Source: Acidimicrobiia bacterium
GTDB taxonomy: Bacteria > Actinomycetota > Acidimicrobiia > Spongiisociales > UBA5794
Assembly: GCA_965216945.1 (NCBI GenBank)
Contig: CBDCGU010000003.1
Location: forward strand, 899,868 to 963,867
DNA: 64,000 bases
Direction of reading: 5' to 3'
Shown here: piece after piece, positions 1 through 64,000 of the stretch
Layout: the number at the start of each line of letters is the position of its first letter
Position numbering within the stretch: the first letter of the stretch is position 1
The notes under the pieces: generated by a model
Database searches by the model: none
Told to the model about the DNA's origin: nothing
The model's input: the letters and a program-made list of their open reading frames with translations, nothing else
Program-made: the position numbers and the translations under genes

Positions 1-53
1 TGCGGGCACGCCACGCAACGGGATGGAAAGACGTCATCGGAGTGGCGGGCGAT

Positions 54-2027
54 TCAGGCTTTGGCAGGTGCGGGATCGTCCGACGGTGGCTGTGCGGCGA
101 CGCGCCCTTCCGTCACGGTCAGCGTCTCCGGCCGCTGGATGCGGAGCGCCCCGGTCTCGGTGTGCTCCCACTTCGGCACGTCGGCGAACACCTTGGCCAC
201 TTCGTCGGCGTCGAGGGTCTCATTCTCCAGCAATGCGTTGGCGATGCCCTCGAGCGCCTCGCGATGCGTCGTCAGGATCTCACGGGCTTCGTCGTGAGCC
301 TGCGTGATCAGCCTGCGGACCTCGTCGTCGATGGCGGCGGCCACCTCGTCGGACAGGTCGTTCGAACGGGAGTAGTCGCGGCCGAGGAACACCTCGCCTT
401 CCGGCTTGCCGTAACGCAGCGGACCGAGACGGTCGCTCATGCCGAACTCCATCACCATCTTCCGAGCGAGATCCGTCGCTTTGTCGATGTCGTTCGATGC
501 CCCGGTGCTGGGATCGCCGAACACCAACTCCTCTGCTGTGCGGCCGCCGAGGGCGTAGGCAAGCTGGTCGACGAGCTCGCTTCGCCGGTTGAAGTACTTG
601 TCCTCCATGGGCAGTGCCAGGGTGTAGCCACCGGCACGACCCCGCGGGATGATCGTGACCTTGTGGATCGGGTCGAGGTTGGGAAGGACGTGACCGACGA
701 GGGCATGCCCTCCTTCGTGATAGGCGGTCAGGATCCGCTCTTCCTCGCTGATGACGCGGCTGCGGCGCTCGGGACCGGCGATCACGCGGTCGACGGCTTC
801 GTCCAACTCGAACATCGAGATCTCGGCCTTGTCGCGGCGGGCGGCCAGGAGCGCCGCCTCGTTGATGAGGTTGGCGAGGTCGGCACCGGTGAAACCCGGC
901 GTCTGCCGGGCGAGCGCGGCCATGTTGATGCCCTCGGCGAGCGGCTTGCCCTTCGAGTGCACCTCGAGAATGGCCTCTCGACCCTTCAGATCCGGCCGAT
1001 CCACCACGATCTGGCGATCGAACCGGCCGGGACGCAAGAGCGCGGGGTCGAGGATGTCGGGACGGTTGGTGGCGGCGATGACGATGACGCCGGTCTTCAC
1101 GTCGAAGCCGTCGAGCTCCACGAGGAGCTGGTTGAGGGTTTGCTCCCGCTCGTCGTGTCCGCCTCCGAGCCCGGCGCCACGATGACGGCCGACGGCGTCG
1201 ATCTCATCGATGAACACGATGGCCGGAGCGTTGTTCTTGGCCTGCTCGAACAGGTCGCGGACCCGGCTGGCGCCGACGCCGACGAACATCTCCACGAAGT
1301 CGGAGCCCGAGATCGAGAAGAAGGGCACACCGGCCTCGCCCGCAACGGCTCGCGCCAGCAGAGTCTTGCCGGTCCCCGGTGGACCGAAGAGCAGTACCCC
1401 CTTGGGGATCTTGGCGCCCATCGACCGAAACTTGGTCGGATTGGCCAGGAAGTCCTTGATCTCCTGCAACTCCTCGACCGCCTCGTCCGAGCCGGCGACA
1501 TCCTTGAAGGTGACCTTCGGACTGTCCTTGGAGACCTGCTTGGCCTTCGCCTTGCCGAACTGCATCACGCGGTTCCCCCCACCCTGCATCTGCATGAGGA
1601 TGAAGATGAAAACACCGAAGATCAGCAGGTACGGGAAGATCGTGCCGAGGAACCATTGGAACAGGGAAGGGTTCTCCGGGTCCGAGTTCACCGTGACGCC
1701 GTTGTCGAGCATGAGCTGCGTGAGCTGGCCCTCGTACTCGTTGGGATAGCCGACGATGAAGTCCGCGGTGCCGCCGGCCAGCACGGCGCTGTCGGCCAGT
1801 ATCCCCTCCAGCTGCTCGGACTTCTCCAGCAGCGTCACCTCTTCGACCGTGCCCGCCTCCACTTGGGCGATGAACTCGTTCAACGTCAGCTCGGTCGGCT
1901 GCGTCGCACCGTCCAAGAAGAAGTTCACGGCCATCAGCACGAGGAAGCCGACGGTCATGTAGACGAGAACGGTGCGGACGTTTCGATTCACGATGCTCCT
2001 AGAGACGCGCCAAACGGCGCCAGACAT
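54..2027 (-). CDS. ftsH: ATP-dependent zinc metalloprotease FtsH
   Basis: 657 aa. N-terminal TM segments, AAA Walker A GPPGTGKT, second region of homology, HEGGH zinc motif. Last gene of the tilS-hpt-ftsH operon. The true start may be an internal GTG. Confidence 0.95.
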
Positions 2028-2088
2028 GGCAACAGTCTATGTTCTCGGCGGGCGTAGCGAGAAAGCAAATCCTGAGCTTGCCTGCTCG

Positions 2089-2619
2089 CTACTCGCCAAA
2101 GCCCTCCACCACCCCGACATAGGGCAGGTTGCGGTACTTCTCTGCGTAGTCCAGCCCGTAGCCGATGACGAACTCGGGCGGGATGTGGAAGCCCTCGTAT
2201 TTGATGCTCGTGGGCGGCCGTTCCACCCCGTCCTTGACCAGGAGCGCCGCCAGCTCGAGCGACGCAGGCTGCCGGACTCGCAAGCTCTTCATGAGATATC
2301 GCAGTGTGAGACCGGAGTCGATGATGTCCTCGACGATCAGCACGTGGCGGCCCGCAATCTCCTGGTCGAGGTCCTTGAGGATCCGAACCACGCCGGACGA
2401 CTTGGTCGAGGCGCCGTAGGAGGACACGGCCATGAAGTCGAACTCGACGGGAAGCTCGACATGGCGGGCGAGGTCGGCCATCACCATGAAGGCTCCCTTG
2501 AGGACACCGACCATGAGCAGGTCCTTGCCGTCGTAGTCGGCGGTGATCGCCGCCCCCATCTCCGCGAGCTTGGCGTCGATCTCCTCGGCCGAGATCATGA
2601 CCTTCACATCGTCGAGCAT
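2089..2619 (-). CDS. hpt: hypoxanthine-guanine phosphoribosyltransferase
   Basis: 176 aa. PRPP-binding motif VLIVEDIIDSGLT. Sits between tilS and ftsH as in many bacteria. Confidence 0.9.
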   Translation of the reverse strand: MLDDVKVMISAEEIDAKLAEMGAAITADYDGKDLLMVGVLKGAFMVMADLARHVELPVEFDFMAVSSYGASTKSSGVVRILKDLDQEIAGRHVLIVEDIIDSGLTLRYLMKSLRVRQPASLELAALLVKDGVERPPTSIKYEGFHIPPEFVIGYGLDYAEKYRNLPYVGVVEGFGE

Positions 2620-3903
2620 TCAGCGCCTCTCCGTGGTGAGCTGCAGAACCCGAACCGCGTCGGCATGCGGCCGGGACCAGACCGCCGACCTGACGCCGGC
2701 GATCCAGACAATCTTCCCATGAGCGGCGACGACGGGCCAAGTGGCCCGAAGCCGAGGCGGTACCGCCACCTCGTTGAACGCGTCCGAGACCAGCTTCGAC
2801 CCTGTTCCGATGTGAACATGCTCCCCGACGTCGGCCGCCCGCACCTCCAGGTCGCCGGACAGTCCGGCGTCGACGATGGCGACGTGACGACCACGTACGT
2901 GCACCCGCGGCGCCGCCACGACCTCGGCGTGCAGCGTGTGGCCTCCAAAGGTCACCCGGGTTCCGGCCACGAGACGGACGGGGCCTTCGAGTGGGGACCG
3001 AGCTGTGGCGTCATAGACCGTGATGAGCGGGCCCTCGCGGGCGGCCCGCAGCCCACCGCCGAGATCGGTCGATACGCCGTCGACGGCTCCCATGACCGCA
3101 TCGACGGCGCGTCGGTCCCCCGCATACGGGGGGCGCATCTGTCGCAAGACCCGTCGCACGACACGCGAGGTCACGGGTGCCGGGAGAGCCCGCACCGCCG
3201 CCGCCGGAAAGGAGATGGCCCCCTCGGCGCGGACGAGCGGGACCGATGCCGCGACGGACTCGAGCACCGCGTCGTCGGCAGCGGCCAGCTCGGCTGAACG
3301 CCGGATTCCCGCAAGGGCACCGGGCACCAATGCGGCCAGCCGGGGCAAGATGTCGTCGCGCACCTGGTTGCGAGGCCGGTCCTCCACGTTGGCGGGATCG
3401 TCGGCATAGGGCAGGCCCAGGTCGTCGGCAACACGGCGCACCGCTGCGGCGTCGCTTGCGAGGAGAGGACGGACGTATCCACCCCGCCGTTGTGGAATGC
3501 CCAACCCGGCGGCGCCGGCGCCCCGCGCCATGTTGAGCAGCGCCGTCTCGGCAACGTCGCCGCCGTGGTGGCCGGTCACGATCGGGTCTCCCTTGGCCGC
3601 CTCCTCGATCGCGGTCAGACGCACTTGCCGCGCCTCACCCTCGGTCGTGGTCGGCTCGACGGCGATCACCTCGAGCGGCAGCTCCAGCGAGGCGGCGACA
3701 GCTCGGGCGGCCCGTTCCATCCCGGCCGAGTGTCGCCAGCCGTGCTGGACGAAGACGGCCCGCGGCCGGGCGGGGGGGTCGAGCTGGGTGCTCAGCCATG
3801 CCACCACGGCGCTGTCGGGCCCGCCGCTCAAGGCCACGACGAAGCGTCTACGGGGGAACACCGCAGCGGTGGCGGCGCGGAGTTCGGCGGCTCGTGGCGT
3901 CAC
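2620..3903 (-). CDS. tilS: tRNA(Ile)-lysidine synthetase TilS
   Basis: PP-loop SGGPDS motif. The long ORF runs to 3996, but an in-frame GTG at 3903-3901 overlaps the TGA of the upstream gene (GTGA), the coupling pattern common in this window. Confidence 0.85.
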   Translation of the reverse strand: MTPRAAELRAATAAVFPRRRFVVALSGGPDSAVVAWLSTQLDPPARPRAVFVQHGWRHSAGMERAARAVAASLELPLEVIAVEPTTTEGEARQVRLTAIEEAAKGDPIVTGHHGGDVAETALLNMARGAGAAGLGIPQRRGGYVRPLLASDAAAVRRVADDLGLPYADDPANVEDRPRNQVRDDILPRLAALVPGALAGIRRSAELAAADDAVLESVAASVPLVRAEGAISFPAAAVRALPAPVTSRVVRRVLRQMRPPYAGDRRAVDAVMGAVDGVSTDLGGGLRAAREGPLITVYDATARSPLEGPVRLVAGTRVTFGGHTLHAEVVAAPRVHVRGRHVAIVDAGLSGDLEVRAADVGEHVHIGTGSKLVSDAFNEVAVPPRLRATWPVVAAHGKIVWIAGVRSAVWSRPHADAVRVLQLTTERR

Positions 3904-4931
3904 GCCACCCGGTCGAGCCACTGCACCGGGTTGTCGATCTCGGCGAGCGTCGGGAGATGCGCTTCGGACTTCCATGCGATGTCGAGCACGTCCCACCCCG
4001 CATGGCGTTCGACGCCCTTGATGAACTGGGCCCCCGCTTCGTATTGCTTGAGCTTCATCTCGAGACCGACCAGCCGCATGAACATCGCCGTCCTCGGATC
4101 CTGACGGCGCATCTTCAACACTTCGGACATACGGCGTTGCGTCAGCAGCTCCCGTTCGCCGATGCGGTCCATCACGACGTGGCCGTGGCCCTCGAGGAGC
4201 GACATCAGCGCCTGGACCTTGTCGATGGCGTCACGTTGCGCCGGGGTGGCGAAGATCCCGAACAGCCCGCGCTCGTCGACCAGCGGTTCGCCCGATGCGG
4301 ACGCCTGTCTCAGCTCCGCCGCCACCCGCTGGATGCGCCCCGGCTCGGGTGTTGCCGTCGCGACCAGCTCGCCGACGAGGCCCAGGAAGTAATCGCGCAA
4401 CCACGGGACGCCGATGAACTGCGCACGGTGGGTGCACTCGTGCAACGCCACCCAGAACCGGAACTCGGCGGGCCGGAACTCGAACTGGCGCTCCATCGCC
4501 AGGACGTTGGCTCCGACGAACATCACGGTGTCGCCCTGACCACCATCGGCGGTGGGGAGCACCAGCTCGTATTGACCGAGCACTCGCCGACTCAGCATTC
4601 CGAGCACGGCGCCGAGCTCGACCGCCACCACCCGAGAGGTCACCGCCGCGCCGAGGCCCGACTGTTGCTCCAGCCGCTCCTCGGCGGGCGCAAGCAGCAC
4701 GCCGAACGACTCGACGTTGGCATCGGCCCATTCCGTTCGCGTGACCACGGCGACGTCCGGTTCTCCCGGTGTGTGCAATCCGGTCTCGTCCGACACCATC
4801 TCGGCGGCACGACGAACCAGACCTGGCGCCTGAGCGGCGAATCGGGCCTCGTGATACGTGCCCTCGAGGGCGTATCGCCCGGAGAGACGAGCCGCCACCT
4901 TTGACACCAGCGGCCATTCCACGCGTGACAT
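3900..4931 (-). CDS. zinc-dependent metalloprotease, DUF2342-like (HECTH motif)
   Basis: 343 aa soluble protein with HEXXH (HECTH). Position upstream of tilS matches the conserved actinobacterial arrangement. Confidence 0.7.
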   Translation of the reverse strand: MSRVEWPLVSKVAARLSGRYALEGTYHEARFAAQAPGLVRRAAEMVSDETGLHTPGEPDVAVVTRTEWADANVESFGVLLAPAEERLEQQSGLGAAVTSRVVAVELGAVLGMLSRRVLGQYELVLPTADGGQGDTVMFVGANVLAMERQFEFRPAEFRFWVALHECTHRAQFIGVPWLRDYFLGLVGELVATATPEPGRIQRVAAELRQASASGEPLVDERGLFGIFATPAQRDAIDKVQALMSLLEGHGHVVMDRIGERELLTQRRMSEVLKMRRQDPRTAMFMRLVGLEMKLKQYEAGAQFIKGVERHAGWDVLDIAWKSEAHLPTLAEIDNPVQWLDRVA

Positions 4932-4987
4932 GGTCGCGAGAGTACTGCGGGCAGGAGCGTGAACTTCCGTCGAGATCCCGAAGCGAT

Positions 4988-5329
4988 CTACTGGGTGACG
5001 CGGTATTTACCGCGAAGACCGGCGCTGTAATAGACGAGGGCGCCGATCAGACCGAGCACGGCCAGCAGGGCAACGGTTGGGGCGAGGAACCGTTGGGTCC
5101 ATGGCTGCTCCGTCTCATCCTCCGCGACGGGGGGAGCCTCAACCGCAGGGTCGATCCCCAGCTCGGATCCTTGGTCCTCCTCCACGACCTCACCCTCGGT
5201 CTCACTCTCGGTGAAGGCGAGGGGGAACGAACCCACAGCCAGTGCAGGTGCGGCAGACAGCACTACGACCAGAGACAGCACTACGACCAGCACGGCCGCA
5301 AGTGCGCTGAGGAGTGTCCGGCGTCGCAT
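4988..5329 (-). CDS. hypothetical secreted/membrane protein
   Basis: 113 aa. N-terminal signal/TM segment, acidic linker, C-terminal TM. High GC3. Confidence 0.45.
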   Translation of the reverse strand: MRRRTLLSALAAVLVVVLSLVVVLSAAPALAVGSFPLAFTESETEGEVVEEDQGSELGIDPAVEAPPVAEDETEQPWTQRFLAPTVALLAVLGLIGALVYYSAGLRGKYRVTQ

Positions 5330-5368
5330 CGAAGCCGGAGGTTAGCCGCTCCGTGGAACGGGACCGCC

Positions 5369-5563
5369 TCAGCTCTCGGCGACGATGCGACCCCGCAGGC
5401 GGGGGAACTTGGTGGGCGCATGCGAGTAGCAGTACTCGCGCTTGTTGTACCGGCTCAACAAAGTGTCGCAATCGTCGCGGGCGCATGTCCGGTCTTCTGC
5501 AAGCGCCTTCGGAGCGCGACCGTTGCCGAGCATGCGCCGGCCTTTCATCACGTTCTCAGCCAT
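5369..5563 (-). CDS. small Cys/His-containing hypothetical protein
   Basis: 64 aa from the internal ATG (MAENV...). CxxxxC...CxxH spacing and GGAAAG upstream. Lies directly downstream of the sigma/anti-sigma pair. Confidence 0.4.
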   Translation of the reverse strand: MAENVMKGRRMLGNGRAPKALAEDRTCARDDCDTLLSRYNKREYCYSHAPTKFPRLRGRIVAES

Positions 5564-5604
5564 TTGATGTCTCGCTTTCCGCCCAAGCCCTGACCCGATG
5601 CCCC

Positions 5605-5853
5605 TCACCGGCCATCGTCTTGGGCAGCCTCCTCTTGTATCAACGTTCGGAGGCGGTCAAAAAGTTCCGGCGGAGGTTGGTCCCGACCCCGCTCCCGGAT
5701 GACGGTCTTGAGCCGGGTTTCGAAGTCGAAGGCGTCGCAGCATTGGTTGCACCGACGCAGATGCCACCGAATGCGAATCCTCCGCGACCAGGTCAGCTCC
5801 TGGTCGAGGTAGTGATAGATGTACTCAACCGCGTGATCACAGCCGGTGCTCAT
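5605..5853 (-). CDS. rshA: anti-sigma factor, ZAS family (RsrA/RshA-like)
   Basis: 82 aa. HxxxCxxC zinc motif (H31, C35, C38 plus C5) resembling RsrA. ATG overlaps the sigma factor stop (ATGA). The rest of the 313-aa track ORF is an artefact running over the tRNA. Confidence 0.8.
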
Positions 5854-6413
5854 GAGCTTGGACCTGCCAGGCCTCGTTCCTCTGCCAGTCTCCACAACTT
5901 CTGCTGCAGCGCTTTTCTTCCACGATGAAGCCGCGACATGACGGTACCGATCGGGATGTCGATGATCTCGGCGATCTCCTTGTACGAGAAGCCTTCGACA
6001 TCGGCAAGCAGCACGGGCATCCGGAAGTGGTCGGGCAGCGACTCGAGCGCCTGCTTGATGTCCGAGTCGACGAAGAGGTCGAGGACCTCCTCCTCGGCGC
6101 TGACCGAGGCACCCGAGGCTTCCCCGAGGCGACGAAACAGATAGAGGTCCTGCAGTTCGCCGAGCTCCACCTCGCTGGGGCGGCGCTGTTGTTTTCTGTA
6201 GCGATTGATGTAGGTGTTCGTGAGGATGCGATACAGCCAGGCCTTCAGGTTCGTGCCCTCTTCGAACGTGTGATACGCCCGGTATGCCTTGAGATACGTC
6301 TCTTGCACGACGTCCTCCGCATCGGCCGGGTTCCGGGTCATCCGGAGGGCAGCCGAGTAGAGCTGCGGGGCGAACTGCATCGCATCGCGCTCGAAATTGG
6401 CCTGATCCGCCAT
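5850..6413 (-). CDS. sigH: ECF RNA polymerase sigma factor, SigH/SigR type
   Basis: 187 aa. Sigma-70 region 2 and region 4 motifs. Translationally coupled to the downstream ZAS anti-sigma factor. Confidence 0.85.
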
Positions 6414-6507
6414 GGTCCTCGTGGGGGTCGAGTGTGGACTGCACCCTATCGGGTGCCGCCGCGAACGCAGGGCGTTCTGCGGGCGCCAGCGTCTCGGTCG
6501 TGCTGGA

Positions 6508-6583
6508 TGGAGCCGGAGACGGGAATCGAACCCGTGACCTACGCATTACGAGTGCGTCGCTCTACCGACTGAGCTACCCCGGC
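6508..6583 (-). tRNA. tRNA-Thr (anticodon CGU)
   Basis: Cloverleaf folded by hand: 7-bp acceptor stem GCCGGGG/CUCCGGC, D arm GCUC..GAGC, anticodon stem ACGCA/UGCGU with loop CUCGUAA, T arm ACGGG-UUCGAUU-CCCGU, discriminator U and encoded CCA. Confidence 0.85.
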
Positions 6584-6633
6584 GTGGGCGGAATTGTACT
6601 TCGGCACGGATGGGCCTGCGCCGAGCCACACCC

Positions 6634-6650
6634 TTCGCCGCAGGCGGCCT
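6634..6650. terminator. GC-rich hairpin CCGCAGG-CGG-CCTGCGG downstream of the epimerase gene
   Basis: Perfect 7-bp inverted repeat in the gap between the epimerase stop and the tRNA. No U-tract, as is usual for actinobacterial terminators. Confidence 0.3.
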
Positions 6651-6813
6651 GCGGCGAGCTCGATCGTCCGGCTTCGCCGGGATGATTGCCTGGGATCGCA
6701 CCGCACAAGTCGCTGCGATCCCGGCACGAAGGGGAAGGCGCCGAGGTTCCCCCTCCCCGGCAAGGTCGCTTCGCTTGTCGCCAACGGGCTCAGATCGGGT
6801 GCCTCGGAACAAA

Positions 6814-7755
6814 TCAGCCCTGCTCGCGCCACCAGGCGAGAGTCTTGGCGAGCCCTTCGTCGAAATCGACGGGAGCGACGTCGGGGAACAGGTCGAGGAG
6901 CCGGTTCGGGTCGGCGGTGCTGTGACGGATGTCACCCGGACGGGGATCTCCGTGTTCGACCTGCAACGCATGCCCGAAGACGTCCTCGAGTTGAGCGATG
7001 AGCTCGAGGAGCGTGGTGCCGCCACCAAACGCCAGGTTCACCGGGATGTCGTTGACGACCCTTCGCTTGACCGCCTCGACGAGCGTCCAGGTCACCGTGT
7101 CCACGTAGGTGAAGTCCCGCGACTGCTTGCCGTCACCGTTGACGTGGAGCGTCTCGCCCTGCATCGCCGCCGAGATCCACGCCGGGATCACCGCGGCGTA
7201 GGCATGGCCGGCCGGCTGGCGAGGCCCATAGACGTTGAAGAAGCGGAACACGAGCGACGGCAGGCCGTAGGAATGCCGGAAAGCGATCGCATACCACTCC
7301 GTGGCGACCTTGCTCACCGCATAGGGGCTCATGGGCCGCGTCGGCAGGTCTTCGTGCTTGGGGAGGTCGGGAGTGGCCCCGTACACGCTCGAGGACGACG
7401 CAACGATGGTGTGGATGCCGCCGTGGCGGCGGGCCGCCTCCATCACCATGAGCGTCCCGGTGGCGTTGCGCTCGTGGGTCTTCATCGGGTTCTTCACCGA
7501 CTTCGGCACGGAGCCCCGGGCGGCGAGATGCACGATGGCGTCCGCACCGGCACACACTCGATCCAATGCGTCCGCATCGAGGATGGAACCGACGACGAGC
7601 TCCGCATCGATGCCTTCGAGATTCTCAGCGAATCCGTTCGACAGATCGTCGAGCGCCACGACTTCGCCGATGGCATTGTCGTGCGCCAGCGCCTCGCAGA
7701 GATTCGATCCGATGAACCCGGCTCCGCCGGTCACGACAACCTTCATGTTCCCCAC
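6814..7755 (-). CDS. NAD-dependent epimerase/dehydratase (UDP-glucose 4-epimerase-like)
   Basis: 313 aa. N-terminal GGAGFIGS Rossmann motif and YxxxK (YAVSK) catalytic motif. Confidence 0.85.
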   Translation of the reverse strand: MGNMKVVVTGGAGFIGSNLCEALAHDNAIGEVVALDDLSNGFAENLEGIDAELVVGSILDADALDRVCAGADAIVHLAARGSVPKSVKNPMKTHERNATGTLMVMEAARRHGGIHTIVASSSSVYGATPDLPKHEDLPTRPMSPYAVSKVATEWYAIAFRHSYGLPSLVFRFFNVYGPRQPAGHAYAAVIPAWISAAMQGETLHVNGDGKQSRDFTYVDTVTWTLVEAVKRRVVNDIPVNLAFGGGTTLLELIAQLEDVFGHALQVEHGDPRPGDIRHSTADPNRLLDLFPDVAPVDFDEGLAKTLAWWREQG

Positions 7756-7837
7756 ATCCTCGCTGTGAACAAACGACGGTACCGGAGCCGCAGACGTACG
7801 TCACTGGGCCTACCGACCCGGTGGCCCCAAGCAACGA

Positions 7838-8647
7838 TCACTCGCCCAGCTCGGAGAGGGCGTGTCGCAGCATCTCCTGGAGACGGCGCTCCATCACCGC
7901 CGGATGGACGTCGAGGCCGACGTGCAACCAAGGTGGGTAGGGCTCGATCGGCAGCGTTCCGAGGAGAGTGACGAGGTCCCACCTCGGGTCGTAGTCGTGA
8001 CCGGCCAGCGAGCACCAGTGGTCGCGCACACGGTTGGCCGTCGCCACGCCATACATGGCGGTGAGATTCACCCGGCAGTGGGCGATATCGACCGGCGCCG
8101 GCCCAACGCAGGCGTTCACCCAGTCGACCACGCCGCTGAGCCGGCTCTCCGAGAACAGCAGGTTCATGGGGTGGTGGTCGCGGTGCAGGACGACCATCGG
8201 CGCATCGGGGAGCCCGGGGGCGACGACGGCTGCGGCGCGCTGCCAGAGCCCGCGATCGCGCCGAGGGAGTTCCAGATCGTCGGCGATCCATGGGTCGTAG
8301 GGCCACCGCAGCGCAGCGGTGTCGGCCGCGGCGACCGCCACAGGCACCCCGGCGAGTGTGCGCAGCCACGCCGGCTCGGGAGGCTGCGGCGCCACGACCA
8401 TCCCCGGGAGATGAGTCATCACCACGGCGGGCACTCCCGCAGCGTGGCCCGCGGCGTCGTAGGCGATCAGCTCCGGGGTCGGCACGTCCACCGTCTCCGC
8501 CATCTGGAGCGCACCGGCCTCGTGCTCTGCCAGATCGGGTTCCTCGCAAAGCCATTGCTCGCTGGTGAACCACCGCACGACGTAACGCCGTTCGCGGTCG
8601 TCCTGCAACATCACCACCGTCGACGAGGTCGCCACGAGAGGGGCCAT
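7838..8647 (-). CDS. phosphotransferase family protein (APH/choline-kinase-like)
   Basis: HRDHHPMN catalytic loop and downstream DW motif. Start placed at the internal ATG (MAPLV...); the Arg-rich 148-aa extension to 9091 looks non-coding and overlaps a coupled plus-strand gene. Confidence 0.6.
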   Translation of the reverse strand: MAPLVATSSTVVMLQDDRERRYVVRWFTSEQWLCEEPDLAEHEAGALQMAETVDVPTPELIAYDAAGHAAGVPAVVMTHLPGMVVAPQPPEPAWLRTLAGVPVAVAAADTAALRWPYDPWIADDLELPRRDRGLWQRAAAVVAPGLPDAPMVVLHRDHHPMNLLFSESRLSGVVDWVNACVGPAPVDIAHCRVNLTAMYGVATANRVRDHWCSLAGHDYDPRWDLVTLLGTLPIEPYPPWLHVGLDVHPAVMERRLQEMLRHALSELGE

Positions 8648-8767
8648 GCGCACCACCGAGGCACCGATCGACGACTCGACCCACCGCAGATCGGCACCGG
8701 CGGGCAGTATCGTCTCGGCGTTCACTTCATCGTCCTGCGGTCCGGGAGGCCCATCGTGCTCGACAAG

Positions 8768-9034
8768 ATGCTCGGCATGTTCGACGACTCCGACCCGGGC
8801 AAGATACGCGACATCGTCGCGAGGGAATCGGACCCCGACGAGCTCGCCACATCGGCCGAGCCGGCGCCGGATCACAAGCTCGAGTCCATGGCGGGCAAAC
8901 TCGACGAGATCACGACACAGGTCCGACGGCTGAAAGCGCGATGGACGGAGGCGGACCGAGATCTCGGTGACGAGGGCGTGCAGTTTCGGGGGTCGGGTGA
9001 GCTGCCGACCGGCGTCGCCGCCATCGGTCCGTGA
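8768..9034 (+). CDS. small acidic hypothetical protein, 88 aa
   Basis: C-terminal piece of track ORF 7862..9034, with protein-like composition only from MLGMFDD onward. Its stop overlaps the GTG start of the next gene (GTGA). Confidence 0.5.
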   Translation: MLGMFDDSDPGKIRDIVARESDPDELATSAEPAPDHKLESMAGKLDEITTQVRRLKARWTEADRDLGDEGVQFRGSGELPTGVAAIGP

Positions 9035-10239
9035 CGGAGGCACCCCATCCCATCCGGCAGGGCCGCTCCGTGCGTCGCCGTGTCGTCGCACTCCTCGTTG
9101 CCTGGCTCGTGGGCGCGGCGGTGTTGCGGGTCACGCTCCTGGCGCCCGAGGTGTGCCCTGCATTCACCGCGGACGAAGCTCGCGCCACTGCGGTCGCCGC
9201 CGTCGACTGGATCGTCGACAACCAGTTCGACAACGGGCGTTATCTCTACCTGTACGACCGGGAGTCGGGGGAGACACCGAACCAGTACAACCTCGTGCGT
9301 CACGCCGGCACGACGATGGCTGTCTACCAACTGGTGGCGGCAGGCGAGACGGAGTACCTCGCGGCCGCCGACCGGGCCACGCAGTACATGCTCGACCGGA
9401 TGGTGACGACGGGCGACGATGCGGCAGGTTGGGCGGAGCCGGGCAACGACCTCCAACTCGGCGCCGCGGCACTGATGACGCTGTCCCTCCTGATCAGGCG
9501 AGAGGCGACAGGGGACGACGTGTTCGACGACGAGCTGCGCAGACTCGGGCGCTTCATGGAGGGCCAGCAACTGCCCGACGGGGTGATGCTGGAGCGCTGG
9601 CTGCTTTCCACCGGAGCACCCAACCCGAGTCAACGGTCCCGGTATGCCACAGGCGAGGCACTGTGGGCGTTTGCCTACCTCCACGACACGTTCCCGGGCG
9701 AAGGCTGGGACGGCGCGGCGTTTCGCACGTTGGACTACCTCAGTCTGCGTCGGGACGACGAGGAGCAACTGTTCCCCAACCCGTGGCCCGACCAGTGGGC
9801 GGCCTACTCACTCGGGCAGCTGGCAACCTGGGACCTGGAGGACCATCAGATCGAGTACGCCCGAAGCCTCGCTGCCCAGTTCGGTGTCCAAGTGCGATGG
9901 GATTCCCAGCGCAGCGGCGGCATCGCCACGCTCACCCACCCCCCTGAACCACGCGGCGCCGGATTCGGGACCGTGCTCGAGGGGCTCGGCCGCCTCGGCG
10001 TCCTGGCCGCCGCCGACGACCGCCTGGCCGACCTTCGCCAGCCGATCGAGGAGCGTCTCGTATGCGGCGCCGCCCGTCTGGCTGCCGCCCAGGTGGGAGC
10101 CGGCGACGTCGTGGGCGCTGAGCCGGAATACGAGCTCGGCGCCTGGTTCCTGAACGACGAGACTCGCATGGACGATCAACAGCATGCAGCCTCCGGCATG
10201 TTGTGGGCGGAAGCCGTGCTCCGAGGGGGCACACCGTGA
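9031..10239 (+). CDS. membrane-anchored repeat protein, possibly alpha/alpha-toroid (prenyltransferase/terpene-cyclase-like) fold
   Basis: 402 aa. N-terminal TM anchor, then repeated aromatic/Gly-rich segments (QFDNGRY, GEALWAF, WAAYSLGQ). The fold assignment is tentative. Confidence 0.55.
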   Translation: MTEAPHPIRQGRSVRRRVVALLVAWLVGAAVLRVTLLAPEVCPAFTADEARATAVAAVDWIVDNQFDNGRYLYLYDRESGETPNQYNLVRHAGTTMAVYQLVAAGETEYLAAADRATQYMLDRMVTTGDDAAGWAEPGNDLQLGAAALMTLSLLIRREATGDDVFDDELRRLGRFMEGQQLPDGVMLERWLLSTGAPNPSQRSRYATGEALWAFAYLHDTFPGEGWDGAAFRTLDYLSLRRDDEEQLFPNPWPDQWAAYSLGQLATWDLEDHQIEYARSLAAQFGVQVRWDSQRSGGIATLTHPPEPRGAGFGTVLEGLGRLGVLAAADDRLADLRQPIEERLVCGAARLAAAQVGAGDVVGAEPEYELGAWFLNDETRMDDQQHAASGMLWAEAVLRGGTP

Positions 10240-10748
10240 CCGGCATCGTGGCTGCCCTCGCCGTCATCGTTGCGTCGTGGAACCCGGCGCTCTTCGCCGA
10301 ACGCAGCCCCGGTGTGAGCAGCGCACGGCGGCAAGCCTGGCTTGTCGGGTCGGGAGTCGTACTCGCCATCGCAGCCGTGACCGGCCCCATCCTCGACGTC
10401 CTGGACGTGTCCGTACCGACGTTCCGCACCGCGGCCGGAGCGGTCATCGCGCTCGTCGGTGCTCGCTGGCTCATCGGCCCGCCACCCCGCCCCGGCGACG
10501 GCAACCAGCGAGCGCACGGTGCCATGGATGTGGCGACCCCGGAGATCGTGGTGGCGACGATGACGACGACGGCGTCGGACGGCTGGCCGTCGGCCCTCCT
10601 CGGGGTGGTGGTCGCGGCGACGCTGACGGTGGCACTGGTCACCACAGCTGCCTCCGGCCGCTGGGTCACATGGCTCAGGCGGCTGTTGGGAGGCGTCGCT
10701 CTGGTGCTCGGTGTTGCCTTGATCTACGCAGGAATCCGCTCCGTCTGA
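10236..10748 (+). CDS. MarC-family (UPF0056) integral membrane protein
   Basis: About 170 aa and 5-6 TM. N-terminal NP motif in TM1. GTG at 10236 overlaps the upstream stop (GTGA). Confidence 0.55.
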   Translation: MTGIVAALAVIVASWNPALFAERSPGVSSARRQAWLVGSGVVLAIAAVTGPILDVLDVSVPTFRTAAGAVIALVGARWLIGPPPRPGDGNQRAHGAMDVATPEIVVATMTTTASDGWPSALLGVVVAATLTVALVTTAASGRWVTWLRRLLGGVALVLGVALIYAGIRSV

Positions 10749-10785
10749 TCACCCGTCGCCCGACCGCTGCTCTTTGGGAACCCGC

Positions 10786-11505
10786 CTAGCGAGCGCCGTT
10801 CGCCCCATTCCACCACGGGTCCATGCGCCGGCCAACCGCCTCGAGCCAGGCCTCCATCATGGCGCCGACCGGATCGACGTGATCCAGATAGTCGTCCGGG
10901 TGAATCGGGGGCTCGATCCAGATCCGGATCGGCGTTCGGCGGAACGAACCGTGGACGAGACTCAAGGTGCCCTCGGTGCCGCGCATCGCCATCGGCACGA
11001 GCGGCTTGCCGCTGGCGAGCGCCAACCATGCGGCGCCCCGCTGCGGCGGCTCCTCGCGCCAGTGCGTCACCCGTCGCCCTTCCGGGAACAGACCGATCGG
11101 ATTGCCCGCATCCAGCTCGGCGAGCGCGGTGCGCAACGCACCCACCGGGATACGGTCCCGGGGCGTAGGGATGGCGCCGAAGAACGAGATCAAGCGATCG
11201 AAGAGGTGGTGTGCGTCGAACAGTGACGCCACCGCGAGATACCGAACGTTGCGCCTCCCCGCCAGCGTCACCATGACGGGATCGATGAACGACAGGTGAT
11301 TGGCGGCGATGACATAGCCGGCCCTCGGCAGGTGCTCCCTACCGGTGATCTGCAGATCGAACAACCAGCGAGCCAGCACCTCGAGTGGCCGGCGGGCGAC
11401 CGCAACAAAACGTTGCGTCCAAGATCCCGGATCGTTTCGCACAGCGGCGAAGCGCGTGCCGTCCGGCGCCGCGGTGCCACGTGGGGGGCTCGGTGGGGTC
11501 GACAT
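10786..11505 (-). CDS. plsC: 1-acyl-sn-glycerol-3-phosphate acyltransferase (PlsC family)
   Basis: HX4D motif (AANHLSFIDP) and FPEGRR motif. Confidence 0.85.
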   Translation of the reverse strand: MSTPPSPPRGTAAPDGTRFAAVRNDPGSWTQRFVAVARRPLEVLARWLFDLQITGREHLPRAGYVIAANHLSFIDPVMVTLAGRRNVRYLAVASLFDAHHLFDRLISFFGAIPTPRDRIPVGALRTALAELDAGNPIGLFPEGRRVTHWREEPPQRGAAWLALASGKPLVPMAMRGTEGTLSLVHGSFRRTPIRIWIEPPIHPDDYLDHVDPVGAMMEAWLEAVGRRMDPWWNGANGAR

Positions 11506-11514
11506 CGCCGGTGC

Positions 11515-12579
11515 TCAGCGATCCGCACCGAGATCGGCGAAGAGGTTGGCGAATGCGAGCGTGGGTCGCTGGTTGGCCTCGAGTGCCTCGATGGTCTCCA
11601 GCACCCGCTCGGCGTTGGCGATGGCGTCCGCGGGCAACACGTCCGCAAGCGCTTTCGCCGGGATGTCGGCGTTTCGCGCCGCGGCTCCAAACTGTGCCGC
11701 GGCGGCATCACGGTAGAAGCCGGCCAGGATCTCCAGCCCGGAGACGTAGAGCGCCGAGGTGGCCCGCTTCAGCTTGCGGTCATGTCGCTCCTTCAAGGAT
11801 TTCGAGGACGCCCCCTCTTGTTCTGCGATCGCCAACCGCTCCGCATGGGCCTGGCGGATCGCCGCCAGGAGCGGGTCACACGCCGCCGCCACCTCGTCGG
11901 CGAGCATGTAGGCGTCGCCCGGCAACGCCGACAGCCGCAACGGCACCGACAACCAGGCGTGGCGGTACGCCGCGACCTCGGGCTGCGTCGCCAGCTCGAC
12001 GGCGAGCCCGGGCCGCCCACCCGAGATCCGTGCGGCTTGCTCCGCCTGGGCCGCATCGACACCGCGTGCCACCAGCCCGGCCGCGATCTCGTCCTCGGGT
12101 ACGCGACCGAACACGACCGTGCGGCAGCGGCTTGCGATCGTGTCGGGAAGATCATCGTCCGACTCGGTCACGATGATGAACACCGTCGACGCGGTCGGCT
12201 CCTCCAACGTCTTCAGGAGGGCATTGGCGGCCTCGTCGTTCATCGCACCGCCTTCCTCGAAGAGGAAGACCTTGCGGACCCCCACCAGGGGGGCCAAGCT
12301 CGCCTGCGAAACGGTGTGCCGGGCCTGATCGACCGTGATGGACGCCCGTCCCTCCGGCTCCACGACAACCAAGTCGGGATGGTTTCCCGTGAGGACCCGC
12401 CGGGCGCATACCTCGTCCTGTCCGCACATGAGCGCCGCGGCGAAGCGCCTCGCCACCGCCGCCTTGCCCGTGTTGGAGGGACCGACGAACAGATACGCCT
12501 GCGCCGGATGCGCAGCGTCACGCGCCAGGAATGCGGTCACGGACCCGTGGCCGACGATGCCGTCGAAATGGTCAGCCAC
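11515..12579 (-). CDS. holB: DNA polymerase III subunit delta prime
   Basis: 354 aa. AAA-like GPSNTGK P-loop, and the position next to topA is conserved in Actinobacteria. Confidence 0.85.
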   Translation of the reverse strand: MADHFDGIVGHGSVTAFLARDAAHPAQAYLFVGPSNTGKAAVARRFAAALMCGQDEVCARRVLTGNHPDLVVVEPEGRASITVDQARHTVSQASLAPLVGVRKVFLFEEGGAMNDEAANALLKTLEEPTASTVFIIVTESDDDLPDTIASRCRTVVFGRVPEDEIAAGLVARGVDAAQAEQAARISGGRPGLAVELATQPEVAAYRHAWLSVPLRLSALPGDAYMLADEVAAACDPLLAAIRQAHAERLAIAEQEGASSKSLKERHDRKLKRATSALYVSGLEILAGFYRDAAAAQFGAAARNADIPAKALADVLPADAIANAERVLETIEALEANQRPTLAFANLFADLGADR

Positions 12580-12593
12580 TCGGATTCTTCTCC

Positions 12594-14006
12594 TCAGTCG
12601 CTTCGATCTGTGTCGTCGTGATCGGTGCGGGGCCGCCGCCGGATCGCCGCACGGCGGGCCTCGTCGGCCTGTGCCAGGATGTCACGCGCCTCAGCCCCAA
12701 GCTTGGGGCGACCGAAGATCGAACGCAAGCTCCACAGCGTCACGAGCCCGGTCAGCAGGATCACCATCCCGCCGAGGAAGAGTAGAAGCCTCGTCGGATC
12801 GCTCAGCCTCCACACGCCGACACCGCTCAGGAGGAGTTGCAGCGGAGCCACCGCCGCCATCGACACGAACAGCCCCACTCGCATGAGGGCGAAGAGGGTG
12901 GCGAACACCCGTCCCCGCAACTCGTCGGTCACCTCCTCATGGAGGTGGGTCAGGCCCATGACGTAGGCGGAGCCGGCGCCGAAGCCCATCACGAGCATCC
13001 ACAACGCCGCACCGGTCACGGTCGACGTGAGCGAAGCGGCCGTCAACCCGGCCCCGGTTGCCAGCAACGAGAGGGCAAACACGAGGTCGCGTCTGAGCAG
13101 GCGCGACTCGTAGAGCGACACGACGAGGATGCCGGCGCCGGCGCCCACCCCCATCGCAGTGATCACGGCGAAAAAGCCCGTGTCGTCGGCGTTCAGCACG
13201 TCGTTCACGAATGAGTTCCCCAGAACGATCATCGTGCCGCCGCCGACGAGGGCCGCCGTCATGCCGGCGATGACGCGGCGCACCGACTTGCGACTCCAGA
13301 AGAACTTCGCCCCCTCCACCATGTCTTGGATGGCGCCAGGGCCGTCCTCATCGCCGCCCGGAGGTGGGTCGTCGGCGACCTTGGCCGCCATCACGGGCAG
13401 CGATGCGACGAGCAAAGCCGAGGTCAGGAACGTGAGGGAGTCGACTCCGAATGCCAGCGCCAGGTTGGCCGTGGCATCGGGGATGAGGCCACCCAGGGTC
13501 ACCGCCGGTAGCGCGGACAGCGCCCAATTGAACCCGGCGCCGAGTGGCACGGTTCCGTAGGTGGCCCCGAGCATGAGGCTGTTCGCCGTGACCAGGTTCT
13601 CCCGACTCACCAGGCTCGGCAACATGGCGTTGCGCGGAGATTGCCCCAGCAGGCTGAAGAACTCGAGCAGCAGGTTGATCACGACCAGGATCGGCAGTGT
13701 CGTGGCAAACACGAGAAACGGAACGATCAGCGCACGACCGACGTCGCTGATCACCACGAGCCGCCGGCGGTCCACTCGATCGCTGATCACGCCCACCCAG
13801 GCGCTCAGCAGCAGGCCGGGCAGGATGCGCGACACCAGCGCAACGAGGACACCGGTCTCGTCTGCGATGTTGGCTCCGAGAGTGATGGTCGCAAACACCG
13901 TGATCCAGTCACCGGTGCTGCCCACGACGCTCGCCCACCAGAACCGGGCGAAGTAGCCGGTCGTCACCATCGAGAACGCAGACCGCGGAGCGGGGGGCGC
14001 CGTCAT
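12594..14006 (-). CDS. MFS transporter
   Basis: 470 aa and 12-14 TM. MFS motif A-like DRVDRRR loop. Confidence 0.85.
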   Translation of the reverse strand: MTAPPAPRSAFSMVTTGYFARFWWASVVGSTGDWITVFATITLGANIADETGVLVALVSRILPGLLLSAWVGVISDRVDRRRLVVISDVGRALIVPFLVFATTLPILVVINLLLEFFSLLGQSPRNAMLPSLVSRENLVTANSLMLGATYGTVPLGAGFNWALSALPAVTLGGLIPDATANLALAFGVDSLTFLTSALLVASLPVMAAKVADDPPPGGDEDGPGAIQDMVEGAKFFWSRKSVRRVIAGMTAALVGGGTMIVLGNSFVNDVLNADDTGFFAVITAMGVGAGAGILVVSLYESRLLRRDLVFALSLLATGAGLTAASLTSTVTGAALWMLVMGFGAGSAYVMGLTHLHEEVTDELRGRVFATLFALMRVGLFVSMAAVAPLQLLLSGVGVWRLSDPTRLLLFLGGMVILLTGLVTLWSLRSIFGRPKLGAEARDILAQADEARRAAIRRRPRTDHDDTDRSD

Positions 14007-14062
14007 GCGACGAAGGTTAGGTGTCTACCTGGGAATCGCAGGGAAGTCGGGCGTCCCCGCGG

Positions 14063-16663
14063 TCATGACTTCTTGGCAGATCGTTTCTTCTTCGCCGGGC
14101 CACGGTCCTTGCGGGCCTGGAGGAGATCGAGCGCCCGCTCCAGTGTGACGGACTCGACGGTGTCGTCCTGGCGCAGCGATGCGTTGTACTCACCGTCCGT
14201 GACGTACGGTCCGTAGCGCCCGTCCTTGACGACGATGGGCTTGCCGTCGGGATCCTCACCCAGCTCCTTGAGAGGTGCGGACGCCGCCCCCCGTCGCTTC
14301 TTCGGCTCTTTGAGCTTCGCCACAGCCTCGTCCAGCGTGATGGCGAATATCTGCTCCTCGTCGTCGAGGCTGCGCGTCTCCTTGCCCCACTTGATGTAGG
14401 GGCCGTATCTGCCGTTCTGTGCCGTGATGCCGGCGCCATCCTCTGGATGCTGTCCGACGGTGCGCGGCTGGGTCAGCAACCTGAGCGCTTCCTCCATCGT
14501 GAGGGTCTCGAGCGACATCGACTTGAACAGCGATGCCGTCTTGGGCTTCTGCTTCGGTTTGGCGTCGGGGTCCAGCTCGCCTAGCTGGACGTAGGGCCCG
14601 TACCGCCCGGTGCGAGCGATGACGGTGAGACCGGTCTCGGGGTCGGTTCCCAGCACGCGCTCATCCGAGGGAGCTTCGAGGTAGGCGATCGCCTGGTCCA
14701 GCGTCAGCTCGTCCGGGGCGATGTCTCCCGGCACGCTGGCGCGTTCCTCACCACGGGCCACGTAGGGCCCGTACCGGCCGACCCTGGCCACGACGGGCTC
14801 GCCGTTGTCATCCAGTCCGAGCGGGATCGAGTTCACTTCCTTGGCGTCGATCTTGTCGAGGTTCACGGCGACGAGCTCCTGCAACCCGGGATGCCCGTTG
14901 CCGAAGTAGAACGAGTTGAGCCACGGGATCGCCTCCTGCTCTCCGGTGGCGATGCGGTCGAGGTCGTCCTCCATCCGCGCTGTGAACGCATAGTCCACGA
15001 GGTCCTGGAAGTGCTGCTCGAGCAGCCCGATCGCAGCGAACGCCGTGAACGTCGGCACCAGGGCCGTGCCCCGCTTGTTGACGTAGCCACGATCCTGGAT
15101 CGTCGAGATGATCGAGGCATATGTGGAGGGCCGCCCGATCCCCAGCTCTTCGAGACGCTTCACCAGGGACGCCTCGGTGAAGCGGGCAGGCGGTTTGGTC
15201 TCGCTGCCCTTGGCGCTCATGTCCTGCACGTCGGCGGTGTCACCTTCGGCCATCGCCGGCAGGGGGCGCTCTTGATCGTCCAGCGCCGCATCGGGATCGT
15301 CGCTGCCCTCGACGTAGGCGCGGAGGAAGCCGGGGAACGTGATCGTCTTGCCGGTGGCGCCGAACTCGGCGGTACGGCCCGATGTGCCCTCGGCCGCCAG
15401 CCGCACGGAGAGGCTCTCCCCCTTGGCGTCCTTCATCTGGGAAGCCACCGTACGTTTCCAGATGAGGTCGTAGAGCTTCGCCTCGTCCGAGATCGCCCCG
15501 AACGCGGCCACCACGTTCTCCGGCTCGCGGAACTGATCTCCGGCCGGCCGAATCGCCTCGTGGGCTTCCTGAGCGTTCTTGACCTTCCCGCTGTAGGAGC
15601 GGGGGGCGTCGGGGAGGTATTCGGCCCCGTAGCGCTTGGTGACGAGCTTGCGCGCTGCATCCAGCGCAGTGGCGGACAGCGTCGTCGAATCGGTGCGCAT
15701 GTAGGTGATGAAGCCGCCCTCGTACAGGCGTTGTGCGGCCGACATGGTGCGCCGCGCCCCGAAGCGGAGCTTGCGACCGGCCTCCTGCTGCAGCGTCGAC
15801 GTCCGGAACGGCGGGTACGGCCTTCGGGTGTACGGCTTGGCCTCCACGGACGTCACCGCGAAGTCGGCTTCGGCCAGCTCTGCGGATAGCTCGGTGGCTG
15901 CCACCTCGTCGAGAGTGACACGCTTCTGCTTCCCGAGCTTCCCGTCAGGCCCGAAGTCCTTACCGGTCGCCACACGCACGTCGTCGAGGGACACCAGGTT
16001 GGCGGTGAAGACCAGTGGGTCGTCGTTGACAGCAAAGGTGCCGGTGAGACCCCAATACGACGCGGGGACGAACGCCATGCGCTCCCGCTCACGCTCGACG
16101 ATGATGCGGGTCGCCGGAGATTGAACGCGGCCCGCCGACAGTCCCTGCCGGACCTTCCTCCACAGCACCGGCGACACTTCGTACCCGAAGAGCCGATCGA
16201 GGATGCGGCGCGCCTCCTGGGCGTCGACGAGCCTGCGATCGAGATCTCTCGCCTGATCGACCGCCTCGCGAATGGCGGCGGGGGTGATCTCGTGAAAGAC
16301 CATGCGGTGCACCGGCTGTTTCGGGTTCAGCACCTCGAGCAAATGCCAGGCGATGGACTCTCCTTCGCGGTCCTCGTCCGTCGCCAGGTACAGCTCATCG
16401 GCCTCCTTGAGCAGCTTGCGCAACTTGGTGACCTGCTTCTTCTTGTCCCCCGGCACGATGTAGAGCGGCTTGAAGTCGTTGTCGACATCGACACCGAGCC
16501 GGGCCCACGGCTCGCCCTTCACCGACTGCGGGACGTCGGCCGCGGACCTGGGCAGATCGCGGATGTGGCCGATGCTCGACTCCACGACGAAGTCGTCGCC
16601 GAGGTAGCCGGCGATGGTCCGCGCCTTGGCGGGCGACTCAACGATGACGAGTTTTGTGGACAT
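14063..16663 (-). CDS. topA: DNA topoisomerase I
   Basis: Toprim domain start MSTKLVIVESPAKA and an active-site Tyr region. The lysine-rich C-terminal repeats are typical of actinobacterial TopA. Confidence 0.95.
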   Translation of the reverse strand: MSTKLVIVESPAKARTIAGYLGDDFVVESSIGHIRDLPRSAADVPQSVKGEPWARLGVDVDNDFKPLYIVPGDKKKQVTKLRKLLKEADELYLATDEDREGESIAWHLLEVLNPKQPVHRMVFHEITPAAIREAVDQARDLDRRLVDAQEARRILDRLFGYEVSPVLWRKVRQGLSAGRVQSPATRIIVERERERMAFVPASYWGLTGTFAVNDDPLVFTANLVSLDDVRVATGKDFGPDGKLGKQKRVTLDEVAATELSAELAEADFAVTSVEAKPYTRRPYPPFRTSTLQQEAGRKLRFGARRTMSAAQRLYEGGFITYMRTDSTTLSATALDAARKLVTKRYGAEYLPDAPRSYSGKVKNAQEAHEAIRPAGDQFREPENVVAAFGAISDEAKLYDLIWKRTVASQMKDAKGESLSVRLAAEGTSGRTAEFGATGKTITFPGFLRAYVEGSDDPDAALDDQERPLPAMAEGDTADVQDMSAKGSETKPPARFTEASLVKRLEELGIGRPSTYASIISTIQDRGYVNKRGTALVPTFTAFAAIGLLEQHFQDLVDYAFTARMEDDLDRIATGEQEAIPWLNSFYFGNGHPGLQELVAVNLDKIDAKEVNSIPLGLDDNGEPVVARVGRYGPYVARGEERASVPGDIAPDELTLDQAIAYLEAPSDERVLGTDPETGLTVIARTGRYGPYVQLGELDPDAKPKQKPKTASLFKSMSLETLTMEEALRLLTQPRTVGQHPEDGAGITAQNGRYGPYIKWGKETRSLDDEEQIFAITLDEAVAKLKEPKKRRGAASAPLKELGEDPDGKPIVVKDGRYGPYVTDGEYNASLRQDDTVESVTLERALDLLQARKDRGPAKKKRSAKKS

Positions 16664-16875
16664 ACGACACAAGACGGTTGCGAACGGGAAACGGCGCCAT
16701 GTCTACGAGACATTCCCACGACTGTCAAGACTGCGCCGCCCGAGCGCGCCCGAATGGGCGCTCGCAGTGGCGGCAGGCTCACGGCTCTTCGCCGCACGGG
16801 GCATTGCTGTGCGATTCCGCGCCCTGGCCCGAAGCGTCGCGGCCGCACCCACCGCAGCGGCCCTTGCTCACCGGA

Positions 16876-17973
16876 TCAACGAGCCTGCGATGCGAAGCCT
16901 TCGGCGAGGCGTCCGACGGCGGCCGGCCAGGTGAACTCGGCCTCGACACGGCGGCGCCCGGCCTCGCCCATCGCGGCGGCGCCGGCCCGGTCGGCCACGA
17001 GCATCTCGAGCGCCTGACGTATGTGGGTCACCGAGTGCACGACGAAGCCCGTTTCTCCGGGCACGACGGTCTCTGGGGCGCCGCCCGAGTCCCCGGCCAG
17101 CACCGGCAAACCTGCGGCGGCGGCTTCGAGGAAGACCAGACCGAGACCCTCGATCTCGAGGCCGGCCCACCGCGACCGGCACGGCATGCAGAAGACATCC
17201 ATCTCGGCGTAGAGCCCGGGCAACGCCTCCCACTCGACGTCGACGGCGAACCGGACGGGCACGTCCTCGGCGATGGCCTGACGGCGCAGGCTCGACTCGG
17301 TGCGGCCCCGCCCGACGAGAAGCACCTCGACGTCGAGCCCCGAGCGACGAACGGCGGCCACCGCAGAGATCAAGCGCTGCTGGCCTTTGCGGGGCACGAA
17401 GCGGCTCACGCATCCCACCACCATGCGCCCCTGCGTGGGGCGGGATCGGGGAACGAACCGGGTGACGTCGACGCCGCCGCCGACGTAGACGCAGGGACGT
17501 CCGGTGAGTCGCTCGATGCGTCGTTGCGTGTAGCGGCTCACGGCGAATCTGACATCGGCCGCCGCCAGCATCCGGCCGAGACCCTGCCGCAATCCTGGCA
17601 CCGCCGCGGGCAGGGTGATCTCGGCTCCGTGACACAACACGCCGATCGGCTTGTGTAGCTGCCGCCGTAGCCGCACCGTCAACGCCGGGAGCGGATGCGG
17701 CGCCCCGAACAGGATGAGATCGGGTTGGAAGGTGGCCAGTTCGGTCCCGAGCCAGGTGGCCACGCCGGGTGTCGGCCACATGAACCGGCTGGAGTTGCGC
17801 CGCACGATCGCTTCACCGCGCCGCGTCGTCGCCGGACCATCGTGGGGCGCCAGCACGAGCACCTCGCCCGGGTATGTGTCGACGAGATTGCCCAGATACT
17901 GCTGGATGCCACCGGGCTTCGGCGGATAGTCGTTGGTGATCACCGCCAACCGGGCGGCGGGCGGCGTGATCAC
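16876..17973 (-). CDS. glycosyltransferase family 4 (PimA/PimB/MshA-like retaining GT)
   Basis: 366 aa from the GTG at 17973 (GTGA overlap with the upstream gene). N-terminal DYPPKPGGIQ motif and C-terminal EX7E motif (EGLGLVFLEAAAAGLPV). Confidence 0.85.
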   Translation of the reverse strand: MITPPAARLAVITNDYPPKPGGIQQYLGNLVDTYPGEVLVLAPHDGPATTRRGEAIVRRNSSRFMWPTPGVATWLGTELATFQPDLILFGAPHPLPALTVRLRRQLHKPIGVLCHGAEITLPAAVPGLRQGLGRMLAAADVRFAVSRYTQRRIERLTGRPCVYVGGGVDVTRFVPRSRPTQGRMVVGCVSRFVPRKGQQRLISAVAAVRRSGLDVEVLLVGRGRTESSLRRQAIAEDVPVRFAVDVEWEALPGLYAEMDVFCMPCRSRWAGLEIEGLGLVFLEAAAAGLPVLAGDSGGAPETVVPGETGFVVHSVTHIRQALEMLVADRAGAAAMGEAGRRRVEAEFTWPAAVGRLAEGFASQAR

Positions 17974-19181
17974 GCCAGCGAGTTCCAGTGGGCGAGGACC
18001 TTGCCGCGGGCGCCGTACTGGACACGTCCGATTCCCGTGTTCGCCAGCGAGCCGAGGCGAAACCGACCTCGGAAGTCGAGACCAAGCAGGCGCGTCACAT
18101 AGGCGCGGCTCGCCCCGCCGTGGGAGACGACGCCGACGGTCCCGCCCTGATGGCGCGAGGCGATCTCGTCGATCGCTTCGGTGATGCGGTCCTGGACCTC
18201 GCTGAACGTCTCGCCACTGCCTCCCCGACGCACGTCCAGGTCGTTGCGCTGCAATCTCGCAAACGCCTCGGGGTCCTGCTCCTCGATCTCGGCCTTGGTC
18301 CGGTTCTCCCACAGACCAAAGCCCATCTCCTTGAGCCGATCGTCCACGACGACATCGAGGGACTGGGCGTGGGCGACGGCTTTGGCGGTGTCGCGTGCCC
18401 GCTGCAGCGGCGACGAGTACAACGCATCGAGCTGCGGGACCCGTTGCGGCAGCGTCCTGGCCTGTGCCCGTCCAACGTCGTTGAGCGGCCAGTCGCCATG
18501 ACCTTGCCAGCGCAGCTCGACGTTGGCCTGCGTCTCGCCATGGCGTATCAGGACGATGTCCGTCGTTGCGCTGTCGACCCGTCCGTTCTCGCCGAGATGC
18601 CCGACGTCGTTGTAGACCGTCAGCTGGGGCCCGTGAGCGTTCACCGAGAGCTGGCTGATGCCGGTGTTGGCCATCAACCGCATCGGAGTCGGTCGCTTGG
18701 CGTCGAGGCTTCCTGCGATGAGCGTGAGAAGCGACAATCCGTGGCTGACAACGAGCGCCTCACCGTCATCCCCGAGGCGATCGGTCAGGTCGGCGAACGC
18801 AGCGCGGAGACGCGCAGCCACGTCCGACATCCGCTCCCCACCGCCGAGCGCAACGTCCTCCCCGGCGATCAGACTCTTCAGCTCCCCCGGGTAGCGGTCC
18901 TCGATCTCCTTGTGCGTCATTCCCTCCCACTCGCCGACATGGGGCTCCCGCCACCGCGCATCGGCGACGAAATCAGCCGAGAGTGCGGCTGCGGTGTCGG
19001 CAGCTCGCGACAGATCGGAGGTCACCACGACGTCGAACGTGCGGTTCCGCAGCCGCTCGGCCAGGCGGCCAACCTGGTGCTGGCCGCGCTCGTTGAGAGG
19101 CGCATCCGTCGACCCCTGCCATCGGCGCTCGGCATTGTGCGCCGTCTCGGCGTGGCGTACGAGCGTGATCTGAGCGGGCAT
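17970..19181 (-). CDS. tandem histidine-phosphatase (phosphoglycerate-mutase superfamily) protein
   Basis: 403 aa with two complete RHG-type domains (LVRHAETAHN... and LIRHGETQAN...). Start placed at the ATG giving MPAQITLVRHAE. Confidence 0.8.
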   Translation of the reverse strand: MPAQITLVRHAETAHNAERRWQGSTDAPLNERGQHQVGRLAERLRNRTFDVVVTSDLSRAADTAAALSADFVADARWREPHVGEWEGMTHKEIEDRYPGELKSLIAGEDVALGGGERMSDVAARLRAAFADLTDRLGDDGEALVVSHGLSLLTLIAGSLDAKRPTPMRLMANTGISQLSVNAHGPQLTVYNDVGHLGENGRVDSATTDIVLIRHGETQANVELRWQGHGDWPLNDVGRAQARTLPQRVPQLDALYSSPLQRARDTAKAVAHAQSLDVVVDDRLKEMGFGLWENRTKAEIEEQDPEAFARLQRNDLDVRRGGSGETFSEVQDRITEAIDEIASRHQGGTVGVVSHGGASRAYVTRLLGLDFRGRFRLGSLANTGIGRVQYGARGKVLAHWNSLA

Positions 19182-19391
19182 GACGTCCTTGTACGAGGTC
19201 GGATCTGCGGCGGGCAAGTCTCTAAGAGGGTGCTGGAGGAACGCCGGTGGGGGCCCGAACCGGTGCGTCAGCCGCCCTCACCCGGCCTAGAGTCCTCCGC
19301 GTTCGGGTCCGCCAACCATCCTTCAGCACCCTCCTAGGCTAGAAGCGTGCCACGCCCCCACCGTCCGCCAGCACCCATCGCCCACTGGTCG

Positions 19392-19607
19392 ATGCTCGTT
19401 CCCTTGCTGGCACAGGCCGATGAAGGCACGTTCCCCGAGGACTCCGGTGCCCGTGTGGTCTTCGTACTCGTCGGTATCGCCATCGTCGGGCTCTACTTCT
19501 TGCTCCGCAACACCCGTCGCCGCACCGAGCAGGCCTACTGGGACCGCCGCCGCAAGGAAGAAGAGCGACGAGCAACAGACCCCGACATGCGCAAAGACGA
19601 CCCCTGA
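19392..19607 (+). CDS. small membrane protein, hypothetical
   Basis: 71 aa from the internal ATG. One TM segment followed by a basic/acidic tail. High GC3. Confidence 0.4.
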   Translation: MLVPLLAQADEGTFPEDSGARVVFVLVGIAIVGLYFLLRNTRRRTEQAYWDRRRKEEERRATDPDMRKDDP

Positions 19608-19692
19608 TCCACACGCCGCCGGACCCGGACCCGGGCCAAGCGACGCCGCCCGTGATCTCGCCCGAAGCCGGCCTCGGGTGAAACCCGAGTTC

Positions 19693-21759
19693 TCAGACGA
19701 ACGCCGACGCAAAGATCAGGCTGACGATGGTCATCACCTTGATGACGATGTTCATCGCCGGCCCCGAGGTGTCCTTGAAAGGATCGCCGATCGTGTCGCC
19801 GACCACGGCGGCTTTGTGAGCGTCTGAGCCCTTGCCGCCGAACGCACCCGCTTCGATGAACTTCTTGGCGTTGTCCCATGCGCCGCCGGCGTTGGCCATG
19901 AAGATGGCGAGCAGGAAGCCGGTCAGGAGCGCTCCTGCCAGCAGACCGCCCAGGGCCCGGACCGAGACGAAGCCCACAACGAGGGGCAGCGCCACGGCGA
20001 GGGAGCCGGGGATGATCATCTCGCGGAGCGCGGAGCGGGTCGAGATGTCGACGCATTTGGCATATTCGGGCCGCACCCCCTCCTTGCCCTCGCGCAACCC
20101 TGCGATCTCGCGGAACTGACGGCGGACTTCCTCGATCATCTGATTGGCGGCGCGCCCGACGGCCTGGATCGTCATGGAAGCGAACAGGAAAGGGAACATG
20201 CCGCCGAGCAGCAGCCCGACGGTCACATGGATGTCGAGCAGATCGAGGACGGGGAGATCGCCACCTGCGTCGACCACGGCTTGCCGGAACGTGAAGAACA
20301 GTGCCAGTGCGGTCACGGCGGCCGAGGCGATGGCGAAGCCCTTGGCGACGGCAGCGGTGGTGTTGCCGAGTGAATCGAGCGCATCGGTCGCTTCGCGCAC
20401 CTCGGGGGGCAGATGCGCCATCTCGGCGATACCGCCGGCGTTGTCGGCGATCGGCCCGTAGGCATCCACCGACACGGTGATGCCGAGCGTGGCCAGCACG
20501 CCGATGGCGGCAACCGCGATGCCGTAGATGCCGGCCAGGTCGACGTCGAACGCCAGTTCGCCGCCCCAGTATGCCCCTGCCATGCCGAAGGCGACGACGA
20601 CCACCGAGAAGGCTGCCGAGCGCATGCCTTCGGCGATCCCGGCGAGGGCTACGGTTGCGGGCCCGGTCTGTGATTGGCGAGCAACTTCCTTCACGACCCT
20701 GTGATGGTCGCTGGTGAACCACTCGGAGATCTGACCGATCAGCCAGCCGACGACCAGGCCGATCACGACTGCGATCACGAGGCCCCAGGCGTTGTCGACT
20801 CCGTCGATGTCGTTGAACAGCAGCGGGGTGATGATCGCCACGCCGGCAACGGTGACACCCATCGCGACATAGGTGCCGCGATGCAAGGCGGCTGCGAGAC
20901 TGCCGCCGCCGGGCCGCACGAAGAAGGCGCCGACGATGGATGCGAACATGCCGATCGTGGCGATGATCAGCGGGTAGAAGAAGGCTTCCTCCTGAAACGC
21001 CGCCCCGGCGAAGGCGAATGCGGCGAAAGCGATGGGGGCGATCATCGAGCCCACATACGATTCGAAGAGGTCGGCGCCCATACCGGCGACGTCGCCGACG
21101 TTGTCGCCGACGTTGTCGGCGATGGTGGCCGGATTGCGCGGGTCGTCCTCGGGGATGCCTGCCTCGACCTTGCCGACGAGGTCGGCGCCGACGTCGGCCG
21201 CCTTCGTGTAGATGCCGCCGCCGACACGGGAGAACAGTGCGATGGAAGACCCGCCGAGACCGATCGCGGTCAGGACGTTGAACGGCTGATCGACCTCGAG
21301 CACTTCGACGAAGAAGATGTAGCCGACCGACATGCCCAGCAGACCGAGCCCCGCGACGGTGAAGCCCATCACCGCACCGCCCCGGAACGCAAGAGGCAGC
21401 GCCTTCTCGACACCGCCTTCCCGAGCCGCCTCGGCGGTGCGGGCGTTGGCCGCAGTGGCGATCCGCATCCCGACGTAGCCGGCAAGCGCCGACAAGACGG
21501 CACCGGTCACGTAGGCGATGGCCCCCCACGGACGACCCCAATCGAGGAACGCCAGGATGAGAATGGTCATCACGGCAACGAACACCGCAACAGCGGTGTA
21601 CTCGCGCCGTATGAAGGCCATGGCCCCTTCGCGAATCGCCCCCATCAGTTCCCGCATGCGATCGTTGCCCGGGCTCGCGCTGTTCACCTGTCCGGTGAAG
21701 AACCAAGCGAGTGCCAGAGCCGCGACTGCAGAAACGAGAGCGAGAATCAGCCAGATCAC
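19693..21759 (-). CDS. hppA: K+-insensitive membrane-bound proton-translocating pyrophosphatase
   Basis: 688 aa and about 16 TM. Conserved GGG..DNVGDNVGD and EYYT-like H+-PPase motifs. Confidence 0.95.
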   Translation of the reverse strand: MIWLILALVSAVAALALAWFFTGQVNSASPGNDRMRELMGAIREGAMAFIRREYTAVAVFVAVMTILILAFLDWGRPWGAIAYVTGAVLSALAGYVGMRIATAANARTAEAAREGGVEKALPLAFRGGAVMGFTVAGLGLLGMSVGYIFFVEVLEVDQPFNVLTAIGLGGSSIALFSRVGGGIYTKAADVGADLVGKVEAGIPEDDPRNPATIADNVGDNVGDVAGMGADLFESYVGSMIAPIAFAAFAFAGAAFQEEAFFYPLIIATIGMFASIVGAFFVRPGGGSLAAALHRGTYVAMGVTVAGVAIITPLLFNDIDGVDNAWGLVIAVVIGLVVGWLIGQISEWFTSDHHRVVKEVARQSQTGPATVALAGIAEGMRSAAFSVVVVAFGMAGAYWGGELAFDVDLAGIYGIAVAAIGVLATLGITVSVDAYGPIADNAGGIAEMAHLPPEVREATDALDSLGNTTAAVAKGFAIASAAVTALALFFTFRQAVVDAGGDLPVLDLLDIHVTVGLLLGGMFPFLFASMTIQAVGRAANQMIEEVRRQFREIAGLREGKEGVRPEYAKCVDISTRSALREMIIPGSLAVALPLVVGFVSVRALGGLLAGALLTGFLLAIFMANAGGAWDNAKKFIEAGAFGGKGSDAHKAAVVGDTIGDPFKDTSGPAMNIVIKVMTIVSLIFASAFV

Positions 21760-21839
21760 AGGCTTATCTCCACTTCGTTAGACACTGTTCAAATCGGCGG
21801 CAGCATAGTTGTCGCGGCCGGAGCCTCCGATTCCGCGCC

Positions 21840-22388
21840 CTACGGTCGCCCTGCCACCCCCGGATGGCGCCGCAGACGCACCGCCCACAGCACACCGGCC
21901 GCCGCCAGCAACAACACACCGCCGAAGAGCGCGGGCCAGCTGGGGTCTTCTCTGAGATCTCGCGCCGGATCGACCACAACCAGGCTCGTTGCCTCGAGGT
22001 AGGACTCTCCGCCTCGCCCGGCATCGTGGAACCGCCAGATCCCCGTGACCGTCACCAGGGGTCCCCGCTGCCGGTAGCCACCGGGCGCTCCCAGCCCATC
22101 GACCAACCGCTCCGGCAGCCGCATGCCGATCCCGACGTTGCCACCGCTCAACGCCCCTCCCTCGAGAATGGGGTCGCGGGCATACCCGTCGTCGTTGAGC
22201 TGGGTCCAGACCCACCCATCGCTTCGCCTGCCGTAGTCACCGACCAGCTCCCCGCTCACGACGATCTCGCCTTCGTACGCCGCCGGGTCCAGCAACAGCA
22301 CCTCGACGGGCACCTCCTCGGCGGCGGTGGCAGGGCCTGCGCTCAACACGATGACAACGAGAATGGCGAGGGCGGCACAGACTCGCAT
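21840..22388 (-). CDS. secreted, C-terminally anchored hypothetical protein
   Basis: 182 aa. Signal peptide MRVCAALAILVV... and a C-terminal TM. ATG at 22388 overlaps the trkH stop (ATGA). The track ORF 21840..23786 is otherwise an alternate-frame artefact over trkH. Confidence 0.55.
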   Translation of the reverse strand: MRVCAALAILVVIVLSAGPATAAEEVPVEVLLLDPAAYEGEIVVSGELVGDYGRRSDGWVWTQLNDDGYARDPILEGGALSGGNVGIGMRLPERLVDGLGAPGGYRQRGPLVTVTGIWRFHDAGRGGESYLEATSLVVVDPARDLREDPSWPALFGGVLLLAAAGVLWAVRLRRHPGVAGRP

Positions 22389-23938
22389 CAACGCCCCCGA
22401 ACCCACGAGTAGGCGAATCCCAGCAGCGCGAAGACGGCAACGAACTCGAGACGGCCTGCCCACATCTGCAGCATGTACGTGATCTTCAGCAGGATCGGCA
22501 TGGAGGGCGACGTGACGCCCACGGACAGCCCGACCGAGCCACCGGCGCTGACCGACTCGAAAAGGGCTCGATCGAGAGGCACGCCGTACGCCAGCCCGAC
22601 CCCGGTGCCAAGGAGGTAGAGCGCGACGTACAGCAGCGTCGCCCCCATCACCGCACGGGCCACGTCGTCGGTGAGACGACGCTTTCCGAACTGGTAGTAG
22701 GCCTGGCTGACAACGGCACCTTCCGGAAGGAGCATCTGCTTCACCTGGCCGGTCATCGTCTTCACCGTCAACCCGATGCGCAGCGACTTCACACCCCCTG
22801 CGGTCGATGAGCCCATGCCTCCCAGGGCCATGGCGATCGCCATCCCACCGAACGCCAGGCCCGGCCAGGTCGACAGTTCGACGCTGGGAACGGTGGCAAA
22901 CCCGGTCCCGGTGTGAGCCGACAGCAGCTGAAAGAATCCCTGGCGGGTGAGACCGGCGACGCTGCCGTACGTGCCGGCCGCGGCGAGGCCGAGCATGGTG
23001 AGGAAGAGGGTGAGGCCGACGGTCGTGAGGATGGTCCGCGTTTCGAGATTGACCAGCATCTGGCGGCGCTTGCCGCTCCAGAGTGCGAAGTGGACTCCAA
23101 ACGACACCGCTCCGGCCACCATCAACACGGCCGTCACGGCTTCGTAGATCGCCGAGTGGTAGTACCCCAAGCTCGTGCTCTGGGGGGCGAACCCGCCGGT
23201 GTCGAAGCCGGCGAAGAAGACCATCAGACCGTGGAAGAACGACCGGCCGGGGTCGAATCCGAGCACGATCCAGCCGATGAGGCCGAGGACGAGCACTCCC
23301 GCGATCAGGTGGACGATCGCCACAACCCATATGAACCGCGCCGTCGACCTCACGGACGGCAGGATGCGCTCGTCGCGTGCCTCTCCGAGGTACAGCGTGA
23401 TGGCGCCGGCGCCGGTGAACAGCGACAGGGCCGCGATGATGATCCCCTGGCCTCCCAGGAAATGCAGCAGGTGACGCCAGAAGTTGAGCGACCCCGCCAG
23501 GTGGTCGAGGTCCTGGACGAGGCCGAGACCGGTGGTTGACAGGCCGGACATGGCATCGAAATAGGCGTCGAGCGGGTCGGCGAAGTGGCCGGAGAGGAGG
23601 AACGGGATCGAGCCGATGAGGGGCACGATCAACCACGTGAGAGCGACGACGACCATGCCGTGGCTCCAGTCGAGCCGCGGCTCGCAGGGTACGGGGCCAG
23701 AGAGCAACACGCCGCACACGGCGAAGATGCCGCTCATCAGCACGAAGGAAGCCAGCGGCGCCCACTCGGTGGTGACGATCGCCCACACCGCCGGAGCGGC
23801 GGCAGCTGCGGCCACGACGAGGAAGATGCGGCCGAGGTAGTAGCCGATGACGACGAAGTCGTCCGTGACTGGCCTGATCAGCACGTCAGACCACGGCGAG
23901 CAGGGCGAGGGCCATGACCCACGCCACGAGCGCTCCAA
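22388..23938 (-). CDS. trkH: Trk system potassium uptake protein TrkH
   Basis: TrkH/KtrB fold with repeated selectivity-filter-like G motifs (GLSTTG, GFDTGG, GTGFAT, GGSVG). Start is uncertain: TTG at 23938 or GTG at 23884. Confidence 0.9.
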   Translation of the reverse strand: MERSWRGSWPSPCSPWSDVLIRPVTDDFVVIGYYLGRIFLVVAAAAAAPAVWAIVTTEWAPLASFVLMSGIFAVCGVLLSGPVPCEPRLDWSHGMVVVALTWLIVPLIGSIPFLLSGHFADPLDAYFDAMSGLSTTGLGLVQDLDHLAGSLNFWRHLLHFLGGQGIIIAALSLFTGAGAITLYLGEARDERILPSVRSTARFIWVVAIVHLIAGVLVLGLIGWIVLGFDPGRSFFHGLMVFFAGFDTGGFAPQSTSLGYYHSAIYEAVTAVLMVAGAVSFGVHFALWSGKRRQMLVNLETRTILTTVGLTLFLTMLGLAAAGTYGSVAGLTRQGFFQLLSAHTGTGFATVPSVELSTWPGLAFGGMAIAMALGGMGSSTAGGVKSLRIGLTVKTMTGQVKQMLLPEGAVVSQAYYQFGKRRLTDDVARAVMGATLLYVALYLLGTGVGLAYGVPLDRALFESVSAGGSVGLSVGVTSPSMPILLKITYMLQMWAGRLEFVAVFALLGFAYSWVRGR

Positions 23939-24019
23939 CGATGACGACCGCCGCCTCGATGAGGAATGTGGACAAGCCGCCCCGGACGTAGTCGCCCCGG
24001 CTGCGCTTCTGCTCGCCCT

Positions 24020-24685
24020 TCACGCTCGCTGCCCTTCACCGAGTGCATCGATGGCGCGACACAGTGCCGACTCGTTCTCGATCGACGTCACCGCCATGAC
24101 ACGGTCGCCCGGACGCAACGACGTCGATGCCGTGGGGACGAAGACCTCGCCGTTGCGGACAACGGTCACCAGCAGCGCGGGCTGGGGCAGAGTCAGATCG
24201 AGCAGCTTCGTTGCCGGAAAGGAGTCGCCAACGGTCCGCTCCACGAGGCTGATGCGCCCCCCGCCGAGCAGGGCGATGCGCTGCAAGTCCTCGACACCGA
24301 CCTCCTGAGAGATCACATGGGCCAGGAGATCGGTGACGGCGACGACGGGGATCTCGAGCGCCTCGAACGTCGGCCGGTTGCGCGGATCGTTGAGCCGGGC
24401 GAGCACACGGGCTGCCCCCAAGGTGAGGGCGAGCTGGCAAGCGACCAGATTGACCTCGTCACGTCCCGTGACGCCCACCACCCAGTCGGCCCGATCCACA
24501 TCGGCAGAACGCAGCAGGCCGACGTCGGTGCCGTCGCCCTGGAAGACCAGGATGTCGCCCGACTCCGCAATGGTCTGCGCCCGCTGAGGATCGTCCTCGA
24601 TCACGGTCACGACGTGGCCCTCACCCTCGAGCTGACGAGCGAGGTACGCACCGACCTTGCCTCCGCCGACGAGGAGCATCCTCAT
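24020..24685 (-). CDS. trkA: TrkA-family RCK protein (half-size, RCK_N plus RCK_C)
   Basis: 221 aa. GGGKVG Rossmann motif and a C-terminal RCK_C domain. Confidence 0.85.
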   Translation of the reverse strand: MRMLLVGGGKVGAYLARQLEGEGHVVTVIEDDPQRAQTIAESGDILVFQGDGTDVGLLRSADVDRADWVVGVTGRDEVNLVACQLALTLGAARVLARLNDPRNRPTFEALEIPVVAVTDLLAHVISQEVGVEDLQRIALLGGGRISLVERTVGDSFPATKLLDLTLPQPALLVTVVRNGEVFVPTASTSLRPGDRVMAVTSIENESALCRAIDALGEGQRA

Positions 24686-25332
24686 GTGTCGCCCCGATCG
24701 CGGAGCAGGTCCTCGACCTTGGCGTACACGGCCGGACGGGTGGCGGCAACGACGAGGTCGCCGGCCCGGAGCTCGAACGCCGGCGACACGATGTGGGTCA
24801 CACCGGACCGCTGAACGGCGGCGATGCGGAGATCCCCAGGCAACTCGAACTCCTCGACCGTCATGCCGGCGGCACGCTCCCCCACGACCATCTCGGCGAT
24901 CTCGACGTCGCCACGGGAGAAAGTCACGTGATAGCGGAAAGCATCGGCAACGATCTCCTCACGGATGACGTCGGATGCGAGCTTGGCCCCGGCGACGTAG
25001 CGGACTCCGAGCGCCCGGTAGGCGTCGGCGCGGCCGGGATCGTCGAGCCGGGCCACCGTCTTCTCGACGCCGAACACCTGCTTGGCGATCTGCACCGCCA
25101 TCACGTTGGCGTTGTCGGAGTCGGTCACAGCCACGAACGCATCGGCGAACTCGATCCCTGCGGCACGGAGCACACGGATGTCGTAGGCGACGCCGGGGTG
25201 GGTCGTACCGTTGAACGTCGATCCGAGCCGGTCGAAAACACCCTCCCGATTGTCGACGACCGACACGTCGTGCCCGTCCGCAGCAAGACGAAGCGCCAGA
25301 TCGGACCCCACCCGTCCGCAGCCGGCGATCAC
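24682..25332 (-). CDS. trkA: TrkA-family RCK protein (second half-size copy)
   Basis: 216 aa. GCGRVG Rossmann motif. Overlaps the downstream trkA copy by 4 nt. Confidence 0.85.
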   Translation of the reverse strand: MIAGCGRVGSDLALRLAADGHDVSVVDNREGVFDRLGSTFNGTTHPGVAYDIRVLRAAGIEFADAFVAVTDSDNANVMAVQIAKQVFGVEKTVARLDDPGRADAYRALGVRYVAGAKLASDVIREEIVADAFRYHVTFSRGDVEIAEMVVGERAAGMTVEEFELPGDLRIAAVQRSGVTHIVSPAFELRAGDLVVAATRPAVYAKVEDLLRDRGDT

Positions 25333-25669
25333 GACTCTGATGGGGGCGCTCCGATCACGCCGACGATGTTAGGGAGGAGAGCCGATCGCGGAGCGACGTC
25401 TCCGCGGACAACGAGGGGCGCTCTACGGACCAAGCCGCCATGAGCACCCTGGACGTGTCCCCATCCTGCGCGGTGCCTGACCCCCGCAGAGGAACGACAC
25501 AGCCCGGCCGGCGCAACACCTCCGGACCGCGCAAGACACCCTCGAATGCACCTATGGACCCCCTACCCGAACACGACGGCGATCACTACCGTGAACATCG
25601 TCCAGTCACAACAACCGGACCCCAGGCACTCCCCGGTCTCCGACGGTCCGGTTCAGGGATCCATCCACC

Positions 25670-26452
25670 ATGAGGCCCGCAGAACTCGGCCCCAGAGCCC
25701 GCAGGAGGGACGGCAGGACTGCCGCCGGCGCCGGCGCAACCGCCGAGCAAACGCCTGCTCGTCATCTTCCTTCGCTCGTGAGGCGTAGAGCGCTTGTCTC
25801 GACCTTGTCTGCCGCGGTCGTGGTGGCCGCCGGCTTTGTCGCGTTGAGTGTGACATCGGCAACACCGGCGAGCACGGCTCCGCCGGCCGCCCGAGTTCCG
25901 CCGGCGGCGATCGCATCGCCACCCCTTGCGGCCGAACCGGCTCCTGGGGCGACGGAGTTGCCCGCAACAACGGCCCCAGCGACATCCTTGCCGGAGGAGT
26001 CTGCACCTGTCGTCGTGGAAGGCGTTCCGGCGTCGTGCCCGGTCACGGTTCCGGGAGACACCGGCTTCAGCCCTTCCGCAGCGGCTCCGGACGACCCACC
26101 GCCACTGTACGACTCCGTGTGGTTCGGGACACCCGAGCTCTGGACCATGGTCAACCCTCGAGGCGAGACGACGAACGACAAGAGATGGCTCGGCGGCGAG
26201 AAGACCTTCTGGTGGAGCGAGAGTTTTTCGCTCATGGACGAGCTGCAGCCGGAAATCGTGGTCACCGCCGAGCACCTCGACGGCACAGCGCCGACCGTCG
26301 AGGCCGGCGGGCCGGGTACGAACGGCTCACATCCCGACCTTGGAGACTTCATGCTCGTCGGCCTGGAGCTCCCCGGGCCAGGATGCTGGAGACTGACCGC
26401 CCACTACAAGGACGCGACCATCAGCTACGTGGTCTGGGCAGTTGGGGAGTGA
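25670..26452 (+). CDS. secreted hypothetical protein with Pro/Ala-rich linker
   Basis: 260 aa. Sec/Tat-like signal (RRRALVSTLSAAVVVAAG), PA-rich spacer and a globular C-terminal domain. The true start is probably an internal GTG. Confidence 0.5.
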   Translation: MRPAELGPRARRRDGRTAAGAGATAEQTPARHLPSLVRRRALVSTLSAAVVVAAGFVALSVTSATPASTAPPAARVPPAAIASPPLAAEPAPGATELPATTAPATSLPEESAPVVVEGVPASCPVTVPGDTGFSPSAAAPDDPPPLYDSVWFGTPELWTMVNPRGETTNDKRWLGGEKTFWWSESFSLMDELQPEIVVTAEHLDGTAPTVEAGGPGTNGSHPDLGDFMLVGLELPGPGCWRLTAHYKDATISYVVWAVGE

Positions 26453-26496
26453 CGATCCGTTGACAGCGCTGAAGCCCCGCGCGGCGCACCCATCGC

Positions 26497-27945
26497 TCAG
26501 CGACGCCACAGCTCCGGGGTGAACAGCAGGAGGACCGGGAACAGCTCCAGCCGGCCGAGCACCATGAGGAACGACAGCACCACTTTGGAGCTGTCGTGAA
26601 CGACGGTGTAGTTCTGGGTGGGCCCAACCGCATCCAGACCAGGACCGACGTTGCCGAGCGAGGAGGCAACGGCTGAGGCGACGGTGAGGATGCCCGTGTC
26701 GCTGCCGAGGCTCTGTTCGAGGATGCCGACGAGCATGGTCCCGGTCATGAAGGCGAACATGTAGAGCAGGAAGAAGGATTGGACCGATTCCACGATCTGG
26801 TCCGGCACGGTTTCCTTGCCCAGCCGGACCACGAAGACGCCACGGGGGTGGATCACCCGCCGCAAATCGGCGCGGCTGGCTTCGTAGAGAACTCCCAGCC
26901 GGTAGGGCTTCACCGAGCCGCCGGTGGACCCTGCCATCCCGCCGACGAAGAACAATCCGAACACCATGATGCCGAGCGCCACCGGCCAGGCGCCAAAGTC
27001 GGCCGTGGCGTAACCGGTCGTCGTGACGATGGACACGACCGTGAAGATCGCATCCCGGAGGGTGTCGCCGGCCGCCCCGCCCCATGTGCCGATCGTCGCC
27101 ACCGCCGACGCCACGACGATGATGCCGCCATACAGCTTGAACTCACTGTGTCCGAGGTACGCGGTGGGGTTGCGCATCGCTCGGTAGTGGAGCGCAAACG
27201 ACGTGCCGGCCAGCACCATGAACACGATCACGATCCATTGTGAATACGCCGAGAACGCGTTCATCGAAGATGCGTCCGTCCCGAACCCGCCGGTCGACAT
27301 GGTTGTGAGCGCGTGGGCGACCGACTCGAAGAGGTTCATGTCACCGACCCAGAGCAGCAGGATCTCAGCACACGTGAAGCCGACGTAGACGAGCCACAGG
27401 CGCCTGGCCGTCTCCCTGAACCGCGGCGTCAAGCGGTCGGGCGTCGGCCCCGGTGACTCGGCGCGGGCCAGCTGCACACCGCCGATGCCGAGCAGTGGCA
27501 GGACCGCGATCGAGAGCACGATGATTCCCATGCCACCCAGCCATTGGGTGAGTGCCCGCCAGAAGAGGATGCCGTGGCTCAGCTCTGCGGGGTCGGGGAC
27601 GATCGAGGCACCCGTCGTCGTGAATCCCGCCGCCGACTCGAAGAGGGCGTCGACGACCGAGCTGATCTCCCCGGTGAGGATGTAGGGAAGGGTTCCGAAG
27701 ATGGTGGTGGCGAACCAGGCGAGGCCGACGATGGCGAAGCCTTCACGAGCCGACAGCGACTTGGGTGCGGCAAACTGCTGGCGGGCGCCGAGCCCGATGA
27801 CCAGGGTGAGTAAGGCGGCGATGGCGATGCGGAGAGCCGTTCCCCACTCCTGATAGAAGAGCGATACGACGGCGGGGGCGATCATGGCGAGCCCCGAGGC
27901 GCCGATGACCACGCCGATGATATGGAGGAGGGGTCGGATCGCCAT
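26497..27945 (-). CDS. trkH: Trk system potassium uptake protein TrkH (second copy)
   Basis: About 482 aa from the internal ATG (MAIRPLLHIIG). TrkH G motifs (GFTTTG, GGFGT, TTTGYAT). Stop lies 1 nt from the trkA ATG. Confidence 0.9.
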   Translation of the reverse strand: MAIRPLLHIIGVVIGASGLAMIAPAVVSLFYQEWGTALRIAIAALLTLVIGLGARQQFAAPKSLSAREGFAIVGLAWFATTIFGTLPYILTGEISSVVDALFESAAGFTTTGASIVPDPAELSHGILFWRALTQWLGGMGIIVLSIAVLPLLGIGGVQLARAESPGPTPDRLTPRFRETARRLWLVYVGFTCAEILLLWVGDMNLFESVAHALTTMSTGGFGTDASSMNAFSAYSQWIVIVFMVLAGTSFALHYRAMRNPTAYLGHSEFKLYGGIIVVASAVATIGTWGGAAGDTLRDAIFTVVSIVTTTGYATADFGAWPVALGIMVFGLFFVGGMAGSTGGSVKPYRLGVLYEASRADLRRVIHPRGVFVVRLGKETVPDQIVESVQSFFLLYMFAFMTGTMLVGILEQSLGSDTGILTVASAVASSLGNVGPGLDAVGPTQNYTVVHDSSKVVLSFLMVLGRLELFPVLLLFTPELWRR

Positions 27946-27946
27946 G

Positions 27947-29275
27947 TCAGCCGGAGAGTTGTTCGACCTCTGGGATCGCCTCCGGCAATGCGATGACGAT
28001 GAGACGATCGGCGAAGTGGATCTCCGTATCGCCTCGGGGGACAAACACCTCGTTGCCGCGTATCACACCGCCGACGATCATCTCGTGCGGTAGATGAAGG
28101 TCACGCAACGTCTTCCCGGCGGCCGGGCTGTTGCGACCGACCTCGATCTCGAGGGCCTCGGCATCGGAGTCCTGGAACGTGACGACGCTGTGGATGCGAC
28201 CCCGGCGCACAAATCGGAGGATCTCGGAGGCGGCGGAGAGCCGGCTCGACACACCACCGTCGATACCGACGCCGGCGAGGAGGCGGACGAGGTCCATACG
28301 ATGGAACCGAGCGACCGCGGTCGGAACGCCAATTGCCTTGGCGACCAGACAGCCGAGAATGTTGATCTCGTCCCACCCGGTGAGGGCGAGGACGATGTCG
28401 GCGGTCGACACCCCCTCCGATGACAGCAGTCGCGGGCTGGTCGGGTCGCCGCAGATGCCAGTGATCCGCGGGTTGTCGGTTGCGATCTTGCGGACACGGC
28501 TCGGGTCCTGGTCGACGAGGATGGTGTGGATCCCCGCCTGGCAGAGAGTCCGCGCCGTCAGCGCGGCGAGCCGCGTTGCACCGAGGATCGCCACCTTCGA
28601 TGCGGGTGTGTCGTTGATGCCGAGGAGCCGAAATGGCTCTTCGGTCTTGTCGGTCTCCGACATGAACAGGACGTGATCACCAGGGAGCACTTGGGTCGAG
28701 CCGCGGGCGATCACGGTTTCTCCATCCCGGATGACGGCGACGACGAGCCATGACCACTGCGTCACGCTGTTGCGCAACTCGGCCAGCGTGTGGCCCGCAA
28801 CAGGGGCCTCCGGCGAGATGTAGCCGCCAACCAGATCCAGGCGGCCGCCGGCGAACTCGATCAACTCGGACACGCCGCGCTGCTTCACCAACAGGAGCAG
28901 TTCCTTGGCGGTCGTCTCTCCGGGGTCGATGAGCAGGTCGACGCCCAGGTTCTCCGCTTCGTCGCGAAGCTGCGGGTCTTCGACACGGGCGATCCGGCGA
29001 GGTGCACCGAGCCGGGTGGCGGCGTGGGCGGCGAGCACGTTGACGGCGTCTGATGAACTGACGGCGATGAAGAGATCGGCCTTCTCGACGCCGGCGGCGT
29101 CGAGCGTCTCGAGGCTGGCGCCGTTGCCGTGGATGACGAGGCAATCGATCTGTTCCTGGACCTCGGCGGCGCGCACCGAATCCGCTTCGATCACGACCAC
29201 ATCCTGGCCTTCGAGGGACAGCCGCTCGGCCAGGTATGAACCGACCGCTCCGGCTCCCACTATCACCACTCGCAT
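27947..29275 (-). CDS. trkA: Trk system potassium uptake protein TrkA (full-length, double RCK)
   Basis: 442 aa with two RCK_N/RCK_C repeats (VIVGAGAVG and AILGATRL Rossmann motifs). Confidence 0.9.
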   Translation of the reverse strand: MRVVIVGAGAVGSYLAERLSLEGQDVVVIEADSVRAAEVQEQIDCLVIHGNGASLETLDAAGVEKADLFIAVSSSDAVNVLAAHAATRLGAPRRIARVEDPQLRDEAENLGVDLLIDPGETTAKELLLLVKQRGVSELIEFAGGRLDLVGGYISPEAPVAGHTLAELRNSVTQWSWLVVAVIRDGETVIARGSTQVLPGDHVLFMSETDKTEEPFRLLGINDTPASKVAILGATRLAALTARTLCQAGIHTILVDQDPSRVRKIATDNPRITGICGDPTSPRLLSSEGVSTADIVLALTGWDEINILGCLVAKAIGVPTAVARFHRMDLVRLLAGVGIDGGVSSRLSAASEILRFVRRGRIHSVVTFQDSDAEALEIEVGRNSPAAGKTLRDLHLPHEMIVGGVIRGNEVFVPRGDTEIHFADRLIVIALPEAIPEVEQLSG

Positions 29276-29307
29276 CGCCTACCTCGCTGCTCTGCTTCGG
29301 GTGATAG

Positions 29308-30597
29308 GTGAGGCTAACGACCCTGTGGTGCCCAACGCTAGATGACTTCGACTGGCAGAGCCCTGGGTCGTCGGTACTATCCCGCCTCGTGCCTCGTCGC
29401 CTTGCCGCCCTCGCGGCCGCCCTCGCAGTGATCGTCACCGGCTGCTCTGCCGTGTCCTCCGCACCCAAGCAGGCTGAGACGGTGGTCGCGCCCACGACGA
29501 CAACAACCACCACCACGACGACGACAACAACCACGACTTTGCCGCCCGCACCGTCGGTGGTGATCAGCGGCGACATCGACGCCGGTCTCGCCGCCGCCGC
29601 CGAGGGCTTGTACAACTACCTCCACGACTCGACGCGGCCCGTTCCGGTTGGGGTCAGTCAATCGCTGCTCGACCACGCAGCGGGTCATGCGGCCCCCGAG
29701 GGGGAGATCGCGGCCGTCGCTACGTCGGCGCAAATGTCGAATGGCGACAGCGTCGCCGTTGTGGTGACCGAAACCGACACGCTGCTGCTCCTCGACGCCG
29801 GCAAGGGGTGGGTGGTGGTTGGGGCGATGCTGGCGGGGCTTCCACCGTGGCTGGGTGAGGCCTCGCCACGGACGCTCCTGGTACTCGGCACCGACGCACG
29901 GGTTGGTGAGAGCCAGCTCGGCTTGCGTGCGGACAGCGTCCACATCCTCACCATGATCCCTTCGACCGGTCAGGGGGCGTTCCTCGGATTCCCCCGCGAC
30001 TCGTGGCTCCGCGGTTCGAAGCTCACGAATCTGATGCCGAGAGGCGGCCCCGACCTCATGATGGAGGTCATCAACGAGGTCAGCGGGATCCCGCTGGAGG
30101 GCTGGGTGGCTGTGGGGTTCGAAGGGTTCCTTGCCCTCATGGGAGAGCTGGGACCGCTCGAGATCGATCTGCCAACGGAGATGCGCAGCGGCAACAACTG
30201 GGCTGACTATCCGGCAGGCCCCCAGGTACTCGATCCGAAGCTCACGCTTCGCCTCGCCCGGATCCGCAAGGGATTGCCCCGCGGTGACTTCGACCGCACT
30301 CTGAACCAAGGTCGCATCACGCTGGCGGCGATGGAGGCAGTGAAATCGATGGGTATCGAGATGCTGCCGCGCTGGGTGGCGGTATTCGACCAGCACGGCT
30401 TCACCAACCTGTCGACGGAGGCGCTCTTCACCTTCCTCGCAACGGCGTACGTCTCGTCTCCGGAGCTGATCACCAATGCGGTGGTGCCGGCGGTCACCGG
30501 TACGGTGGGCGAGGCGTCGGTCGTCTTCATCGTGGACGACGCCGAGGCGGTGTTTCGCGATCTCGACGATGGTGTTCTCGACGAGACCGGCTCCTGA
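29308..30597 (+). CDS. LytR-CpsA-Psr (LCP) family lipoprotein
   Basis: Lipobox VTGCSA, a T15 linker, then the LCP domain (LLVLGTDAR, ADSVHILTMIP). Confidence 0.85.
   Translation: MRLTTLWCPTLDDFDWQSPGSSVLSRLVPRRLAALAAALAVIVTGCSAVSSAPKQAETVVAPTTTTTTTTTTTTTTTLPPAPSVVISGDIDAGLAAAAEGLYNYLHDSTRPVPVGVSQSLLDHAAGHAAPEGEIAAVATSAQMSNGDSVAVVVTETDTLLLLDAGKGWVVVGAMLAGLPPWLGEASPRTLLVLGTDARVGESQLGLRADSVHILTMIPSTGQGAFLGFPRDSWLRGSKLTNLMPRGGPDLMMEVINEVSGIPLEGWVAVGFEGFLALMGELGPLEIDLPTEMRSGNNWADYPAGPQVLDPKLTLRLARIRKGLPRGDFDRTLNQGRITLAAMEAVKSMGIEMLPRWVAVFDQHGFTNLSTEALFTFLATAYVSSPELITNAVVPAVTGTVGEASVVFIVDDAEAVFRDLDDGVLDETGS
29494..29537 (+). repeat. ACN codon microsatellite encoding poly-Thr (T15) inside the LCP gene
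   Basis: An (acg/aca/acc) run is visible in the sequence. It is a low-complexity, slippage-prone tract. Confidence 0.7.
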
Positions 30598-30640
30598 CCG
30601 CTTGTCCGTGGCGGGGCCGTGCATCGGGTAGGTTGGCGAC

Positions 30641-30997
30641 ATGGCACACCTATTGCTCGGCCGCTGCACGGTGACGATGCATGAGATGCAGGACTTCACG
30701 ACACGCATTCAGAACTGGGAGCAAGACCTGTTCGGCACAGATGCTGCCCCGGATTTCCACGGCGTGTACCTCCAGCGTGATGAGCCGGGCAACGTCGTGA
30801 TCGAGTTGCGTTTCTCGACGCGGGAGGTCGCCGACGCCTGCATCGCCGCCGGACACATCGCTCGACTGCGCGACCAGGTGTTCGAATGCACCAAGTACGA
30901 TCCCGGCGCCTTCATCCGCTATGACCTGTTCTACGGTGCCTCGAAGGACGGTGAGCGCACCTACTTCGGCGAGACCGTCCACCACCACGAAGGCTGA
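30641..30997 (+). CDS. hypothetical protein (possibly ABM-like alpha+beta barrel)
   Basis: 118 aa with high GC3 and no recognisable motifs. The start could also be the ATG at 30677. Confidence 0.4.
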   Translation: MAHLLLGRCTVTMHEMQDFTTRIQNWEQDLFGTDAAPDFHGVYLQRDEPGNVVIELRFSTREVADACIAAGHIARLRDQVFECTKYDPGAFIRYDLFYGASKDGERTYFGETVHHHEG

Positions 30998-31013
30998 CGA
31001 TCCGGGTACCTCA

Positions 31014-31400
31014 TCACGGAGGCAGCTCCGTCGGAACGAACTCTGCGCGGCTCGAAGCAGGCACCGAACGAGTGCCGAACAGGAAGAGGTCAGCCGTGGC
31101 GACGACCACGACCCGCACGGTGCGTGGCCGCCACGTCGGATCCAGGGGACACTCGCAGCTGACCAGCACCGCATGGTTCTCCGCGGCGAATCGAGCGGCC
31201 TCCGCCGCAGGCCCACCCGAGCCGCCGAATCCCGCGAAGGTGAGCGGTGCGGCTGCCAGAGCCGCAGCATCCGCCGCAACCGTGGCGCGGCTGCGTGCAT
31301 GCAGGTAGACGGCAACGTCGCCGAGCACCGCCCCGATCAGCAAGGTGAACACGGCCACGCCGACCATGGGCAGCGTTGCGACTCCCCGCTCGTGACTCAC
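31014..31400 (-). CDS. TadE/TadG-like pilus assembly protein (second copy)
   Basis: 128 aa with an N-terminal hydrophobic pseudopilin-like segment. GTG start overlaps the upstream stop (GTGA). Confidence 0.6.
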   Translation of the reverse strand: MSHERGVATLPMVGVAVFTLLIGAVLGDVAVYLHARSRATVAADAAALAAAPLTFAGFGGSGGPAAEAARFAAENHAVLVSCECPLDPTWRPRTVRVVVVATADLFLFGTRSVPASSRAEFVPTELPP

Positions 31401-31768
31401 TGCTCGACGCGCATGCTCGCCCGACCCTTCAGCTCGATGACCGCACCGCCGAACATCGCCGGCGCAAGCCGGTGTGGCAGCGTGATCACCACCTCGGCAC
31501 TGGCCCCGACGACATGCGGCCTCCGTACCGAGATACGGGCGTCGTCGGCAGCACCACCCAGGGCCGCCCGTGCCGCCGCCAACGCCTCGGACGGATCGGG
31601 GCTCGTTGCCGCTTCACGCGCCCCCTCCCGTGCGGCGTTGATCAGCTCGAGCTGGGCCCGCGCCACGACTGCGACCTCCGCAACGGCCAGGACGACAAGC
31701 AACACCACGGGGATGACCAGCGCAAACTCCACGGCGACGCTGCCGCTGCCGCGACGCAGCCCGCTCAC
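31397..31768 (-). CDS. tadE: TadE-like pilus assembly protein
   Basis: TadE N-terminal motif SGSVAVEFALVIPVVLLVV. GTG at 31768 overlaps the flp stop (GTGA). Confidence 0.7.
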   Translation of the reverse strand: MSGLRRGSGSVAVEFALVIPVVLLVVLAVAEVAVVARAQLELINAAREGAREAATSPDPSEALAAARAALGGAADDARISVRRPHVVGASAEVVITLPHRLAPAMFGGAVIELKGRASMRVEQ

Positions 31769-31944
31769 ACGTACGACGTGACCTTCGACATGACCGCATC
31801 GAAGAGCGCCGCCAGCGTCCCGGTGGAGGCCGCCCACAGGATGAGCGTGAGAGCGATGGCGGCGGCGGCAACGATCACCAGGGCGTATTCCGCCGTTGCC
31901 TGTCCCGATTCGTCGTTGAGTAGACGGTCGTTCGGTAGGTGCAT
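31765..31944 (-). CDS. flp: Flp/Fap family pilin precursor, 59 aa
   Basis: Not on the ORF track. Hand translation of the reverse strand gives MHLPNDRLLNDESGQATAEYALVIVAAAAIALTLILWAASTGTLAALFDAVMSKVTSYV. It has the canonical G/XXXXEY prepilin cleavage motif and a hydrophobic core, and AAGGAG sits 8 nt upstream of the ATG. Confidence 0.8.
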   Translation of the reverse strand: MHLPNDRLLNDESGQATAEYALVIVAAAAIALTLILWAASTGTLAALFDAVMSKVTSYV

Positions 31945-31990
31945 GGGAGTCTCCTTGTCTCTTCCCGGATCCGCCGGGTGCGGAGGGAAG

Positions 31991-32605
31991 TCACAGCGAG
32001 AACCGCTCGAGGGCGCCGACCATCGCCGGCGCCACGGTGAGCACGACGAAGCCAGGGAGGATCAGCAACGCCAGCGGGAACATGAGGACAACGGGAAGGC
32101 GCCGAGCCGCCGCCAGGCGTGCGGTGCGGCGTTCTGCTCGCAGCTCGTCGGTGAAGGCCTGCACCGCCGGCGCCAGCGGAGCACCGGTGGTGAGCGCTCG
32201 GCCGGCGACGCGGCAAAGCCGGCCGAGTCGGTTGTCGCCGGACACCTCGAGAATGGCGGCGTTCCCGATGCGGGTCGTGCGTCGCACGACGTCGTCCACA
32301 TCCGCCGCAAGTCCACTCCGAAGATACGGGCCGCAGAGTCGCAGCGACTCGGTGAAGGACAAACCGGCACTCAGGCCCAGACCGACGAGGTCACCGACGA
32401 GGGGCAGCTCGTCAGCGGTCCGCTGCTCCGCCTCGCGACGAGCCCGGAGCCGCCGAGACGATCGCCACGTCAGCCCGGCGGACAGCCCTGCGGCCGCCAG
32501 CAGCGGGCTCACGATCGCAAGAGCTGAGGGTGCGATGAGCCGCCGAAACCGGCCTGGGGCGTGAATCGCCAGACCAACCAGGCACAGCGCAAACGCCGAG
32601 CGCAT
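31991..32605 (-). CDS. tadC: Tad secretion system protein TadC (GspF-like)
   Basis: 204 aa from the internal ATG, with 3-4 TM and a T2SS-F-like cytoplasmic segment. ATGA overlap with tadB. Confidence 0.75.
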   Translation of the reverse strand: MRSAFALCLVGLAIHAPGRFRRLIAPSALAIVSPLLAAAGLSAGLTWRSSRRLRARREAEQRTADELPLVGDLVGLGLSAGLSFTESLRLCGPYLRSGLAADVDDVVRRTTRIGNAAILEVSGDNRLGRLCRVAGRALTTGAPLAPAVQAFTDELRAERRTARLAAARRLPVVLMFPLALLILPGFVVLTVAPAMVGALERFSL

Positions 32606-33288
32606 CACGACCCGGCCCTCCGCACGATGACGGTCACCGCGACAAGGCCCGTGGTCAGCAGCCCGAACCCAATGGCCAGGATGACCACACCTCCACCGCC
32701 GATACGAGCGAGCGATGCGATGCGGCCCGTCATCAACGCATACAGCGCGGCCACGATCGGCAACCCACCCACGACCCAAGCCGACAGGCGTGCCTGGGCG
32801 GTGGCGGCGACACGTTCCCGGTCGGCATCGGCCTCGTCCGCAGTCACCGCTGCCAATCGATCGAAGACCTCGGCTGACCTGCCACCGGCGACACCGGCGA
32901 ACTCGAGCGCCGGCGCCAGATGCCCGCCGGATCTGGGGAAGCTCCTCACCAGGTGGGGTGCAACACCACCGAGCGGGAGCCCGGCACCGAGTCTGCGCAG
33001 CGCCGGTGCCAACCCGAGCTCAGGGGTGCGCTCGGCGGCGTGGACCAGGGCCAGACGGAGCGAGGCGCCGCCCCGCAGTTCCGACGCCACCGCCCGGTGA
33101 TATCTGGACTCCACCGCCCAGGCCGGCTCGGCCGGCTTGCGCGGCACCACCTGAAGTGCAACGACGAGGATTGCCGCACCCATGGCGGCTCCCGGATGGA
33201 TCACGCCGGCTCCGAGCAGCACGAGAACCGGCCACGGGACACCCCACAGCAGCGCGATGGCGAACACGACGGGGATCACCACGACCAC
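32605..33288 (-). CDS. tadB: Tad secretion system protein TadB (GspF-like)
   Basis: About 227 aa. GTG at 33288 overlaps the tadA stop. Confidence 0.75.
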   Translation of the reverse strand: MVVVIPVVFAIALLWGVPWPVLVLLGAGVIHPGAAMGAAILVVALQVVPRKPAEPAWAVESRYHRAVASELRGGASLRLALVHAAERTPELGLAPALRRLGAGLPLGGVAPHLVRSFPRSGGHLAPALEFAGVAGGRSAEVFDRLAAVTADEADADRERVAATAQARLSAWVVGGLPIVAALYALMTGRIASLARIGGGGVVILAIGFGLLTTGLVAVTVIVRRAGS

Positions 33289-34337
33289 ATCTCCTCGATC
33301 CCGTCGGCCCCGACACGGCCGATGCGCTGGACGACGCGCGCCTCGCGGCGGCGGGCGACGTGGACGACGATGTCGATCGCCGACCACAGCAGCCGCCGAA
33401 CCGCGGCCTCGGAGAAGCCCTCACCACCCGACATCGCCAGAGTCGTGAGCCGCCACAGTGCTTCATCTGGACCGTTGGCGTGCACCGTCGACAGCGAACC
33501 ATCGTGCCCGGTGTTGAGAGCCTGGATCATGTCGAAGGCCTCCGGACCCCGCACCTCACCAACGACGATCCGGTCGGGTCGCAGTCGCAGTGCATGACGA
33601 ACGAGAGTCCGCAGCGTCACCTCGCCTGCACCTTCGGCGTTTGCCGGGCGGGCCTCGAGCCGGACCACATGACCGGACAGTCGCAACTCCGCTGCGTCCT
33701 CGATGGTGACGACTCGGTCGGCGGACGGGATCTCCGCGGACATCAGGTTGAGAAGCGTCGTCTTGCCGCTGCCGGTGCCGCCGCACACGAGGACGTTCTG
33801 ACGATCGTGGACCGCCGTGCGCAGAATCGCAACCGCTTCCGTCGAAGCCGAGCGGTGTTCCACCAGCTCGTCAAGCGACTGGACGGCCTGGGTGAAGCGG
33901 CGAATCGCCACGACCGGACCGTCTACGGATACAGGGGGGATGACGGCGTGGAGTCGGGAGCCATCGGGAAGACGGGCATCGACGGCCGGGCTGGCGCGAT
34001 CGAGCCGCAATCCCAGGGGGGCGATCATCCGTTCCACGGCGGCGAGCACTGCCCCCGCACCGGCGAACCGCACGGTCGACGACTCCAGCCGGCCGTTGCG
34101 CTCGATCCAGACTGTGCCATCTCCGTTGACGAGAACGTCGGCGACGTCGGGCTGCCGCAGCAGTGGCTCGACAGGACCCATCCCGACCAGCGCATCGACC
34201 ACCGCCGTCACCGTGTCCGGTGGCGACAGCGGAGCCTCCGCCGCAAGCATGCGGCGCGCCGCCTCCTCCAGGGCACCACGCTCCAAGGGGACGTCCGACT
34301 CGATGAGCCGCTCCACGAGTCGATCGATCACGCCCAT
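33276..34337 (-). CDS. tadA: Tad/Cpa secretion ATPase TadA/CpaF
   Basis: Walker A GGTGSGKTT, Asp box, Walker B VGEVRG and His box of the VirB11/CpaF family. Start placed at the ATG at 34337. Confidence 0.9.
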   Translation of the reverse strand: MGVIDRLVERLIESDVPLERGALEEAARRMLAAEAPLSPPDTVTAVVDALVGMGPVEPLLRQPDVADVLVNGDGTVWIERNGRLESSTVRFAGAGAVLAAVERMIAPLGLRLDRASPAVDARLPDGSRLHAVIPPVSVDGPVVAIRRFTQAVQSLDELVEHRSASTEAVAILRTAVHDRQNVLVCGGTGSGKTTLLNLMSAEIPSADRVVTIEDAAELRLSGHVVRLEARPANAEGAGEVTLRTLVRHALRLRPDRIVVGEVRGPEAFDMIQALNTGHDGSLSTVHANGPDEALWRLTTLAMSGGEGFSEAAVRRLLWSAIDIVVHVARRREARVVQRIGRVGADGIEEMWSW

Positions 34338-34864
34338 GCCACGCTCCACACCGAGCGCCACGCTCTCATCCACCGTGATGGCCCCGGACGGCGCCCTTCG
34401 AGCAGCGAGCGGATCGTGGCGGCACGGGGCCGCGGCAGCACTACGCCGTCCAGACGCTGCGGCGCCGCCCACGGGCCCCGCTGATACACGGCCGGACCAC
34501 GATCCACGGTCAGCGGGGTGAGCGGCAATACGGGAACCACCTGTTCCCGATCCGGCGCTTCACCGGCCGGGAGGCGCACGACGACGGCAGGCCATCCTTC
34601 GACCAGCGCCGCCACGACCCCTGCCGACGCATCGGCCGGTATGCCTCCGTTCCCCACGATGGCAACGCCGCGCCGCATCGGACGCAGATCATCCCGCCGC
34701 GGGCCTTCGGCCACGAGCCGCGCCAACGTCAGCTCACCGGGGTACGCCGGCCCTGCAGGATCGATATCGACCACCAACGCCGTGTCTGCCGCCGCCGCCA
34801 AAGCGATCGGCGCCACCGCCCCGAGGAGCTCGTCCTCCGGTGACCATGTGTGCAGCACCGCCAT
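34328..34864 (-). CDS. degenerate TadZ/CpaE-like protein (Rv3660c-like, no Walker A)
   Basis: About 178 aa from the internal ATG. First gene of the tad operon. No GxxxxGK[ST] motif is present. Confidence 0.5.
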   Translation of the reverse strand: MAVLHTWSPEDELLGAVAPIALAAAADTALVVDIDPAGPAYPGELTLARLVAEGPRRDDLRPMRRGVAIVGNGGIPADASAGVVAALVEGWPAVVVRLPAGEAPDREQVVPVLPLTPLTVDRGPAVYQRGPWAAPQRLDGVVLPRPRAATIRSLLEGRRPGPSRWMRAWRSVWSVAWA

Positions 34865-34991
34865 CGGGCACTCCTCGTCTCGTCGAACCGGAAACGGGGA
34901 AGCACGACGAACGTATGACGCCGGTGCGACAGATTCAAGACACCCGCCCGGCCGATCCGGCATGTCGCACACCACCCGTAGAATCAGCGAA

Positions 34992-35768
34992 ATGCAGCAG
35001 GCGGCGTTCTTCGATCTCGACAAGACCGTCATTGCCAAGTCGTCGACGCTTGCGTTCGGCAAGCCGTTCTACAAGGCGGGGTTCCTGGGACGGCGCACGT
35101 TGATGAAGTTCGGCATGGCGCAGCTCTTCTATGTCCTCTTCGGCGCCGACGAGGACCAACTCCAGCGCGCTCGCGACCAGTTGCTCCGCCTGACCGCCGG
35201 CTGGCACAGGGCCGAGATCGAACAGCTCGTCGAGGAGACCCTCGACGAGGTCGCCGACCCGCTCGTCTACGCCGAGGCCCTCTTCCTCATCGACGAGCAC
35301 AAGCGCAACGGGCGGCGTGTCATCCTCGTATCGGCCAGCCCCGAGCAGATCGTACGACCCATCGGCCGCCACGTGGGCGTGACGGAGGTCATCGCCACCC
35401 GCATCAAGACCGACTCGGCCGGGTTCTTCCAGCCGGAGCTCGAGCGCTATGCGATGGGCCCCGGCAAGGCCGAAGCGATCGAGGAGCTGGCTGACCAGGA
35501 GGACATCGACCTCTCCGGCTCCTACGCCTACTCCGACAGCACCACCGACCTCCCCATGATGGAGGTGGTCGGTCACCCGGTTGCGGTCAACCCCGAGAAG
35601 GAGCTGCGCCGCATTGCCGAAGAGCGCGGCTGGCCGATCCTCGAGTTCCAGCGACCGGTCAGCCTGGAGACGAACCTCAGCCGGCGGGTCCCGATGATCT
35701 CGGGAGCCACGATCGGGGCGGCGCTCCTCGGCGCAGCCGTGGCCGTCCTCCTCCGCAGACGCAGCTGA
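34992..35768 (+). CDS. HAD-IB family hydrolase (Rv3661-like)
   Basis: 258 aa. HAD motif I FFDLDKTV, motifs II-IV, and a C-terminal TM anchor. Divergent from the tad operon as in mycobacteria. Confidence 0.85.
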   Translation: MQQAAFFDLDKTVIAKSSTLAFGKPFYKAGFLGRRTLMKFGMAQLFYVLFGADEDQLQRARDQLLRLTAGWHRAEIEQLVEETLDEVADPLVYAEALFLIDEHKRNGRRVILVSASPEQIVRPIGRHVGVTEVIATRIKTDSAGFFQPELERYAMGPGKAEAIEELADQEDIDLSGSYAYSDSTTDLPMMEVVGHPVAVNPEKELRRIAEERGWPILEFQRPVSLETNLSRRVPMISGATIGAALLGAAVAVLLRRRS

Positions 35769-35837
35769 CATCGGTCACGGCAGAACGCGGAAGCGGGGCC
35801 CGCAAGCCCCGCTTCTCCGTCCACGTCGGCTGCCTGT

Positions 35838-36809
35838 TCAGGACAGCCAGGCCTTCCATGCGTCCTCGTGATCCTGCACCCACTTCTCGGCGACGGCAAC
35901 CGGATCATCCCCGTCGATCTCGACGGCCGGCAGCATCTCGAGCTGATCCTCGTTGGTGATGGTGAAGGCTTCGAGCAGAGCGAAGACGTCCGGCGCCTTC
36001 TCCTCCAGCAGACCACTGGCCGCCTTGAAGATCACGTCCTCCGGATAGTCGCAGTCGACTCCGCCGTCACCGGCGGCAGCACTTGCCCCGCAATCGTCGG
36101 TGTACGGCGGGAGGGCCACGTTGACCAGGTCGTACTTGGCGACTGCGGCGGTCGGCGTCCACCAGTAGAGCAGGACGGGCTCCTCGGCCGCCACCCGTGC
36201 GTCGACCTCAGCCACCGTTGCGGGCTCGGAGCCTGAGAACACCACTTGGAGCGGCAGTCCGAGGTTCTCGATGATCTGCTCGTCGTATTGCGAGTACGAC
36301 GGGTCCGTGCCCAGGAACCGACCCAGATCTCCGGTTTCGGCCGTCGCAAACAAGCTGGCGTTGGCCGGATCGGCATAGCCTTCCCAGGTGGCCAGATCCG
36401 GGTTCTCCTCGACCACGTAGCTCGGGACGAACCATCCGATCTTGCCCACAGCACCAAGCGGACCGATGTCCACCACCGACCCATCTGCGAAATACGTCTG
36501 CTCGGCGTCGGTGACGCCGGACGGCCAGATCTCCAGCACCGCATCCAACGTGCCGTCCGCCAGCCCGGTGAACATGGCATCGTTCTCGTTGACCTCGGTG
36601 AGCTCGACCGGATAGCCGAGCTCCTGCTCGATCACGATCTTGGCCACCTCGGCGTTGAGCCGGGAGGCCGTCCACGGGTTGACGACGAGGTTGATCGTTG
36701 GCTTGTCGGGATCGGGTTCGGCGGGGGCCGCAGCATCGTCGTCGTCGCCACCACAGGCGGCAATGGCGAGCGCTAAGGCCGCCAGTAGCACGAGCAGCTT
36801 CCTCAACAT
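35838..36809 (-). CDS. proX: glycine betaine/proline ABC transporter substrate-binding lipoprotein (ProX/OpuAC family)
   Basis: Lipobox LAIAACGG, OpuAC-like domain, GGGAGAG Shine-Dalgarno upstream. Confidence 0.85.
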   Translation of the reverse strand: MLRKLLVLLAALALAIAACGGDDDDAAAPAEPDPDKPTINLVVNPWTASRLNAEVAKIVIEQELGYPVELTEVNENDAMFTGLADGTLDAVLEIWPSGVTDAEQTYFADGSVVDIGPLGAVGKIGWFVPSYVVEENPDLATWEGYADPANASLFATAETGDLGRFLGTDPSYSQYDEQIIENLGLPLQVVFSGSEPATVAEVDARVAAEEPVLLYWWTPTAAVAKYDLVNVALPPYTDDCGASAAAGDGGVDCDYPEDVIFKAASGLLEEKAPDVFALLEAFTITNEDQLEMLPAVEIDGDDPVAVAEKWVQDHEDAWKAWLS

Positions 36810-36880
36810 GGTGTCTCTCCCTCTTCGTATCCCTGCATTCACCCGGCCTGCGTCGGGCCGGGCCGCCTAAATTACTCAGC

Positions 36881-37903
36881 ATGTCCGGCGGTGGGCCACC
36901 TTGCCTGGAGATCGAGGAGGTGTGGAAGGTCTTCGGCACGAAGACCGACAAGGCGCTCGCGCTCGCAGATGCCGGACGATCACGAGGTGAGGTGCTCGAG
37001 GAGACGGGTTGCACGATCGGTGTGCGCGGCGTCAGTTTCGACGTCCAGCGCGGCGAAACCTTCGTCGTGATGGGCTTGTCGGGGTCGGGAAAGTCGACCC
37101 TGATCCGCTGCATCGCCCAACTGACCGACGTGTCGCGCGGCTCCGTGCGGCTCGACGGCGAAGAGCTCACCGAGATGTCGGACGACGAGCTCAGGTCGGT
37201 ACGGCGCCAGAAGCTCTCCATGGTGTTCCAGCATTTCGGGCTGCTCCCCCATCGCCGTGTCATCGACAACGTCGCATACGGGCTCGAGATCCAGGGGATG
37301 AGCAGAGACGAGCGCCACGCCAGGGCCGACCAGGTTCTCGAGGCCGTCGGGCTCGACGGATGGGGCTCGCACTACCCGCAGCAGCTGTCGGGAGGCATGC
37401 AGCAACGGGTGGGACTGGCCAGGGCGCTGGCCGTCGACCCCGAGGTACTGTTCTTCGACGAGCCGTTCTCCGCGCTCGATCCACTGATTCGCCGGGACAT
37501 GCAGGACGAGTTGATCCGGCTCCAGCAAGGCATGCACCGCACCATCGTGTTCATCACCCACGACTTCGCCGAAGCCATCAAGCTGGGCGATCGGATCGCG
37601 ATCATGAAGGACGGCGCCCTCGACCAGATCGGCACCGCCGCCGAGCTCATCACCAACCCGGCCACCGACTACGTACGCGAGTTCACCAAGGACATTCCCA
37701 AGGCAAAGGTGTTGACGGCTCGTGATGTCATGCACGCCGCCGACGGCACCGCACCGCAGGGCTCGGTGCCGACCGACACCTCGGTCGAGGCGCTGCTCCC
37801 GGCGCTGCTCGTAGATCCACGGCCGCTTGCCGTTCTCGACGACGGCGGTATCGAGGTTGGCGTGGTCGATCGCTCGGCGGTGGCCGGCATGCTCGACGCA
37901 TGA
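36881..37903 (+). CDS. proV: glycine betaine/proline ABC transporter ATP-binding protein with tandem CBS domains
   Basis: Walker A GLSGSGKST, signature LSGGMQQR, Walker B LFFDEP and a C-terminal CBS pair. Confidence 0.9.
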   Translation: MSGGGPPCLEIEEVWKVFGTKTDKALALADAGRSRGEVLEETGCTIGVRGVSFDVQRGETFVVMGLSGSGKSTLIRCIAQLTDVSRGSVRLDGEELTEMSDDELRSVRRQKLSMVFQHFGLLPHRRVIDNVAYGLEIQGMSRDERHARADQVLEAVGLDGWGSHYPQQLSGGMQQRVGLARALAVDPEVLFFDEPFSALDPLIRRDMQDELIRLQQGMHRTIVFITHDFAEAIKLGDRIAIMKDGALDQIGTAAELITNPATDYVREFTKDIPKAKVLTARDVMHAADGTAPQGSVPTDTSVEALLPALLVDPRPLAVLDDGGIEVGVVDRSAVAGMLDA

Positions 37904-39816
37904 CCGCCGAGGCCCCGCCCGTCACCGGCGGCCTCTCGATGGCGGGTATCCGCCGCCTCGTGCCATGGGCGATCTTGATCGTTGGTGTCGTCGCACTTCA
38001 GGCGCTGTTCGGCGATACCTCGTTCCCGGCAACGCTCGATACGTTCTTCTCCGACCCGCTCGACTCGCTGGGAGTGTGGATACGAGAGAACCGCCGCTCG
38101 CACTGGCTGTTCACCGGGTTCTTCAACCCTGCCACGGATGCGATCGACTGGGTGATCACCAGCCTCGAGGGGTTCCTGCTGTGGTTGCCATGGTATGCCG
38201 TCGTGGGCGCCGCCTTCCTCATCCCCGCTCGCGTCGGCATGTGGAAACACGGGCTGATGGCCGCAGGCGTGCTGCTCTACACGGGCCTGATCGGTCTCTG
38301 GGAGCCCACGATGGAGACGTTGTCGCTGATGTCCACGGCCGTTGCGATCGCGGTGGTCATCGGAGTACCGCTCGGCGTGTGGGGTGCGATGCGACCGCGT
38401 GTGGAGCGGATCAGCCGTCCGGTGCTGGATGCGATGCAGACCGTCCCGGCGTTCGTCTACTTCCTGCCGCTGCTCGGCTTCTTCGGCATCGGCGCGGTCA
38501 ACGCCGCCGTGGCCACGGTGATCTATGCACTGGCGCCGGTGGTGCGGCTCACCACCCTCGGCGTGCGGCGGGTGCCAGAGCAAGCCGTGGAGGCATCCCG
38601 TGTCTACGGCGCCACCGGGCTGCAGACGCTGGTGAAGGTGCAGATTCCGATGGCTCTGCCGACCATCATGACGGGGCTCACGCAAACGATCATGATGGCG
38701 CTCGGCATCGTCGTGCTGGCGGCGCTCATTGGCGCCGGCGGCCTCGGTGAGAACGTGTTCCAGAGCCTCTCGCAACGGCGCACCGGACGCGGGATTGCTG
38801 CCGGACTGGCCATCGTCGCCGTCGCCATCGTGCTGGAGCGAGTCTGGCGAAGCCTGGCCACCCTCGACCCCACACAACGCGCCCCGATTCGGTGGCGTCG
38901 GATCGGGCTGATCGGGTTGACCACCGCCGTCGTCATCGGCCGGGCGACGGGCTTCGTCGAGTTCCCCGAAGTGTGGAATCTGAGCGTCTTCGACCCCATC
39001 GACGACACCGTCGTGTGGGCGAGGGACAACCTGTCGTGGCTGACGCGACCCATCAACGACTTCATCGTCGGCAGCGTGATCGTGCCGGTACGCGATGCGC
39101 TGACCAACGATCTCGCCTGGCCCATCCTCATCTTCGTCACGGCCTGGGCGTGCTGGCGCGTCAAGGGTTGGCGGCTCGCTCTGTTCGGCGGAGGCGCCGT
39201 CGCCGTGATCGGCCTGATCGGTATGTGGGAGCTGTCGATCGACACGCTCGTGCAGGTGATGACGGCCACGCTGATCTCCATCGTCATAGCCATCCCAATC
39301 GGCATCTGGGCAGGTCGTCGACCCAGGATCGAAGCGGCGATGGGACCCGTCCTCGATGCGCTACAAACGGTGCCGTCCCTCGTGTACATCATTCCGGTGG
39401 TGATCCTCTTCACCGTCGGCGTGGTGCCGGGGATCATCGCCTCGGTGTTGTATGCGATCGTTCCCGGTATCCGCATCAGCGCACTCGGCATCCGCCACGT
39501 GCCGGAGGAGACGGTCGAGGCATCGACCACCTTCGGTGCGACTCCGCGCCAGACGATGGTGGGAGTACGGGTACCGCTGGCCGCGCCGACGATCATGGCG
39601 GCGATCAACCAGGTGATCATGATGGTGCTGGCCATGGTCATCATCGCCGGCTTCGTCGGCGGCGGCGGGCTGGGCTTCGAGACGATCCGATCGCTCACCC
39701 GTAGCCTGTTCGGACTGGGCTTCGAGGTCGGTCTCGCCCTCGTGCTGATGGCCATGGTCCTCGATCGCTACACCGAGGCGTGGGGGAAACGGTTGCAACC
39801 CCCGGAGGGGCACTGA
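37900..39816 (+). CDS. proW: glycine betaine/proline ABC transporter permease, duplicated (fused tandem ProW domains)
   Basis: 638 aa. Two copies of the BPD-transporter EAA-like loop (EQAVEASRVYGAT and EETVEASTTFGAT). ATGA overlap with proV. Confidence 0.9.
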   Translation: MTAEAPPVTGGLSMAGIRRLVPWAILIVGVVALQALFGDTSFPATLDTFFSDPLDSLGVWIRENRRSHWLFTGFFNPATDAIDWVITSLEGFLLWLPWYAVVGAAFLIPARVGMWKHGLMAAGVLLYTGLIGLWEPTMETLSLMSTAVAIAVVIGVPLGVWGAMRPRVERISRPVLDAMQTVPAFVYFLPLLGFFGIGAVNAAVATVIYALAPVVRLTTLGVRRVPEQAVEASRVYGATGLQTLVKVQIPMALPTIMTGLTQTIMMALGIVVLAALIGAGGLGENVFQSLSQRRTGRGIAAGLAIVAVAIVLERVWRSLATLDPTQRAPIRWRRIGLIGLTTAVVIGRATGFVEFPEVWNLSVFDPIDDTVVWARDNLSWLTRPINDFIVGSVIVPVRDALTNDLAWPILIFVTAWACWRVKGWRLALFGGGAVAVIGLIGMWELSIDTLVQVMTATLISIVIAIPIGIWAGRRPRIEAAMGPVLDALQTVPSLVYIIPVVILFTVGVVPGIIASVLYAIVPGIRISALGIRHVPEETVEASTTFGATPRQTMVGVRVPLAAPTIMAAINQVIMMVLAMVIIAGFVGGGGLGFETIRSLTRSLFGLGFEVGLALVLMAMVLDRYTEAWGKRLQPPEGH

Positions 39817-41475
39817 GTGGTCCCGGCGCGGTACGACTTCGTCATCGTCGGCGGTGGCTCGGCCGGAAGCGCCCTCGCCTCCCGGCTGTCCGCCGACCCG
39901 TCGATACGGGTGCTCGTGCTCGAAGCAGGCCGCCCCGACTACCGGTGGGACGTGTTCATCCACATGCCGGCCGCACTGGCGTTCCCCATCGGTAGCCGCT
40001 TCTACGACTGGAAGTACGAGTCGGAGCCGGAGCCCCATCTCGGCGGGCGGCGGGTCTACCACGCCCGCGGCAAGGTGCTCGGCGGGTCGTCATCCATCAA
40101 CGGGATGATCTTTCAACGCGGGAATCCGATGGATTACGAACGGTGGGCCGCCGACCCCGGTATGGAGATGTGGGACTACGCCCACTGTCTGCCGTATTTC
40201 AAGCGCATGGAGACCTGCCTCGCAGGGGAGGACGAGTGGCGCGGTGGCGAAGGTCCGCTGGTCCTGGAACGTGGGGCGAGCGACAACCCGCTGATCGACG
40301 CATTCCTGGAAGCTGCACACCAAGCGGGTCACCCCATCACCTCCGACGTCAACGGCTACCGCCAAGAGGGCTTCGCTCGTTTCGACCGCAACATCCACCG
40401 CGGTCGCCGGCTCTCGGCATCCCAGGCCTACCTCCACCCCGTGGCGGGTCGGCCCAACCTCGACGTGATCACTCGGGCGTTCGTCACCCGGATCCGTTTT
40501 GATGGGACCCGCGCCACCGGTGTGGACTACGCTCACCGTGGTTCGACGACGACCGTGACGGCCGGCGAGGTCATCCTGTGTGGCGGCGCCTTCAACTCGC
40601 CACAGCTCCTCCAGCTCTCGGGCGTCGGCAACGCCGCGGAGCTGGAGCGGCTGGGTATCGAGGTGGTTCACGACCTGCCCGGTGTCGGGGAGCACCTCCA
40701 AGACCACCTCGAGGTCTATGTCCAGCATGCCGCCGGCCGGCCGGTGTCGATCCAGCCGTGGATGGCATGGTGGCGCCGCCCGCTCGTCGGTCTCATGTGG
40801 CTGTTCCGCAAGGGCCCCGGGGCCACCAACCATTTCGAGGCGGGGGGCTTTGCTCGGTCCAACGACGACGTCGCCTACCCGAACCTGATGTTCCACTTCC
40901 TCCCGATCGCCATTCGCTATGACGGGTCGTCACCGGCCGGCGGTCATGGCTACCAGGTGCACGTCGGACCGATGTACTCCGATGCTCGAGGGTCGGTGAA
41001 GGTCCGCTCCACCGACCCTCGGATCAAGCCGGCGTTGCGGTTCGATTACCTCTCGACGGCCCAGGATCGTCGGGAGTGGGTCGAAGCCGTCCGCATGACT
41101 CGCGACATCCTGAGCCAGGCGGCGCTTGCTCCCTTCGACGCCGGCGAGATCTCGCCGGGACCCTCCGTCGCATCCGACGACGAGATCCTGGACTGGGTGG
41201 CGCGGGACGCCGAGACGGCGCTGCATCCCTCGTGCACGTGCCGGATGGGAACCGGCGCCCTGGACGTGGTCGATCCGACGACGATGCAGGTGCACGGCGT
41301 CGACGGGTTGCGCATCGTGGATGCGTCGGTGATGCCCTACGTCACCAACGGGAACATCTACGCCCCCGTGATGATGCTGGCCGAGAAGGCGGCCGATCTC
41401 ATCCTCGGCAACACGCCGCTGCCACCCGACTCGGCGCCGTGGTACCGCCACGGGGGAGAGAGGCCCCGCCGCTAG
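39817..41475 (+). CDS. betA: choline dehydrogenase (GMC oxidoreductase)
   Basis: 552 aa. N-terminal FAD motif [12 protein letters not shown] and the GMC signature. Confidence 0.9.
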
Positions 41476-41660
41476 GCGGGGACTCGGTCGGCTGGGGCTG
41501 GGGACCCCGGCCGACACCGCGATGAGCCACGAGGCGAAGAGCCAACCAACACACGCGGCCCCGCCGCTAGGCGGGGACTCGGTCGGCTGGGGCTGGGGAC
41601 CCCGGCCGACACCGCGATGAGCCACGAGGCGAAGAGCCAACAACACACGCGGCCCCGCCG
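41462..41660. repeat. 95-bp tandem direct repeat (2.1 copies), each unit starting with hairpin CCCCGCC-GCTA-GGCGGGG
   Basis: Unit 1 is at 41462-41556 and unit 2 at 41557-41650 (one C deleted), followed by a 10-nt partial third copy. The first hairpin contains the betA TAG stop. Confidence 0.9.
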
Positions 41661-41725
41661 ATGTGCGCCAGTCTGGCAGTTGATCCCAGGTTTGGCCGGT
41701 ATCTCCGGCCAGGCGGAAGGGGCGC

Positions 41726-43162
41726 CTACAGATCCTGGTCCACGGGCGGAGGGGCGCCGGCGATCCCCGTCTCGGCGATGGCATCCCTGTGATCCGTTTC
41801 CGCGGCGGCGCTCTCCCCCTTCTTGGCGGCGATGCCTTCCTCACGAGCGGACTCGATCTTGTCCGTCGTGAGCTTCGGTGCCGCATAGACGAACAGCACG
41901 AGGTAGGACGCGGCGGTGACGAACCACGGCATGCGCAGCGCCAGCTCGCGGCTGGCAACGCTCTCTGTGCCGGAGACGACGAAACCACCGATGGCCAGAC
42001 CGATGGGCATCATGCCCCAGGCGAAGAACCGGTAGACGCTGTTGACGCGACCGAGCAGCTGATCGGGGATGATGGTCTGGCGCAGCGACACCGTGATGAC
42101 GTTCCACAGCACGGCAGCGAAGGTGAACGCCACGAACATCAGCCATGCGATCGGCCACAGCGAGCTGAGCCCGATGATGAGCGACGTGAGCCCGCCGCCG
42201 ATCAGCGTGAAGTAGAGGGACGTGCCGGAGCCGAGCCGCTCGCTGATCTTGGGGGCGGTGACGCTCCCGATGATGCCGCCGACTGCCCCTCCCGTCATGA
42301 GCAGCGCAAACGCAAACGAGTCGACGTCGAGCACCTCTTGGGAGAACAGCACGATGGTGGCGAAGGTGATGCTGCCGAGCCCGTTCATGATGCCGAGGAT
42401 GATGGCCATCGGCTTCAGGAGCGGATGGCGCCACAACCAGCGGAATCCCTCCGAGATCTCCTTGCGCCACTCGACCTTGCCTTGCGCCTCGCCCTGGTTG
42501 GTGCGGAAGTCGCCCTGGATGAGAAACACGAGGCCGGCCGCCACCGCAAAGGTGCCGGCGTCGACGAAGAACGGCAGCGCAAACATGATGCCGATCAGGA
42601 AGCTGCCGAGCGGTGGACCGGCGAAGCTGTTGGCCACCATCTCGGCGCCCCACAGCCGGCCGTTGGCGCGCTCCAGACCCTCCGGCTCGACGATGGCGGG
42701 CAAGATGGTCTGTGCGGCGTTGTCGCGGAGCACCTCGGCGAACCCGAAGAGCAGGGACGCCACGAGCAGCACCGTGTAGAGGGCGGCATCGGTGGGTATG
42801 TCGATGCCACCGGCGATCTGGTCGGGACGGGGGAGGCGGCTCTCGGCGGCCACGACCGCCACAGCCACTCCCAGCGTGATCACCGTCCTCACCACGTCCA
42901 TGGCCACCATGATCTTGCGGCGGTCGATCCGGTCGGTGATGACGCCGGCCGGCAGTGTGAACACGAGCCACGGCAGCCGCTGGGCCACTGCGATCAATGC
43001 GATCAGGACCGGATCACGGGTGACGGCGGAGGCCAGCCAGGGGTATGCGATGGCGGCGATGCCGTCACCGAGGTTGGAGACCACCGAAGCGGTCCACAGC
43101 TTGGCGTAGCTCGCACCGAGCTTGACCTTCTCTTTGGTGGTCGGTGCGGCGGTGTCGGTCAC
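41726..43162 (-). CDS. MFS transporter (EntS/multidrug-efflux-like)
   Basis: 478 aa with 12 TM and the DRIDRRK motif-A loop. Its GTG start overlaps the arsR stop. Confidence 0.85.
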   Translation of the reverse strand: MTDTAAPTTKEKVKLGASYAKLWTASVVSNLGDGIAAIAYPWLASAVTRDPVLIALIAVAQRLPWLVFTLPAGVITDRIDRRKIMVAMDVVRTVITLGVAVAVVAAESRLPRPDQIAGGIDIPTDAALYTVLLVASLLFGFAEVLRDNAAQTILPAIVEPEGLERANGRLWGAEMVANSFAGPPLGSFLIGIMFALPFFVDAGTFAVAAGLVFLIQGDFRTNQGEAQGKVEWRKEISEGFRWLWRHPLLKPMAIILGIMNGLGSITFATIVLFSQEVLDVDSFAFALLMTGGAVGGIIGSVTAPKISERLGSGTSLYFTLIGGGLTSLIIGLSSLWPIAWLMFVAFTFAAVLWNVITVSLRQTIIPDQLLGRVNSVYRFFAWGMMPIGLAIGGFVVSGTESVASRELALRMPWFVTAASYLVLFVYAAPKLTTDKIESAREEGIAAKKGESAAAETDHRDAIAETGIAGAPPPVDQDL

Positions 43163-43743
43163 GTACGCTCCTCGGGGAAGGTGGGACGGTCGGTGGGATA
43201 CACCCCGGCGACGAAACCGTAGACGACGTCGCCACCGCGGGGCAGGTCGACGAAGTCCTCGGAGAGCTCGACGACCCGCTGGGCAAACTCGACCGCACGC
43301 GCCTCGGGGATGCGCACGTGGCGCAAGGTGAACATGGGCAGCGGATCGGCCGGGTCGAGCGCCCGCGCCTCGTTCATCGCCTCGGCAAGCATGGGAAATG
43401 GCTTGTCATCCGACTCCATCGCCTTGATGACGATGGTTCTGGCGACCCGGCCGTAATACTTCTCGGTCATCGCACGCACCCGTGCCGTGCGCACCACCCG
43501 GATGAGCCCGGCCTTCTCGAGCACCTTGAGGTGGTAGCCAACGGTCCCCTTCGGCTTGTCCAGCGCCGCTGCGAGGTGGGTCGTCGTCGCCGCCCGGTCG
43601 AGCAGAAGATCGAGAATGTGGCGCCGGGTGTTGTCGCCGAGCGCCTTCAGCTGGCTTGGTGTCGAGGCCTCGACCTCCGGAGCCAGCTCGTAATCGGGCC
43701 CGGGGGCGGTGGCTGCTGAAGTCGCTTCGGCTCCGGTCGGCAT
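43159..43743 (-). CDS. ArsR-family transcriptional regulator
   Basis: Winged HTH (ALGDNTRRHILDLL) followed by a C-terminal extension. Start taken as the ATG at 43743; the track ORF begins at an upstream TTG. Confidence 0.75.
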   Translation of the reverse strand: MPTGAEATSAATAPGPDYELAPEVEASTPSQLKALGDNTRRHILDLLLDRAATTTHLAAALDKPKGTVGYHLKVLEKAGLIRVVRTARVRAMTEKYYGRVARTIVIKAMESDDKPFPMLAEAMNEARALDPADPLPMFTLRHVRIPEARAVEFAQRVVELSEDFVDLPRGGDVVYGFVAGVYPTDRPTFPEERT

Positions 43744-43779
43744 GTGCCAAATTGTCGGCACATCCCGACCATTTGTCAA
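43742..43779 (-). promoter_or_regulatory. putative arsR promoter (TTGACA-17-GACAAT) with 7-8-7 palindrome ATGTGCC-N8-GGCACAT overlapping the -10 and the ATG
   Basis: Read directly on the minus strand. It is consistent with an autoregulated and possibly leaderless transcript. Confidence 0.4.
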
Positions 43780-43838
43780 GCAGCTTCGACTGACGACGAT
43801 ATGCCTCTACCATCGCCACTCCCCTTCCCAGGATTCCG

Positions 43839-45239
43839 ATGCCCACCACGCTCTTCGAGAAGGTCTGGAGCGACCACGTCGTCCGCAGCGGCGGCGGCGA
43901 ACCGGATCTGCTGTACATCGATCTCCATCTCGTCCACGAGGTCACCTCGCCGCAGGCGTTCGAGTCGCTGGCGATGCAGGGCCGATCGGTGCGCCGCCCC
44001 GATCTCACTCTGGCAACCGTCGACCATGGTGTACCCACCGAGGGGCGCGCCCTCGGAATCCAAGATCCGCTCTCCCGGAAACAGATCGAGACGCTGGTCG
44101 AGAACTGCCGCACGCACGGCATCACGCTCTACGGCATCGACGACCCCCGCCAGGGCATCGTGCACGTGATCGGGCCGGAGCAGGGCATCACCCAGCCGGG
44201 GATGACGATCGTCTGCGGCGACTCGCACACGTCGACCCACGGTGCGTTCGGGGCGCTCGCCTTCGGCATCGGCACATCGGAGGTCGAGCACGTTCTCGCC
44301 AGCCAGACCCTGCCGCAGCCCAAGCCCAGGTCGATGGCGATCACCGTCGCCGGTGACCTCGCCAAAGGCGTGACGGCCAAGGACGTGATTCTGGGCATCA
44401 TCGCCCGTATCGGCGTCGACGGCGGCGTCGGCTACGTGGTCGAGTACCGCGGTTCGGCCATCGAGGCGCTCTCGATGGAGGGGCGCATGACGGTGTGCAA
44501 CATGTCGATCGAGGGAGGCGCCCGCGCCGGCATGATCGCTCCCGACGACACCACGTTCGCCTATCTCGAGGGACGCACCCATGCGCCGCAGGGCGCAGAC
44601 TGGGCAGCGGCGCTCGACTACTGGCGCACGTTGCCAACCGACGAGGGAGCGGAGTTCGACGCCTATGTGGACATCGCGGCCGGCGATCTGGCCCCACACG
44701 TCAGTTGGGGAACCAACCCTGCGCAGACATTGCCGGTGACAGCATCGCTGCCGTCTCCCGACGACTTCGCCGAACCCTTGGACCGCGACGCAACAGAACG
44801 AGCACTGCAGTACATGGATCTCGAAGCCGGCACGGCGATCACGGACATCACGATCGACCGGGTGTTCTTCGGCTCCTGCACCAACGGACGGATCGAGGAC
44901 CTGCGCGCCGGAGCGGCTCTCCTCGAAGGCAAGCGCGTCCACCCCGACGTCCGGGCGATGGTCGTGCCGGGCTCCGGTCTCGTGAAGTTACAGGCCGAAG
45001 AGGAGGGACTGGACCGCGTGTTCAAGGCGGCAGGCTTCGAGTGGCGCGACGCCGGCTGCTCGATGTGCCTCGGCATGAACCCGGACATCCTCGCTCCCGG
45101 CGAGCGGTGCGCATCCACGTCGAACCGGAACTTCGAGGGTCGCCAGGGACGTGGCGGCCGGACCCACCTCGTCTCGCCGGAGATGGCGGTGGCGGCGGCG
45201 GTCGAGGGTCACTTCGTCGATGTGAGGGAGTGGGAGTGA
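43839..45239 (+). CDS. leuC: 3-isopropylmalate dehydratase large subunit
   Basis: 466 aa aconitase-family protein with Fe-S ligating Cys residues. Confidence 0.95.
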
Positions 45240-45844
45240 TGGACCCCGTTGGAATGATCCAAGGACAGATGGCCCCGCTGCCGCGTGCCAACGTCGACAC
45301 GGACCAGATCATCCCCAAGCAGTTCCTCAAACGCGTCGAGCGCACCGGGTTCGGACCCTTCCTGTTCTATGACTGGGCGTACGACACCGAGGGCGAGATG
45401 ATCCTTGACTTCGTGACGAACCGGCCGGAATACGCCAACGCCAAGGTGCTGGTGACCGGACCGAACTTCGGCTCCGGCTCGTCCCGGGAGCACGCCCCCT
45501 GGGCGATCGAGGACTGGGGATTCGAAGCGATCATCGCGCCGTCGTTCGCCGACATCTTCCAGTCGAACTGCCACAAGATCGGATTGCTGCCGGTGGTCCT
45601 CAGCGACGACGAGGTGGCGACGCTGACCGCGATCGCGGAGCACCCGGACAACGAGGTGGCCATCGATCTCGAGACGCAGACGGTGGCGGCAGGCGACTTC
45701 AAGGCAGTCTTCGAGATCGACGACTTCGCCAAACACTGCCTGCTCAACGGCCTCGACCACATCGCATTGACGCTGCAGCATGCAGCGGAAATCGACGCCT
45801 ACGAGCAGTCGCGAGCCCCCTTCAAGCCGAGTCTGAGCGCCTAG
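45239..45844 (+). CDS. leuD: 3-isopropylmalate dehydratase small subunit
   Basis: 201 aa aconitase swivel domain. Its ATG overlaps the leuC TGA by 1 nt. Confidence 0.95.
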   Translation: MDPVGMIQGQMAPLPRANVDTDQIIPKQFLKRVERTGFGPFLFYDWAYDTEGEMILDFVTNRPEYANAKVLVTGPNFGSGSSREHAPWAIEDWGFEAIIAPSFADIFQSNCHKIGLLPVVLSDDEVATLTAIAEHPDNEVAIDLETQTVAAGDFKAVFEIDDFAKHCLLNGLDHIALTLQHAAEIDAYEQSRAPFKPSLSA

Positions 45845-45913
45845 GGTCCCTGAGATCGCCCGAGAGCCGGTGCTGCAGACAACGTCGAGTCGTCCGGGAA
45901 GCGTCACCTCATC

Positions 45914-45929
45914 GGCCGCCGCAGCGGCC
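45914..45929. terminator. hairpin GGCCGC-CGCA-GCGGCC between the convergent leuD and membrane-protein genes
   Basis: 6-bp GC stem with a 4-nt loop and no U-tract. Confidence 0.3.
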
Positions 45930-45951
45930 GGGCTCTCCTGTTCGCACCCTG

Positions 45952-46818
45952 TCAGCCCCGCACTCTTGCGAGTGCCACATCGAGCGTGCGGGCCAGCGAA
46001 GCCTGCCGGTTGTTGATGGCGCGAACCACGGCAATGGCGAAGGGGGCCAACACGGCCGCAGCGACGTAGAGCCCCAACTCGAGCCGAAGGACGTTGACGA
46101 ACGACTCGGCGGTGTCCTCGACCGTGGTGAACCACGCCACCGTGAAGAGCAGACCCCTCGCGATGAATATCGCCCACCACACATTGAAGTACCAGGGCAC
46201 GGCCGGCGGCGGGTGCCACTCGTGTGTTGCAGACTCGGGTGGGCGGCTCTGCACCCAGAGATCGCCGGCGATCTGCCGGGGGCGATACAGCGAGACGATC
46301 GGCACCACCCATCCAAAGATCGCCCATCCTGCCTTGTGCTCGCTACGTCTTCCCAGCGGTTCGAGGTTCTTGTACGAGCGGTAGAACCACACGATCCAGA
46401 CGATCGAGATCAGCAGGAACATCGCCCCTTGGAACCCCGCCGCCAGGACGTAGCCCTCCTCGATGTCGAGTAGCCGGTCGACGTTCTCGACAACGCCGGA
46501 GTCTCTCAGGTCGGTCAGGGCGGCCAGGTAGGGAAGGGCCATGGAGAATGACCATGCGACGAAGCCGAGGTAGACCCCCAAGAGGAGCTGGAGGAACACA
46601 CCGGTCCCGTAGGTGCTGCGGTAGTCGATCAGCCGCACACCGCGGACGAATGCGGGCTGCTCCGCGACCGCCGCGGCCGGACGACGCGTCTCGGAGATAC
46701 GGGACGAGCTCCAGAGGTCCTTCGTTTCGGCGCAATACGGACAGTCGTACTTGACGTTTACGTTTCTTCCACAGCCCAGACACGGCTCGAATCTCGCCAC
46801 CACATGCTCCCTACGCAC
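45952..46818 (-). CDS. membrane protein with N-terminal zinc-ribbon (DUF4328-like)
   Basis: 288 aa. CxxC...CxxC ribbon (CLGCGRN...CPYC) followed by a Trp-rich 4-TM domain. Confidence 0.6.
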   Translation of the reverse strand: MRREHVVARFEPCLGCGRNVNVKYDCPYCAETKDLWSSSRISETRRPAAAVAEQPAFVRGVRLIDYRSTYGTGVFLQLLLGVYLGFVAWSFSMALPYLAALTDLRDSGVVENVDRLLDIEEGYVLAAGFQGAMFLLISIVWIVWFYRSYKNLEPLGRRSEHKAGWAIFGWVVPIVSLYRPRQIAGDLWVQSRPPESATHEWHPPPAVPWYFNVWWAIFIARGLLFTVAWFTTVEDTAESFVNVLRLELGLYVAAAVLAPFAIAVVRAINNRQASLARTLDVALARVRG

Positions 46819-46915
46819 ACGAAACGCCGGCTCCGGCGGCCGGCGCGCACACGATACGGCGGGCGCCTACCCGGTCCAATGGTGCAGCCGACCCATCGTG
46901 CCGGCTGGCAGGGTC

Positions 46916-47635
46916 CTACGCCCGCCGTCCCGACACCGCCCGCAGTGGAGCACCGAGTTGATGGACGGCGGTGCGGATGCCGGCGTTGTGCCACACGTTG
47001 CGGGCGTACCGCCACTGGCGTTTGGAGTCGATGCGTTCAGCCGTGTGGGTTACCTCTCCGTCGACGCAGAACCGAGCCGCCAGGGAGCGCAGGGTGTGAT
47101 ACCAGATCGCATCCTCCTTGCGGTCGAAGTACAGGGTGAAGACGAGGTCGTAGATGGGGTCGCTCGTTCGGAAGTAGGGCTGGACCTGGGCGACCGTGGT
47201 CCCGGCTTCGTCGTGGGCGCTGAACGTGATCCATCCCGCAAAGATGTGGCCCTGCGGCAGGGCGAAGGCGAACGACTCGTCGTCGGCATACATCACCATG
47301 ACGCCCGTCGACAGCTTCATCCCGCTCTGGCTGGCGTTGATGACTCCGACGTCTCCCGGCTCGAGGGCGGCGACTGGGCCGTAGAGGTGGGAGTTGTCCG
47401 GCCAGAACGTCGTGTACTCCGCCTTCCATGTCGCCACGACGTCCTGAGGAGTCGCGTCGGCGCCGGTCAGAGGCACCTGATACGTCTTGCGCCACAGCTG
47501 GCCGAAGCCCTGGAGGGCGCCAGACAGTTGCTTTCCCGACACGTTGAGATTCAGCGCCTGCGGGGGGAGATCTCCCACGGCGAGCTCTTCGACCGGCTTC
47601 GCCCAGCGCTCTTCACCCGTTGTCGCGTCGTTCAT
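46916..47635 (-). CDS. conserved hypothetical protein, last gene of the partner-switching operon
   Basis: 239 aa soluble protein with no recognisable motifs. Its ATG overlaps the upstream STAS gene stop. Confidence 0.55.
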   Translation of the reverse strand: MNDATTGEERWAKPVEELAVGDLPPQALNLNVSGKQLSGALQGFGQLWRKTYQVPLTGADATPQDVVATWKAEYTTFWPDNSHLYGPVAALEPGDVGVINASQSGMKLSTGVMVMYADDESFAFALPQGHIFAGWITFSAHDEAGTTVAQVQPYFRTSDPIYDLVFTLYFDRKEDAIWYHTLRSLAARFCVDGEVTHTAERIDSKRQWRYARNVWHNAGIRTAVHQLGAPLRAVSGRRA

Positions 47636-47997
47636 CGTCGCCCTGCGTCGCTTGCGGCGACACCTTCGGCCTCGGCGTCGTAGATCGTGATGGCCTCGTC
47701 GAGCCGGGTGAGCCGGAAGATCTCCCGGTAGTGGTCGCTCAGGCCGAAGGCACCCAGCGTCTGCCCGTGGCGTTGCGTCCTCACGAGCAGCGTGACGAGC
47801 AGACCGATTCCCGAGCTGTTCATGTAGTCGAGTCCGCCGAAGTTCAGGAGCACGCCCGTGGCGCCGCGTCGGGTCGCTTGCTCGTGGGCGTCCTGGAGCA
47901 CCCCCTCGGCGAATCGGGTGATCTCTCCTTCGATGTCGATCACGGCGACTCGGTCCTCCGGATACCGGACGTTCATTGCAATCGATGCTTCAGGCAT
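47632..47997 (-). CDS. STAS-domain anti-sigma-factor antagonist (SpoIIAA/RsbV-like)
   Basis: 121 aa from the internal ATG. Phosphorylatable Ser motif DYMNSSGIGLL. Confidence 0.8.
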   Translation of the reverse strand: MPEASIAMNVRYPEDRVAVIDIEGEITRFAEGVLQDAHEQATRRGATGVLLNFGGLDYMNSSGIGLLVTLLVRTQRHGQTLGAFGLSDHYREIFRLTRLDEAITIYDAEAEGVAASDAGRR

Positions 47998-48373
47998 GAC
48001 GGCCTCCTCCCGGGGGATCGAACACGGTGGTCGCAAGCAGCGCCGTTGCCTCGTCGCCGACCACGGACATGAAGTCGACGAGTCGGGTGATCTCGAAGAT
48101 CTCGCGATAGTGGTCGCTCAGCCCGCAGGCGACGACGGGCACGCGCGCCGCTCGGGATCGACCGAGCAGGTCCACGATCAGGGCGATTCCGGTGCTGTTG
48201 ATGAACTCGGTTGCCGCAAAGTTGAGCACGAGACGTTGCGGGCTGCCCGCCAGCGCCTCACCCGTGACAGCTTCCAGGTCTTCGGCGGCGAAGGCGTTGA
48301 TGTCGCCGGCGAGGTCGATGACCACCGAGTCCTCGGCGGGGCGTATCTCTGCCTCGAATCGGCTGCCGTTCAC
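47990..48373 (-). CDS. STAS-domain anti-sigma-factor antagonist (second copy)
   Basis: 127 aa with the motif EFINSTGIALI. Confidence 0.8.
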   Translation of the reverse strand: MNGSRFEAEIRPAEDSVVIDLAGDINAFAAEDLEAVTGEALAGSPQRLVLNFAATEFINSTGIALIVDLLGRSRAARVPVVACGLSDHYREIFEITRLVDFMSVVGDEATALLATTVFDPPGGGRHA

Positions 48374-49941
48374 GGCCTGCTCCTTTCAACGTCCATGACG
48401 AGGCGTAGCGTGCGTCGCTCGCCGTCGGTCATGACCTTCAGCTCGTCCACCATGTGCTCGATGAGATAGACGCCCCAGCCCCTCGGCGCTTGCTCACCGG
48501 CCAGCTTGGCGGCGAGATCCGGACTCGTGGCCGCACCCATCTCACGATGCCCGCCCCGGTCGGTGACCTCGACAATCACGGACCGGGCCGACGCCAGCAC
48601 CCGAATGTCGACCGGCACGTCTGCGCTGAAGCGGTTGCCGTGCTCGATCGCATTCATCACCGCCTCGGAGACCGCAGTCTCCAGCTTCTGTACCTGGGCG
48701 GGCTCCAGGTCGAGATCCTCGACGGCAGAGACGACGCGGCGCACCGCCGCACGCTCGTTGCCCTCTTCGCTGGCGACCGAGAAGTCGGCCAGGATCTTGG
48801 TGCGGGCGTCGATCGACTGGGCGGCTTCTCCGGTGTGCTCGAAGCTGACGAGCGTCACGTCGTCCTCCACGTCGCCGCTGCCGTCGGTGAACTCGGCGAA
48901 CTCGGCGAGGAGATAGTCGATGAGGCCGTCACCCCCGGGATACTTGCCGACGAGCCCCATCAGCCGGGGGAAGCCGAACATTTCGCCGGCCGCGCTCCGG
49001 GCCTCGGCGAGCCCGTCGGAGTGGAATAGGAGGGAGCTGCCGACCGCCACCTCGAAGTCGACCTGGTCGTAGGCAGCTTCTTTCATGAGACCGAGGGGGA
49101 GCCCGGTGGCACGGACCTCCATCACCCCGGACGCCGCCCGCAGGTACGGCAGGTTGTGCCCGGCGTTCGCCATGGTGAGCTTGCCGGATGCCGGGTCGAA
49201 GGTGGCGTACTGGCAGGTGACGAACATGTTGCGGGGGATGTCGGCCACCAGCGACGCATTGACCCGCTCCAGCACGTAGGCGGGCTCGCCGGCCTGCTGC
49301 GCCGCTTCCCGCAACAGGCTGCGGGTCGTCGCCATGACGAGGGCCGCCGGCACGCCCTTGTCGGCGACGTCGCCGATCGCAAACCCGAGGCGGCCGTCTT
49401 CGAGGGGTACGAAGTCGTAGAAGTCGCCGCCCACTTCTCGCGCCGACTGGTAGAACGTGCCGATCTTCCAGCCGTCCACCTCGGGCAGCTGTGCCGGCAG
49501 GAAGTTCTGCTGGATCAGCCGAGCGACGCGTAGCTCCTGGGCGATCCGTTCCCGCTCCCTCACCTCATCTGCCTGCGTCCGCATGAGCTCGGCGAGGCGC
49601 AGCGCGGGGGCGGCGCGGGTGGCGAGGCGTTGCAGCAGCCGCCGATCCTCCGAGTTGTACGGCCGGCCGCTGCGCCGCGGCCCCAGCGACAGGATGCCGA
49701 CGAGCTCGCCTCCGGTGACGATCCCCACCGCCAACTCCACTCCCGCCTCCCGCAGTGAGAGGACGAGCGGGGTTTCGACGTCGAAGGTGTCGACGTCGAC
49801 CGGCGCATCGACGGTCATGAGATAGGCAACGAACGGGTCGGTGGGATCGATCCGGTGGCGCGCCGCTGCCGGCGGCTCGCCGGCCGTCGCCGTCTCGCCG
49901 CCGTCCTGGCGACGACCCGAGCGGGCGCTCCACCACCTCAC
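48370..49941 (-). CDS. fusion protein: partial GAF - PP2C (SpoIIE/RsbU) phosphatase - HATPase_c (RsbW-type Ser kinase)
   Basis: 523 aa from the GTG at 49941 (GTGA overlap with the upstream gene). GAF beta-strand motifs (PLVLSL, GELVGILSLG), PP2C motifs GDFYDF, GDVADKG and FHSDGL, and kinase N box NAIEHGN plus G boxes DRGGH and RGWGVYLI. Confidence 0.85.
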   Translation of the reverse strand: MRWWSARSGRRQDGGETATAGEPPAAARHRIDPTDPFVAYLMTVDAPVDVDTFDVETPLVLSLREAGVELAVGIVTGGELVGILSLGPRRSGRPYNSEDRRLLQRLATRAAPALRLAELMRTQADEVRERERIAQELRVARLIQQNFLPAQLPEVDGWKIGTFYQSAREVGGDFYDFVPLEDGRLGFAIGDVADKGVPAALVMATTRSLLREAAQQAGEPAYVLERVNASLVADIPRNMFVTCQYATFDPASGKLTMANAGHNLPYLRAASGVMEVRATGLPLGLMKEAAYDQVDFEVAVGSSLLFHSDGLAEARSAAGEMFGFPRLMGLVGKYPGGDGLIDYLLAEFAEFTDGSGDVEDDVTLVSFEHTGEAAQSIDARTKILADFSVASEEGNERAAVRRVVSAVEDLDLEPAQVQKLETAVSEAVMNAIEHGNRFSADVPVDIRVLASARSVIVEVTDRGGHREMGAATSPDLAAKLAGEQAPRGWGVYLIEHMVDELKVMTDGERRTLRLVMDVERSRP

Positions 49942-51242
49942 GTCTCGGCCTCCCCTCGTGACACCGGGAGCCAGAGCTCGATCGTGGCCGGCTGGAAGGC
50001 GCCTTCGGCAGCGGCGATGAGGTCGGGGCCGACGCTGTCGATGCGGCTGCGGGTGGCGAGCCGCTCGTCGAAATCGTCGAGCGAACGCTCCAGGTCCCAT
50101 CGTTGCCTGAAGAACACCCGGTCCACGACCCGTTGCAGCCGCTCTCGCAGCGGCAGGAAGAGTGCGGCGGCAGCCCCCGTGGCGAGCACCAGGGCCAGGG
50201 TGTTGTCGCGGATGCCGAACGACTCGCTGGAAATGGCCTGGAACATGGCGACGAGGGCGAAGTACGCGGCGAACAGCACCGACGTCAGCGTGAAGTACAC
50301 GACCGTGCGATTGATCGCCAGGTCCAGGTCCCACAGCCCGCGTTTCACGATCAGGTACACGAGCCCCAGCCCGAAGATGAGGGGCAGGGCAGCAACGAGA
50401 GATTCCACCAAGATTCGCCGCACCAGCTCACCCCCGGCCCGCGCCTGTGATTCCGACAGCGCAGCGAGCTGATCGGAGAACATGAGCACCGGAACGAAGA
50501 TGGCGGCCATCACCGCGGTCAGGCCCAAGACGGCGCGGCGCGTCGGATCGTTGGTGCGCACCAGTTGCACCAACTGCACCAGCCAGCCTGCGGCAACCAC
50601 GACGAGGACCCCAAGCGCCCCGGACTCCCACAAGGCGTCGTCTCCGACGAACACGAAGCCCGTGCCGAGCAGGATGAACCAGCCCGCGATCGCGAGGGCC
50701 AACCATCTGATGTTGCGGCCATCGGGAAGCACGAAGAGCATCCCCACCAGCGAGATGAAGAAGCTGATGCCCATCACGAGGGCGGCGATGCCGACGATGA
50801 GTGTGTCTTCTTCGAAGATCTCACCTGCTGTCACCCCAAGCCCGGAAATGAGGAACCACGACACGAAGACGGCGGCCCAACCGCGCCGGGTCCGCCACAC
50901 GAGCCATCCGACGAAAACCGAGCCGGTAAACAGCACGAGCATGCGGGAGACGACGAGGGCTCCGTGCCACTCGGCGCTGAGCCCGAGATCGGAGAGGGCG
51001 CGGAGCTGCGCGGATGAGAGGTGGTAATGCCCCGGGCCCCCGAACCAGGTGACGGGGCCTACTGTCGTCGCATCTCGCCACATGAGTCCCAGGCTGGCCG
51101 CAAGCAACACCGCGCCGCCCGCAGCCAGCACGAGCCACCACCACCGCGCCAGCCGGAGCGCGAGCCCGTCCGGTCGGGGATCTTGGGACAGCCACCTCAC
51201 GAGCGCCCTCACCGTGCCACCTCCGTCGAGTCCGGGATCCAC
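49938..51242 (-). CDS. polytopic membrane protein with C-terminal cytoplasmic GAF-N-terminal-like segment (sensor candidate)
   Basis: 434 aa, about 10 TM. The 90-aa C-terminal tail ends ...ATIELWLPVSRGEAET. A paralogue of the upstream gene. Confidence 0.7.
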   Translation of the reverse strand: MDPGLDGGGTVRALVRWLSQDPRPDGLALRLARWWWLVLAAGGAVLLAASLGLMWRDATTVGPVTWFGGPGHYHLSSAQLRALSDLGLSAEWHGALVVSRMLVLFTGSVFVGWLVWRTRRGWAAVFVSWFLISGLGVTAGEIFEEDTLIVGIAALVMGISFFISLVGMLFVLPDGRNIRWLALAIAGWFILLGTGFVFVGDDALWESGALGVLVVVAAGWLVQLVQLVRTNDPTRRAVLGLTAVMAAIFVPVLMFSDQLAALSESQARAGGELVRRILVESLVAALPLIFGLGLVYLIVKRGLWDLDLAINRTVVYFTLTSVLFAAYFALVAMFQAISSESFGIRDNTLALVLATGAAAALFLPLRERLQRVVDRVFFRQRWDLERSLDDFDERLATRSRIDSVGPDLIAAAEGAFQPATIELWLPVSRGEAET

Positions 51243-52891
51243 AACGCAACATCGACCGACCCGATGGAGGACTGCACGGCGTGGACCAGACGGTCCTGGA
51301 CCGCCGCGCTTGTCAGCTCATCGCGGACGGACGCGGTGAACGAGGCCAGCACCTCGTCGGCTTGGGCCTTGGTGGGGAACCAGCGATGGTCGATCCAGGA
51401 TTGAAAGCTGCGCCGCAGCGGGCGGTAGGACACCGCGATCACGCTGGTGGCAACGAGGATGGCCAGCGGGCGTCCGGCATCGCCGAACACGACCCCGGAG
51501 ACGGTCGTGGTGGCGATCACGATGGCGACGTACACGACCGCCAGCAGCGGCGTCACCATCGCCACCACGGCCGCCCGGTTCCAGAACAGCTTGATGTCCC
51601 ACCATCCCTGACGCCGCACCAGATGCAGCACCCACAGTCCCAGCAGCACGGGCGTCGCCAGGAACAGAGTGAGGTAGATCTGTTGCCACAGGAAGGCAGC
51701 GACGCTCATCCCGGCCGCGGCGTCATACAGCGCCTGCCCCGGCACGAGCCACAGGACCAGCACGATCATCGAAGCGAGGAGCAGGCGCGCCTCGCGTCGC
51801 TCCTCTGGTGACGCCTCCCGGTAACGGAAGACCTGCGACGCCATTGCGCCTCCCAGAACTCCAAGCGCACCCAGGGCGCCCGTCACCCACACCCAACCCT
51901 CGTCGCCGGACGACAGGAGCCACGCCGCCAGCACCGCGGCCGCCGCAACACCCAACAGCTTGAGATACGTTCCTCGGAAGCGGCCATCGGGGAACGTATA
52001 GAGGAAGCCGCCGAACATGATGAATGTGAGAACGCCCAGCGCATCCCCGACGAGGGCGGCAATATCGCCTATGCCGGCCACACTCTCGAAGCGAACGGTG
52101 CTGCCATCCCCGAACGTGACGAGGGGGGCGACGGCGATGACGAGCGTCACGAAGAGCGCGATCCAATGGCGCGGCCGCTTGGAGTAGATGAACCATGCGA
52201 TGCCCAGCGCCGCCGCCGACACCAGGCCCTGGCGCACGACCACGAGCCACGGATACCAGTCGGGGACCGTCAGAGACCCGGCCGTCAACGCCAGAGCCGT
52301 TGCGGAGTTCAGGCGATAGAACCCGGGCTCACCGATCTCCTGCGGAGAGCCGGTGAAACCGGCGAGCTGGCTCGCTTCGATCCACAGACCGGCCAGGTAG
52401 ACAACGGTGACGGCAGCCGTGAGCCCAAAGACCACGAGCCAGGTCGCCCGTGTCGCACGCAGTCTCCGGCCGGCAAGCAGTCTCGGTTCCGAGCTCGGGG
52501 CGGCACTGCCCCGCAGCCGCCGCCTTGCTGCGATCGTCACCAGCCAACCAACCCCCAGGGCCGCCAGGACCTGCGCCAGCGCAAGGCTCATCATGATCGG
52601 GATCCACAACCAGCTGTCTTCGAGCGGCTCTATGAGCCCGGAGAGCGCAACGACGGCGGAGACGACCGGACCGAACAGCGCCAACAGCACCAGCGCCGCG
52701 ATGATCCAGCGGCGCCGCCGTTGATACCACGGCTCGTAGACGTTCCCGTGCGCCTCGGCGGCCGCTCGGCGGCGGTCGATCACGCCGCCGGCGACGAGCC
52801 AGACGACGATGGGCGTCAGGGCCAGCCCAGCGATCAGAAGGACATTCACCGCGGCCTCGATTCCACGCTCGATGTCATCATCACAGATCAC
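51209..52891 (-). CDS. polytopic membrane protein, paralogue of the downstream gene
   Basis: 560 aa, about 13 TM. Its C-terminal tail ends ...VDVALWIPDSTEVAR, the same position as in its paralogue. Overlaps the next gene by 34 nt. Confidence 0.7.
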   Translation of the reverse strand: MICDDDIERGIEAAVNVLLIAGLALTPIVVWLVAGGVIDRRRAAAEAHGNVYEPWYQRRRRWIIAALVLLALFGPVVSAVVALSGLIEPLEDSWLWIPIMMSLALAQVLAALGVGWLVTIAARRRLRGSAAPSSEPRLLAGRRLRATRATWLVVFGLTAAVTVVYLAGLWIEASQLAGFTGSPQEIGEPGFYRLNSATALALTAGSLTVPDWYPWLVVVRQGLVSAAALGIAWFIYSKRPRHWIALFVTLVIAVAPLVTFGDGSTVRFESVAGIGDIAALVGDALGVLTFIMFGGFLYTFPDGRFRGTYLKLLGVAAAAVLAAWLLSSGDEGWVWVTGALGALGVLGGAMASQVFRYREASPEERREARLLLASMIVLVLWLVPGQALYDAAAGMSVAAFLWQQIYLTLFLATPVLLGLWVLHLVRRQGWWDIKLFWNRAAVVAMVTPLLAVVYVAIVIATTTVSGVVFGDAGRPLAILVATSVIAVSYRPLRRSFQSWIDHRWFPTKAQADEVLASFTASVRDELTSAAVQDRLVHAVQSSIGSVDVALWIPDSTEVAR

Positions 52892-53026
52892 ACCCTGCGG
52901 TGCGTGCGCACCGGAACCGTTACGAATCGCAACCTGATGCCATCCCCGTGTCCCCTCACCGTTACGACACCTACGTTGCGCCCCGGTTCGTTGCGGTGAG
53001 TCATCGATTCGAGTAGAAAGCGGCCC

Positions 53027-55687
53027 GTGCCCACCTCAGTGCAGCTCTTCGGAGCACCCACGATCGTGCGCGACGGCGAGTCGCCGCGGATCGACACCCG
53101 AAAGGCAGTGGCGATCCTCGCCTATCTCGCCGTCGAAGGGCCCGCGGTGCGGCGCGACCGCCTGGCGTCGCTGCTGTGGCCCGAGTCGTCTCAAGACCGG
53201 GCCCGGGCGGTGCTGCGCCGCACGCTGACGTCACTGCGCCGCGCCGTCGGGCGAGATGCCATTGCCGCCACCCGGGAGACGGTCGCCCTCGTCCCGACGG
53301 CCGTCACCGTCGACTGCATCGAGTTCGCCGAGGCTATGGCGGCCGGTGACCTCGCCACCTCGGCAGCCATCTACCGCGGTGAGTTCCTCGCCGGATTCTC
53401 GCTGCGAGACGCCCCGGATTTCGACGACTGGCACCGTCTCGAATCCGATCGCTTCCGCCACGAGGCGGATCGGGCGCTCGAGGGGCTTGCGGCAAACGCG
53501 GCGGAGCGGGGCCATCTGGCCGAGGCGTTCGCAACCGCGCAGCGTCGCATCAAGTTGGATCCGCTCAACGAGGACGCCTACCGGACGGCGATGCTGCTGG
53601 CAGCGAAGCAGGGCAAGGGCTCCGAGGCCGTGGCGCTCTATCGCACGTGCCTGCGGACTCTCGAGGAAGAGCTGGCGGTGGAACCCCTGCCGGCGACGGT
53701 CGCCGTGTACGAGGCGATCCGGAGGGGGGAGGTGCCGGCCGAACCGCAGCCCCGGCCCTCCGAGCCGCCGCTCGACGCCGCGGCACTGGCGGAACCGGCC
53801 CTCGTCGGGCGAGACGGCGAGCTGGCCCGGCTGGATGCTGCACTCATCACTCCGGGGGGGCGCGCCATTGCGGTCGCAGGCGGCCCGGGTACCGGCAAGA
53901 CCAGACTGCTGGAGACCTGGCGGGGCGAACTCGAAGCCAGGGGACGGCGCGTCGTGCTCATCCGGTGCTTCGACGGAGAGCAGGGGCTTCCCTTCGCCCC
54001 GCTCCTCACCCTCGTGCGCCGTCTGGCGAGCGGGGACGACCCGCTCGCCTCCGAGCTGATACAGCTCCTCGCCGGACCCGACACGGATTCGAGCCACCGT
54101 GACGGACCGGGACGCCGGCTCGCCGCGTTCGAGGCGCTCCTGGCGCTGTTCGCCCGCGAAGGGCTGCGCGGCGGCGTACTCATCGTCGACGACGCCCACC
54201 TCGCCGACCCCTCGAGCCGCGAGTTCTTCACATATGTGGCCCGGAGGGTCGATCTGCTCGACTTGGTGGTGGTGCTGAGTACTGCGCCCGGGCTCGCCAT
54301 GGGGCTCCGCGACGTCGCCCACGAGACCCTGTGGCTCGCTCCCCTCTCGGCCGGCGAGATCCGGCGTCTGGCTGATCTCCTCGCCGTCACCGACGAGAAG
54401 ATCGTGGCCGAGACGGTCGAGACGACGGGAGGGATTCCGGCTCTCGTGCTGGCGAGTCTCCAGCGCAGGGCTCCGGATCGGCCGGCGGCGGTCGCCACGC
54501 CCACACTCGATGCCCTCCCGGAGGCGGTGCGCCAGGTCATGGAAGCAGCCGCGACGGTGGATCGACCCGCCGACATCGCACTGCTCCAGCATGTCGCCGG
54601 CCGCAGCCTGGCCGAGATCGCGGGGGCGGTGGAGACCCTGGTGCAGAACCGCCTCGTCCGCTTCACCGCGGGAGGTACGGTCGAGCCGGCAGCCGCTCAC
54701 GTCGTCGCAGAAGTGCTCACCGGGATCAACCCCGCACGCCGCCGCCTGCTCCACGACCGTGCCGCCGAGCGGCTGCAACGAACTCCGGGCAAGGAGGCCG
54801 AGGCGGCGCGCCATCACCACCTCGCCGGGAACGACGCCGAGGCTGCCCGACTGTACGCAAGCGCTGCCGAACGGGCCGCGATGTCATCGGCCAATGCCGA
54901 GGCTGCCCGGCACCTGGGCCGTGCCCTTGCTCTCGGCCATCCGGACCCCGCGAGGCTGCACACTCTCTTGGGAGATGTGGAGAGCTTCGAAGGCAGGTAC
55001 GCAGGGGCGCGGGCGGCATACGAGAAGGCGGCTGCACTCACGGCAGGGAACGAGCTCGCTCAGATCGAGCACAGGTTGGGTCTGCTGGCCCTGCGTCGCG
55101 GTGACCTGGCGGCGGCCGAGAGCCATCTGCGCTCCGGGCTGCTCGAGCTCGACGACGGCCCGGCGGTTCGATCCCGGATCCTGGCGGCGCTCGCCGTGGT
55201 GAGCGAACGGACGGGGAATACCGAGGAAGCCGGTTGCCTCGGGGCTGAGGCGGTGGCGACCGCATCGGAGTCGGGCGACGTCACGACCGAAGCCCAGGCG
55301 CACAACGTTGCCGGCCTGGCCGCCCTGGCGCGCGGAGATCATGCTTCCGCCGCCCGTGAGCTGCGCGATGCGCTGCGTCTCGGTGAGCTGGCGGGCTCGC
55401 CCGATGCGACGGCGGCAGCCCACAACGGGCTCGGCCTGCTCGCCATGGCACGCGACGATCCGGCCACCGCCCTAGGCCACTTCGAGGCGGCGGTGACGAT
55501 TGTCGAACGAATCGCCGATCGGCACCACCTCGCCGTTGCCCTCAGCAACCTCGGGGACGCACAGCAGGCACTGGGAAAACGTGAGGCTGCCCAGGACGCG
55601 ATCCGACGCTCGGCGACGCTGCTCGCCGACATCGGCGGTCACCCCGCAGAAGGTCGAGCGGGCGTATGGAGCCTCACGAGCTGGTAG
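53027..55687 (+). CDS. SARP/AfsR-family transcriptional regulator (OmpR-type wHTH, BTAD, NB-ARC-like ATPase, TPR)
   Basis: 886 aa. N-terminal SARP DNA-binding and BTAD region, P-loop GGPGTGKT, and C-terminal TPR-like Ala-rich repeats. Confidence 0.85.
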   Translation: MPTSVQLFGAPTIVRDGESPRIDTRKAVAILAYLAVEGPAVRRDRLASLLWPESSQDRARAVLRRTLTSLRRAVGRDAIAATRETVALVPTAVTVDCIEFAEAMAAGDLATSAAIYRGEFLAGFSLRDAPDFDDWHRLESDRFRHEADRALEGLAANAAERGHLAEAFATAQRRIKLDPLNEDAYRTAMLLAAKQGKGSEAVALYRTCLRTLEEELAVEPLPATVAVYEAIRRGEVPAEPQPRPSEPPLDAAALAEPALVGRDGELARLDAALITPGGRAIAVAGGPGTGKTRLLETWRGELEARGRRVVLIRCFDGEQGLPFAPLLTLVRRLASGDDPLASELIQLLAGPDTDSSHRDGPGRRLAAFEALLALFAREGLRGGVLIVDDAHLADPSSREFFTYVARRVDLLDLVVVLSTAPGLAMGLRDVAHETLWLAPLSAGEIRRLADLLAVTDEKIVAETVETTGGIPALVLASLQRRAPDRPAAVATPTLDALPEAVRQVMEAAATVDRPADIALLQHVAGRSLAEIAGAVETLVQNRLVRFTAGGTVEPAAAHVVAEVLTGINPARRRLLHDRAAERLQRTPGKEAEAARHHHLAGNDAEAARLYASAAERAAMSSANAEAARHLGRALALGHPDPARLHTLLGDVESFEGRYAGARAAYEKAAALTAGNELAQIEHRLGLLALRRGDLAAAESHLRSGLLELDDGPAVRSRILAALAVVSERTGNTEEAGCLGAEAVATASESGDVTTEAQAHNVAGLAALARGDHASAARELRDALRLGELAGSPDATAAAHNGLGLLAMARDDPATALGHFEAAVTIVERIADRHHLAVALSNLGDAQQALGKREAAQDAIRRSATLLADIGGHPAEGRAGVWSLTSW

Positions 55688-56324
55688 CCGGCTCCGGTAC
55701 GGGGATATCGAGCCGGCGTCCCCAGGCCCTACCGGGCAACCGTTGCTCCAAATAGCGGATGGCGCGCACCGCTCCCCAGGCGTAAGCGGGAAAGAGGCTG
55801 AGGAACAATGGTGCGTTGAGCCACACTCCCAGGCCTTCGTGGAAGATCTCGTCCCGGACCTCGGGACCGAAGAGACCGAAGAAGCCGATGGCCCCCAGCG
55901 CTCCCACGACGAGCACGGCAGAGCGAACCCGGTAGCGACGCATCCGCCCGGCGGCGGCCAGGATCAAGCCGAGATTCGCACCGGCGAACGCACCGAAGAT
56001 GAGAAGGAATGCCGTGCCGTCGATGGTCATCTCGCGCCGTCCCCCGGTGAGCGAGACAATCCGCATCGCCAGCCGGCTGCCGCCACCGAGGATGATCAGA
56101 CCGGCGAGGCCACCACCGATCAGCCCGGAGAGCACAAGCCTCGGTATGCGACGTACGTACACCAGTGCGAAACCCAGCATGAGCAGCAGGGCGACGGCGA
56201 ACACGAACGTCAGGCCTGGGTTGTTCTCCCCCACGATGGGGCCGAGCACCGTGAGCGGCAAGCCGCCAATCAGGAGCGCGCCGATGGCGAGTTTCTCTCG
56301 TTTGGGATCTGTTGGCAATCGCAT
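55674..56324 (-). CDS. hypothetical integral membrane protein
   Basis: About 216 aa from the internal ATG. 6 Gly/Leu-rich TM segments. Confidence 0.5.
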   Translation of the reverse strand: MRLPTDPKREKLAIGALLIGGLPLTVLGPIVGENNPGLTFVFAVALLLMLGFALVYVRRIPRLVLSGLIGGGLAGLIILGGGSRLAMRIVSLTGGRREMTIDGTAFLLIFGAFAGANLGLILAAAGRMRRYRVRSAVLVVGALGAIGFFGLFGPEVRDEIFHEGLGVWLNAPLFLSLFPAYAWGAVRAIRYLEQRLPGRAWGRRLDIPVPEPATSS

Positions 56325-56449
56325 GGCGCCCACTGTTCCCGGCTCCCGTTCCCGAATCGTTACGAGCCCCGTAGCGCCGGCGCGATCGCCGTCACAGGTC
56401 TGACTTCCGGCCCTACACCCAATCGACCCCCACGACGTAACTTCCAGCC

Positions 56450-57850
56450 ATGCGGCGCCTCTCCAGCTTCGATGCCAACTTCCTCTATCTGGAGTCACCA
56501 ACGTCGCACATGCACGTCGGCTCGCTCGCCATCTACGACACGACGACGGCGGATGGCGACTGGGGTGTGGAGAGGGTCCGCCAGGTCTACGCCGATCGCA
56601 TCCACCTGGTGCCGCAATTCCGGAGACGGATCGCCGAGGTGCCGCTGCAGCTCGACCATCCCCGCTGGGTCGACGACCCCGAGTTCGACCTGAACTGGCA
56701 CATCCGACACATCGCCGTGCCCGGTCCCGGCGGGACCGAGCAGCTCGCCGAGTTGTCGGGTGAGCTGATGGCCACCCAGCTCGACCGGCAGCGCCCGCTC
56801 TGGGAGGTCTGGGTCATCGACGGCGTGGCCGGAGGGCGATTCGCCATCCTGTCGAAGGCGCACCACGCCGCCATGGACGGCAATGCTGGCATCCAGATGG
56901 TCTCGGCCATGTTCGACCTCACCCCTGACGTCCACTCGGTGCCCCAACCGACTCGCCGGTGGGAGCCCGAGCCGGTGCCGGGTGATCTCTCGATGCTGAC
57001 GAAGGCGGCTGGTTCCCTGGCGGTGCAGCCGCTGCGGGCGGCTCGGGCGGCACAGCGCGGGCTCCACGCCCTTCTCACGCGCCGCAAGATCGCGGCAGGG
57101 CGCCACGGCACGGTGGCGTCCACGCTGCCTGCGGGCGCTCCCAAGGTCTCGTTCAGCGCCTCCCTGACCCCGGAGCGCTCGTTTGCGTTCCGCACTCTCC
57201 CGCTCGATGCCGTCAGGGCGGTGCGCCGTGCCACCGGTGCCACGATCAACGACGTCGTCCTCGCCGTGGTCGGCGGCGGACTGCGGAACTGGCTGGCGGA
57301 GCGCTCGGAGAAGGTCGACGGCAGCCTGGTCGCGATGGCCCCGATGTCGTTCCGAGGCGACGCCGGTGTTGCCTCCGACGACAACCAGCTCATGAACATG
57401 TTCATCAAGCTGGCCACCGACATGGAGGATCCGCTGGCACGGCTGGCGTTCATCGCCGACCAGACGGCCAGCGCCAAGGCTCAGTTGCAGGACGGCGAAG
57501 GCGATCCGGTGCGAGAGCTCAGCGCGATGGCCCCGGCCACGGTCACGGCGCACCTGTTCCGCTACGCCGCAGCACACCACCTCGCCGACCGAATGACACC
57601 GCTGTTCAACCTCACGATGTCCAACCTGCGCGGCTCCCCCACTCCGCTGTTCCTCGGTGGGGCGCTCATGGTGGCCAACTACCCGCTGGCGCCGATCTAC
57701 GACGGCAACGGCCTCAACGTCACGGTCATGAGCTACCTCGACCAGGTCGACGTCGGCGTTGTCGGATGCCCCCAGCTCACCCCGGACGTGGACCGCATCC
57801 CCATCCACATGGAGCTGGCCCTTGCGGAGCTCGTGGCACTGACATCCTGA
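56450..57850 (+). CDS. wax ester synthase/acyl-CoA:diacylglycerol acyltransferase (WS/DGAT)
   Basis: 466 aa. Active-site HHAAMDG (HHxxxDG) motif. Confidence 0.9.
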   Translation: MRRLSSFDANFLYLESPTSHMHVGSLAIYDTTTADGDWGVERVRQVYADRIHLVPQFRRRIAEVPLQLDHPRWVDDPEFDLNWHIRHIAVPGPGGTEQLAELSGELMATQLDRQRPLWEVWVIDGVAGGRFAILSKAHHAAMDGNAGIQMVSAMFDLTPDVHSVPQPTRRWEPEPVPGDLSMLTKAAGSLAVQPLRAARAAQRGLHALLTRRKIAAGRHGTVASTLPAGAPKVSFSASLTPERSFAFRTLPLDAVRAVRRATGATINDVVLAVVGGGLRNWLAERSEKVDGSLVAMAPMSFRGDAGVASDDNQLMNMFIKLATDMEDPLARLAFIADQTASAKAQLQDGEGDPVRELSAMAPATVTAHLFRYAAAHHLADRMTPLFNLTMSNLRGSPTPLFLGGALMVANYPLAPIYDGNGLNVTVMSYLDQVDVGVVGCPQLTPDVDRIPIHMELALAELVALTS

Positions 57851-57923
57851 GACCAGGCGGGCTCTCGGGAGCATCCAGAAGCCGGACGACGTCGTCGGAG
57901 AGCCGTGCTCGAGAACCGTGTTG

Positions 57924-58271
57924 TCAGGCTTGGGATTCCTCCACCGCAGCGCCATCGATCGCATCGGCGAGGCTTCGTAGCACGCCGGCGAAGAGAGTTC
58001 CGTTGGCCCTGTAGAGGACCGTCCTCCCCACCCGCTCCGAAGTGACGAGACCTGCCCTCTCCAGTTGGCGTAGATGCCTCGACACGACCGACACGTGGAC
58101 CGGGACCGTCTCGCTGAGCGCTGTCACCGACATCGGCTCGGTGGCGTCGAGCAACCGGATGATGATGTTCATCCTGTTGGGTTCTGCGAGGGCGGCGAAG
58201 AACTCCGGATCGGCGATGGCGCCGAGGTCGCAGCAGTCGACTCCCAGGTCGATATTTGCATGATTCTGCAT
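57924..58271 (-). CDS. ArsR/SmtB-family metalloregulator with CC metal-site motif
   Basis: 115 aa. VDCCDLG resembles the ELCVCDL alpha-3 site, and a winged HTH is present. Divergent from the MMPL gene, with an AT-rich 25-nt spacer. Confidence 0.8.
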   Translation of the reverse strand: MQNHANIDLGVDCCDLGAIADPEFFAALAEPNRMNIIIRLLDATEPMSVTALSETVPVHVSVVSRHLRQLERAGLVTSERVGRTVLYRANGTLFAGVLRSLADAIDGAAVEESQA

Positions 58272-58292
58272 CTTTTGTATTCTAGTGCAAAT

Positions 58293-59396
58293 ATGCAACC
58301 AAGTCGAGGACTGAGTCGGATGGACCGCGCCACTGCGGTGATGTGGATCCTCCTCGTCATGGCGGGAGCCATCTCGGGCGTCGTCGTCTTCGATCGGCTG
58401 GACTCGAGCCTGGACCCCGCACCGTCGTCCGAGGCTGAAGTCGCCGAAGCTCGCCTCGCCGCGATCACGGGCGTCGGGGGCGACGTCGCCATCCTCGTGG
58501 ATGCCGATCCGATGGAGCCCGAGATCAGATCCGCAGTCGCTGCGGGAGTTGCTCGCCTGGCGGAGGCTCCCGGTGTCGTGGAGGTTGCCTCGGGCGTCGC
58601 TGATCCCAGGCTGGTGAGCCACAATGGCACGGCGTTCTTGATCGTCGCCGGCGTGGCACCAGCACTGATGGAAGACCAGGCGGAGGAGCTGCTCACCACG
58701 GTCGACCTGGTCGCCAGTTCCTTGCCGGCCGTCACGAGCGTCGGAGGCAGCGTCGTCCTCGACGAGGAGTTGGGCGCCACGGCCGAGTCCGATCTGATCC
58801 GCGCCGACGCCATCGCCGTGCCTCTGGTGGTGCTCCTCGCCGGGCTGGCACTTGGCAGGCTGCGCACCGCCGTCGTGCCGATGCTGATCGTGATCACGGC
58901 GGTGACGGTCCCGCTCGGAATTCTCCTGGTGCTGTCGCTCGTGACCGACGTCTCGGTGTTCGCAGTGAATGTCGTGACGATGTTCGGGGTGGGGCTGGCG
59001 GTCGATTACGGGCTCTTGATCGGAATGAGATACCGCGAGGAGCGACGCCGCCACGACAACCCGGCCGCCGCTATCGAGGTCACCATGGCCACCGCCGGCC
59101 GGGCCGTCCGCTACTCGGGGGTAACGGTGGCCGCTGCACTGGCGGGGCTCTTGGTGTTCGAGGAGTCGCTACTGCGATCGCTCGCATACGGAGGAATCGC
59201 CGCCGTTGCGGTCGCAGTAACCGCCGCATCGACCATCGTGCCGCTCGTCTTGCGGCGCTATCCCGACATTCTTCCCGTCCGGGCGGCCGCCCCGTCCGAA
59301 TCGGGCGTGCTCAGTCGCATCGCTCGACTCGTCGCACGGCATCCAGCCGAAAACTACTGCTGCTCGCCGCCGTCCAGCATCGGCCGGCCCTCTTGA
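58293..59396 (+). pseudogene. MMPL/RND-superfamily transporter, N-terminal half only (truncated)
   Basis: TM1, a periplasmic loop and TM2-6 with the MMPL hallmark GLAVDYGLLIGMRYREE. The reading frame then runs out of MMPL-like sequence and into an ABC fragment in another frame near 59345. Confidence 0.6.
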
Positions 59397-59695
59397 TCCT
59401 CGACGAACCTTTCAGAGGACTCGATCCGCTGGCCGCGGTCGTGATGCGGCGCATCATGGTGAGCTGGCCCCTGGCCGAAGATCGAGCCTGTCTGGTGGCC
59501 ACTCACGACCTCGACGCGGCAGAACGTCTGTGTGATCGGGTCTTCATCCTGGCCGGTGGACGCATCATCGCTGCCGGAATCCCGAGTCAGATGCTGGAGT
59601 CGAGCGGTGCGTCGAGTTTGGAACAACACTTCATCGAGGTCTCCGGCCTCCGGTCGGCTCTCGATGAAACCGAGCGCATTCTGGAGGTCATGTGA
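59393..59695 (+). pseudogene. ABC transporter ATP-binding protein, C-terminal fragment (Walker B, D-loop, H-loop only)
   Basis: Contains LLILDEP, a D-loop and the ATHDL H-loop. No Walker A, Q-loop or LSGGQ occurs upstream in any frame. The ABC-like sequence starts near 59354. Confidence 0.6.
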
Positions 59696-59982
59696 GGGAA
59701 TCAACACGGACGGAACGGCGGCAGTCGGTCGCGCCCAGGGTGGTCGGCATCGCTCTCGGCTCGCTCGTTGCGGCTATCGGCATCACGCTCGTGGCATTGA
59801 TGGTGTTGTTGTTCGCGGCGGCCGCCTTCGAACTCGACATATCCGCACCGTGGGCAGGAATCGAGGTACGGGGCGGCCCGCAGTTCGGTCTCACCGCCGA
59901 CGGACGTATCGTCGTGCCCATCCTCGTAGTGGCCGCGATCACTGCGGTGATCGCCACGCTCGTCTCTCGTCGGGCCGCATGA
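59692..59982 (+). CDS. small 2-TM membrane protein
   Basis: 96 aa. GTG overlaps the upstream stop (GTGA) and the stop overlaps the permease ATG (ATGA). Confidence 0.45.
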   Translation: MRESTRTERRQSVAPRVVGIALGSLVAAIGITLVALMVLLFAAAAFELDISAPWAGIEVRGGPQFGLTADGRIVVPILVVAAITAVIATLVSRRAA

Positions 59983-61463
59983 CACCTGCGGCGATCGCGG
60001 TTGCGCGGTTGATCGTTCGATCATGGCGCCATGGTCTCGACCGCCTGACGGGGGGGCGAGCGTGGGTGGTATGGATCATGACCGGAGGACTCCTCACAAC
60101 AGCAGTGGTTGTCTGGGTGTTCTCGGCTTCGTTGGCGTCGAAGACGTTTGGTGACGTACTCGCACATGATCCCGCACTCGGTCCAGCGATCCTTCGCTCG
60201 CTCGCCAACAACGCCGCCCTCGTGGCGACGCTGATGATGACGATGCTGATGGTCATATCTCCAAGCGCCGACAGCCTCAACAGGCTGATGGCGATGTCCC
60301 CCATCTCGGCGCGACAGGGCCTGATCGGTCTTGCACTCCCGGCCGGAACCATCATGCTGTTGGTGACGGTGGCGCTCTACGGTGGGCCGGCCGCCGCCAC
60401 GATCGCATCCGGATGGACAGCATCCACCGAGCGACTCTGGGCGTCGATCCTGGTGGTCGCGACCGCGATCTACATCGTCTTGGTCGTAACTGCGGGGTTG
60501 TTGGTGATCGAAGGAACCACCAAGCGATTCCTGCGTCTGCCCCGGCAGTTGGCGCGCATCGTCGCCGCTCTGGTGATGGCGGCTCTTGCGAGTGCCTACA
60601 CGCTGGCGGAGGTCGCGATGCTGACCTCATCGACGCCCGAGTCCCGGCTGACGGTGTCGCCGTTCAACTGGCCGATGCAGGGACTGCACTTCGCAGGGTC
60701 GGAACGAGTCGGCTGGTTCCTGCTCATCATCTCCGCCGCCCTGGCGATTTCGCTCGGAGCCGCCGCCCTCGGCTCTCGGCAGCCGGTCCAAGGTGATATG
60801 GCTGCGATGGCGCCGCTGAGGTCCACGGCGGCACAGCATCCGGCTGTCGCACGATCGCTGTGGTGGCCGTCGGCGATGCAGCTGATCAGGGAGCCGGAGG
60901 TGATGCTCTATCTCGTTGTGTTCTTCGGTGGCTTCGCAGCGCTCTCGATCGCAGGTCAGTTCTCGTCACTCGAGCTGCTTGGCGCCGTCGGTTCCAATCT
61001 GGCGTGGGTCTTGGCCGGTGGCCTTGCGCTGCTCTCGTACGGATTGACCGTCCGAACCCGTTGGGTCACGGACTCGAGCCCGGTCACGGCTCGGCGACTC
61101 ATGACCCATTCGGACCTGACCATCACCACCGTGGTCGGGCTGACGGCCTCGCTGCTCATGGGTCTCGCCCTCGTCGCCACGGGCCGTTTCCCCGCGGTGT
61201 CGGATGTCGCTGCGAGCGTGCTCTTCGGCGTTGTCGTCTTGATCACGATGCGCACCGCCGGTGTCGTGGCACCCTACGACCGCGACGTGCCCCTGTCGGC
61301 GATCTTCCCCCTGACGCTGTCGATCCTCGGAAGTGTTCCCGTACTGTGGGGATTGTCTCGTCTGCCGGCTGGGCGTCCGGCTGTCGCACTGCTTGTGGTG
61401 TGCCTGCTCGCCATCGGCTCCCACCACGTCAATGTCGTGCGAGTCGAGCTGACGCGGCCGTGA
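59979..61463 (+). CDS. ABC-2 type transporter permease
   Basis: About 494 aa from the internal ATG (MTPAAIAV...) with 10-12 TM segments. The track ORF 5-prime extension is Arg-rich and probably not translated. Confidence 0.7.
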   Translation: MTPAAIAVARLIVRSWRHGLDRLTGGRAWVVWIMTGGLLTTAVVVWVFSASLASKTFGDVLAHDPALGPAILRSLANNAALVATLMMTMLMVISPSADSLNRLMAMSPISARQGLIGLALPAGTIMLLVTVALYGGPAAATIASGWTASTERLWASILVVATAIYIVLVVTAGLLVIEGTTKRFLRLPRQLARIVAALVMAALASAYTLAEVAMLTSSTPESRLTVSPFNWPMQGLHFAGSERVGWFLLIISAALAISLGAAALGSRQPVQGDMAAMAPLRSTAAQHPAVARSLWWPSAMQLIREPEVMLYLVVFFGGFAALSIAGQFSSLELLGAVGSNLAWVLAGGLALLSYGLTVRTRWVTDSSPVTARRLMTHSDLTITTVVGLTASLLMGLALVATGRFPAVSDVAASVLFGVVVLITMRTAGVVAPYDRDVPLSAIFPLTLSILGSVPVLWGLSRLPAGRPAVALLVVCLLAIGSHHVNVVRVELTRP

Positions 61464-62230
61464 TGAGATGGAAAGTCCCTTCCGGCCGGATGCGTCTCGC
61501 CGACGGTGTGAAGCTGGAACGCAACATGCTCATCGACGAGGCTCTCGATATCCGCGTCGTTCTCTCGCCGTCGCAAGAGGCGGTGATCCGGAGCCTGCCC
61601 GCCAGGATCACCGACAGCGGCGACGCAGAGACGCGGCACATGTTGCGAGAGCTCGCAGCGGCATTCATCGTCGTGAGGAACGATGCAACCGTTGCAGCCA
61701 ACAGGCGAGTTGACATTCCGGGTACGGCGTTCTTCGTCTTGCTGATGCGGATGCTGAGAATCGTCACGGTCCAGCTGTGGTGGCTCGGCATGATCGCGAT
61801 CGTGGCGGCATCGTTGATGATCATGGCGGGATATCGCAGCGCATCGAGCCTCTTGTTCCTCGCCATGCCAGCACTCATCACGATTGGCGGCATCGCCCTG
61901 CACGAGACGGGACACCTCTATGCGGTGCGGCGCACCACCGGCAACGATCTGCTGGGGGTTGTGATCACCCGTCCGATCGGGATCGAAGTGATGCGTCCGC
62001 CGGTTCCTGCCGCGGACAGCACCATCGCCGCGGCGGGCCCGCTGACCCCTTCGGTGGTGGACTCGGTCGGCGCCCTCATCGGTGCTCTGTCTTCTGTGCC
62101 CGTCGTGGTGCTTGCGGGCCTGCTGCTGTCCGTGCACCTCCTGACTCTCCTCCCCTGGCTGCCCGACGGCAAGGAGGTCTGGTCCGGTAGCGTTGCGATC
62201 ATGGACGCGGATGGGAAGGGCGGTGGTTGA
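61463..62230 (+). CDS. site-2-protease-like (M50-type) intramembrane zinc metalloprotease, minimal form
   Basis: 255 aa. HETGH inside a TM helix and LPWLPDG in a later TM resemble S2P motifs A and B. A cytoplasmic N-terminal domain of about 75 aa and no PDZ domain. Confidence 0.6.
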   Translation: MRWKVPSGRMRLADGVKLERNMLIDEALDIRVVLSPSQEAVIRSLPARITDSGDAETRHMLRELAAAFIVVRNDATVAANRRVDIPGTAFFVLLMRMLRIVTVQLWWLGMIAIVAASLMIMAGYRSASSLLFLAMPALITIGGIALHETGHLYAVRRTTGNDLLGVVITRPIGIEVMRPPVPAADSTIAAAGPLTPSVVDSVGALIGALSSVPVVVLAGLLLSVHLLTLLPWLPDGKEVWSGSVAIMDADGKGGG

Positions 62231-62246
62231 CCAGCCCGGCTCGCCA

Positions 62247-62735
62247 ATGGATCGACGAGGACAGGCCGCAGAGCTGGCGAAGGCACTCCTGGGGCGCGGG
62301 AGATCCGGTCTGACCGATCCCGCTGTCGTGGATGTCTTCGACGACGGCGACTTCGTGGTGGTGGTCGTGTCCGGGTCCGGCCCTGGACCGCTGCAGCCCG
62401 TGGCCGTCGTCGTGGTCAGGCACGGCTCGATCGTGGTGTCGGCGGTAGACGGGGGCGACCGATCGGTTGTCAACCGCCGCGGACCTGACGTCGAGTTCCA
62501 CGAGTTGACGGTCGAAATCGACGGAAGAATCTCCTTCGTCGTGGTATTCGGCCGTCACGATTCCATGGCAGGCAGCTTCGCCATTCGGCGACCCACGGGC
62601 AACGTCGCGGCGCGGCCGGCCAGCGGCGAAGGTCTGTTCGCCATCGGATACACGCCCGGCAACCGGCCGTCTCAACTGGTGGTGCTGGACAAGACCGGGC
62701 GCCGGGTCCGCGGCACGATGCAGCTCATCGCCTGA
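62247..62735 (+). CDS. hypothetical protein
   Basis: 162 aa with high GC3 and Val-rich beta-like segments. Alternative GTG start at 62223. Confidence 0.45.
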   Translation: MDRRGQAAELAKALLGRGRSGLTDPAVVDVFDDGDFVVVVVSGSGPGPLQPVAVVVVRHGSIVVSAVDGGDRSVVNRRGPDVEFHELTVEIDGRISFVVVFGRHDSMAGSFAIRRPTGNVAARPASGEGLFAIGYTPGNRPSQLVVLDKTGRRVRGTMQLIA

Positions 62736-62820
62736 TTGAGACCGAGCGATCGGCGACGGGTGATCCGGCTCGAAGGTGCGGTGCCGGAGCTCACCCACGT
62801 ATGCGAACTGATCACTCGAG

Positions 62821-63603
62821 CTAGTGGTGCGCCTCGTCGTCGAGGGGAAGCACGAGCGGGCAGTCGCGGAACGGGTGGTCGACAACGGCAACCGCTTGGC
62901 CGTAGGCCCGAGTCAGCGTTTCGGCGGTGAGGACCTCCGATGGCGGCCCGGCTGCTGCGGTACGACCGGCGACGAGGAGCACGAGCCGATCGGCGTAGGC
63001 GGACGCCAGGTTGAGGTCGTGGAGCACGACCACCACGGAGCCGCCGCCGTCGGCATGCGCCCGCACCCTGCGCATCACCATCTCCCGATGCCCCAAATCG
63101 AGCGAGGCCGTCGGCTCGTCGAGCAACACCAGGGGGGTCTGCTGTGCCCACACCCGGGCGAGCCCTACCCGCTGCCGCTCGCCGGTCGACAGCGTCCGCA
63201 CCGGCCGATCCGCCAGATGGGCGACATCGGCGCCGGCGATCGCTTCGTCGACGATGGCATCCTCAGTCCCGTCGATGACGAGACCGTCATGGGGGTGCCG
63301 GCCCATCGCCACCACATCCCGCACCGAGAAGAGCACCTCCGACGACTCCTGGGGAGCCAGGTAGGCGCGTCGCCGTGCCAGCTCTGTCAGGGTCAGCTCG
63401 CCAGGTGGCGAGCCTCCCAGGGTCACGGAGCCTTGCTCCGGCGCGAGGTCGGCGGCCATGAGACGCAGCAGGGTTGTCTTGCCGGCACCGTTGGGCCCGA
63501 CGATGGCAACGACCTCGCCCCTCTCGACGGCCATGGTGACGGTGTCGAGAACCCGGACTCCGCCCAGAGTCACGGTGACCCCCGCCAGCTCGATGGCCCT
63601 CAT
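62821..63603 (-). CDS. iron(III)-siderophore/hemin ABC transporter ATP-binding protein (FecE/HmuV-like)
   Basis: 260 aa. Walker A GPNGAGKTT, signature LSTGERQR and Walker B LLDEP. ATGA overlap with the upstream permease. Confidence 0.9.
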   Translation of the reverse strand: MRAIELAGVTVTLGGVRVLDTVTMAVERGEVVAIVGPNGAGKTTLLRLMAADLAPEQGSVTLGGSPPGELTLTELARRRAYLAPQESSEVLFSVRDVVAMGRHPHDGLVIDGTEDAIVDEAIAGADVAHLADRPVRTLSTGERQRVGLARVWAQQTPLVLLDEPTASLDLGHREMVMRRVRAHADGGGSVVVVLHDLNLASAYADRLVLLVAGRTAAAGPPSEVLTAETLTRAYGQAVAVVDHPFRDCPLVLPLDDEAHH

Positions 63604-64000
63604 CGCAGCCACCTGTGGCGCCGTGCCAAGGCCCAGACGAAGACCGGACCCCCGAGACCGGCGGTGAGCAGACCGACCGGGATCTCGACCGGGGCGGCCA
63701 CGGTCCGGGCGAGCGTGTCCGCCAGCACGACAACCGAGGCGCCACCGAGAGCCGCCAGTGGCACGAGCCACCGGTGCGTCGGTCCGATGACCCAGCGCAG
63801 CAACAAGGGAACGACGAGGCCGACAAACCCGACGACTCCGGCCAGACTCACCGCAGCGCCGGCGGCCAGTCCGCAGCCGGCAAGTGTGATCCCGGCCAGC
63901 CGATCCACGTCGATGCCGAGATGGCGAGCCTCCCATTCCCCGAGCGCCAGGATGTCGAGGCGCCTCGCCACCCCCCACACGAGTGCCGCACCCGCCACGC
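63600..64000 (-). CDS. FecCD-family iron-siderophore ABC permease (C-terminal part, runs off the window edge)
   Basis: The C-terminal TM segments are typical of FecCD/BtuC permeases. Confidence 0.75.
   Translation of the reverse strand, partial: VAGAALVWGVARRLDILALGEWEARHLGIDVDRLAGITLAGCGLAAGAAVSLAGVVGFVGLVVPLLLRWVIGPTHRWLVPLAALGGASVVVLADTLARTVAAPVEIPVGLLTAGLGGPVFVWALARRHRWLR

Follow-up and report, generated by a model that had tools for sequence, protein, structure and literature searches.

A 59-codon gene that very probably encodes the Flp-type prepilin of a tad operon in an Acidimicrobiia genome

The window, which is the whole 64-kb stretch of DNA analysed here and has a GC content of 67%, carries a tad operon in which all genes share a strand, successive genes are coupled or overlap, and the order is tadZ-like, tadA, tadB, tadC, flp, tadE and Rv3654c-like. 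This is the order tadZ-tadA-tadB-tadC-flp-tadE-tadF, with the tadZ slot filled by a protein with a MinD/ParA fold, and tadC is followed by flp after a 46-nt spacer. The features of the locus, in the direction of transcription, are as follows.

34328-34864, minus strand: first gene of the operon, in the tadZ position, for a 178-aa MinD/ParA-fold protein lacking a Walker A motif
33276-34337, minus strand: tadA, for a secretion ATPase of 353 aa (T2SSE, PF00437, 189.5 bits)
32605-33288, minus strand: tadB, T2SSF domain (PF00482, 35.6 bits), with an approximate start (GTG, 33279-33288, by the tadA stop)
31991-32605, minus strand: tadC, 204 aa, T2SSF domain (PF00482, 35.4 bits)
31961-31990, minus strand: conserved 30-nt element between tadC and flp, made up of CTTCCCTCCG directly past the tadC stop and then a 5-bp GC hairpin
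31951-31956, minus strand: Shine-Dalgarno sequence AAGGAG of flp, with a 6-nt spacer (ACTCCC) to the ATG
31765-31944, minus strand: flp, very probably a Flp-type prepilin gene of the DUF4244 subfamily, 59 codons plus the TGA at 31765-31767
31903-31944, minus strand: codons 1-14 of flp, the predicted leader peptide MHLPNDRLLNDESG, whose last residue, Gly14, is predicted to lie just before the cut, at -1 (from alignment and model)
31768-31902, minus strand: predicted mature pilin QATAEYALVIV...TSYV, 45 aa, in which Glu is residue +5 and Tyr residue +6
31397-31768, minus strand: tadE, for a putative minor pilin or pseudopilin of 123 aa (TadE, PF07811, 47.5 bits) with a G/SVAVEF motif of its own
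31014-31400, minus strand: gene for an Rv3654c-like TadE/G-type protein in the tadF position (Tad, PF13400, 25.1 bits), start codon uncertain

Translation of the minus strand from 31944 to 31765 gives the 59-aa product MHLPNDRLLNDESGQATAEYALVIVAAAAIALTLILWAASTGTLAALFDAVMSKVTSYV followed by TGA with no internal stop, so the 59-codon frame claimed in the preliminary description of this DNA is open throughout. Upstream of Gly14, back to the preceding in-frame stop, the ATG at 31944 is the sole start codon. The AAGGAG that had been placed 8 nt upstream is indeed present, while the spacing had been misjudged, the measured spacer being 6 nt. At the other end of the gene the junction reads TAC GTG TGA, in which the out-of-frame GTG at 31768-31766 starts the TadE frame (VSGLRRGSGSVAVEF...), and the described overlap of the flp TGA by the tadE start is thus seen directly in the sequence. 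The absence of flp from the ORF track used at the first stage had been put down to a length floor, and this is correct since its product of 59 aa falls one residue under the 60-aa default of the ORF lister. The further claim, that automated pipelines with a 60-aa floor would miss the pilin, is contradicted by public data: NCBI/ENA-derived protein sets already include a protein with exactly these 59 residues, on a contig of 4,156,462 bp, and its homologues are named as DUF4244 or Flp proteins. The exact TadE (123 aa), TadC (204 aa), TadA (353 aa) and 178-aa proteins are also in public data, on a contig of equal length. The omission of flp is confined to the first-stage ORF track and is an artefact of it. 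Gene, family and operon type were all known beforehand, and the pilin gene is not novel.

A concern about an ORF that is this short and of low complexity is that it could have arisen by chance, or could encode a small membrane peptide that is not a pilin, in a GC-rich genome; spurious long ORFs are frequent at high GC, and 135 ORFs of at least 40 aa were counted in 16 kb. Against this, the GC content of flp at codon positions 1, 2 and 3 (0.63/0.47/0.82) is as in the neighbouring genes, and the alternative frames that overlap it look non-coding (one has 0.73/0.87/0.50). Across the 46 codons that begin with Gly14, flp and its counterpart in L010, the closest related locus, show 19 synonymous and 3 non-synonymous codon differences, distributed over codon positions 1, 2 and 3 as 3/1/21. 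In the same comparison the synonymous and non-synonymous differences are 18/5 with L009, 18/6 with L004 and 23/5 with L031, and these counts point clearly to purifying selection on flp. An exhaustive profile search, moreover, retrieved 961 representatives of 50%-identity clusters at E ≤ 1e-3 (418 of them at E ≤ 1e-10). The codon-position GC, the synonymous excess, the number of family representatives and the fixed synteny, together with a match that passes a curated Pfam threshold, led us to reject the reading of flp as a chance ORF or non-pilin peptide, which we consider extremely improbable.

The sequence of the product bears the features of a Flp prepilin. The short leader, the hydrophobic helix and the EY motif noted earlier were all found again on re-reading: a 14-residue leader ends in the Gly of G14-QATA-E19-Y20, and ALVIVAAAAIALTLILWAAS comes after this motif. 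Flp prepilins have been described as proteins of 50-80 aa that contain this motif ahead of a hydrophobic stretch and are encoded in a tad locus (PMC4322843); the product here has 59 aa and the motif with its hydrophobic stretch, and its gene is flanked by tadC and tadE with tadA and tadB upstream. The preliminary description had drawn the cut as ESGQ/ATAEY, which is one residue too far, because its own G/XXXXEY rule puts the cut after Gly, with Glu at +5. Flp pilins are cleaved after the Gly of G/XXXXEY (PMC4322843), and by analogy the cut is predicted after Gly14, as ESG/QATAEY. In an alignment of 30 homologues, the Gly, Glu and Tyr of the motif are invariant in 30/30 sequences; Gly14, residues A16-V23 (ATAEYALV) and much of the helix do not vary and Gln15 hardly does, and the leader is variable in both length and sequence. 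The AlphaFold2 model (mean pLDDT 83.7) places helices at residues 13-41 and 43-58 with pLDDT above 90, and in it the leader is of low pLDDT, disordered and devoid of secondary structure. The predicted mature pilin has a computed mass of 4,571 Da. Its first residue, the +1 Gln15 (31900-31902, minus strand), is nearly invariant in this branch of the family; once exposed by cleavage, an N-terminal Gln could conceivably cyclise to pyroglutamate, leaving the N-terminus blocked. The methyltransferase domain found in other type IV prepilin peptidases is missing from those of the TadV class (PMC4322843).

The assignment of the protein to a family depends on which profile is consulted. The check proposed in the preliminary description, a Flp/Fap pilin HMM, returned a score under the curated threshold (Flp_Fap, PF04964; 16.8 bits with a gathering score of 32.2; E = 0.0058). 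The match to Pfam DUF4244 (PF14029) passes, at 30.6 bits with a gathering score of 27 (E = 2.2e-7), and aligns residues 8-41 with profile positions 6-39 of 54; NCBIfam gave no family match. A search of 5.8 billion proteins found 178 relatives, and the 120 of them that were listed are 49-97 aa long and have a precomputed PF14029 match in 120/120 cases. Two homologues among the matches listed bear both PF04964 and PF14029, and the names given among these matches include many instances of 'Flp pilus assembly pilin Flp' (IMG) as well as 'DUF4244 domain-containing protein' (NCBI). The sequence used for Caulobacter PilA has 100% identity with a database entry called 'Flp family type IVb pilin', and it matched Flp by BLASTP at E = 2e-6. 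Profile-profile comparison (hhalign) of the families of Flp and PilA gave 77% probability and E = 2e-5 over 52 columns, a moderate probability obtained with shallow profiles on both sides (Neff about 1.9); it aligns the Gly, Glu and Tyr of one family with those of the other, and Flp's family has three extra residues in its hydrophobic core. The alignment profile of the pilin, run against the sequences of solved structures, returned chance matches only (E at least 0.7) and no pilin, and Foldseek gave no match of the Flp model in the PDB because the query is too short and a single helix. These sequence comparisons indicate that DUF4244 is an actinobacterial sister family of Flp_Fap with the G/XXXXEY motif in register. 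The earlier identification as a Flp-type prepilin is therefore upheld, by the tad operon setting, the motif and the similarity to PilA, with DUF4244 as its family. Taken together, the ORF very probably encodes the prepilin of an actinobacterial tad operon, one of Flp type (type IVc/Tad) that belongs to the DUF4244 branch.

The Pfam DUF4244 family shows nothing of substance that differs from the Flp of the window. What marks the Acidimicrobiia branch within DUF4244 is that +1 is almost always Gln and that the leader, at 8-14 residues, is short. The likeness to the PF04964 pilins Caulobacter PilA and Aggregatibacter Flp1 extends to size, leader, G/XXXXEY register, hydrophobic helix and location in a tad locus, whereas Flp of the window differs from canonical Flp/Fap pilins in falling below the PF04964 gathering score and in the three additional residues of its core.

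The same arrangement of genes recurs around related pilins. Among 80 related loci examined by tblastn, which are mostly from Acidimicrobiia metagenome-assembled genomes, TadA lies upstream in 73/80 and TadC in 56/80, and TadE lies downstream in 36/80, all in the same order. To judge by its closest relatives, the window is probably Acidimicrobiia DNA. For the genes downstream of flp, the 123-aa TadE that starts from the GTG overlapping the flp TGA is exactly the public gene call, and the 128-aa version of the Rv3654c-like protein from the GTG at 31400 differs from the public call. A consensus scan for promoters and terminators over the tad operon gave no sites. Converging on the end of the operon is a 118-aa ORF (30641-30997, plus strand) whose GC3 (0.81) resembles that of coding sequence and which has no matches in Pfam or NCBIfam; it is found in the same place only in the four closest loci (L004, L009, L010 and L031).

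Flp could in principle be a minor or accessory pilin, with the major subunit encoded elsewhere in the genome. Several flp paralogues are common in tad loci, M. luteus depends on two distant tad clusters (PMC4322843), and the window represents 64 kb of a genome of roughly 4.16 Mb. Within the window, a scan of all six frames for G-x4-E-[YFL] followed by a hydrophobic stretch found two occurrences only, the flp ORF and the adjacent TadE, so that flp is the sole small Flp-like ORF and a second flp paralogue is absent from the 64 kb. The gene also sits in the canonical slot between tadC and tadE in the related loci, and its product is the most conserved protein of the operon, being 88% identical to its counterpart in L010 compared with 47-75% for TadB, TadC, TadA, TadE and the Rv3654c-like protein. 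We thus regard a merely accessory role as unlikely and retain Flp as the probable structural subunit. No prepilin peptidase of the Peptidase_A24 family (PF01478) was detected by Pfam among the stop-to-stop frames of the 64-kb window that are at least 100 aa long and have at least three hydrophobic segments. An unlinked tadV is the actinobacterial norm (PMC4322843), and the absence of the peptidase from the window is for this reason expected and uninformative.

The 178-aa protein in the tadZ position, the first of the operon, has no Pfam or NCBIfam matches, and its homologues likewise have no Pfam match and, where named, are called hypothetical protein. Its AlphaFold2 model (pLDDT 92.3) has FleN, MinD and Soj as its top Foldseek matches (E = 6e-4, TMq 0.55-0.66). 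After the first strand the sequence reads SPEDELLGAV, and because no GK[ST] of a Walker A motif is present there, the protein is read as lacking a P-loop. On the basis of the model, it appears to be a MinD/ParA-like protein that is shortened, lacks a P-loop and may take the place of TadZ.

One of the closest described arrangements is that of Mycobacterium tuberculosis Rv3660c-Rv3654c, which corresponds to tadZ, tadA, tadB, tadC, flp, tadE and tadF, with Rv3656c treated as flp, and its gene order is identical to that of the window operon (PMC9531140). The order has been described as typical of actinobacteria (PMC4322843). The likeness to M. tuberculosis extends to a HAD-IB hydrolase gene (TIGR01490, 176 bits), divergently transcribed upstream of the tad operon, and to the best NCBIfam matches of the neighbouring proteins, which are models for Rv3655c and Rv3654c and TIGR03819. 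All three score just below their curated cut-offs: TadA has 332.2 bits with TIGR03819 (cut-off 373.15), TadE 37.5 bits with TadE_Rv3655c (NF041390; cut-off 40) and the Rv3654c-like protein 50.6 bits with TIGR03816 (cut-off 50.95). Such scores would fit a divergent Acidimicrobiia version of the operon. Other differences from M. tuberculosis are the tadZ-position protein, which in the window is just 178 aa long and has no P-loop, and the pilin itself: Rv3656c, compared here by its description, has 68 aa and a Met after the cleavage Gly (PMC9531140), whereas the Flp of the window has 59 aa and a Gln. The only experimentally visualised actinobacterial Flp filament that we found in the literature is that of Micrococcus luteus (Mlut_18170; PMC4322843), which resembles the present system in its operon order, its unlinked tadV and a mature pilin of about 4.4 kDa (PMC4322843) compared with the 4.57 kDa predicted here. 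It differs in having a prepilin of 77 aa instead of 59 aa, in lacking TadZ and in needing two clusters (PMC4322843).

From this gene content a route from precursor to filament can be proposed. The 59-aa precursor would enter the membrane by way of its hydrophobic helix, and an unlinked TadV-class aspartic prepilin peptidase would then cut off the 14-residue leader after Gly14 to leave a 45-aa mature pilin of about 4.6 kDa with Gln as its first residue and Glu at +5. Polymerisation of the mature pilin into a thin filament would be expected to fall to the TadA ATPase and the TadB/TadC platform, and TadE and the Rv3654c-like protein, with their related N-termini, may prime this filament as minor pilins. 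We found no experiment in the literature on any Acidimicrobiia Tad pilus. The filament may serve in adhesion or in DNA uptake, and a possible but less probable alternative is that the same protein and machinery build a pilus for competence (DNA uptake), or a short pseudopilus for secretion, in place of an adhesive Tad pilus. The M. tuberculosis proteins Rv3654c and Rv3655c have reportedly been found to be secreted (PMC2864267), which would suit a secretion function. In M. luteus, actinobacterial tad genes and the Flp pilin are needed for natural transformation (PMC4322843). No competence gene turned up in the window, in a look that was not aimed at comEA or comEC. The sequence does not tell competence or secretion apart from adhesion, and the difference lies in downstream function and not in the identity of the gene; a Flp-type prepilin remains our preferred description of it under each of these uses.

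The value of the result is thus mainly one of correct annotation: apart from tadV, the Tad pilus operon of this Acidimicrobiia genome looks complete. The loss of the structural subunit below a 60-aa ORF floor is a warning for the first-stage track and not for public pipelines. PF04964 used alone under-detects actinobacterial Flp pilins, so surveys of Tad pili must include DUF4244 (PF14029), a family that in Pfam and NCBI names is still of 'unknown function' although its motif, its context and its profile similarity each indicate Flp. The only item described here that could open something new is the element between tadC and flp.

This 30-nt element begins directly past the tadC stop, and its hairpin occupies 31964-31978 (minus strand) with the loop CGGAT. 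The general form is CTTCCCNCCG followed by a GC hairpin with a CGGNN loop. The sequence in the window folds at -24.5 kcal/mol with z = -2.74. The hairpin pattern alone (CGGNN loop on a stem of 5 bp or more) was rejected as evidence since it occurs about 0.46 times per kb in this DNA; such hairpins are common in GC-rich DNA, and only the composite with the CTTCC..CCG tract is therefore meaningful. Defined as [CT]TTCC[CT]..CCG and then a hairpin whose loop is CGGNN and whose stem has 5 bp or more, the composite motif has 13 occurrences in 1.87 Mb (both strands), which are those of the window and 12 related loci. All 13 lie just upstream of flp and on the flp strand, and there are none elsewhere. 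A covariance model derived from the composite sequences retrieved L009, which had been left out of its building, at the same site (22.4 bits, E = 0.018) and gave nothing besides these loci below E = 0.08, so that the element is present in 14 loci including the window, the others being L001, L002, L003, L004, L006, L009, L010, L011, L031, L032, L045, L051 and L077. Stem pairing was read locus by locus, MAFFT having misaligned L002 in the element alignments. The stems vary in sequence yet still pair (CCGGC/GCCGG, CCCGG/CCGGG, GCCGGG/CCCGGC, GTCGGC/GCCGAC and GGTCGA/TCGACC), and one further stem, CCGGC/GTCGG, holds a G-U pair. An Rfam scan of the tadC-flp spacer returned chance matches only (E at least 6.8). 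In the minimum-energy fold of several relatives, but not uniformly, the pyrimidine tract pairs with the Shine-Dalgarno region.

Our results suggest that the element may be a clade-restricted cis element, probably an RNA, that acts on flp expression. We would propose only tentatively that it is an undescribed cis-acting RNA by which pilin output is tuned relative to the assembly machinery. Possible mechanisms would be processing or stabilisation of an flp transcript through a 5′ hairpin, or pairing of the pyrimidine tract with, or its competition for, the flp Shine-Dalgarno sequence.

Some features in the rest of the window are recorded here as separate observations. Four polytopic membrane proteins are predicted, at 49938-51317 (minus), 51209-52891 (minus), 59532-61463 (plus) and 55674-56501 (minus), with 10, 12, 12 and 5 hydrophobic segments, respectively; the first three have no Pfam family at E ≤ 0.001 and the last has none at E ≤ 0.01. 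The ORF at 59532-61463 (plus) comes after an ORF with an MMPL domain (58074-59396). A LytR-CpsA-Psr family protein (PF03816) is encoded at 29308-30597 (plus) and has 15 consecutive threonines close to its N-terminus; in the antisense frame this stretch appears as a poly-Val run in a spurious ORF. Two genes for TrkH-family cation transporters, at 22388-23938 (minus) and 26497-28044 (minus), lie less than 6 kb apart, and the pair is adjoined by an H+-pyrophosphatase gene at 19693-21759.

Follow-up and report, generated by a model that had tools for sequence, protein, structure and literature searches.

A widespread cassette, proposed to be a STAS phospho-switch, with paralogous membrane modules and an apparently split GAF domain

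What does a partner-switching system act on when no sigma factor is encoded with it, and how would membrane proteins gate it? Both questions are raised by six overlapping minus-strand genes, G1 to G6, that lie head to tail at positions 46916-52891 of a 64,000-nucleotide stretch of an Acidimicrobiia genome (contig CBDCGU010000003.1), the whole of which is called the window here. The answer developed below, which we give about an even chance of being correct, is a partner-switching module of the STAS phospho-switch kind, gated from the membrane, with a split GAF domain and SARP-driven transcription. Gene starts were chosen as the codons preceded by a Shine-Dalgarno sequence.

51209-52891, minus strand: G1, membrane sensor module, 560 aa (alternative start at 52849)
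49938-51212, minus strand: G2, membrane sensor module, 424 aa
48370-49941, minus strand: G3, cytoplasmic bifunctional enzyme, 523 aa
47990-48373, minus strand: G4, STAS protein, 127 aa
47632-47997, minus strand: G5, STAS protein, 121 aa
46916-47635, minus strand: G6, 239 aa
46825-46838, minus strand: terminator-like hairpin 78 nt past the G6 stop codon (consensus match only), the probable operon end

The junctions from G1 to G6 are, in order, GTGA, GTGA, GTGA, an 8-nt overlap, and ATGA. All genes do overlap, as the initial annotation held, but the upper end of its 4-34 nt range is an artefact of taking the longest reading frame for G2. A public protein collection has exactly the same boundaries for four of the five products of the G2-G6 set (G1 excepted); G1 possibly starts at 52849, given the position of the promoter element described below. 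No Pfam family was matched by G1, G2, or G6.

The enzyme G3 consists of a truncated GAF domain, a long helix, a PP2C phosphatase, and an RsbW-type serine kinase, preceded by thirty disordered residues (1-30).

49501-49851, minus strand: incomplete GAF and long connecting helix, residues 31-147
48832-49470, minus strand: SpoIIE-type PP2C domain, residues 158-370 (Pfam SpoIIE/PP2C, 2.4e-47)
48391-48798, minus strand: RsbW/SpoIIAB-type kinase domain, residues 382-517 (Pfam HATPase_c_2, 2.2e-20)

A phosphatase-kinase fusion had been annotated, and both domains are indeed on one chain; what had been missed is the N-terminally truncated GAF at the start of the enzyme, where Pfam matches profile positions 35-133 of 133 and no others. 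In a comparison of 72 homologues, the PP2C metal-binding motifs (GGDFYD, GDV.DKG, SDG, and EDD) are invariant, as are the N-box residues E426, N430, and H434 of the kinase and its G-boxes (D461/G463 and G488/G490). By these motifs the PP2C domain is catalytically intact and the kinase domain is intact as well, the latter with Rv1364c and SpoIIAB as PDB matches. Pfam finds STAS in both G4 and G5, and each retains its phosphorylatable residue, as originally noted: Ser in N-S-T-G (within YINSTGIA) is invariant in 69 of 69 G4-type homologues, and Ser in N-S-S-G (within YMNSSGIG) in 82 of 82 G5-type homologues. Given a chain that joins PP2C to an RsbW-like kinase, and two STAS proteins in which Ser is retained, the description as a partner-switching-type module stands.

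Related loci show how much of this arrangement is fixed. Among species genomes of Actinomycetota and Chloroflexota, at least 577 carry a G6 relative; conservation, which had been suggested as a check across Actinomycetota, extends to a second phylum. The cassette is widespread and apparently undescribed, no description of it having been found in the literature consulted. Its core of enzyme, STAS, STAS, and 239-aa protein is present in essentially every locus with enough sequence: G3 precedes G6 in 67 of 67 loci with sufficient upstream DNA, G5 in 76 of 78 (where it is immediately upstream), and a G4-type STAS gene in 67 of 77. These counts argue that the gene arrangement is not chance. Between zero and seven membrane modules stand ahead of the core (four in Kribbella), and therefore "six-gene operon", although correct for the window, fits one instance only.

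The absence of a linked sigma factor, as first annotated, was borne out in the operon and in flanking genes scanned within about 10 kb, and no sigma-like family recurs across 81 related loci. A sigma factor encoded elsewhere might nevertheless be the target, sequestered by the RsbW-like domain of G3 and freed by the STAS proteins, with G6 and the SARP regulator as accessories. This would concern the output only and is compatible with gating through a split GAF. The HATPase_c_2 domain does match SpoIIAB and RsbW anti-sigma models, and there are documented cases of a PP2C-kinase fusion binding a sigma factor that is not linked to it (PMC6482189). We consider it unlikely, however: none of the 81 loci points to a recurrent sigma partner, two variants (L021 and L024) have no kinase domain while keeping PP2C, G5, and G6, and many natural fusions of module and enzyme stop short of the kinase domain. 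The invariant core thus needs no anti-sigma domain.

The proposed membrane gating depends on G1 and G2, whose cytoplasmic tails are shown here.

51212-51430, minus strand: G1 tail, a juxtamembrane helix followed by helix 1 and strand 1 of the GAF, with ...VDVALWIPDSTEVAR as its last residues before the stop
49941-50159, minus strand: G2 tail, ...LRERLQRVVDRVFFRQRWD...QPATIELWLPVSRGEAET, then stop

The two proteins are paralogous (28% identity, E 1e-29); G2 has about ten transmembrane (TM) segments, and G1 has about ten homologous to these plus about three additional N-terminal ones. Nearly invariant columns of the module family are concentrated in the cytoplasmic tail, its best-conserved part. 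We collected 158 complete modules across 81 loci, and those listed terminate 0-27 residues past the xSLWLR strand, placing the C-terminus directly after GAF helix 1 and strand 1. The remainder of a GAF domain starts G3. By hhalign, the tail and the G3 head, which bear no relation to each other, map onto one contiguous juxtamembrane/GAF region of those HisKA_3 histidine kinases in which the TM module is also found: the tail falls on columns 1-69 (probability 97.8%) and the head on columns 87-138 (probability 96.3%). Of the 150 best relatives in the database, 37 have both pieces in one polypeptide. Over these 37 fusion representatives the G2-type match stops near G2 residue 415, and in full-length fusions such as P0357 the G3-type match starts a few residues on, near G3 residue 23-35. 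Loci L007 and L009 encode 930-aa fusions of this kind, and L052 a soluble variant with its own helix 1 and strand 1. These observations point to a GAF domain that is naturally split and, we infer, completed in trans; interchangeable membrane modules would seem each to supply the missing first piece to one enzyme. The initial annotation had made the two multi-TM proteins probable gates of the system. That they do belong to it is borne out by naturally occurring module-enzyme fusions, and the gating idea, which had overlooked both their paralogy and the ending of the family inside a GAF domain, acquires from that ending a concrete candidate mechanism.

The fused relatives might instead suggest that G2 and G3 are one membrane phosphatase gene, divided by a frameshift artefact or decayed into a pseudogene, especially as the junction is read through in one close relative (P0273, 66% identity). 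Comparative data effectively refute this. The split is seen in more than 70 independent genomes with one to seven modules each, and such sets of modules could not all be joined to a single enzyme; the lengths of G3 homologues fall in a narrow class of about 495-560 aa; and G3 of the window is preceded by a GTGA junction and a good Shine-Dalgarno sequence. A natural split leaves a second alternative, namely that the GAF is not completed by the membrane proteins at all, these being truncated sensor-kinase relatives that either act independently (as decoys, scaffolds, or transporters, for instance) or contact G3 in another way. Taken alone, the G3 head is modelled confidently by AF2 (pLDDT about 90) as two short helices and one beta-hairpin before the long connecting helix (H36-43, H58-65, E70-76, E79-86, H97-147), with a helix at the expected strand 2 site, so the head may be a stable minimal domain that needs no completion. 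Chimeras of the G1 or G2 tail with the G3 head score 28-29 bits against Pfam GAF versus 30 for the unjoined head, that is, without gain, and only in the G1 chimera was the match extended, to profile position 8. At L020, L041, and L080, moreover, G3 is of the split type, yet no module lies within 10 kb. We nonetheless judge this reading improbable, in view of the common cut position among the complete modules listed, the exceptional conservation of the tail, the co-linear fusions, the translational coupling of G2 to G3 through GTGA, and the presence of the cassette-specific promoter before modules as well. Completion of a split GAF by the modules remains our preferred interpretation.

G6 was annotated as a coupled terminal protein of unknown function. 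It has proved to be obligate and is the most conserved member of the cassette, with 3333 homologues and a mean column identity of 55% in a 44-sequence alignment of relatives from both phyla; it is not a common unrelated enzyme family. Although no Pfam family matches it, an AF2 model (pLDDT 87, pTM 0.83) assigns it a Bet v 1/START (SRPBCC) fold, Foldseek retrieves PR-10, PYL, and bacterial START proteins, and a homologue, P0197, scores above the Pfam DUF1990 threshold. G6 is a distant DUF1990 relative with the SRPBCC fold. Such a protein could be an input, binding a ligand and regulating PP2C directly, in the way that abscisic acid-bound PYR/PYL/RCAR receptors of plants inhibit PP2Cs. PYL-PP2C complexes (3jrq_B, 5zcg_C) are among its structural matches, G6 accompanies the PP2C domain in 67 of 67 loci, kinase-less variants included, and many of its polar and aromatic residues are invariant, as would fit a binding pocket. 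The PYL matches are, however, no better than generic PR-10/START ones (TM-score 0.44-0.47, query-normalized), and G6 is translationally coupled to the STAS protein G5, not to G3. We regard a direct input role as rather doubtful, and keep G6 provisionally on the output side of the STAS switch.

Just beyond the originally annotated coordinates lie further elements.

53027-55687, plus strand: large SARP-type regulator, 886 aa, divergent from the operon
52907-52924, minus strand: promoter-proximal element CGTAACGgttccGGTGCG upstream of G1, with two heptamer repeats 11 nt apart
52958-52967, minus (operon) strand: TCGTAACGGT again, in a second exact copy that lies 42 nt upstream of the other
52974-52980 and 52989-52995: CGCAACG variants
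55674-56324, minus strand: 216-aa membrane protein gene, with a second copy of the cassette promoter element ahead of it at 56347-56364

The regulator combines a weak OmpR-type winged helix (Trans_reg_C, E 0.003) with BTAD (1.4e-16), a STAND/NB-ARC-like ATPase (AAA_16, 4.5e-16), and TPR (TPR_12, 1.6e-13), and has 37% full-length identity to the gene in the same position in Kribbella. Orthology to AfsR was rejected (41.8 bits versus a cut-off of 1430). By hand count, a divergent SARP homologue lies upstream in roughly 40 of about 48 loci whose upstream edge was judged visible. The same CGTAACGgttccGGTGCG element stands upstream of G1 in a close relative (L012), and 54 loci give the promoter consensus CGTAACG-ATT-cC-gGGACG-N9-TAGAA. 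Within 220 nt ahead of G3, CGTAACG was counted 63 times versus 1.75 expected, and a -10-like element is found at +27 in 48 of the 54 loci; the proximal element of the window has no convincing -10. A scan of 1.26 Mb of loci gave 53 occurrences of the composite pattern, 49 of them preceding cassette genes, and published SARP operators have the same layout (PMC10972967). On these sequence grounds, we take the divergent regulator and the conserved CGTAACG-repeat promoter to belong to the system, whose extent had been drawn too narrowly. The 216-aa protein matched no family; homologues with the same element adjoin the SARP gene in L007 and L009, and its gene is probably in the same regulon.

In the membrane-gated switch as we propose it, the tail of a module would dock on the incomplete GAF of G3, tethering the enzyme to the membrane and completing the domain. 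By way of the long helix (residues 97-147), the state of the module would reach the PP2C domain and shift the phosphatase/kinase balance, which in turn would set the phosphorylation of G4 and G5. Paralogous modules, of which there are two here and as many as seven elsewhere, would compete for the single enzyme, so that several membrane signals converge on one switch. Output would pass through protein-protein contacts of the STAS proteins, with no co-encoded sigma factor involved. The likeliest partner would be the translationally coupled SRPBCC protein G6, the adjacent SARP regulator being another possibility. This output step is a guess, and G6 could equally be input. Transcription would depend on the divergent large SARP-type activator, binding CGTAACG heptamer repeats at 11-nt spacing just upstream of the -10-like TAGAA.

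Several known systems resemble parts of the cassette. In HsbR-HsbA of Pseudomonas and CrsR-CrsA of Shewanella, PP2C and then an RsbW-type kinase/anti-sigma domain lie on one polypeptide, which sets the phosphorylation of a STAS antagonist, in an operon without a sigma factor (PMC6482189). The original suggestion of an undescribed layout still appears to hold for the cassette as such, but a PP2C-kinase fusion that acts on STAS with no linked sigma factor has these precedents. CrsR and HsbR sequester RpoS, encoded elsewhere, and FlgM and HsbD are examples of non-sigma partners of the STAS protein (PMC6482189). The fusion, the STAS substrate, and the lack of a sigma factor in the operon are shared with the cassette. 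In contrast, the proteobacterial systems have a REC domain fed by a phosphorelay as input, one STAS protein, and neither SRPBCC partner nor SARP regulator, whereas the cassette of Actinomycetota and Chloroflexota has a truncated GAF apparently completed by separate modules, two STAS proteins, and both a SRPBCC protein and a SARP regulator.

The best match to the PP2C-kinase part of G3 is Rv1364c of Mycobacterium tuberculosis (PAS, PP2C, RsbW, and STAS on one chain; PDB 3KE6), a protein that the initial annotation had named and that is also the closest solved structure (sequence E 8.9e-14, Foldseek E 1e-21). Rv1364c is soluble, with a PAS sensor and its STAS domain fused to the same chain, and lacks membrane modules and a SRPBCC protein, while the cassette has membrane modules and an apparent split GAF. 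The unsplit counterparts of the cassette proteins are TM-GAF-PP2C phosphatases and TM-GAF-HisKA_3 histidine kinases, which have a homologous TM module, a juxtamembrane DRRFYRxRYD helix, and GAF; in the cassette the break in the polypeptide falls within the GAF, just past strand 1, and an array of paralogues has arisen by amplification of the membrane part. In the Bacillus stressosome (RsbRA-RD, RsbS, and RsbT), too, paralogous sensors feed one downstream kinase/phosphatase switch pathway based on STAS phosphorylation, but those sensors are soluble, each joining a globin-like N-terminal domain to STAS, and form one large complex, whereas the cassette sensors are polytopic and have no STAS domain.

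Plant PYR/PYL/RCAR-PP2C systems likewise pair a Bet v 1/START protein with PP2C; this is an analogy only, with no sequence similarity to the cassette, and the STAS and kinase parts are absent in plants. Large SARP regulators of the AfsR/PolY class have the same domains as the cassette regulator (SARP DNA-binding, BTAD, NB-ARC-like ATPase, and TPR), and their operators, like the one proposed here, are direct heptamer repeats with 11-nt periodicity beside the -10 (PMC10972967). Unlike that class, which is associated with antibiotic gene clusters, the cassette regulator accompanies a signaling cassette and is conserved in both Chloroflexota and Actinomycetota.

Six head-to-tail open reading frames on the minus strand occupy positions 46916-52891. 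Start codons were chosen by Shine-Dalgarno sequence.

Genes of the operon and its 3' end
51209-52891, minus strand: G1, 560 aa, membrane module
49938-51212, minus strand: G2, 424 aa, membrane module
48370-49941, minus strand: G3, 523 aa, PP2C phosphatase/RsbW-type kinase enzyme
47990-48373, minus strand: G4, 127 aa, STAS protein
47632-47997, minus strand: G5, 121 aa, STAS protein
46916-47635, minus strand: G6, 239 aa, SRPBCC protein
46838-46825, minus strand: terminator-like hairpin 3' of G6

From G1 to G6 the junctions read, in order, GTGA, GTGA, GTGA, an 8-nt overlap and ATGA, and the boundaries of G2 through G6 are identical in a public protein collection. The true start of G1 may be 52849, because of where the proximal copy of the promoter element described below is placed. 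HMM searches of the six proteins assign a SpoIIE-type PP2C domain and an HATPase_c_2 domain to G3 and the STAS family to G4 and G5, and leave G1, G2 and G6 without a family. The domain matches of G3, G4 and G5 confirm the partner-switching operon seen by the initial annotation. Its interpretation is supported in part and is considerably extended here; a SARP-type regulatory gene and the promoter both fall outside the extent that it gave.

The PP2C domain of G3 matches Pfam SpoIIE (2.4e-47), and the kinase domain matches both HATPase_c_2 (2.2e-20) and SpoIIAB structures. Across 72 G3 homologues, the PP2C metal-binding motifs GGDFYD, GDV.DKG, SDG and EDD are invariant, as are the N-box and G-boxes of the kinase. 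The family forms a tight length class of about 495-560 aa, drawn from Actinomycetota and Chloroflexota. The nearest solved structure is the RsbU-RsbW part of Mycobacterium tuberculosis Rv1364c, followed by RssB, SpoIIE, SiaA and SpoIIAB. G4 and G5, STAS proteins by both Pfam and TIGR00377, resemble anti-sigma-factor antagonists. The initial annotation had both retaining a phosphorylatable Ser/Thr, and a Ser is indeed invariant in 69 of 69 G4-type proteins, in the context N-S-T-G, and in 82 of 82 G5-type proteins, in the context N-S-[GS]-G. Reversible phosphorylation of the STAS partner is established for RsbU/RsbW/RsbV, and in partner switches it alters what the STAS protein binds. Because the catalytic motifs are intact and the STAS Ser is invariant, the natural reading, by analogy, is that G3 would reversibly phosphorylate G4 and G5. 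Most G3 homologues begin with a short conserved basic segment ahead of a low-complexity leader, for example MTTLTxSFRRRFLGR or MSAWPQSIARVIRR, which could be a membrane- or module-binding helix.

Searching with a profile of G6, we detected it in at least 577 species-representative genomes, from which we took 80 loci, and the window's six proteins were mapped by phmmer onto the ORFs of the fetched loci to class the genes. The neighborhood proved to be conserved. G3 lies upstream of G6 in all 67 loci with enough sequence, and G5 does so in 76 of 78. A G4-type STAS protein is present in 67 of 77 loci; of the ten that lack one, three encode another STAS protein that scores as G5-type. Modules of the G1/G2 type number from 0 to 7 per locus and lie upstream, sometimes downstream; G6 itself occurs in tandem copies in seven loci (L016, L018, L037, L045, L062, L071 and L073). 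Carriers include Acidimicrobiia, Actinomycetes, Thermoleophilia, Rubrobacteria and Nitriliruptoraceae on the Actinomycetota side, and Ktedonobacterales, Anaerolineales, Chloroflexia, Dehalococcoidia and Limnocylindrales on the Chloroflexota side. The best relatives are Acidimicrobiia MAGs, and some carriers, such as Kribbella, are culturable. In Kribbella pratensis, four proteins of about 400 aa without a Pfam family precede the G3 homologue, which is followed by proteins of 133 aa, 123 aa (STAS) and 254 aa; the first of these has no precomputed Pfam hit and is a G4-type STAS protein by phmmer mapping. Two loci from Ktedonobacterales (L021, 8248-9510, and L024, 8209-9483) encode a G3 homologue of about 420 aa that covers G3 residues 24-369 and has no kinase domain; the G4-type STAS protein is absent there, and G5 and G6 are kept. 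This reduces the minimal core to PP2C, a single STAS protein and the SRPBCC protein. Our confidence in the architecture and conservation of the cassette, the signaling unit around G3 to G6, is high.

The paralogues G1 and G2 share 28% identity (E 1e-29) in an alignment that runs out to their ends. Each has about ten TM segments, to which G1 adds about three N-terminal ones. Neither has a Pfam or NCBIfam family, and none of the 50 modules scanned across loci gave a consistent family match. HisKA_7TM (PF16927) likewise matched none of the 50; a distant homologue, P0133, barely passes its cutoff, at 28.9 bits vs 28.6. Relatives of G2 form two groups, stand-alone proteins of about 400 aa and HisKA_3 histidine kinases of about 670-730 aa in which the TM module is followed by a GAF domain. 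We counted 158 complete modules across the loci, and those listed end 0-27 residues past a ...QPxHVSLWLR strand. Near-invariant columns cluster in the C-terminal cytoplasmic tail, as PLRxRxQxxVDRRFYRxRYD...F...QP...W.

G3 alone does not contain a complete GAF domain, the fold of which comprises an N-terminal helix, a sheet of 5-6 strands and a C-terminal helix. The first 30 or so residues of G3 are disordered, and of the 133 positions in the Pfam GAF profile it matches only 35-133. The AlphaFold model (AF2, pLDDT 85) shows two short helices and one beta-hairpin, then a 50-residue helix that runs into the PP2C domain. In profile-profile alignments, the module tail maps to columns 1-69 of a contiguous histidine-kinase region (probability 97.8%) and the G3 head, its N-terminal partial GAF, maps to columns 87-138 of that region (96.3%); between tail and head themselves there is no similarity. 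A search with G3 residues 1-150 against 1.84 billion representative proteins found, among the best 150 matches inspected, 37 single chains with both module and G3 parts. In these fusions the G2-type match stops near G2 residue 415 and, in full-length examples, the G3-type match starts near residue 23-35; in the fusion P0357 the gap between them is seven residues. Two Acidimicrobiia MAGs encode a 930-aa natural fusion of module, GAF, PP2C and kinase. One Chloroflexia locus (L052, 7663-9399), which lacks G4 and any nearby membrane module, encodes a soluble G3 homologue whose chain includes helix 1 and strand 1 of the GAF (...ILRELERTVRVLAQPAHIVLWRH...). The natural fusions settle the co-linearity of the two parts. 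The break falls within a domain, in the loop that follows strand 1, and is conserved; it is not a sequencing artefact.

A frameshift or pseudogene at the G2/G3 junction is rejected on this comparative evidence. Programmed frameshifting is rejected because the corresponding Kribbella junction is a 12-nt gap with no overlap. The protein P0273, a 453-aa metagenomic fragment 66% identical to G3, has a G2-type tail and a G3-type enzyme in one ORF; it may reflect toggling between fusion and fission even between close relatives, or an assembly error. Giant proteins of 1211-3041 aa (P0304, P0345, P0355, P0359, P0419 and P0420) carry 7-13 tandem stretches matching the G3-type GAF head and helix.

The two parts of the domain suggest a mechanism in which the module tail would complete the truncated GAF of G3 in trans and paralogous modules would compete for the single G3 enzyme. 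The co-linear mapping onto histidine-kinase GAF regions and the natural fusions support the view that tail and head would together make one GAF. Artificial chimeras of tail plus head did not increase the Pfam GAF score, and AF2 is confident on the G3 head alone; we counted both results against trans-completion. Gating by trans-completion merits moderate confidence.

G6, the terminal protein, has 3333 detectable homologues, with a mean column identity of 55% in a 44-sequence alignment and relatives of about 50% identity in both phyla. Its AF2 model (pLDDT 87, pTM 0.83) shows the helix-grip fold, in which a long C-terminal helix is enclosed by an antiparallel sheet. A sequence search of the PDB found no match to G6. 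Foldseek comparison of the model to the PDB gave 89 matches at E <= 1e-3, and all 50 listed are of the Bet v 1/START type, including PR-10/Bet v 1 proteins, bacterial START proteins and PYL abscisic-acid receptors; TM-scores are mostly 0.5-0.68, normalised to the target. PYR/PYL/RCAR-type inhibitors insert ligand-gated gate and latch loops into the PP2C active site, and the likeness of G6 to them is at the level of the fold. Against Pfam, G6 shows no match to DUF1990 (PF09348) even at E <= 10, and it matches no other Pfam or NCBIfam family, whereas the homologue P0197 scores 26.4 bits vs a cutoff of 23, and precomputed PF09348 hits exist for P0197, P0199 and P0201. G6 is therefore a divergent relative of DUF1990 rather than a recognised member. 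The initial annotation had counted a terminal protein from a common, unrelated enzyme family among the findings that would refute its reading; G6 is instead an obligate member of the cassette. It may be the output, binding the STAS proteins, or it may serve as an input that regulates the PP2C domain in a PYL-like way, and our confidence in the identity of the system's output is low.

Upstream of the operon lie a regulatory gene and a recurrent promoter element.

Features upstream of G1
53027-55687, divergent from G1: 886-aa large SARP-type protein (BTAD 1.4e-16, AAA_16 4.5e-16, TPR_12 1.6e-13)
52924-52907, minus strand: proximal element, CGTAACGgttccGGTGCG, 5' of G1
42 nt upstream of the proximal element, minus strand: second, exact TCGTAACGGT
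55674-56324, minus strand: 216-aa polytopic membrane protein, no family match, preceded by a cassette-type element
56364-56347, minus strand: second cassette-type element, CGTAACGattcGGGAACG, 5' of the 216-aa membrane-protein gene

The 886-aa protein has the architecture described for large SARPs, namely an OmpR-type winged helix, BTAD, a central NB-ARC/AAA ATPase and C-terminal TPR (PMC10972967), although its winged helix is detected weakly and below threshold (Trans_reg_C, E 0.003). Its full-length identity to the product of the Kribbella gene in the same position is 37%. It is not an AfsR orthologue by NCBIfam NF053617, scoring 41.8 bits vs an equivalog cutoff of 1430. By hand count, a divergent SARP homologue lies upstream of the cassette in about 40 of the roughly 48 loci whose upstream edge was judged visible.

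In 52 of 64 loci the heptamer CGTAACG occurs 30-60 nt 5' of the start codon of G3, with 63 copies observed vs 1.75 expected in the stretch before G3. The consensus from 54 loci is CGTAACG-ATT-cC-gGGACG-N9-TAGAA, with the -10-like element fixed at +27 in 48 of the 54, and a third heptamer repeat often lies 11-12 nt upstream. The composite pattern has 53 occurrences in 1.26 Mb of loci, 42 before G3, 7 before membrane modules and 4 elsewhere. Published SARP operators are heptamer direct repeats in 11-bp units with an adjoining -10 element (PMC10972967). The cassette element matches this sequence pattern and is a putative SARP operator. In the window the element lies before G1 and not G3, because G2 and G3 overlap, and a close relative (L012) has the same arrangement. 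Also in the divergent intergenic region, overlapping the distal heptamer, is a 13-nt inverted repeat (52955-53000) whose arms, CTCACCGTTACGA and TCGTTGCGGTGAG, are 85% complementary and 20 nt apart. The 216-aa gene is convergent with the SARP gene, their 3' ends overlapping by about 14 nt; L007 and L009 have homologues of it that carry the same element and adjoin the SARP gene.

The initial annotation had reported that a linked sigma factor is missing, and we found none in the operon or among the flanking genes that we scanned out to about 10 kb, nor is one conserved across the 81 loci; the kinase domain's target may be encoded elsewhere, unlinked. The scanned flanks hold ArsR-type regulators, an MFS transporter, an aconitase-family protein, a DUF4328 protein, a WS/DGAT acyltransferase, a GMC oxidoreductase and an ABC permease.

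Selected flanking genes
45952-46818, minus strand: DUF4328 protein, directly downstream of the hairpin after G6, non-recurrent in related loci
41726-43779, minus strand: ArsR-family HTH gene (206 aa) and MFS transporter gene (478 aa), with a 4-nt overlap

The latter two look like an ordinary regulator-efflux pair. Besides the cassette, only the SARP family recurred across related loci when locus ORFs were clustered, a single-linkage procedure that merged overlapping frames and was useful only for the antisense shadow of the SARP gene. PADLOC reported no defence system; it gave a weak mad8 match (E 4e-5) to the AAA part of the SARP-like protein and no match for the other seven proteins.

The usual description of a partner switch is of a sigma-factor regulator whose sensors are soluble or take a single input. 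As an overall reading, which we consider possible but somewhat short of an even chance, a naturally split GAF would serve as a plug-in interface: up to seven interchangeable polytopic membrane sensors, each supplying the first helix and strand, would each complete in trans the truncated GAF of the single G3 enzyme, and many membrane signals would be multiplexed onto the STAS switch, with the SRPBCC protein and/or the SARP/STAND activator as read-out in place of a sigma factor. Hundreds of Actinomycetota and Chloroflexota from soil and water carry the cassette, which appears to be uncharacterised. Four of its features are unusual. One is gene fission within a folded domain, at a constant point. 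Another is amplification of the membrane half into paralogues that would compete, a simple genetic route to extra inputs on a fixed core. The third is the obligate START-fold protein beside the PP2C. The fourth is a large SARP and putative operator conserved across two phyla, outside antibiotic gene clusters, which would widen the known role of SARPs.

The cassette shares with the RsbU/RsbW/RsbV and SpoIIE/SpoIIAB/SpoIIAA systems a PP2C phosphatase, a GHKL kinase domain and single-domain STAS proteins bearing the Ser; a sigma factor for the kinase domain to sequester was not found in the operon or the flanking genes scanned within some 10 kb. HsbR-HsbA and CrsR-CrsA place REC, PP2C and kinase on one chain, with a STAS partner and unlinked targets (PMC6482189). 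G3 likewise has PP2C followed by HATPase_c_2 on one chain, but has no REC match, and its N-terminus is a partial GAF. The PP2C-RsbW part of G3 matches the Rv1364c structure 3KE6, whereas Rv1364c has a fused PAS sensor and a C-terminal STAS domain and G3 has neither. The cassette is nearest to HsbR-HsbA/CrsR-CrsA in logic and to Rv1364c in structure, and its evolutionary relatives are membrane TM-GAF-PP2C proteins and TM-GAF-HisKA_3 kinases with an unsplit chain. A bacterial PP2C with an obligate START-fold partner is reminiscent of the logic of plant abscisic-acid receptors. Literature searches returned nothing relevant on this gene combination or on a split GAF, in keeping with the earlier suggestion that the layout is undescribed. 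Four things are new relative to these systems: fission within a domain combined with amplification of the membrane halves, the presence of two STAS proteins, an SRPBCC protein as obligate member, and the SARP promoter.

Follow-up and report, generated by a model that had tools for sequence, protein, structure and literature searches.

The window analysed here is a stretch of 64,000 nucleotides from an Acidimicrobiia bacterium (GCA_965216945.1, CBDCGU010000003.1:899868-963867). On its minus strand lies a module in which two genes for polytopic membrane proteins, mem1 and mem2, are followed by a gene for a half-GAF/PP2C/kinase protein, by STAS1 and STAS2, and by a gene for a 239-aa protein. The features of the module and of the regulator gene next to it are listed below, in positions counted from the first letter of the window.

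53027..55687, plus strand: BTAD-AAA_16-TPR regulator of 886 aa, divergently oriented (Pfam BTAD 1.4e-16, AAA_16 4.5e-16, TPR_12)
51209..52891, minus strand: mem1, polytopic membrane paralogue of 560 aa, recognised by its hydrophobic segments
49938..51212, minus strand: mem2, polytopic membrane protein of 424 aa, identical to P0001 (mechanical ORF up to 51242)
49941..50153, minus strand: C-terminal tail of mem2, 71 aa, cytoplasmic, PLRERLQRVVDR...GEAET, with juxtamembrane helices and a GAF-like helix and strand
49968..50045, minus strand: putative donor element within mem2, GAF helix alpha-1 and strand beta-1 (RIDSVGPDLIAAAEGAFQPATIELWL)
49949..49955, minus strand: Shine-Dalgarno GGGGAGG within the 3' end of mem2, read from the sequence
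49938..49941, minus strand: GTGA overlap of the mem2 TGA (49938-49940) and the phosphatase-kinase GTG (49939-49941)
48370..49941, minus strand: half-GAF / PP2C (SpoIIE) / HATPase_c_2 protein (phosphatase-kinase) of 523 aa, identical to P0029
49855..49938, minus strand: RWWSARSGRR N-terminal basic motif and a low-complexity linker of ~30 aa, before the half-GAF
49600..49854, minus strand: putative acceptor element, half-GAF (DPFVAYL...PVDVD...TPLVLSLREAG...ELAVGIV..GELVGILSLG...DRRLLQRLATRAAPALRLAEL)
49492..49599, minus strand: long linker from GAF alpha-5 to the phosphatase domain (...MRTQADEVRERERIAQELRVARLIQQNFLP), predicted helix
48838..49398, minus strand: PP2C/PPM phosphatase domain (PF07228, E 1.5e-47, residues 182-368)
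48397..48750, minus strand: RsbW/SpoIIAB-like serine kinase / anti-sigma domain (PF13581, E 1.5e-20, residues 398-515)
47990..48373, minus strand: STAS protein 1, anti-sigma-factor antagonist type (PF01740 4.3e-11; TIGR00377 2.4e-14)
47632..48036, minus strand: STAS protein 2 (PF01740 4e-12; TIGR00377 2.8e-14)
46916..47635, minus strand: conserved protein of 239 aa, with homologues in related clusters

The C-terminus of mem2 reads ...LDDFDERLATRSRIDSVGPDLIAAAEGAFQPATIELWLPVSRGEAET before its stop codon, and the following frame opens VRWWSARSGRRQDGG.... An earlier note on this DNA had described a membrane ORF at 49938..51242, its tail, a switch of frame and the GTGA overlap, and all of these were recovered at those positions on the minus strand. 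The start of mem2 in the database (P0001) is a GTG at 51212, and this codon shares a GTGA with the stop of mem1, the paralogue that precedes it. Overlaps of 4 nt are common between co-translated operon genes, and in this module they also occur at mem1/mem2 (51209-51212) and between the phosphatase gene and STAS1. The Shine-Dalgarno GGGGAGG is placed 7 nt before the phosphatase-kinase GTG, and in the orthologous locus L001 a GGAGGGG stands 5 nt before the ATG of the phosphatase gene. Across the junction the GC3 of the called frames is 0.87 and 0.88. The membrane protein mem2 and the phosphatase-kinase are separately translated, and coupled through the GTGA overlap behind a Shine-Dalgarno.

Programmed -1 frameshifting, or some other recoding at the GTGA, would make one fused protein, so that the split is only apparent. 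The phosphatase-kinase is read in the -1 frame with respect to mem2, this frame stays open for a long way upstream (mechanical ORF to 50334), and fused proteins of the same architecture are found elsewhere, but we regard this explanation as very improbable. The final 120 nt of mem2 contain no slippery heptamer (X XXY YYZ), the Shine-Dalgarno is strong and well spaced from the GTG, and two other junctions in the module (mem1/mem2 and phosphatase/STAS1) have 4-nt overlaps as well. An ATGA or GTGA overlap is also present at L001, L015, L017, L018, L019 and L020, and in other lineages the two genes are separated by a spacer of 2-135 nt with a stop codon (L013, L021, L022, L023, L029, L034-L037, L044). 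Several of these spacers have their own Shine-Dalgarno, e.g. aagaggaggtgagATG in L021, so no frameshift could join the genes there. The relatives with spacers span Actinomycetota and Chloroflexota, and junction sequences are not conserved among relatives. Ribosomal frameshifting, one of four explanations offered in the earlier note, is therefore rejected as a general mechanism.

The phosphatase-kinase combines PP2C and kinase domains on one chain, with two STAS genes directly after it, an order which is kept in L001, L013, L015 and L017. PF07228 matches the phosphatase domain with 162.5 bits (profile 2-190 of 192), and D191, D309, D360 and D361, which on family knowledge we take to be metal ligands, are invariant in 25 relatives. 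The kinase domain matches PF13581 with 73.9 bits (profile 9-126 of 127). Its matches to the NCBIfam spIIAB and RsbW equivalog models are well under the cut-off, and it is therefore a member of the family rather than an orthologue of spIIAB or RsbW. At the N-terminus, GAF (PF01590) is matched at residues 22-114, over profile 35-133 of 133 (28.6 bits, cut-off 22.4, E 2.4e-6), with GAF_2 (25.0 bits) and GAF_3 (18.8 bits) under their cut-offs. Since the match only runs from profile position 35 onward, the phosphatase-kinase GAF is without its N-terminal quarter, and the order of elements that it does hold is alpha2-beta3-alpha4-beta4-beta5-alpha5. Pfam found no complete GAF within a single polypeptide at the locus, the phosphatase-kinase match being partial and mem2 alone giving none. 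The half-GAF is present in 118 of the best-scoring 120 phosphatase relatives (423-590 aa long, taken from thousands scored).

The membrane proteins belong to a large family. About 10 hydrophobic segments are seen in mem2, which has 11,640 representative relatives at E<=1e-3. Neither mem1 nor mem2 matches Pfam, including HisKA_7TM (PF16927), and mem2 has no match in NCBIfam; a precomputed PF16927 match was seen only in the distant relative P0009. What defines the family is a C-terminal motif, P.R.R.Q...DRRFyR.rYDa...P..v.LWl, which is present in 176/177 membrane relatives. The C-terminus of mem1 is of the same helix-strand type (...SAAVQDRLVHAVQSSIGSVDVALWIPDSTEVAR) and matches the family tail HMM with E 4.3e-13. 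For the mem2 tail the predicted secondary structure (AF2) is H2-33, H38-53, E58-61.

The position at which the membrane proteins end is also conserved. Four orthologues at 56-59% identity (P0002-P0005, 418-422 aa) end ...ELWIPVSTEGPA, at the same place as mem2, and L001 and L002 have the same 4-nt overlap, followed by a 521-aa GAF(weak)-SpoIIE-HATPase_c_2 gene and then two STAS genes. The same gene boundary recurs at 26 more distant loci, with differing junction sequences, and 157/176 tail-bearing membrane relatives end -8 to +30 residues from the end position of mem2. An indel introduced in sequencing or assembly, or a recent frameshift mutation which made a pseudogene pair from a fused 7TM-GAF-PP2C-HATPase gene, could account for a junction that falls exactly in a domain loop with frames one base apart, and assembly frameshifts are known in the family, e.g. 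in L007, a contig of 3x coverage in which the phosphatase gene is broken into two frames. The probability of such a local artefact or lesion is nevertheless negligible, as the boundary is shared by independent orthologue assemblies and holds family-wide, GC3 is high in the called frame on both sides, and a Shine-Dalgarno and start are in place. Both the sequencing error and the recent lesion raised in the earlier note are ruled out by the comparative data.

The two genes also tend to stay together. Within the fetched loci (up to 6 kb of flank per side), 20/21 genome loci with a close phosphatase homologue also hold a tail-bearing gene or a fusion. The clusters come from Kribbella, Acidimicrobiia, Gaiellaceae and Chloroflexota, and the tail-bearing gene is usually directly upstream of the phosphatase, sometimes downstream of the STAS genes. 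Taken together, sequence comparison indicates that the split GAF is a conserved and widespread two-protein design, not an error.

In other genomes the tail and the half-GAF occur on one chain, in the same order as the separate pair, which is the Rosetta-stone pattern. Such fusions are P0017, L030 (=P0298), L087, L088, L097 and L103, with further ones making up 103 of the 120 matches listed, and there are >100 clusters of the membrane-GAF-PP2C-HATPase type. The distance from tail to half-GAF in the fusions is 9-81 aa (median 28). A conceptual fusion of mem2 and the phosphatase-kinase aligns with P0017 in one HSP that spans the junction (E 2e-79). The architecture of the ancestral 7TM-GAF-PP2C-HATPase gene proposed in the earlier note is thus real, but its ancestry is not set by our crude tree, in which fused and split forms are interleaved with no direction between fission and fusion. 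Interleaving would be expected if cis and trans versions were functionally interchangeable.

Profile matches place the missing part of the domain in the tail. Scanned with Pfam, four natural single-chain homologues each give a GAF envelope (profile 1 or 6 to 130-133) that begins at residues aligned with the tail element and ends at the equivalent of ...APALRLAEL in the phosphatase-kinase. When the tail of mem1 was joined to the half-GAF, the match extended to profile 7-133 (32.0 bits), compared with only 35-133 or 50-133 for the half-GAF alone. Adding either the mem1 tail, or the mem2 tail together with VRWWSARSG, lengthened the match with small gains of 4-5 bits; the mem2 tail joined directly did not extend it. 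The AF2 model of the tail with downstream residues 1-149 has a mean pLDDT of 86 and a pTM of 0.77, with 93-94 for the tail helix and strand and 92-98 for the half-GAF. It aligns over 129-175 residues, e.g. 152/161 in 3jab_B, which exceeds the 120 that come from the downstream part. In this model the joined pieces form a complete predicted GAF fold, an antiparallel sheet flanked by N- and C-terminal helices. The model is an artificial single chain, its alignment is dominated by natural fusions, and it speaks to compatibility of the pieces rather than to their binding.

These results agree with the proposal of the earlier note that the tail corresponds to GAF helix 1 and strand 1, as both the Pfam envelopes of the four fusions and the AF2 model show the same. 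They also support its view that one GAF is divided between two ORFs, with a partial GAF downstream, a conserved boundary, and fusions in other genomes. Its assignment of VRWWSARSG to strand beta-2 fared less well: AF2 predicts a short strand there (E73-75), but with a pLDDT of ~55 (55-67 for the RWWSARSGRR motif and linker region), and the hydrophobic-basic RWWSARSGRR motif, though present in most relatives, is missing from the forms of 495-500 aa. The Pfam GAF match reaches profile position 25 only after the disordered linker is removed. According to the same note, the split would fall if orthologues kept two proteins with the same boundary and a complete GAF lay inside the downstream protein. 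Orthologues do keep two proteins with that boundary, and no complete GAF turned up in the downstream protein; with only one half of this pair holding, the split GAF is not refuted.

It may be that the two pieces are homologous to parts of a GAF domain and no longer assemble, the tail being autonomous (through self-association or another partner), the reduced GAF being a degenerate domain that serves by itself for dimerisation or as a linker, and adjacency reflecting co-regulation only. Members of the tail family are extremely numerous and mostly stand alone, and at L008 and L009 a tail-bearing membrane gene has no phosphatase within the available contig. In the tandem double-membrane fusions P0155, P0158, P0221 and P0246 the tail is followed by another membrane module, and tail function may therefore not need the half-GAF. 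There are also 2-6 tail-bearing genes for each phosphatase, in some loci the membrane genes follow the STAS genes and do not adjoin the phosphatase gene, and the phosphatase-kinase GAF alone beats the Pfam gathering score (28.6 vs 22.4 bits). Even so, we consider non-assembly unlikely. By standard GAF topology, a three-stranded half-GAF without beta-1 would leave the core of its sheet exposed. The >100 fusions hold exactly both pieces in cis with a flexible spacer only, giving a near full-length Pfam GAF in the four scanned, and complementarity is strict, as the tail HMM matched 0 of the 120 best-scoring split phosphatases. Non-assembly also sits poorly with the linkage kept at 20/21 loci, and with a composite model that is confident exactly at the tail helix and strand.

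A natural, maintained split GAF is probably the best explanation of the locus, and either of the tandem membrane paralogues may supply the partner-switching phosphatase-kinase with helix 1 and strand 1 in trans. Among the four explanations in the earlier note, it is the genuine two-polypeptide sensor that the evidence selects. We infer that the membrane tail physically complements the half-GAF: the tail strand would enter the open sheet and the tail helix would pack on alpha-5, completing the GAF in trans and tethering the enzyme to the membrane sensor. The design suggests control of a cytoplasmic enzyme by membrane sensors, which would plug a helix and a strand into it. A conformational change in the membrane domain could pass through the composite GAF to the alpha-5 coiled-coil linker, which AF2 predicts as a single continuous helix (H168-218) into the phosphatase. 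The linker signal would then set the balance between phosphatase and kinase action towards the two STAS proteins, in the manner of other PPM phosphatases under sensor-domain control. With 2-6 tail-bearing paralogues to each phosphatase, one acceptor may be shared by several sensors or be the object of competition among them.

A broader version of the split GAF is possible but more tentative: the half-GAF would be a 'socket' for the tail, which would serve as a portable 'plug'. Polytopic sensors of one large family, with thousands of sequence clusters across Actinomycetota and Chloroflexota, would couple to cytoplasmic effectors by completing the GAF in trans, and 2-6 paralogues would compete or combine on one dimeric effector. 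Such fold complementation would act as a natural input multiplexer, and gene fusion and fission would turn it freely into single-chain receptors and back.

The closest known relatives are the single-chain membrane-GAF-PP2C(-HATPase_c_2) phosphatases and membrane-GAF-HisKA_3 kinases (P0298/HVD15848.1-like, P0017, P0014, P0413), which have the same membrane module, the same juxtamembrane motif P.R.R.Q...DRRF.R..YD, and the same GAF. In the phosphatases, the PP2C and kinase domains are those of the window protein too. These homologues have the GAF on one continuous polypeptide, whereas in the window the break comes in the loop behind strand 1 and each half has its own gene. No experimental study of the single-chain homologues was found in the literature searched, nor was a natural split GAF domain or a description of this module. 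Donor-strand complementation in chaperone-usher pili, and the 'split PH domains' of eukaryotic signalling, are cases in which a strand or half of a domain is supplied by another polypeptide. The interface is specific there too, but folds, cellular roles and evolutionary origins differ. SpoIIE of Bacillus, whose PP2C belongs to the same Pfam family, has a STAS protein (SpoIIAA) as its substrate and a polytopic membrane domain as its anchor. However, its membrane domain and phosphatase are one chain, it has no GAF, and the membrane domain is unrelated in sequence (no profile match).

GAF and PAS sensor domains are usually treated as indivisible modules that gene fusion moves from one effector to another. 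Routine assembly of a GAF out of parts of a membrane protein and of a soluble enzyme would make fold complementation a bacterial signalling interface. It would also give the large 'hypothetical' polytopic family with this tail a predicted role: its members would serve partner-switching phosphatases, and perhaps kinases, as detachable sensors. This would offer a testable route to the cognate effectors of orphan membrane sensors, as well as a natural template for split-sensor engineering. For annotation, it is a warning that an N-terminal 'partial GAF' beside a membrane gene is not a pseudogene. Should the pieces not assemble, the locus is still a clean case of ancient, retained gene fission inside a domain.

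Partner switching offers the nearest functional parallels. In the general stress response of Bacillus subtilis, the partner in RsbU-RsbT and RsbP-RsbQ acts on the N-terminal domain of the PPM phosphatase, which serves sensing or dimerisation, and on its helical linker (PMC12143880). The window protein resembles RsbU and RsbP in being a PPM phosphatase with a STAS protein as its predicted substrate and a separate partner as its proposed switch, and it shares a long predicted linker helix. Sensor-domain signals are passed to PPM phosphatases by a coiled-coil linker (PMC12143880), to which the helix in the window corresponds. RsbT and RsbQ, however, are complete folded proteins acting on a complete N-terminal domain, whereas the window partner would supply secondary structure that the domain itself is missing; also unlike in the Rsb systems, this partner is integral to the membrane, and phosphatase and kinase share one chain. 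Rv1364c of M. tuberculosis (PAS-PP2C-kinase-STAS) and OsaC of S. coelicolor (kinase, PAS, GAF, PP2C) (PMC12143880) also have a PP2C and an RsbW-like kinase on one chain, an N-terminal sensor, STAS substrates, and high-GC Gram-positive hosts. Their sensors are complete and soluble, and a membrane donor or split domain has not been described.

On the output side, no sigma-factor family was matched by Pfam or NCBIfam among the scanned genes between 45952 and 55687, and the target by which a partner-switching module would be recognised was thus not found there. The candidate output targets would be two conserved neighbours, the 239-aa protein and the divergent BTAD/TPR regulator. The 239-aa protein has no match in Pfam, NCBIfam or PDB; it has homologues in L001, L010, L013, L015 and L017 (E 8e-64 to 6e-140), and its gene is the final one of the module in every related cluster examined. 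The BTAD-AAA-TPR regulator also adjoins the cluster in L013, L015 and L017.

All genes of the operon discussed here lie on the minus strand and are tightly packed; judged by its nearest relatives, the source is a high-GC actinobacterium near Acidimicrobiia. Two tandem polytopic membrane paralogues, mem1 and mem2, each with a cytoplasmic C-terminal helix and strand (the tail, resembling GAF alpha-1/beta-1), precede a gene for a PP2C phosphatase fused to an RsbW-like kinase, which carries an N-terminally reduced GAF (the half-GAF).

Features of the operon and its divergent neighbour (window positions)
53027..55687, plus strand: BTAD-AAA_16-TPR (SARP/AfsR-like) regulator, transcribed divergently from the operon
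51209..52891, minus strand: mem1, polytopic membrane protein of 560 aa with a helix-strand tail at its C-terminus
49938..51212 (mechanical ORF to 51242), minus strand: mem2, polytopic, 424 aa, with about 10 hydrophobic segments
48370..49941, minus strand: half-GAF/PP2C/HATPase_c_2 protein, 523 aa, opened by the GTG at 49939-49941
46916..47635, minus strand: 239-aa protein, last gene of the module, with homologues in the related loci L001, L010, L013, L015 and L017 (E 8e-64 to 6e-140)

The stop of mem1 and the GTG of mem2 overlap by GTGA (51209-51212), and the mem2 TGA (49938-49940) overlaps the GTG (49939-49941) of the 523-aa ORF, 7 nt 5' of which lies a Shine-Dalgarno sequence, GGGGAGG. On the two sides of the mem2/phosphatase junction the called frames have GC3 values of 0.87 and 0.88. 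The 523-aa protein matches the Pfam families SpoIIE/PP2C (E 1.5e-47) and HATPase_c_2 (RsbW/SpoIIAB-type serine kinase, E 1.5e-20), and also GAF, the last with 28.6 bits and over profile positions 35-133 of 133 only; mem1 and mem2 matched no Pfam or NCBIfam family. Two STAS genes of the anti-sigma antagonist type and then the 239-aa gene follow 3' of the phosphatase-kinase gene. The earlier note, which read a single GAF domain as apparently split over the GTGA junction, had described the sequence there accurately in every particular. As mem1 ends in a helix-strand tail like that of mem2, the single acceptor of the operon has two potential GAF donors.

A boundary of this kind could reflect a genuine pair of polypeptides, a sequencing error, a recent frameshift or a ribosomal frameshift site, all of which the earlier note had proposed along with a comparison of orthologues. 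A search with mem2 recovered an identical protein and four orthologues (56-59% identity, 418-422 aa), which are separate proteins whose ends, ...ELWIPVSTEGPA or ...ELWLPVSGAEARR, coincide with that of mem2, and this constancy at such divergence tells against a sequencing error or a recent frameshift. In the contigs carrying one of these orthologues (L001, L002) the 4-nt overlap is as in the window, and next come a 521-aa gene of GAF(weak)-SpoIIE-HATPase_c_2 type, a pair of STAS genes and a gene of 245 aa. A tail-bearing membrane gene lies directly 5' of a phosphatase gene at 18 genome or Logan loci and 8 metagenome loci, and the type of junction differs among these 26, with ATGA/GTGA overlaps in some and, in others, spacers of 2-135 nt that contain a stop, several with their own Shine-Dalgarno (e.g. 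aagaggaggtgagATG in L021). The spacers with stops count against a ribosomal frameshift site, as does the junction sequence of the window, which contains no slippery heptamer. Because the boundary persists across differing junction sequences, it is, on the sequences compared, not a sequencing indel, a recent lesion, or a product of frameshifting or read-through, and the genuine two-polypeptide arrangement is the option that holds. Real frameshift artefacts do occur in the phosphatase family: in the orthologous contig L007 (ERZ26222911, named '3x') a break in the GAF-linker region leaves the phosphatase gene in two frames (1984..3601), of which gene calling recovered no more than a 423-aa remnant (P0034). 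The break is probably an assembly error.

The two products belong to large and distinct families. An exhaustive search for relatives of mem2 gave 11,640 representatives, 4,483 of them at E<=1e-10. Among the 176 relatives in hand with the C-terminal motif, 157 end between -8 and +30 residues from the last residue of mem2, just past the strand 'P..v.LWl', and 17 run on for >100 residues as histidine kinases (GAF-HisKA_3-HATPase), as one PP2C protein (P0017) or into a second membrane module. Four proteins (P0155, P0158, P0221, P0246) consist of tandem double membrane modules, each with its own tail, one tail being internal and followed by a linker and the second module; these forms are hard to reconcile with the tail acting as a C-terminal plug only. 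The 523-aa protein has thousands of relatives, the best 120 of which (423-590 aa, 50-78% identity) come from Kribbella, Acidimicrobiales, Chloroflexi and Dehalococcoidia. Their N-terminus has a short hydrophobic-basic motif, absent from the 495-500-aa forms, then a low-complexity linker and the conserved half-GAF 'DPfvAYL..gPVD...l.sP....L..aGv.L.VPL..qGEL.G.L.LGPR'. Tail and half-GAF are strictly complementary, since a tail HMM matches 176/177 membrane proteins and none of these best 120 phosphatases, 118 of which have the half-GAF.

Natural fusions unite the two parts. The window's conceptual fusion aligns with P0017, a natural protein of 754 aa, in a single HSP across the junction (39% identity, E 2e-79), and locus scans gave further fusions at L030, L087, L088, L097 and L103. 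A search seeded with L030 (P0298) returned 120 proteins among the matches listed, most of 760-1140 aa, and 103 of these have both parts on one chain, with 9-81 residues between them (median 28). Usable tail/half-GAF pairs number about 130, most of them from closely related fusions. A 392-aa gene upstream of fused P0017 (L012) was considered as a tail-bearing paralogue and rejected, as the tail HMM did not match it. The Pfam GAF profile is covered nearly end to end in the four fusions scanned.

Pfam GAF matches in four natural fusions
P0298: residues 514-646, profile 6-130
P0305: residues 510-697, profile 1-133
P0311: residues 510-657, profile 1-133
P0395: residues 519-647, profile 1-132

Projected onto the window through A5, an alignment built from database proteins, the GAF envelopes of the fusions start in the mem2 tail at R-IDSVGPDLIAAAEGAFQPATIELWL and end in the downstream protein at ...APALRLAEL, that is, at window 49600..50045. 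At the level of sequence, natural fusions show that tail and half-GAF form one GAF. On the window's own sequences the Pfam gain is smaller. The half-GAF alone scored 28.3 bits (profile 50-133), mem2 tail + VRWWSARSG + half-GAF 33.0 bits (25-133) and mem1 tail + half-GAF 32.0 bits (7-133); the mem2 tail joined directly to the half-GAF gave no gain. The profile search that the earlier note had suggested did not extend the GAF match in a simple read-through fusion or in the tails alone, the former because a 30-aa low-complexity linker breaks the local alignment, and was modestly positive with the linker-deleted constructs, which are the more informative although their score gains are small.

Structure prediction with AlphaFold2 was applied to a chimera of 220 residues, the mem2 tail plus downstream residues 1-149. 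Without an alignment the model was meaningless (pLDDT 43). In full-length alignments (A2, A4) the basic N-termini of the phosphatases were misaligned onto tail columns, and those rows were dropped; A5 comprises natural fusions, membrane proteins and phosphatases, the natural fusions being its only 'paired' rows. With A5 the mean pLDDT was 86 and pTM 0.77, with values of 93-94 for the tail helix (38-53) and strand (58-61), 55-67 for the junction and linker (chimera residues 61-100, with a three-residue strand at RWW) and 92-98 for the half-GAF and long alpha-5/linker helix (168-218). Alignments of >=150 residues to 160-residue GAF domains place the tail helix and strand in the canonical alpha-1/beta-1 positions, and need the tail, because the downstream part gives only 120 ordered residues in the model, including about 35 of the linker helix past the domain. 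The model, one artificial chain whose cross-junction information comes from the natural fusions, shows that the window's two pieces are predicted to be compatible with one GAF, which is compatibility and not binding.

A crude NJ tree of the half-GAF and PP2C region, midpoint-rooted and built without support values, interleaves fused and split forms, which suggests that they have interconverted repeatedly. P0017, P0398/9 and L097, all fused, branch at the base; a large clade of fused, L030-like proteins sits within split forms, and only split forms make up the clade of the window. In the window's lineage the event may have been either a fusion or a fission.

Three clusters share one gene order, those of Kribbella pratensis (L013), a MAG from Dehalococcoidia (L015) and a contig of an uncultured actinobacterium (L017). 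A BTAD-AAA-TPR regulator, transcribed divergently, comes first, followed by 2-4 membrane paralogues in tandem, the phosphatase-kinase with its half-GAF, two genes of STAS type and a conserved protein of ~240 aa. The regulator being kept as a neighbour in all three suggests that it belongs to the same system. A tail-bearing gene or fusion is held by 20/21 genome loci with a close phosphatase homologue, counted over a locus that takes in up to 6 kb of flank on either side, and at five loci the membrane genes instead lie 3' of the STAS genes. The genes are thus often, though not always, adjacent, a pattern that favours functional linkage over a one-off gene break. Related clusters have 2-6 donor paralogues per acceptor (four in Kribbella, five or more in L035 and L044), suggesting that inputs compete or combine.

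The window encodes two separately translated products that are complementary fragments of one fold, with conserved linkage and equivalents in cis; from this we infer physical complementation of tail and half-GAF. The mem2 tail, and probably that of mem1, would complete in trans the GAF of the phosphatase-kinase, tethering the enzyme to the membrane sensor. The main rival, that tail and half-GAF no longer assemble, seems to us less likely; in its favour, the tail family is far larger than what could be tied to phosphatases, L008 and L009 members have no phosphatase in the contig at hand, and in some proteins another membrane module follows the tail. If complementation does occur, the signal may pass from the composite GAF through the alpha-5 helical linker to the PP2C domain, by analogy with RsbU, for which a coiled-coil linker mechanism is established and has been proposed to extend to GAF-, PAS- and receiver-controlled PPM phosphatases (PMC12143880). 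Phosphorylation of the two STAS proteins would be set by the fused kinase and phosphatase. None of the cluster genes scanned matched a sigma-factor family, and candidate outputs are the BTAD-AAA-TPR regulator and the 239-aa protein. The latter may be an output or target of the partner-switching system; all related clusters examined (L001, L010, L013, L015, L017) have a strongly conserved version of it, and it has no Pfam, NCBIfam or PDB relative.

GAF-PP2C phosphatases, PP2C-kinase fusions (Rv1364c, OsaC), a membrane-anchored phosphatase (SpoIIE) and a partner-activated phosphatase (RsbU) are already known. In the full-text literature searched, we found nothing pertinent on natural split or partial GAFs, and no natural GAF divided between a membrane protein and its effector that is conserved across phyla and has multiple donors. 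An S-component/5TMR receptor (PMC11109136) was considered as a parallel and set aside, its membrane fold being different.

Just 3' of the operon, at 45952..46818 (minus strand), lies a membrane protein of the DUF4328 family (E 1.4e-24), which carries a CxxC...CPYC motif at its N-terminus and has no evident link to the split-GAF system. A weak cupredoxin-like domain (PF13473) precedes the membrane module in many natural fusions (N-termini of L030/P0298-P0399), a separate cupredoxin gene heads the membrane-gene array in L015 (1190..1984) and a relative of L009 has one downstream. These cases are a hint of sensing of copper or redox state; the window genes scanned included no cupredoxin. In L010, which surrounds P0015, phosphatase (458 aa, weak GAF plus SpoIIE) and HATPase_c_2 kinase (161 aa) each have a gene of their own (473..2331), and the membrane genes come after the STAS genes. 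Fusion and fission, acting at several points, have evidently rearranged the module freely.

Follow-up and report, generated by a model that had tools for sequence, protein, structure and literature searches.

A probable deletion scar joining an MMPL/RND transporter gene out of frame to the 3′ part of an ABC ATPase gene upstream of a rare cassette

In the contig of an Acidimicrobiia bacterium, a reading frame for an MMPL transporter gives way abruptly to DNA that encodes, in another frame, the end of an ABC ATPase, and the locus raises the question of how two unrelated genes came to be joined in this way. The analysed stretch of 64,000 nucleotides (hereafter the window) has a GC content of 67%, and according to its codon-position GC profile all real genes at 58-62 kb are located on the plus strand, while the profile changes frame at approximately 59300-59340. 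The junction is probably a genuine scar of illegitimate recombination, most simply a deletion, which would make the locus a chimeric pseudogene of an ordinary kind, composed of 5′ MMPL and 3′ ABC ATPase fragments out of frame with each other.

The upstream partner, an MMPL/RND 5′ fragment (58293..59348, plus strand), comprises approximately 352 codons. It is read from ATG 58293 with codon starts at 0 mod 3 and contains GLAVDYGLLIGMRYREE; an alternative start, ATG 58320, is used in the gene call on the source contig (P0007, 358 aa). The fragment matches Pfam PF03176 with E=6e-28 and 98 bits (cutoff 20.5) over positions 30-331 of the 333-position profile, which corresponds to one complete RND repeat. 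Six hydrophobic segments are seen in the hydropathy plot: TM1, followed by an extracytoplasmic domain of ~135 residues, and TM2-6, after which a cytoplasmic linker begins. MmpL3-type transporters use a proton-relay Asp-Tyr dyad in each of TM4 and TM10, where the two TM bundles meet (PMC11481577). The N-terminal repeat in the window is typical of the MmpL3/MMPL family (TM1, outer domain, TM2-6), and the TM4 dyad is kept as the invariant D238/Y239 of GLAVDYGLL. However, TM7-12, the second extracytoplasmic domain and the TM10 dyad of the family are all absent, leaving a single repeat where family members have two repeats and 12 TM helices. Approximately 352 of roughly 600 or more residues are retained.

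The closest homologues, found in a collection of 5.8 billion proteins, are P0008, P0009 and P0012 (51%, 44% and 55% identity, respectively), and no relative above 55% identity is present in that collection. Complete homologues contain ~600 aa. In the protein alignment the window sequence matches them through ...LSRIARLVARHPA, whereas the homologues go on into TM7-12 after ...ARLVxRRP and run for another 150-450 residues beyond the end of the window MMPL. The tblastn alignments of four of five homologues end at 59345/59348, that of the fifth at 59252, and none extends further. The preliminary description, in which the frame was said to hold only the first TM bundle and to lose its MMPL similarity near 59345, is borne out on both counts. 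The end is not that of a natural half-size protein, since all of the closest homologues (44-55% identity) that run past this point continue, and the last 15 codons of the reading frame consist of ABC-derived DNA. The neighbourhoods of the closest homologues contain contig edges or unrelated neighbors.

Translated alignment of both frames to intact homologues places the breakpoint between MMPL- and ABC-derived DNA at 59346..59348 (plus strand), with a resolution of ~2 nt either way. MMPL homology ends at A352 (GCC, 59346-59348), and ABC homology begins at C59348 (CGA, equivalent to R132 of the ATPase from metagenomic locus L012); similarity to the ATPase genes of L007 and L012 at the DNA level starts at 59348 as well. 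Any microhomology at the crossover would thus span no more than a few bases. Relative to the ABC frame, the MMPL frame is offset by +1. Consequently, the MMPL reading frame runs into a nonsense tail (59349..59396, plus strand), which reads ENYCCSPPSSIGRPS and then TGA, and in which the three-frame translation and the DNA alignment reveal ABC DNA in the +1 frame. The tail comprises 15 codons after A352, and its TGA (59394-59396) arises from the TTG-ATC (Leu-Ile) codons of the LLILDEP motif.

The downstream partner is a 3′ remnant of a cassette ABC ATPase gene (59348..59695, plus strand; codons 132-246 and the stop). Its frame (2 mod 3 from 59348) begins with RKLLLLAAVQHRPALLILDEPFRGLDP, includes ATHDL and ends with EVM*; the translation reads RKLLLLAAVQHRPALLILDEPFRGLDPLAAV...LVATHDLDAAERLCDRV...ILEVM*. 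An ungapped alignment pairs the remnant with residues 132-246 of the intact ATPase from L012 (L012:6938-7678), at 65% identity and E=4e-48, and the Walker B (LLILDEP), D-loop (GLDP) and H-loop (ATHDL) motifs are all aligned and conserved, in agreement with the earlier observation that a different frame encodes them. Known ABC ATPase structures are matched from just past the signature (PDB ABCA7, 2e-18; 1VPL, residues 153-249), and the NCBIfam DrrA profile is matched over positions 131-231 of 302 (E=2e-16). In the alignment with subunits of the DrrA/NodI/ABCA type (ABC-2 class), the shared elements are Walker B, D-loop, H-loop and the regulatory tail at the C-terminus, but no more than residues 132-246 are left in the window. 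The signature also differs: the intact cassette ATPases carry YSHGM, not LSGGQ, and the unusual sequence YSHGMxKKL is present in every one examined. In an alignment with four of them, the remnant starts at the residue right after the YSHGM signature. The retained part amounts to 115 of 246 residues (47%) and the missing part to 131 of 246 codons (393 nt, 53% of the gene), so that the preliminary figures of one third kept and two thirds lost need to be corrected.

The missing part is not found elsewhere in the window. Walker A, Q-loop and signature are absent from all six frames of 55001-60000 (lenient tblastn, three ABC ATPase queries), and re-inspection yielded no reading frame with a Walker A, as had been stated originally for the upstream DNA. 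In tblastn, the first 131-136 residues of two intact cassette ATPases match nothing in the 64 kb apart from unrelated Walker A regions, which belong to two other ATPases, both of importer systems (an importer, with its Walker A at ~37.0 kb, and a heme-type HmuV encoded at 62.8-63.6 kb, with its Walker A at ~63.5 kb). Likewise, the C-terminal halves of three MMPL homologues find no tblastn match in the 64-kb window. A weak upstream extension of the ABC similarity (hmuV residues 132-224 against 59288 onward) requires gaps and falls within the proven MMPL frame; it was attributed to chance. Stand-alone ABC C-terminal fragments starting at the same signature Met (P0003 and P0005) were considered as a natural family and rejected: the gene for P0003 starts 74 nt into a 1.1-kb contig, and P0005 (L004) sits on a palindromic assembly artefact.

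As the remnant lacks Walker A, Q-loop and signature, it is predicted to be unable to bind or hydrolyse ATP, and from what is known of the two families both fused genes are expected to be non-functional. The event is presumably recent, because the remnant contains no stop, no indel and no gap against its homologue, shows coding-like GC3, and agrees with the four intact cassette ATPases at 30 of the 33 positions that do not vary among them; the three changes are Leu to Val, Leu to Ile and Glu to Ala. Continued selection, in place of recency, would likewise be consistent with preservation this good. Gene callers report the remnant as an ORF of 100 aa (P0001) from TTG 59393.

This preservation also bears on a functional arrangement, in which the MMPL product would work as a half-size homodimer and/or ribosomes would shift by -1 at the junction, or re-initiate at TTGA, so as to express the remnant and couple translation into the cassette. 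The fragment represents one cleanly delimited RND repeat (TM1-6) with its TM4 Asp-Tyr dyad, and long contigs do encode a handful of short MMPL-like proteins (277-446 aa), but they are at most 35% identical to it. The MMPL stop overlaps the TTG of the remnant ORF (TTGA, 59393-59396), as the remnant stop overlaps the GTG of the next gene; however, the TTGA overlap goes back to the ancestral Leu-Ile codons and is also present in L007 and L012, and is therefore not an adaptation. A canonical X XXY YYZ slippery heptamer is absent from the junction CCA GCC GAA AAC TAC, including its GCC GAA AAC part, and neither a fusion nor a remnant devoid of Walker A, Q-loop and signature can be an ATPase. A working arrangement is consequently regarded as extremely unlikely.

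Three genes follow the remnant, and their start and stop codons are interlocked. The first encodes a small membrane protein of 96 aa (59692..59982, plus strand) with two hydrophobic segments. Its GTG start overlaps the ATPase stop (GTGA at 59692), as in intact cassettes, and the window and L012 share the ATGTGA/GTG form of this stop-start overlap. The small protein is 43-45% identical (tblastn) to the products of the small genes of L006/L007, L012, L013, L014 and L015, and a small gene is found at the equivalent position in L009 and L010. The second gene (59979..61463, plus strand; 4-nt overlap with the small gene at 59979-59982) encodes a full-length cassette permease of 494 aa with ~12 predicted TM helices, which shares 45% identity with the L012 permease over residues 6-486. 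The third gene (61463..62230, plus strand), whose start overlaps the permease stop (TGATG), encodes a membrane HExxH protein of 255 aa. All three are full length in comparison with their homologues (96 against 90-105 aa, 494 against 489-505 aa, and 255 against 275-294 aa), in accordance with the view that the downstream genes are intact. Those of the window proteins that were looked up are all singletons at 90% identity.

The labels given to two of these genes in the preliminary description fared less well. None of the small-protein, permease and HExxH ORFs matches a Pfam or NCBIfam family at curated thresholds; the permease has no Pfam match at E up to 5 and no NCBIfam match at E up to 1, ABC2_membrane included, so the designation ABC-2 permease finds no support in these databases. 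For the HExxH protein the designation protease likewise finds none there, including no match to Pfam M50, while it receives slight backing from a profile of three homologues, for which the sole PDB match is the site-2 protease of M. jannaschii, 3B4R (S2P), at a marginal E=0.017 across the HExxH and GPL motifs. The window protein is homologous to the products of L008:9502-10386 (E=7e-20) and L010:3888-4715, and it contains LHETGHLY and LLPWLPDG, which are conserved in the three homologues. As possible points of resemblance to M. jannaschii MJ0392 (3B4R, site-2 protease/M50), it has a membrane-embedded LHExGHLY, GPL and a C-terminal LLPxxxDG. It may be a distant site-2-protease-like protein, although the profile match is marginal and the PqqD domain of the L008 homologue is largely lost in it. 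The latter domain (PF05402) is detected in one of the three homologues (5.6e-9), and the gene table places it at the N-terminus of the L008 product; the window protein, which has ~30 fewer residues in that region, gives no PF05402 match. Its single-sequence AF2 model (pLDDT 51) is too poor for fold comparison, and a literature search on PqqD with M50 in RiPP systems returned nothing relevant.

The same set of genes recurs, rarely, in other organisms. An exhaustive HMMER search of 1.84 billion representatives revealed only 12 relatives of the permease, most of them ~500 aa, in MAGs labelled Rubrobacter, Coriobacteriia and others, all annotated as 'hypothetical'. L008, where a 100-aa ORF lies upstream of the cassette, encodes an ATPase of 251 aa, a permease of 505 aa, a PqqD-domain HExxH membrane protein of 294 aa and a 2-TM protein of 90 aa; L010/L011 a 50-aa ORF, an ATPase of 262 aa, a small protein of 91 aa, a permease of 496 aa and a HExxH protein of 275 aa; L009 an ATPase, a small protein and a permease of 264, 92 and 504 aa; and L012 the same three genes with products of 246, 105 and 489 aa. 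The order in the window (ATPase remnant, small gene, permease, HExxH gene) equals that in L010/L011 and, minus the HExxH gene, that in L009 and L012. In L008, L009, L010/L011, L012 and L014, the gene immediately before the small gene or the permease encodes an intact ATPase of 246-264 aa. The ATPase, the 2-TM protein and the permease, with or without the PqqD-HExxH protein, thus constitute a very rare, unnamed and uncharacterised cassette. A profile search with the permease alignment against contigs of GTDB representatives gave no match, one with the ATPase alignment gave mostly generic Walker A matches (the cassette permease was present in none of 80 loci), and plasmid searches yielded no cassette and distant MMPLs only. 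Downstream of the cassette, L012 and L013 have a homologous ORF pair on the minus strand, judged by eye to be DUF222/HNH-like.

Some of these cassettes are themselves decayed. L006/L007 represent two assemblies whose small protein is ~95% identical to that of L012. Their ATPase gene has a 1-nt deletion in codon R130 (CGA CGC to CG CGC) and an internal, microhomology-type deletion of ~84 codons (LILDEPFR to ADEILGAM), and the permease stops after ~230 residues, followed by repeated sequence, where the two assemblies differ by 104 bp. L013 carries frameshifts in the small gene and the permease, while L012 and L014 are intact. The cassette seems to decay independently in relatives and to have been lost repeatedly.

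On the preferred reading, a single event, a deletion between two co-oriented genes, would have joined MMPL codon 352 to ATPase codon 132. The first break would lie just past TM6 of an ArsR-linked MMPL/RND gene, at codon 352, and the second at the boundary of ATPase codons 131 and 132, directly after the YSHGMRR signature. Microhomology at the join would have been limited to a few bases at most, and the frame would have been offset by +1. The MMPL product would then stop after 15 nonsense codons with TM1-6 and one of its two Asp-Tyr dyads, and the small protein, the permease and the HExxH protein would be left intact, devoid of their cognate ATPase and of the cassette's own upstream region. The original proposal of a deletion scar therefore stands as regards the out-of-frame junction and the truncation of both genes; its fractions do not, and the deletion itself is deduced as the most parsimonious mechanism, with DNA presumably lost rather than moved. 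The MMPL gene and the cassette may not originally have been adjacent, since they are neighbors in none of the relatives examined.

This separation would suit an inversion or translocation, which would have created MMPL-N::ABC-C here and the reciprocal ABC-N::MMPL-C elsewhere with no loss of DNA; in the inversion version, the two genes would once have been in opposite orientation at distant sites, with breakpoints inside both. The window reaches just 4.6 kb downstream of the junction, which leaves room for a reciprocal product beyond it, but the 64 kb contain neither of the missing halves, neither an inverted repeat nor an IS element was found at the junction, and a deletion needs fewer assumptions. 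Such a rearrangement is thus considered unlikely. The tRNA and Rfam scans near the locus were empty.

An error in the assembly of the 4.16-Mb contig, through a chimeric join or the collapse of a region, would create a junction absent from the cell, and the palindromic artefact that carries L004/P0005, an unrelated metagenome match, indicates that such errors occur in public data. Nevertheless, the junction is not flanked by any repeat of at least 20 nt that might have caused a false join, and the source is a single multi-megabase contig. Both flanks appear native, with the ArsR gene and promoter on the left and, on the right, the cassette partners with their conserved stop/start overlap, and natural decay of the cassette is seen in independent assemblies. 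Misassembly is accordingly judged improbable.

The patchy phylogenetic distribution of the rare cassette (Rubrobacter, Coriobacteriia and other MAGs) raises another alternative, namely one-step illegitimate integration into the MMPL gene of a horizontally acquired cassette fragment that was already 5′-truncated, the 3′ half of the MMPL gene being lost in the process, so that the genome never held an intact cassette. The DUF222/HNH-like ORF pair after the L012 and L013 cassettes and the repeated sequence after that of L007 would be compatible with this reading, as would the GC content, which falls to 0.64-0.66 over 59.5-62 kb from 0.69-0.71 on either side. This dip is small, however, and the codon-position GC of the cassette is host-like. 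Moreover, no MMPL C-terminal half is present from 62230 on, which excludes a simple insertion and makes an additional loss necessary. Integration of this kind is very unlikely.

The left flank of the scar is of interest for the expression of what remains. An ArsR/SmtB-type HTH regulator of 115 aa is encoded divergently from the MMPL fragment (57924..58271, minus strand; Pfam HTH_20 5e-12, HTH_5 2.6e-8), and exactly this 115-aa product has been recorded from the source contig. An ArsR-like gene immediately precedes the closest MMPL relative, L001, as well. The AT-rich divergent promoter region of the two genes (58252..58295) contains a perfect 9-nt inverted repeat, read from the sequence, with the arms ATATTTGCA at 58252-58260 and TGCAAATAT at 58287-58295, which is possibly an ArsR operator. 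One promoter-like site, at 58307-58279, was found on the minus strand. As the divergent ArsR gene and the promoter region are preserved in the left flank, any residual expression of the cassette genes would now be driven by the MMPL promoter.

Scars of this type have a known parallel. In modern Mycobacterium tuberculosis, mmpS6 is missing and mmpL6 is truncated as a result of the TbD1 deletion. As in TbD1-type scars, the endpoints lie in two genes, an MMPL is truncated, an out-of-frame fused ORF results, no mobile element is present at the junction, and the pieces are called as ordinary CDSs. Unlike TbD1, the partner here is the ABC ATPase of an unrelated rare cassette, and no intact sister strain is available for comparison. 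For annotation, this means that the 358-aa 'MMPL' and the 100-aa hypothetical protein should be flagged as one chimeric pseudogene, and that the downstream permease should not be counted as part of a working ABC exporter. The scar would record a recent gene loss in a lineage with no sequenced close relatives, and it drew attention to a rare cassette composed of a YSHGM ATPase, a 2-TM protein, a 12-TM permease and a PqqD/S2P-like membrane protein. This cassette, which the scar truncates, and a lesion that recurs at the same codon are the sole points that deserve a further look.

The recurrent lesion concerns the ATPase gene of L007, in which the frameshift lies within 1-3 nt of the position equivalent to the window breakpoint (the boundary of codons 131 and 132), and the +1 offset is common to both. 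The post hoc chance of two independent lesions coinciding to this extent in a gene of 741 nt is ~1%. It is conceivable, though very doubtful, that codons 130-132 represent a mutational or recombinational hotspot, or that the ATPase is recurrently switched off under selection while its 3′ part is kept as a translational relay. If the relay version were true, the 3′ part would feed translation into the genes for the small protein, the permease and the S2P-like protein, which in the window would now be governed by the ArsR-controlled MMPL promoter.

The cassette, in which an ABC ATPase is encoded with a small two-TM protein and a permease, is very rare and has so far remained without a name. It occupies positions 59692-62230 of the window, and was also located at four related loci (L008:7271-10648, L009:4864-7515, L010:1040-4715, and L012:6938-9458). 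The ATPase carries the signature YSHGMxKKL, the two-TM protein comprises 90-105 aa, and the permease (about 500 aa, about 12 TM segments) matches no Pfam or NCBIfam family, and a search of 1.84 billion representatives returned only 12 relatives. The cassette of three lineages further includes a membrane HExxH (S2P-like) protein, which in L008 bears a PqqD domain. Upstream of intact cassettes lie small ORFs (50 aa in L010 and 100 aa in L008), and the cassette may constitute a system for peptide processing and export.

L007, a decayed locus from a lineage independent of the window, has lost a single nucleotide in codon 130 of its cassette ATPase gene (L007:7533-7545; cf. window 59345-59350), and this loss inactivates the ATPase. 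The lesion lies 1-3 nt from the breakpoint in the window, and the two share an identical +1 frame offset and an identical downstream TGA; the probability of such a coincidence by chance is about 1%, as estimated post hoc. After the truncated permease of L007 and L006, the second assembly of this locus, repeated sequence (8500-8900) is visible as recurring peptide strings in minus-strand ORFs. As the two assemblies differ by 104 bp in this region, a variable tandem repeat of about 104 bp is suggested.

An apparent stand-alone C-terminal ABC protein (P0005) was rejected as a palindromic assembly artefact: the first part of the public metagenome contig L004 duplicates the contig's own ABC gene in inverted orientation (L004:1-300), and for this reason P0005 mimics the ABC remnant of the window.

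The interval separating the MMPL start from the divergent ArsR-family gene has a single AT-rich stretch, and in it lies a perfect 9-nt inverted repeat (ATATTTGCA ... TGCAAATAT, arms 26 nt apart; window 58252-58295) that is likely an operator. The MMPL fragment is preceded, at a distance of 2.6 kb, by the gene for a large SARP/AfsR-type regulator of 886 aa (window 53027-55687; BTAD, AAA_16, and TPR domains). STAND-type LuxR regulators also adjoin the cassette in L008; no evidence for a connection was found. Directly downstream of the cassette, the minus strand encodes an intact heme/siderophore-type ABC importer (window 62821-63998), which is unrelated to it. It comprises a HmuV-like ATPase (NCBIfam heme ABC ATPase, 7e-81) and, as read by eye, the putative end of a FecCD-type permease.
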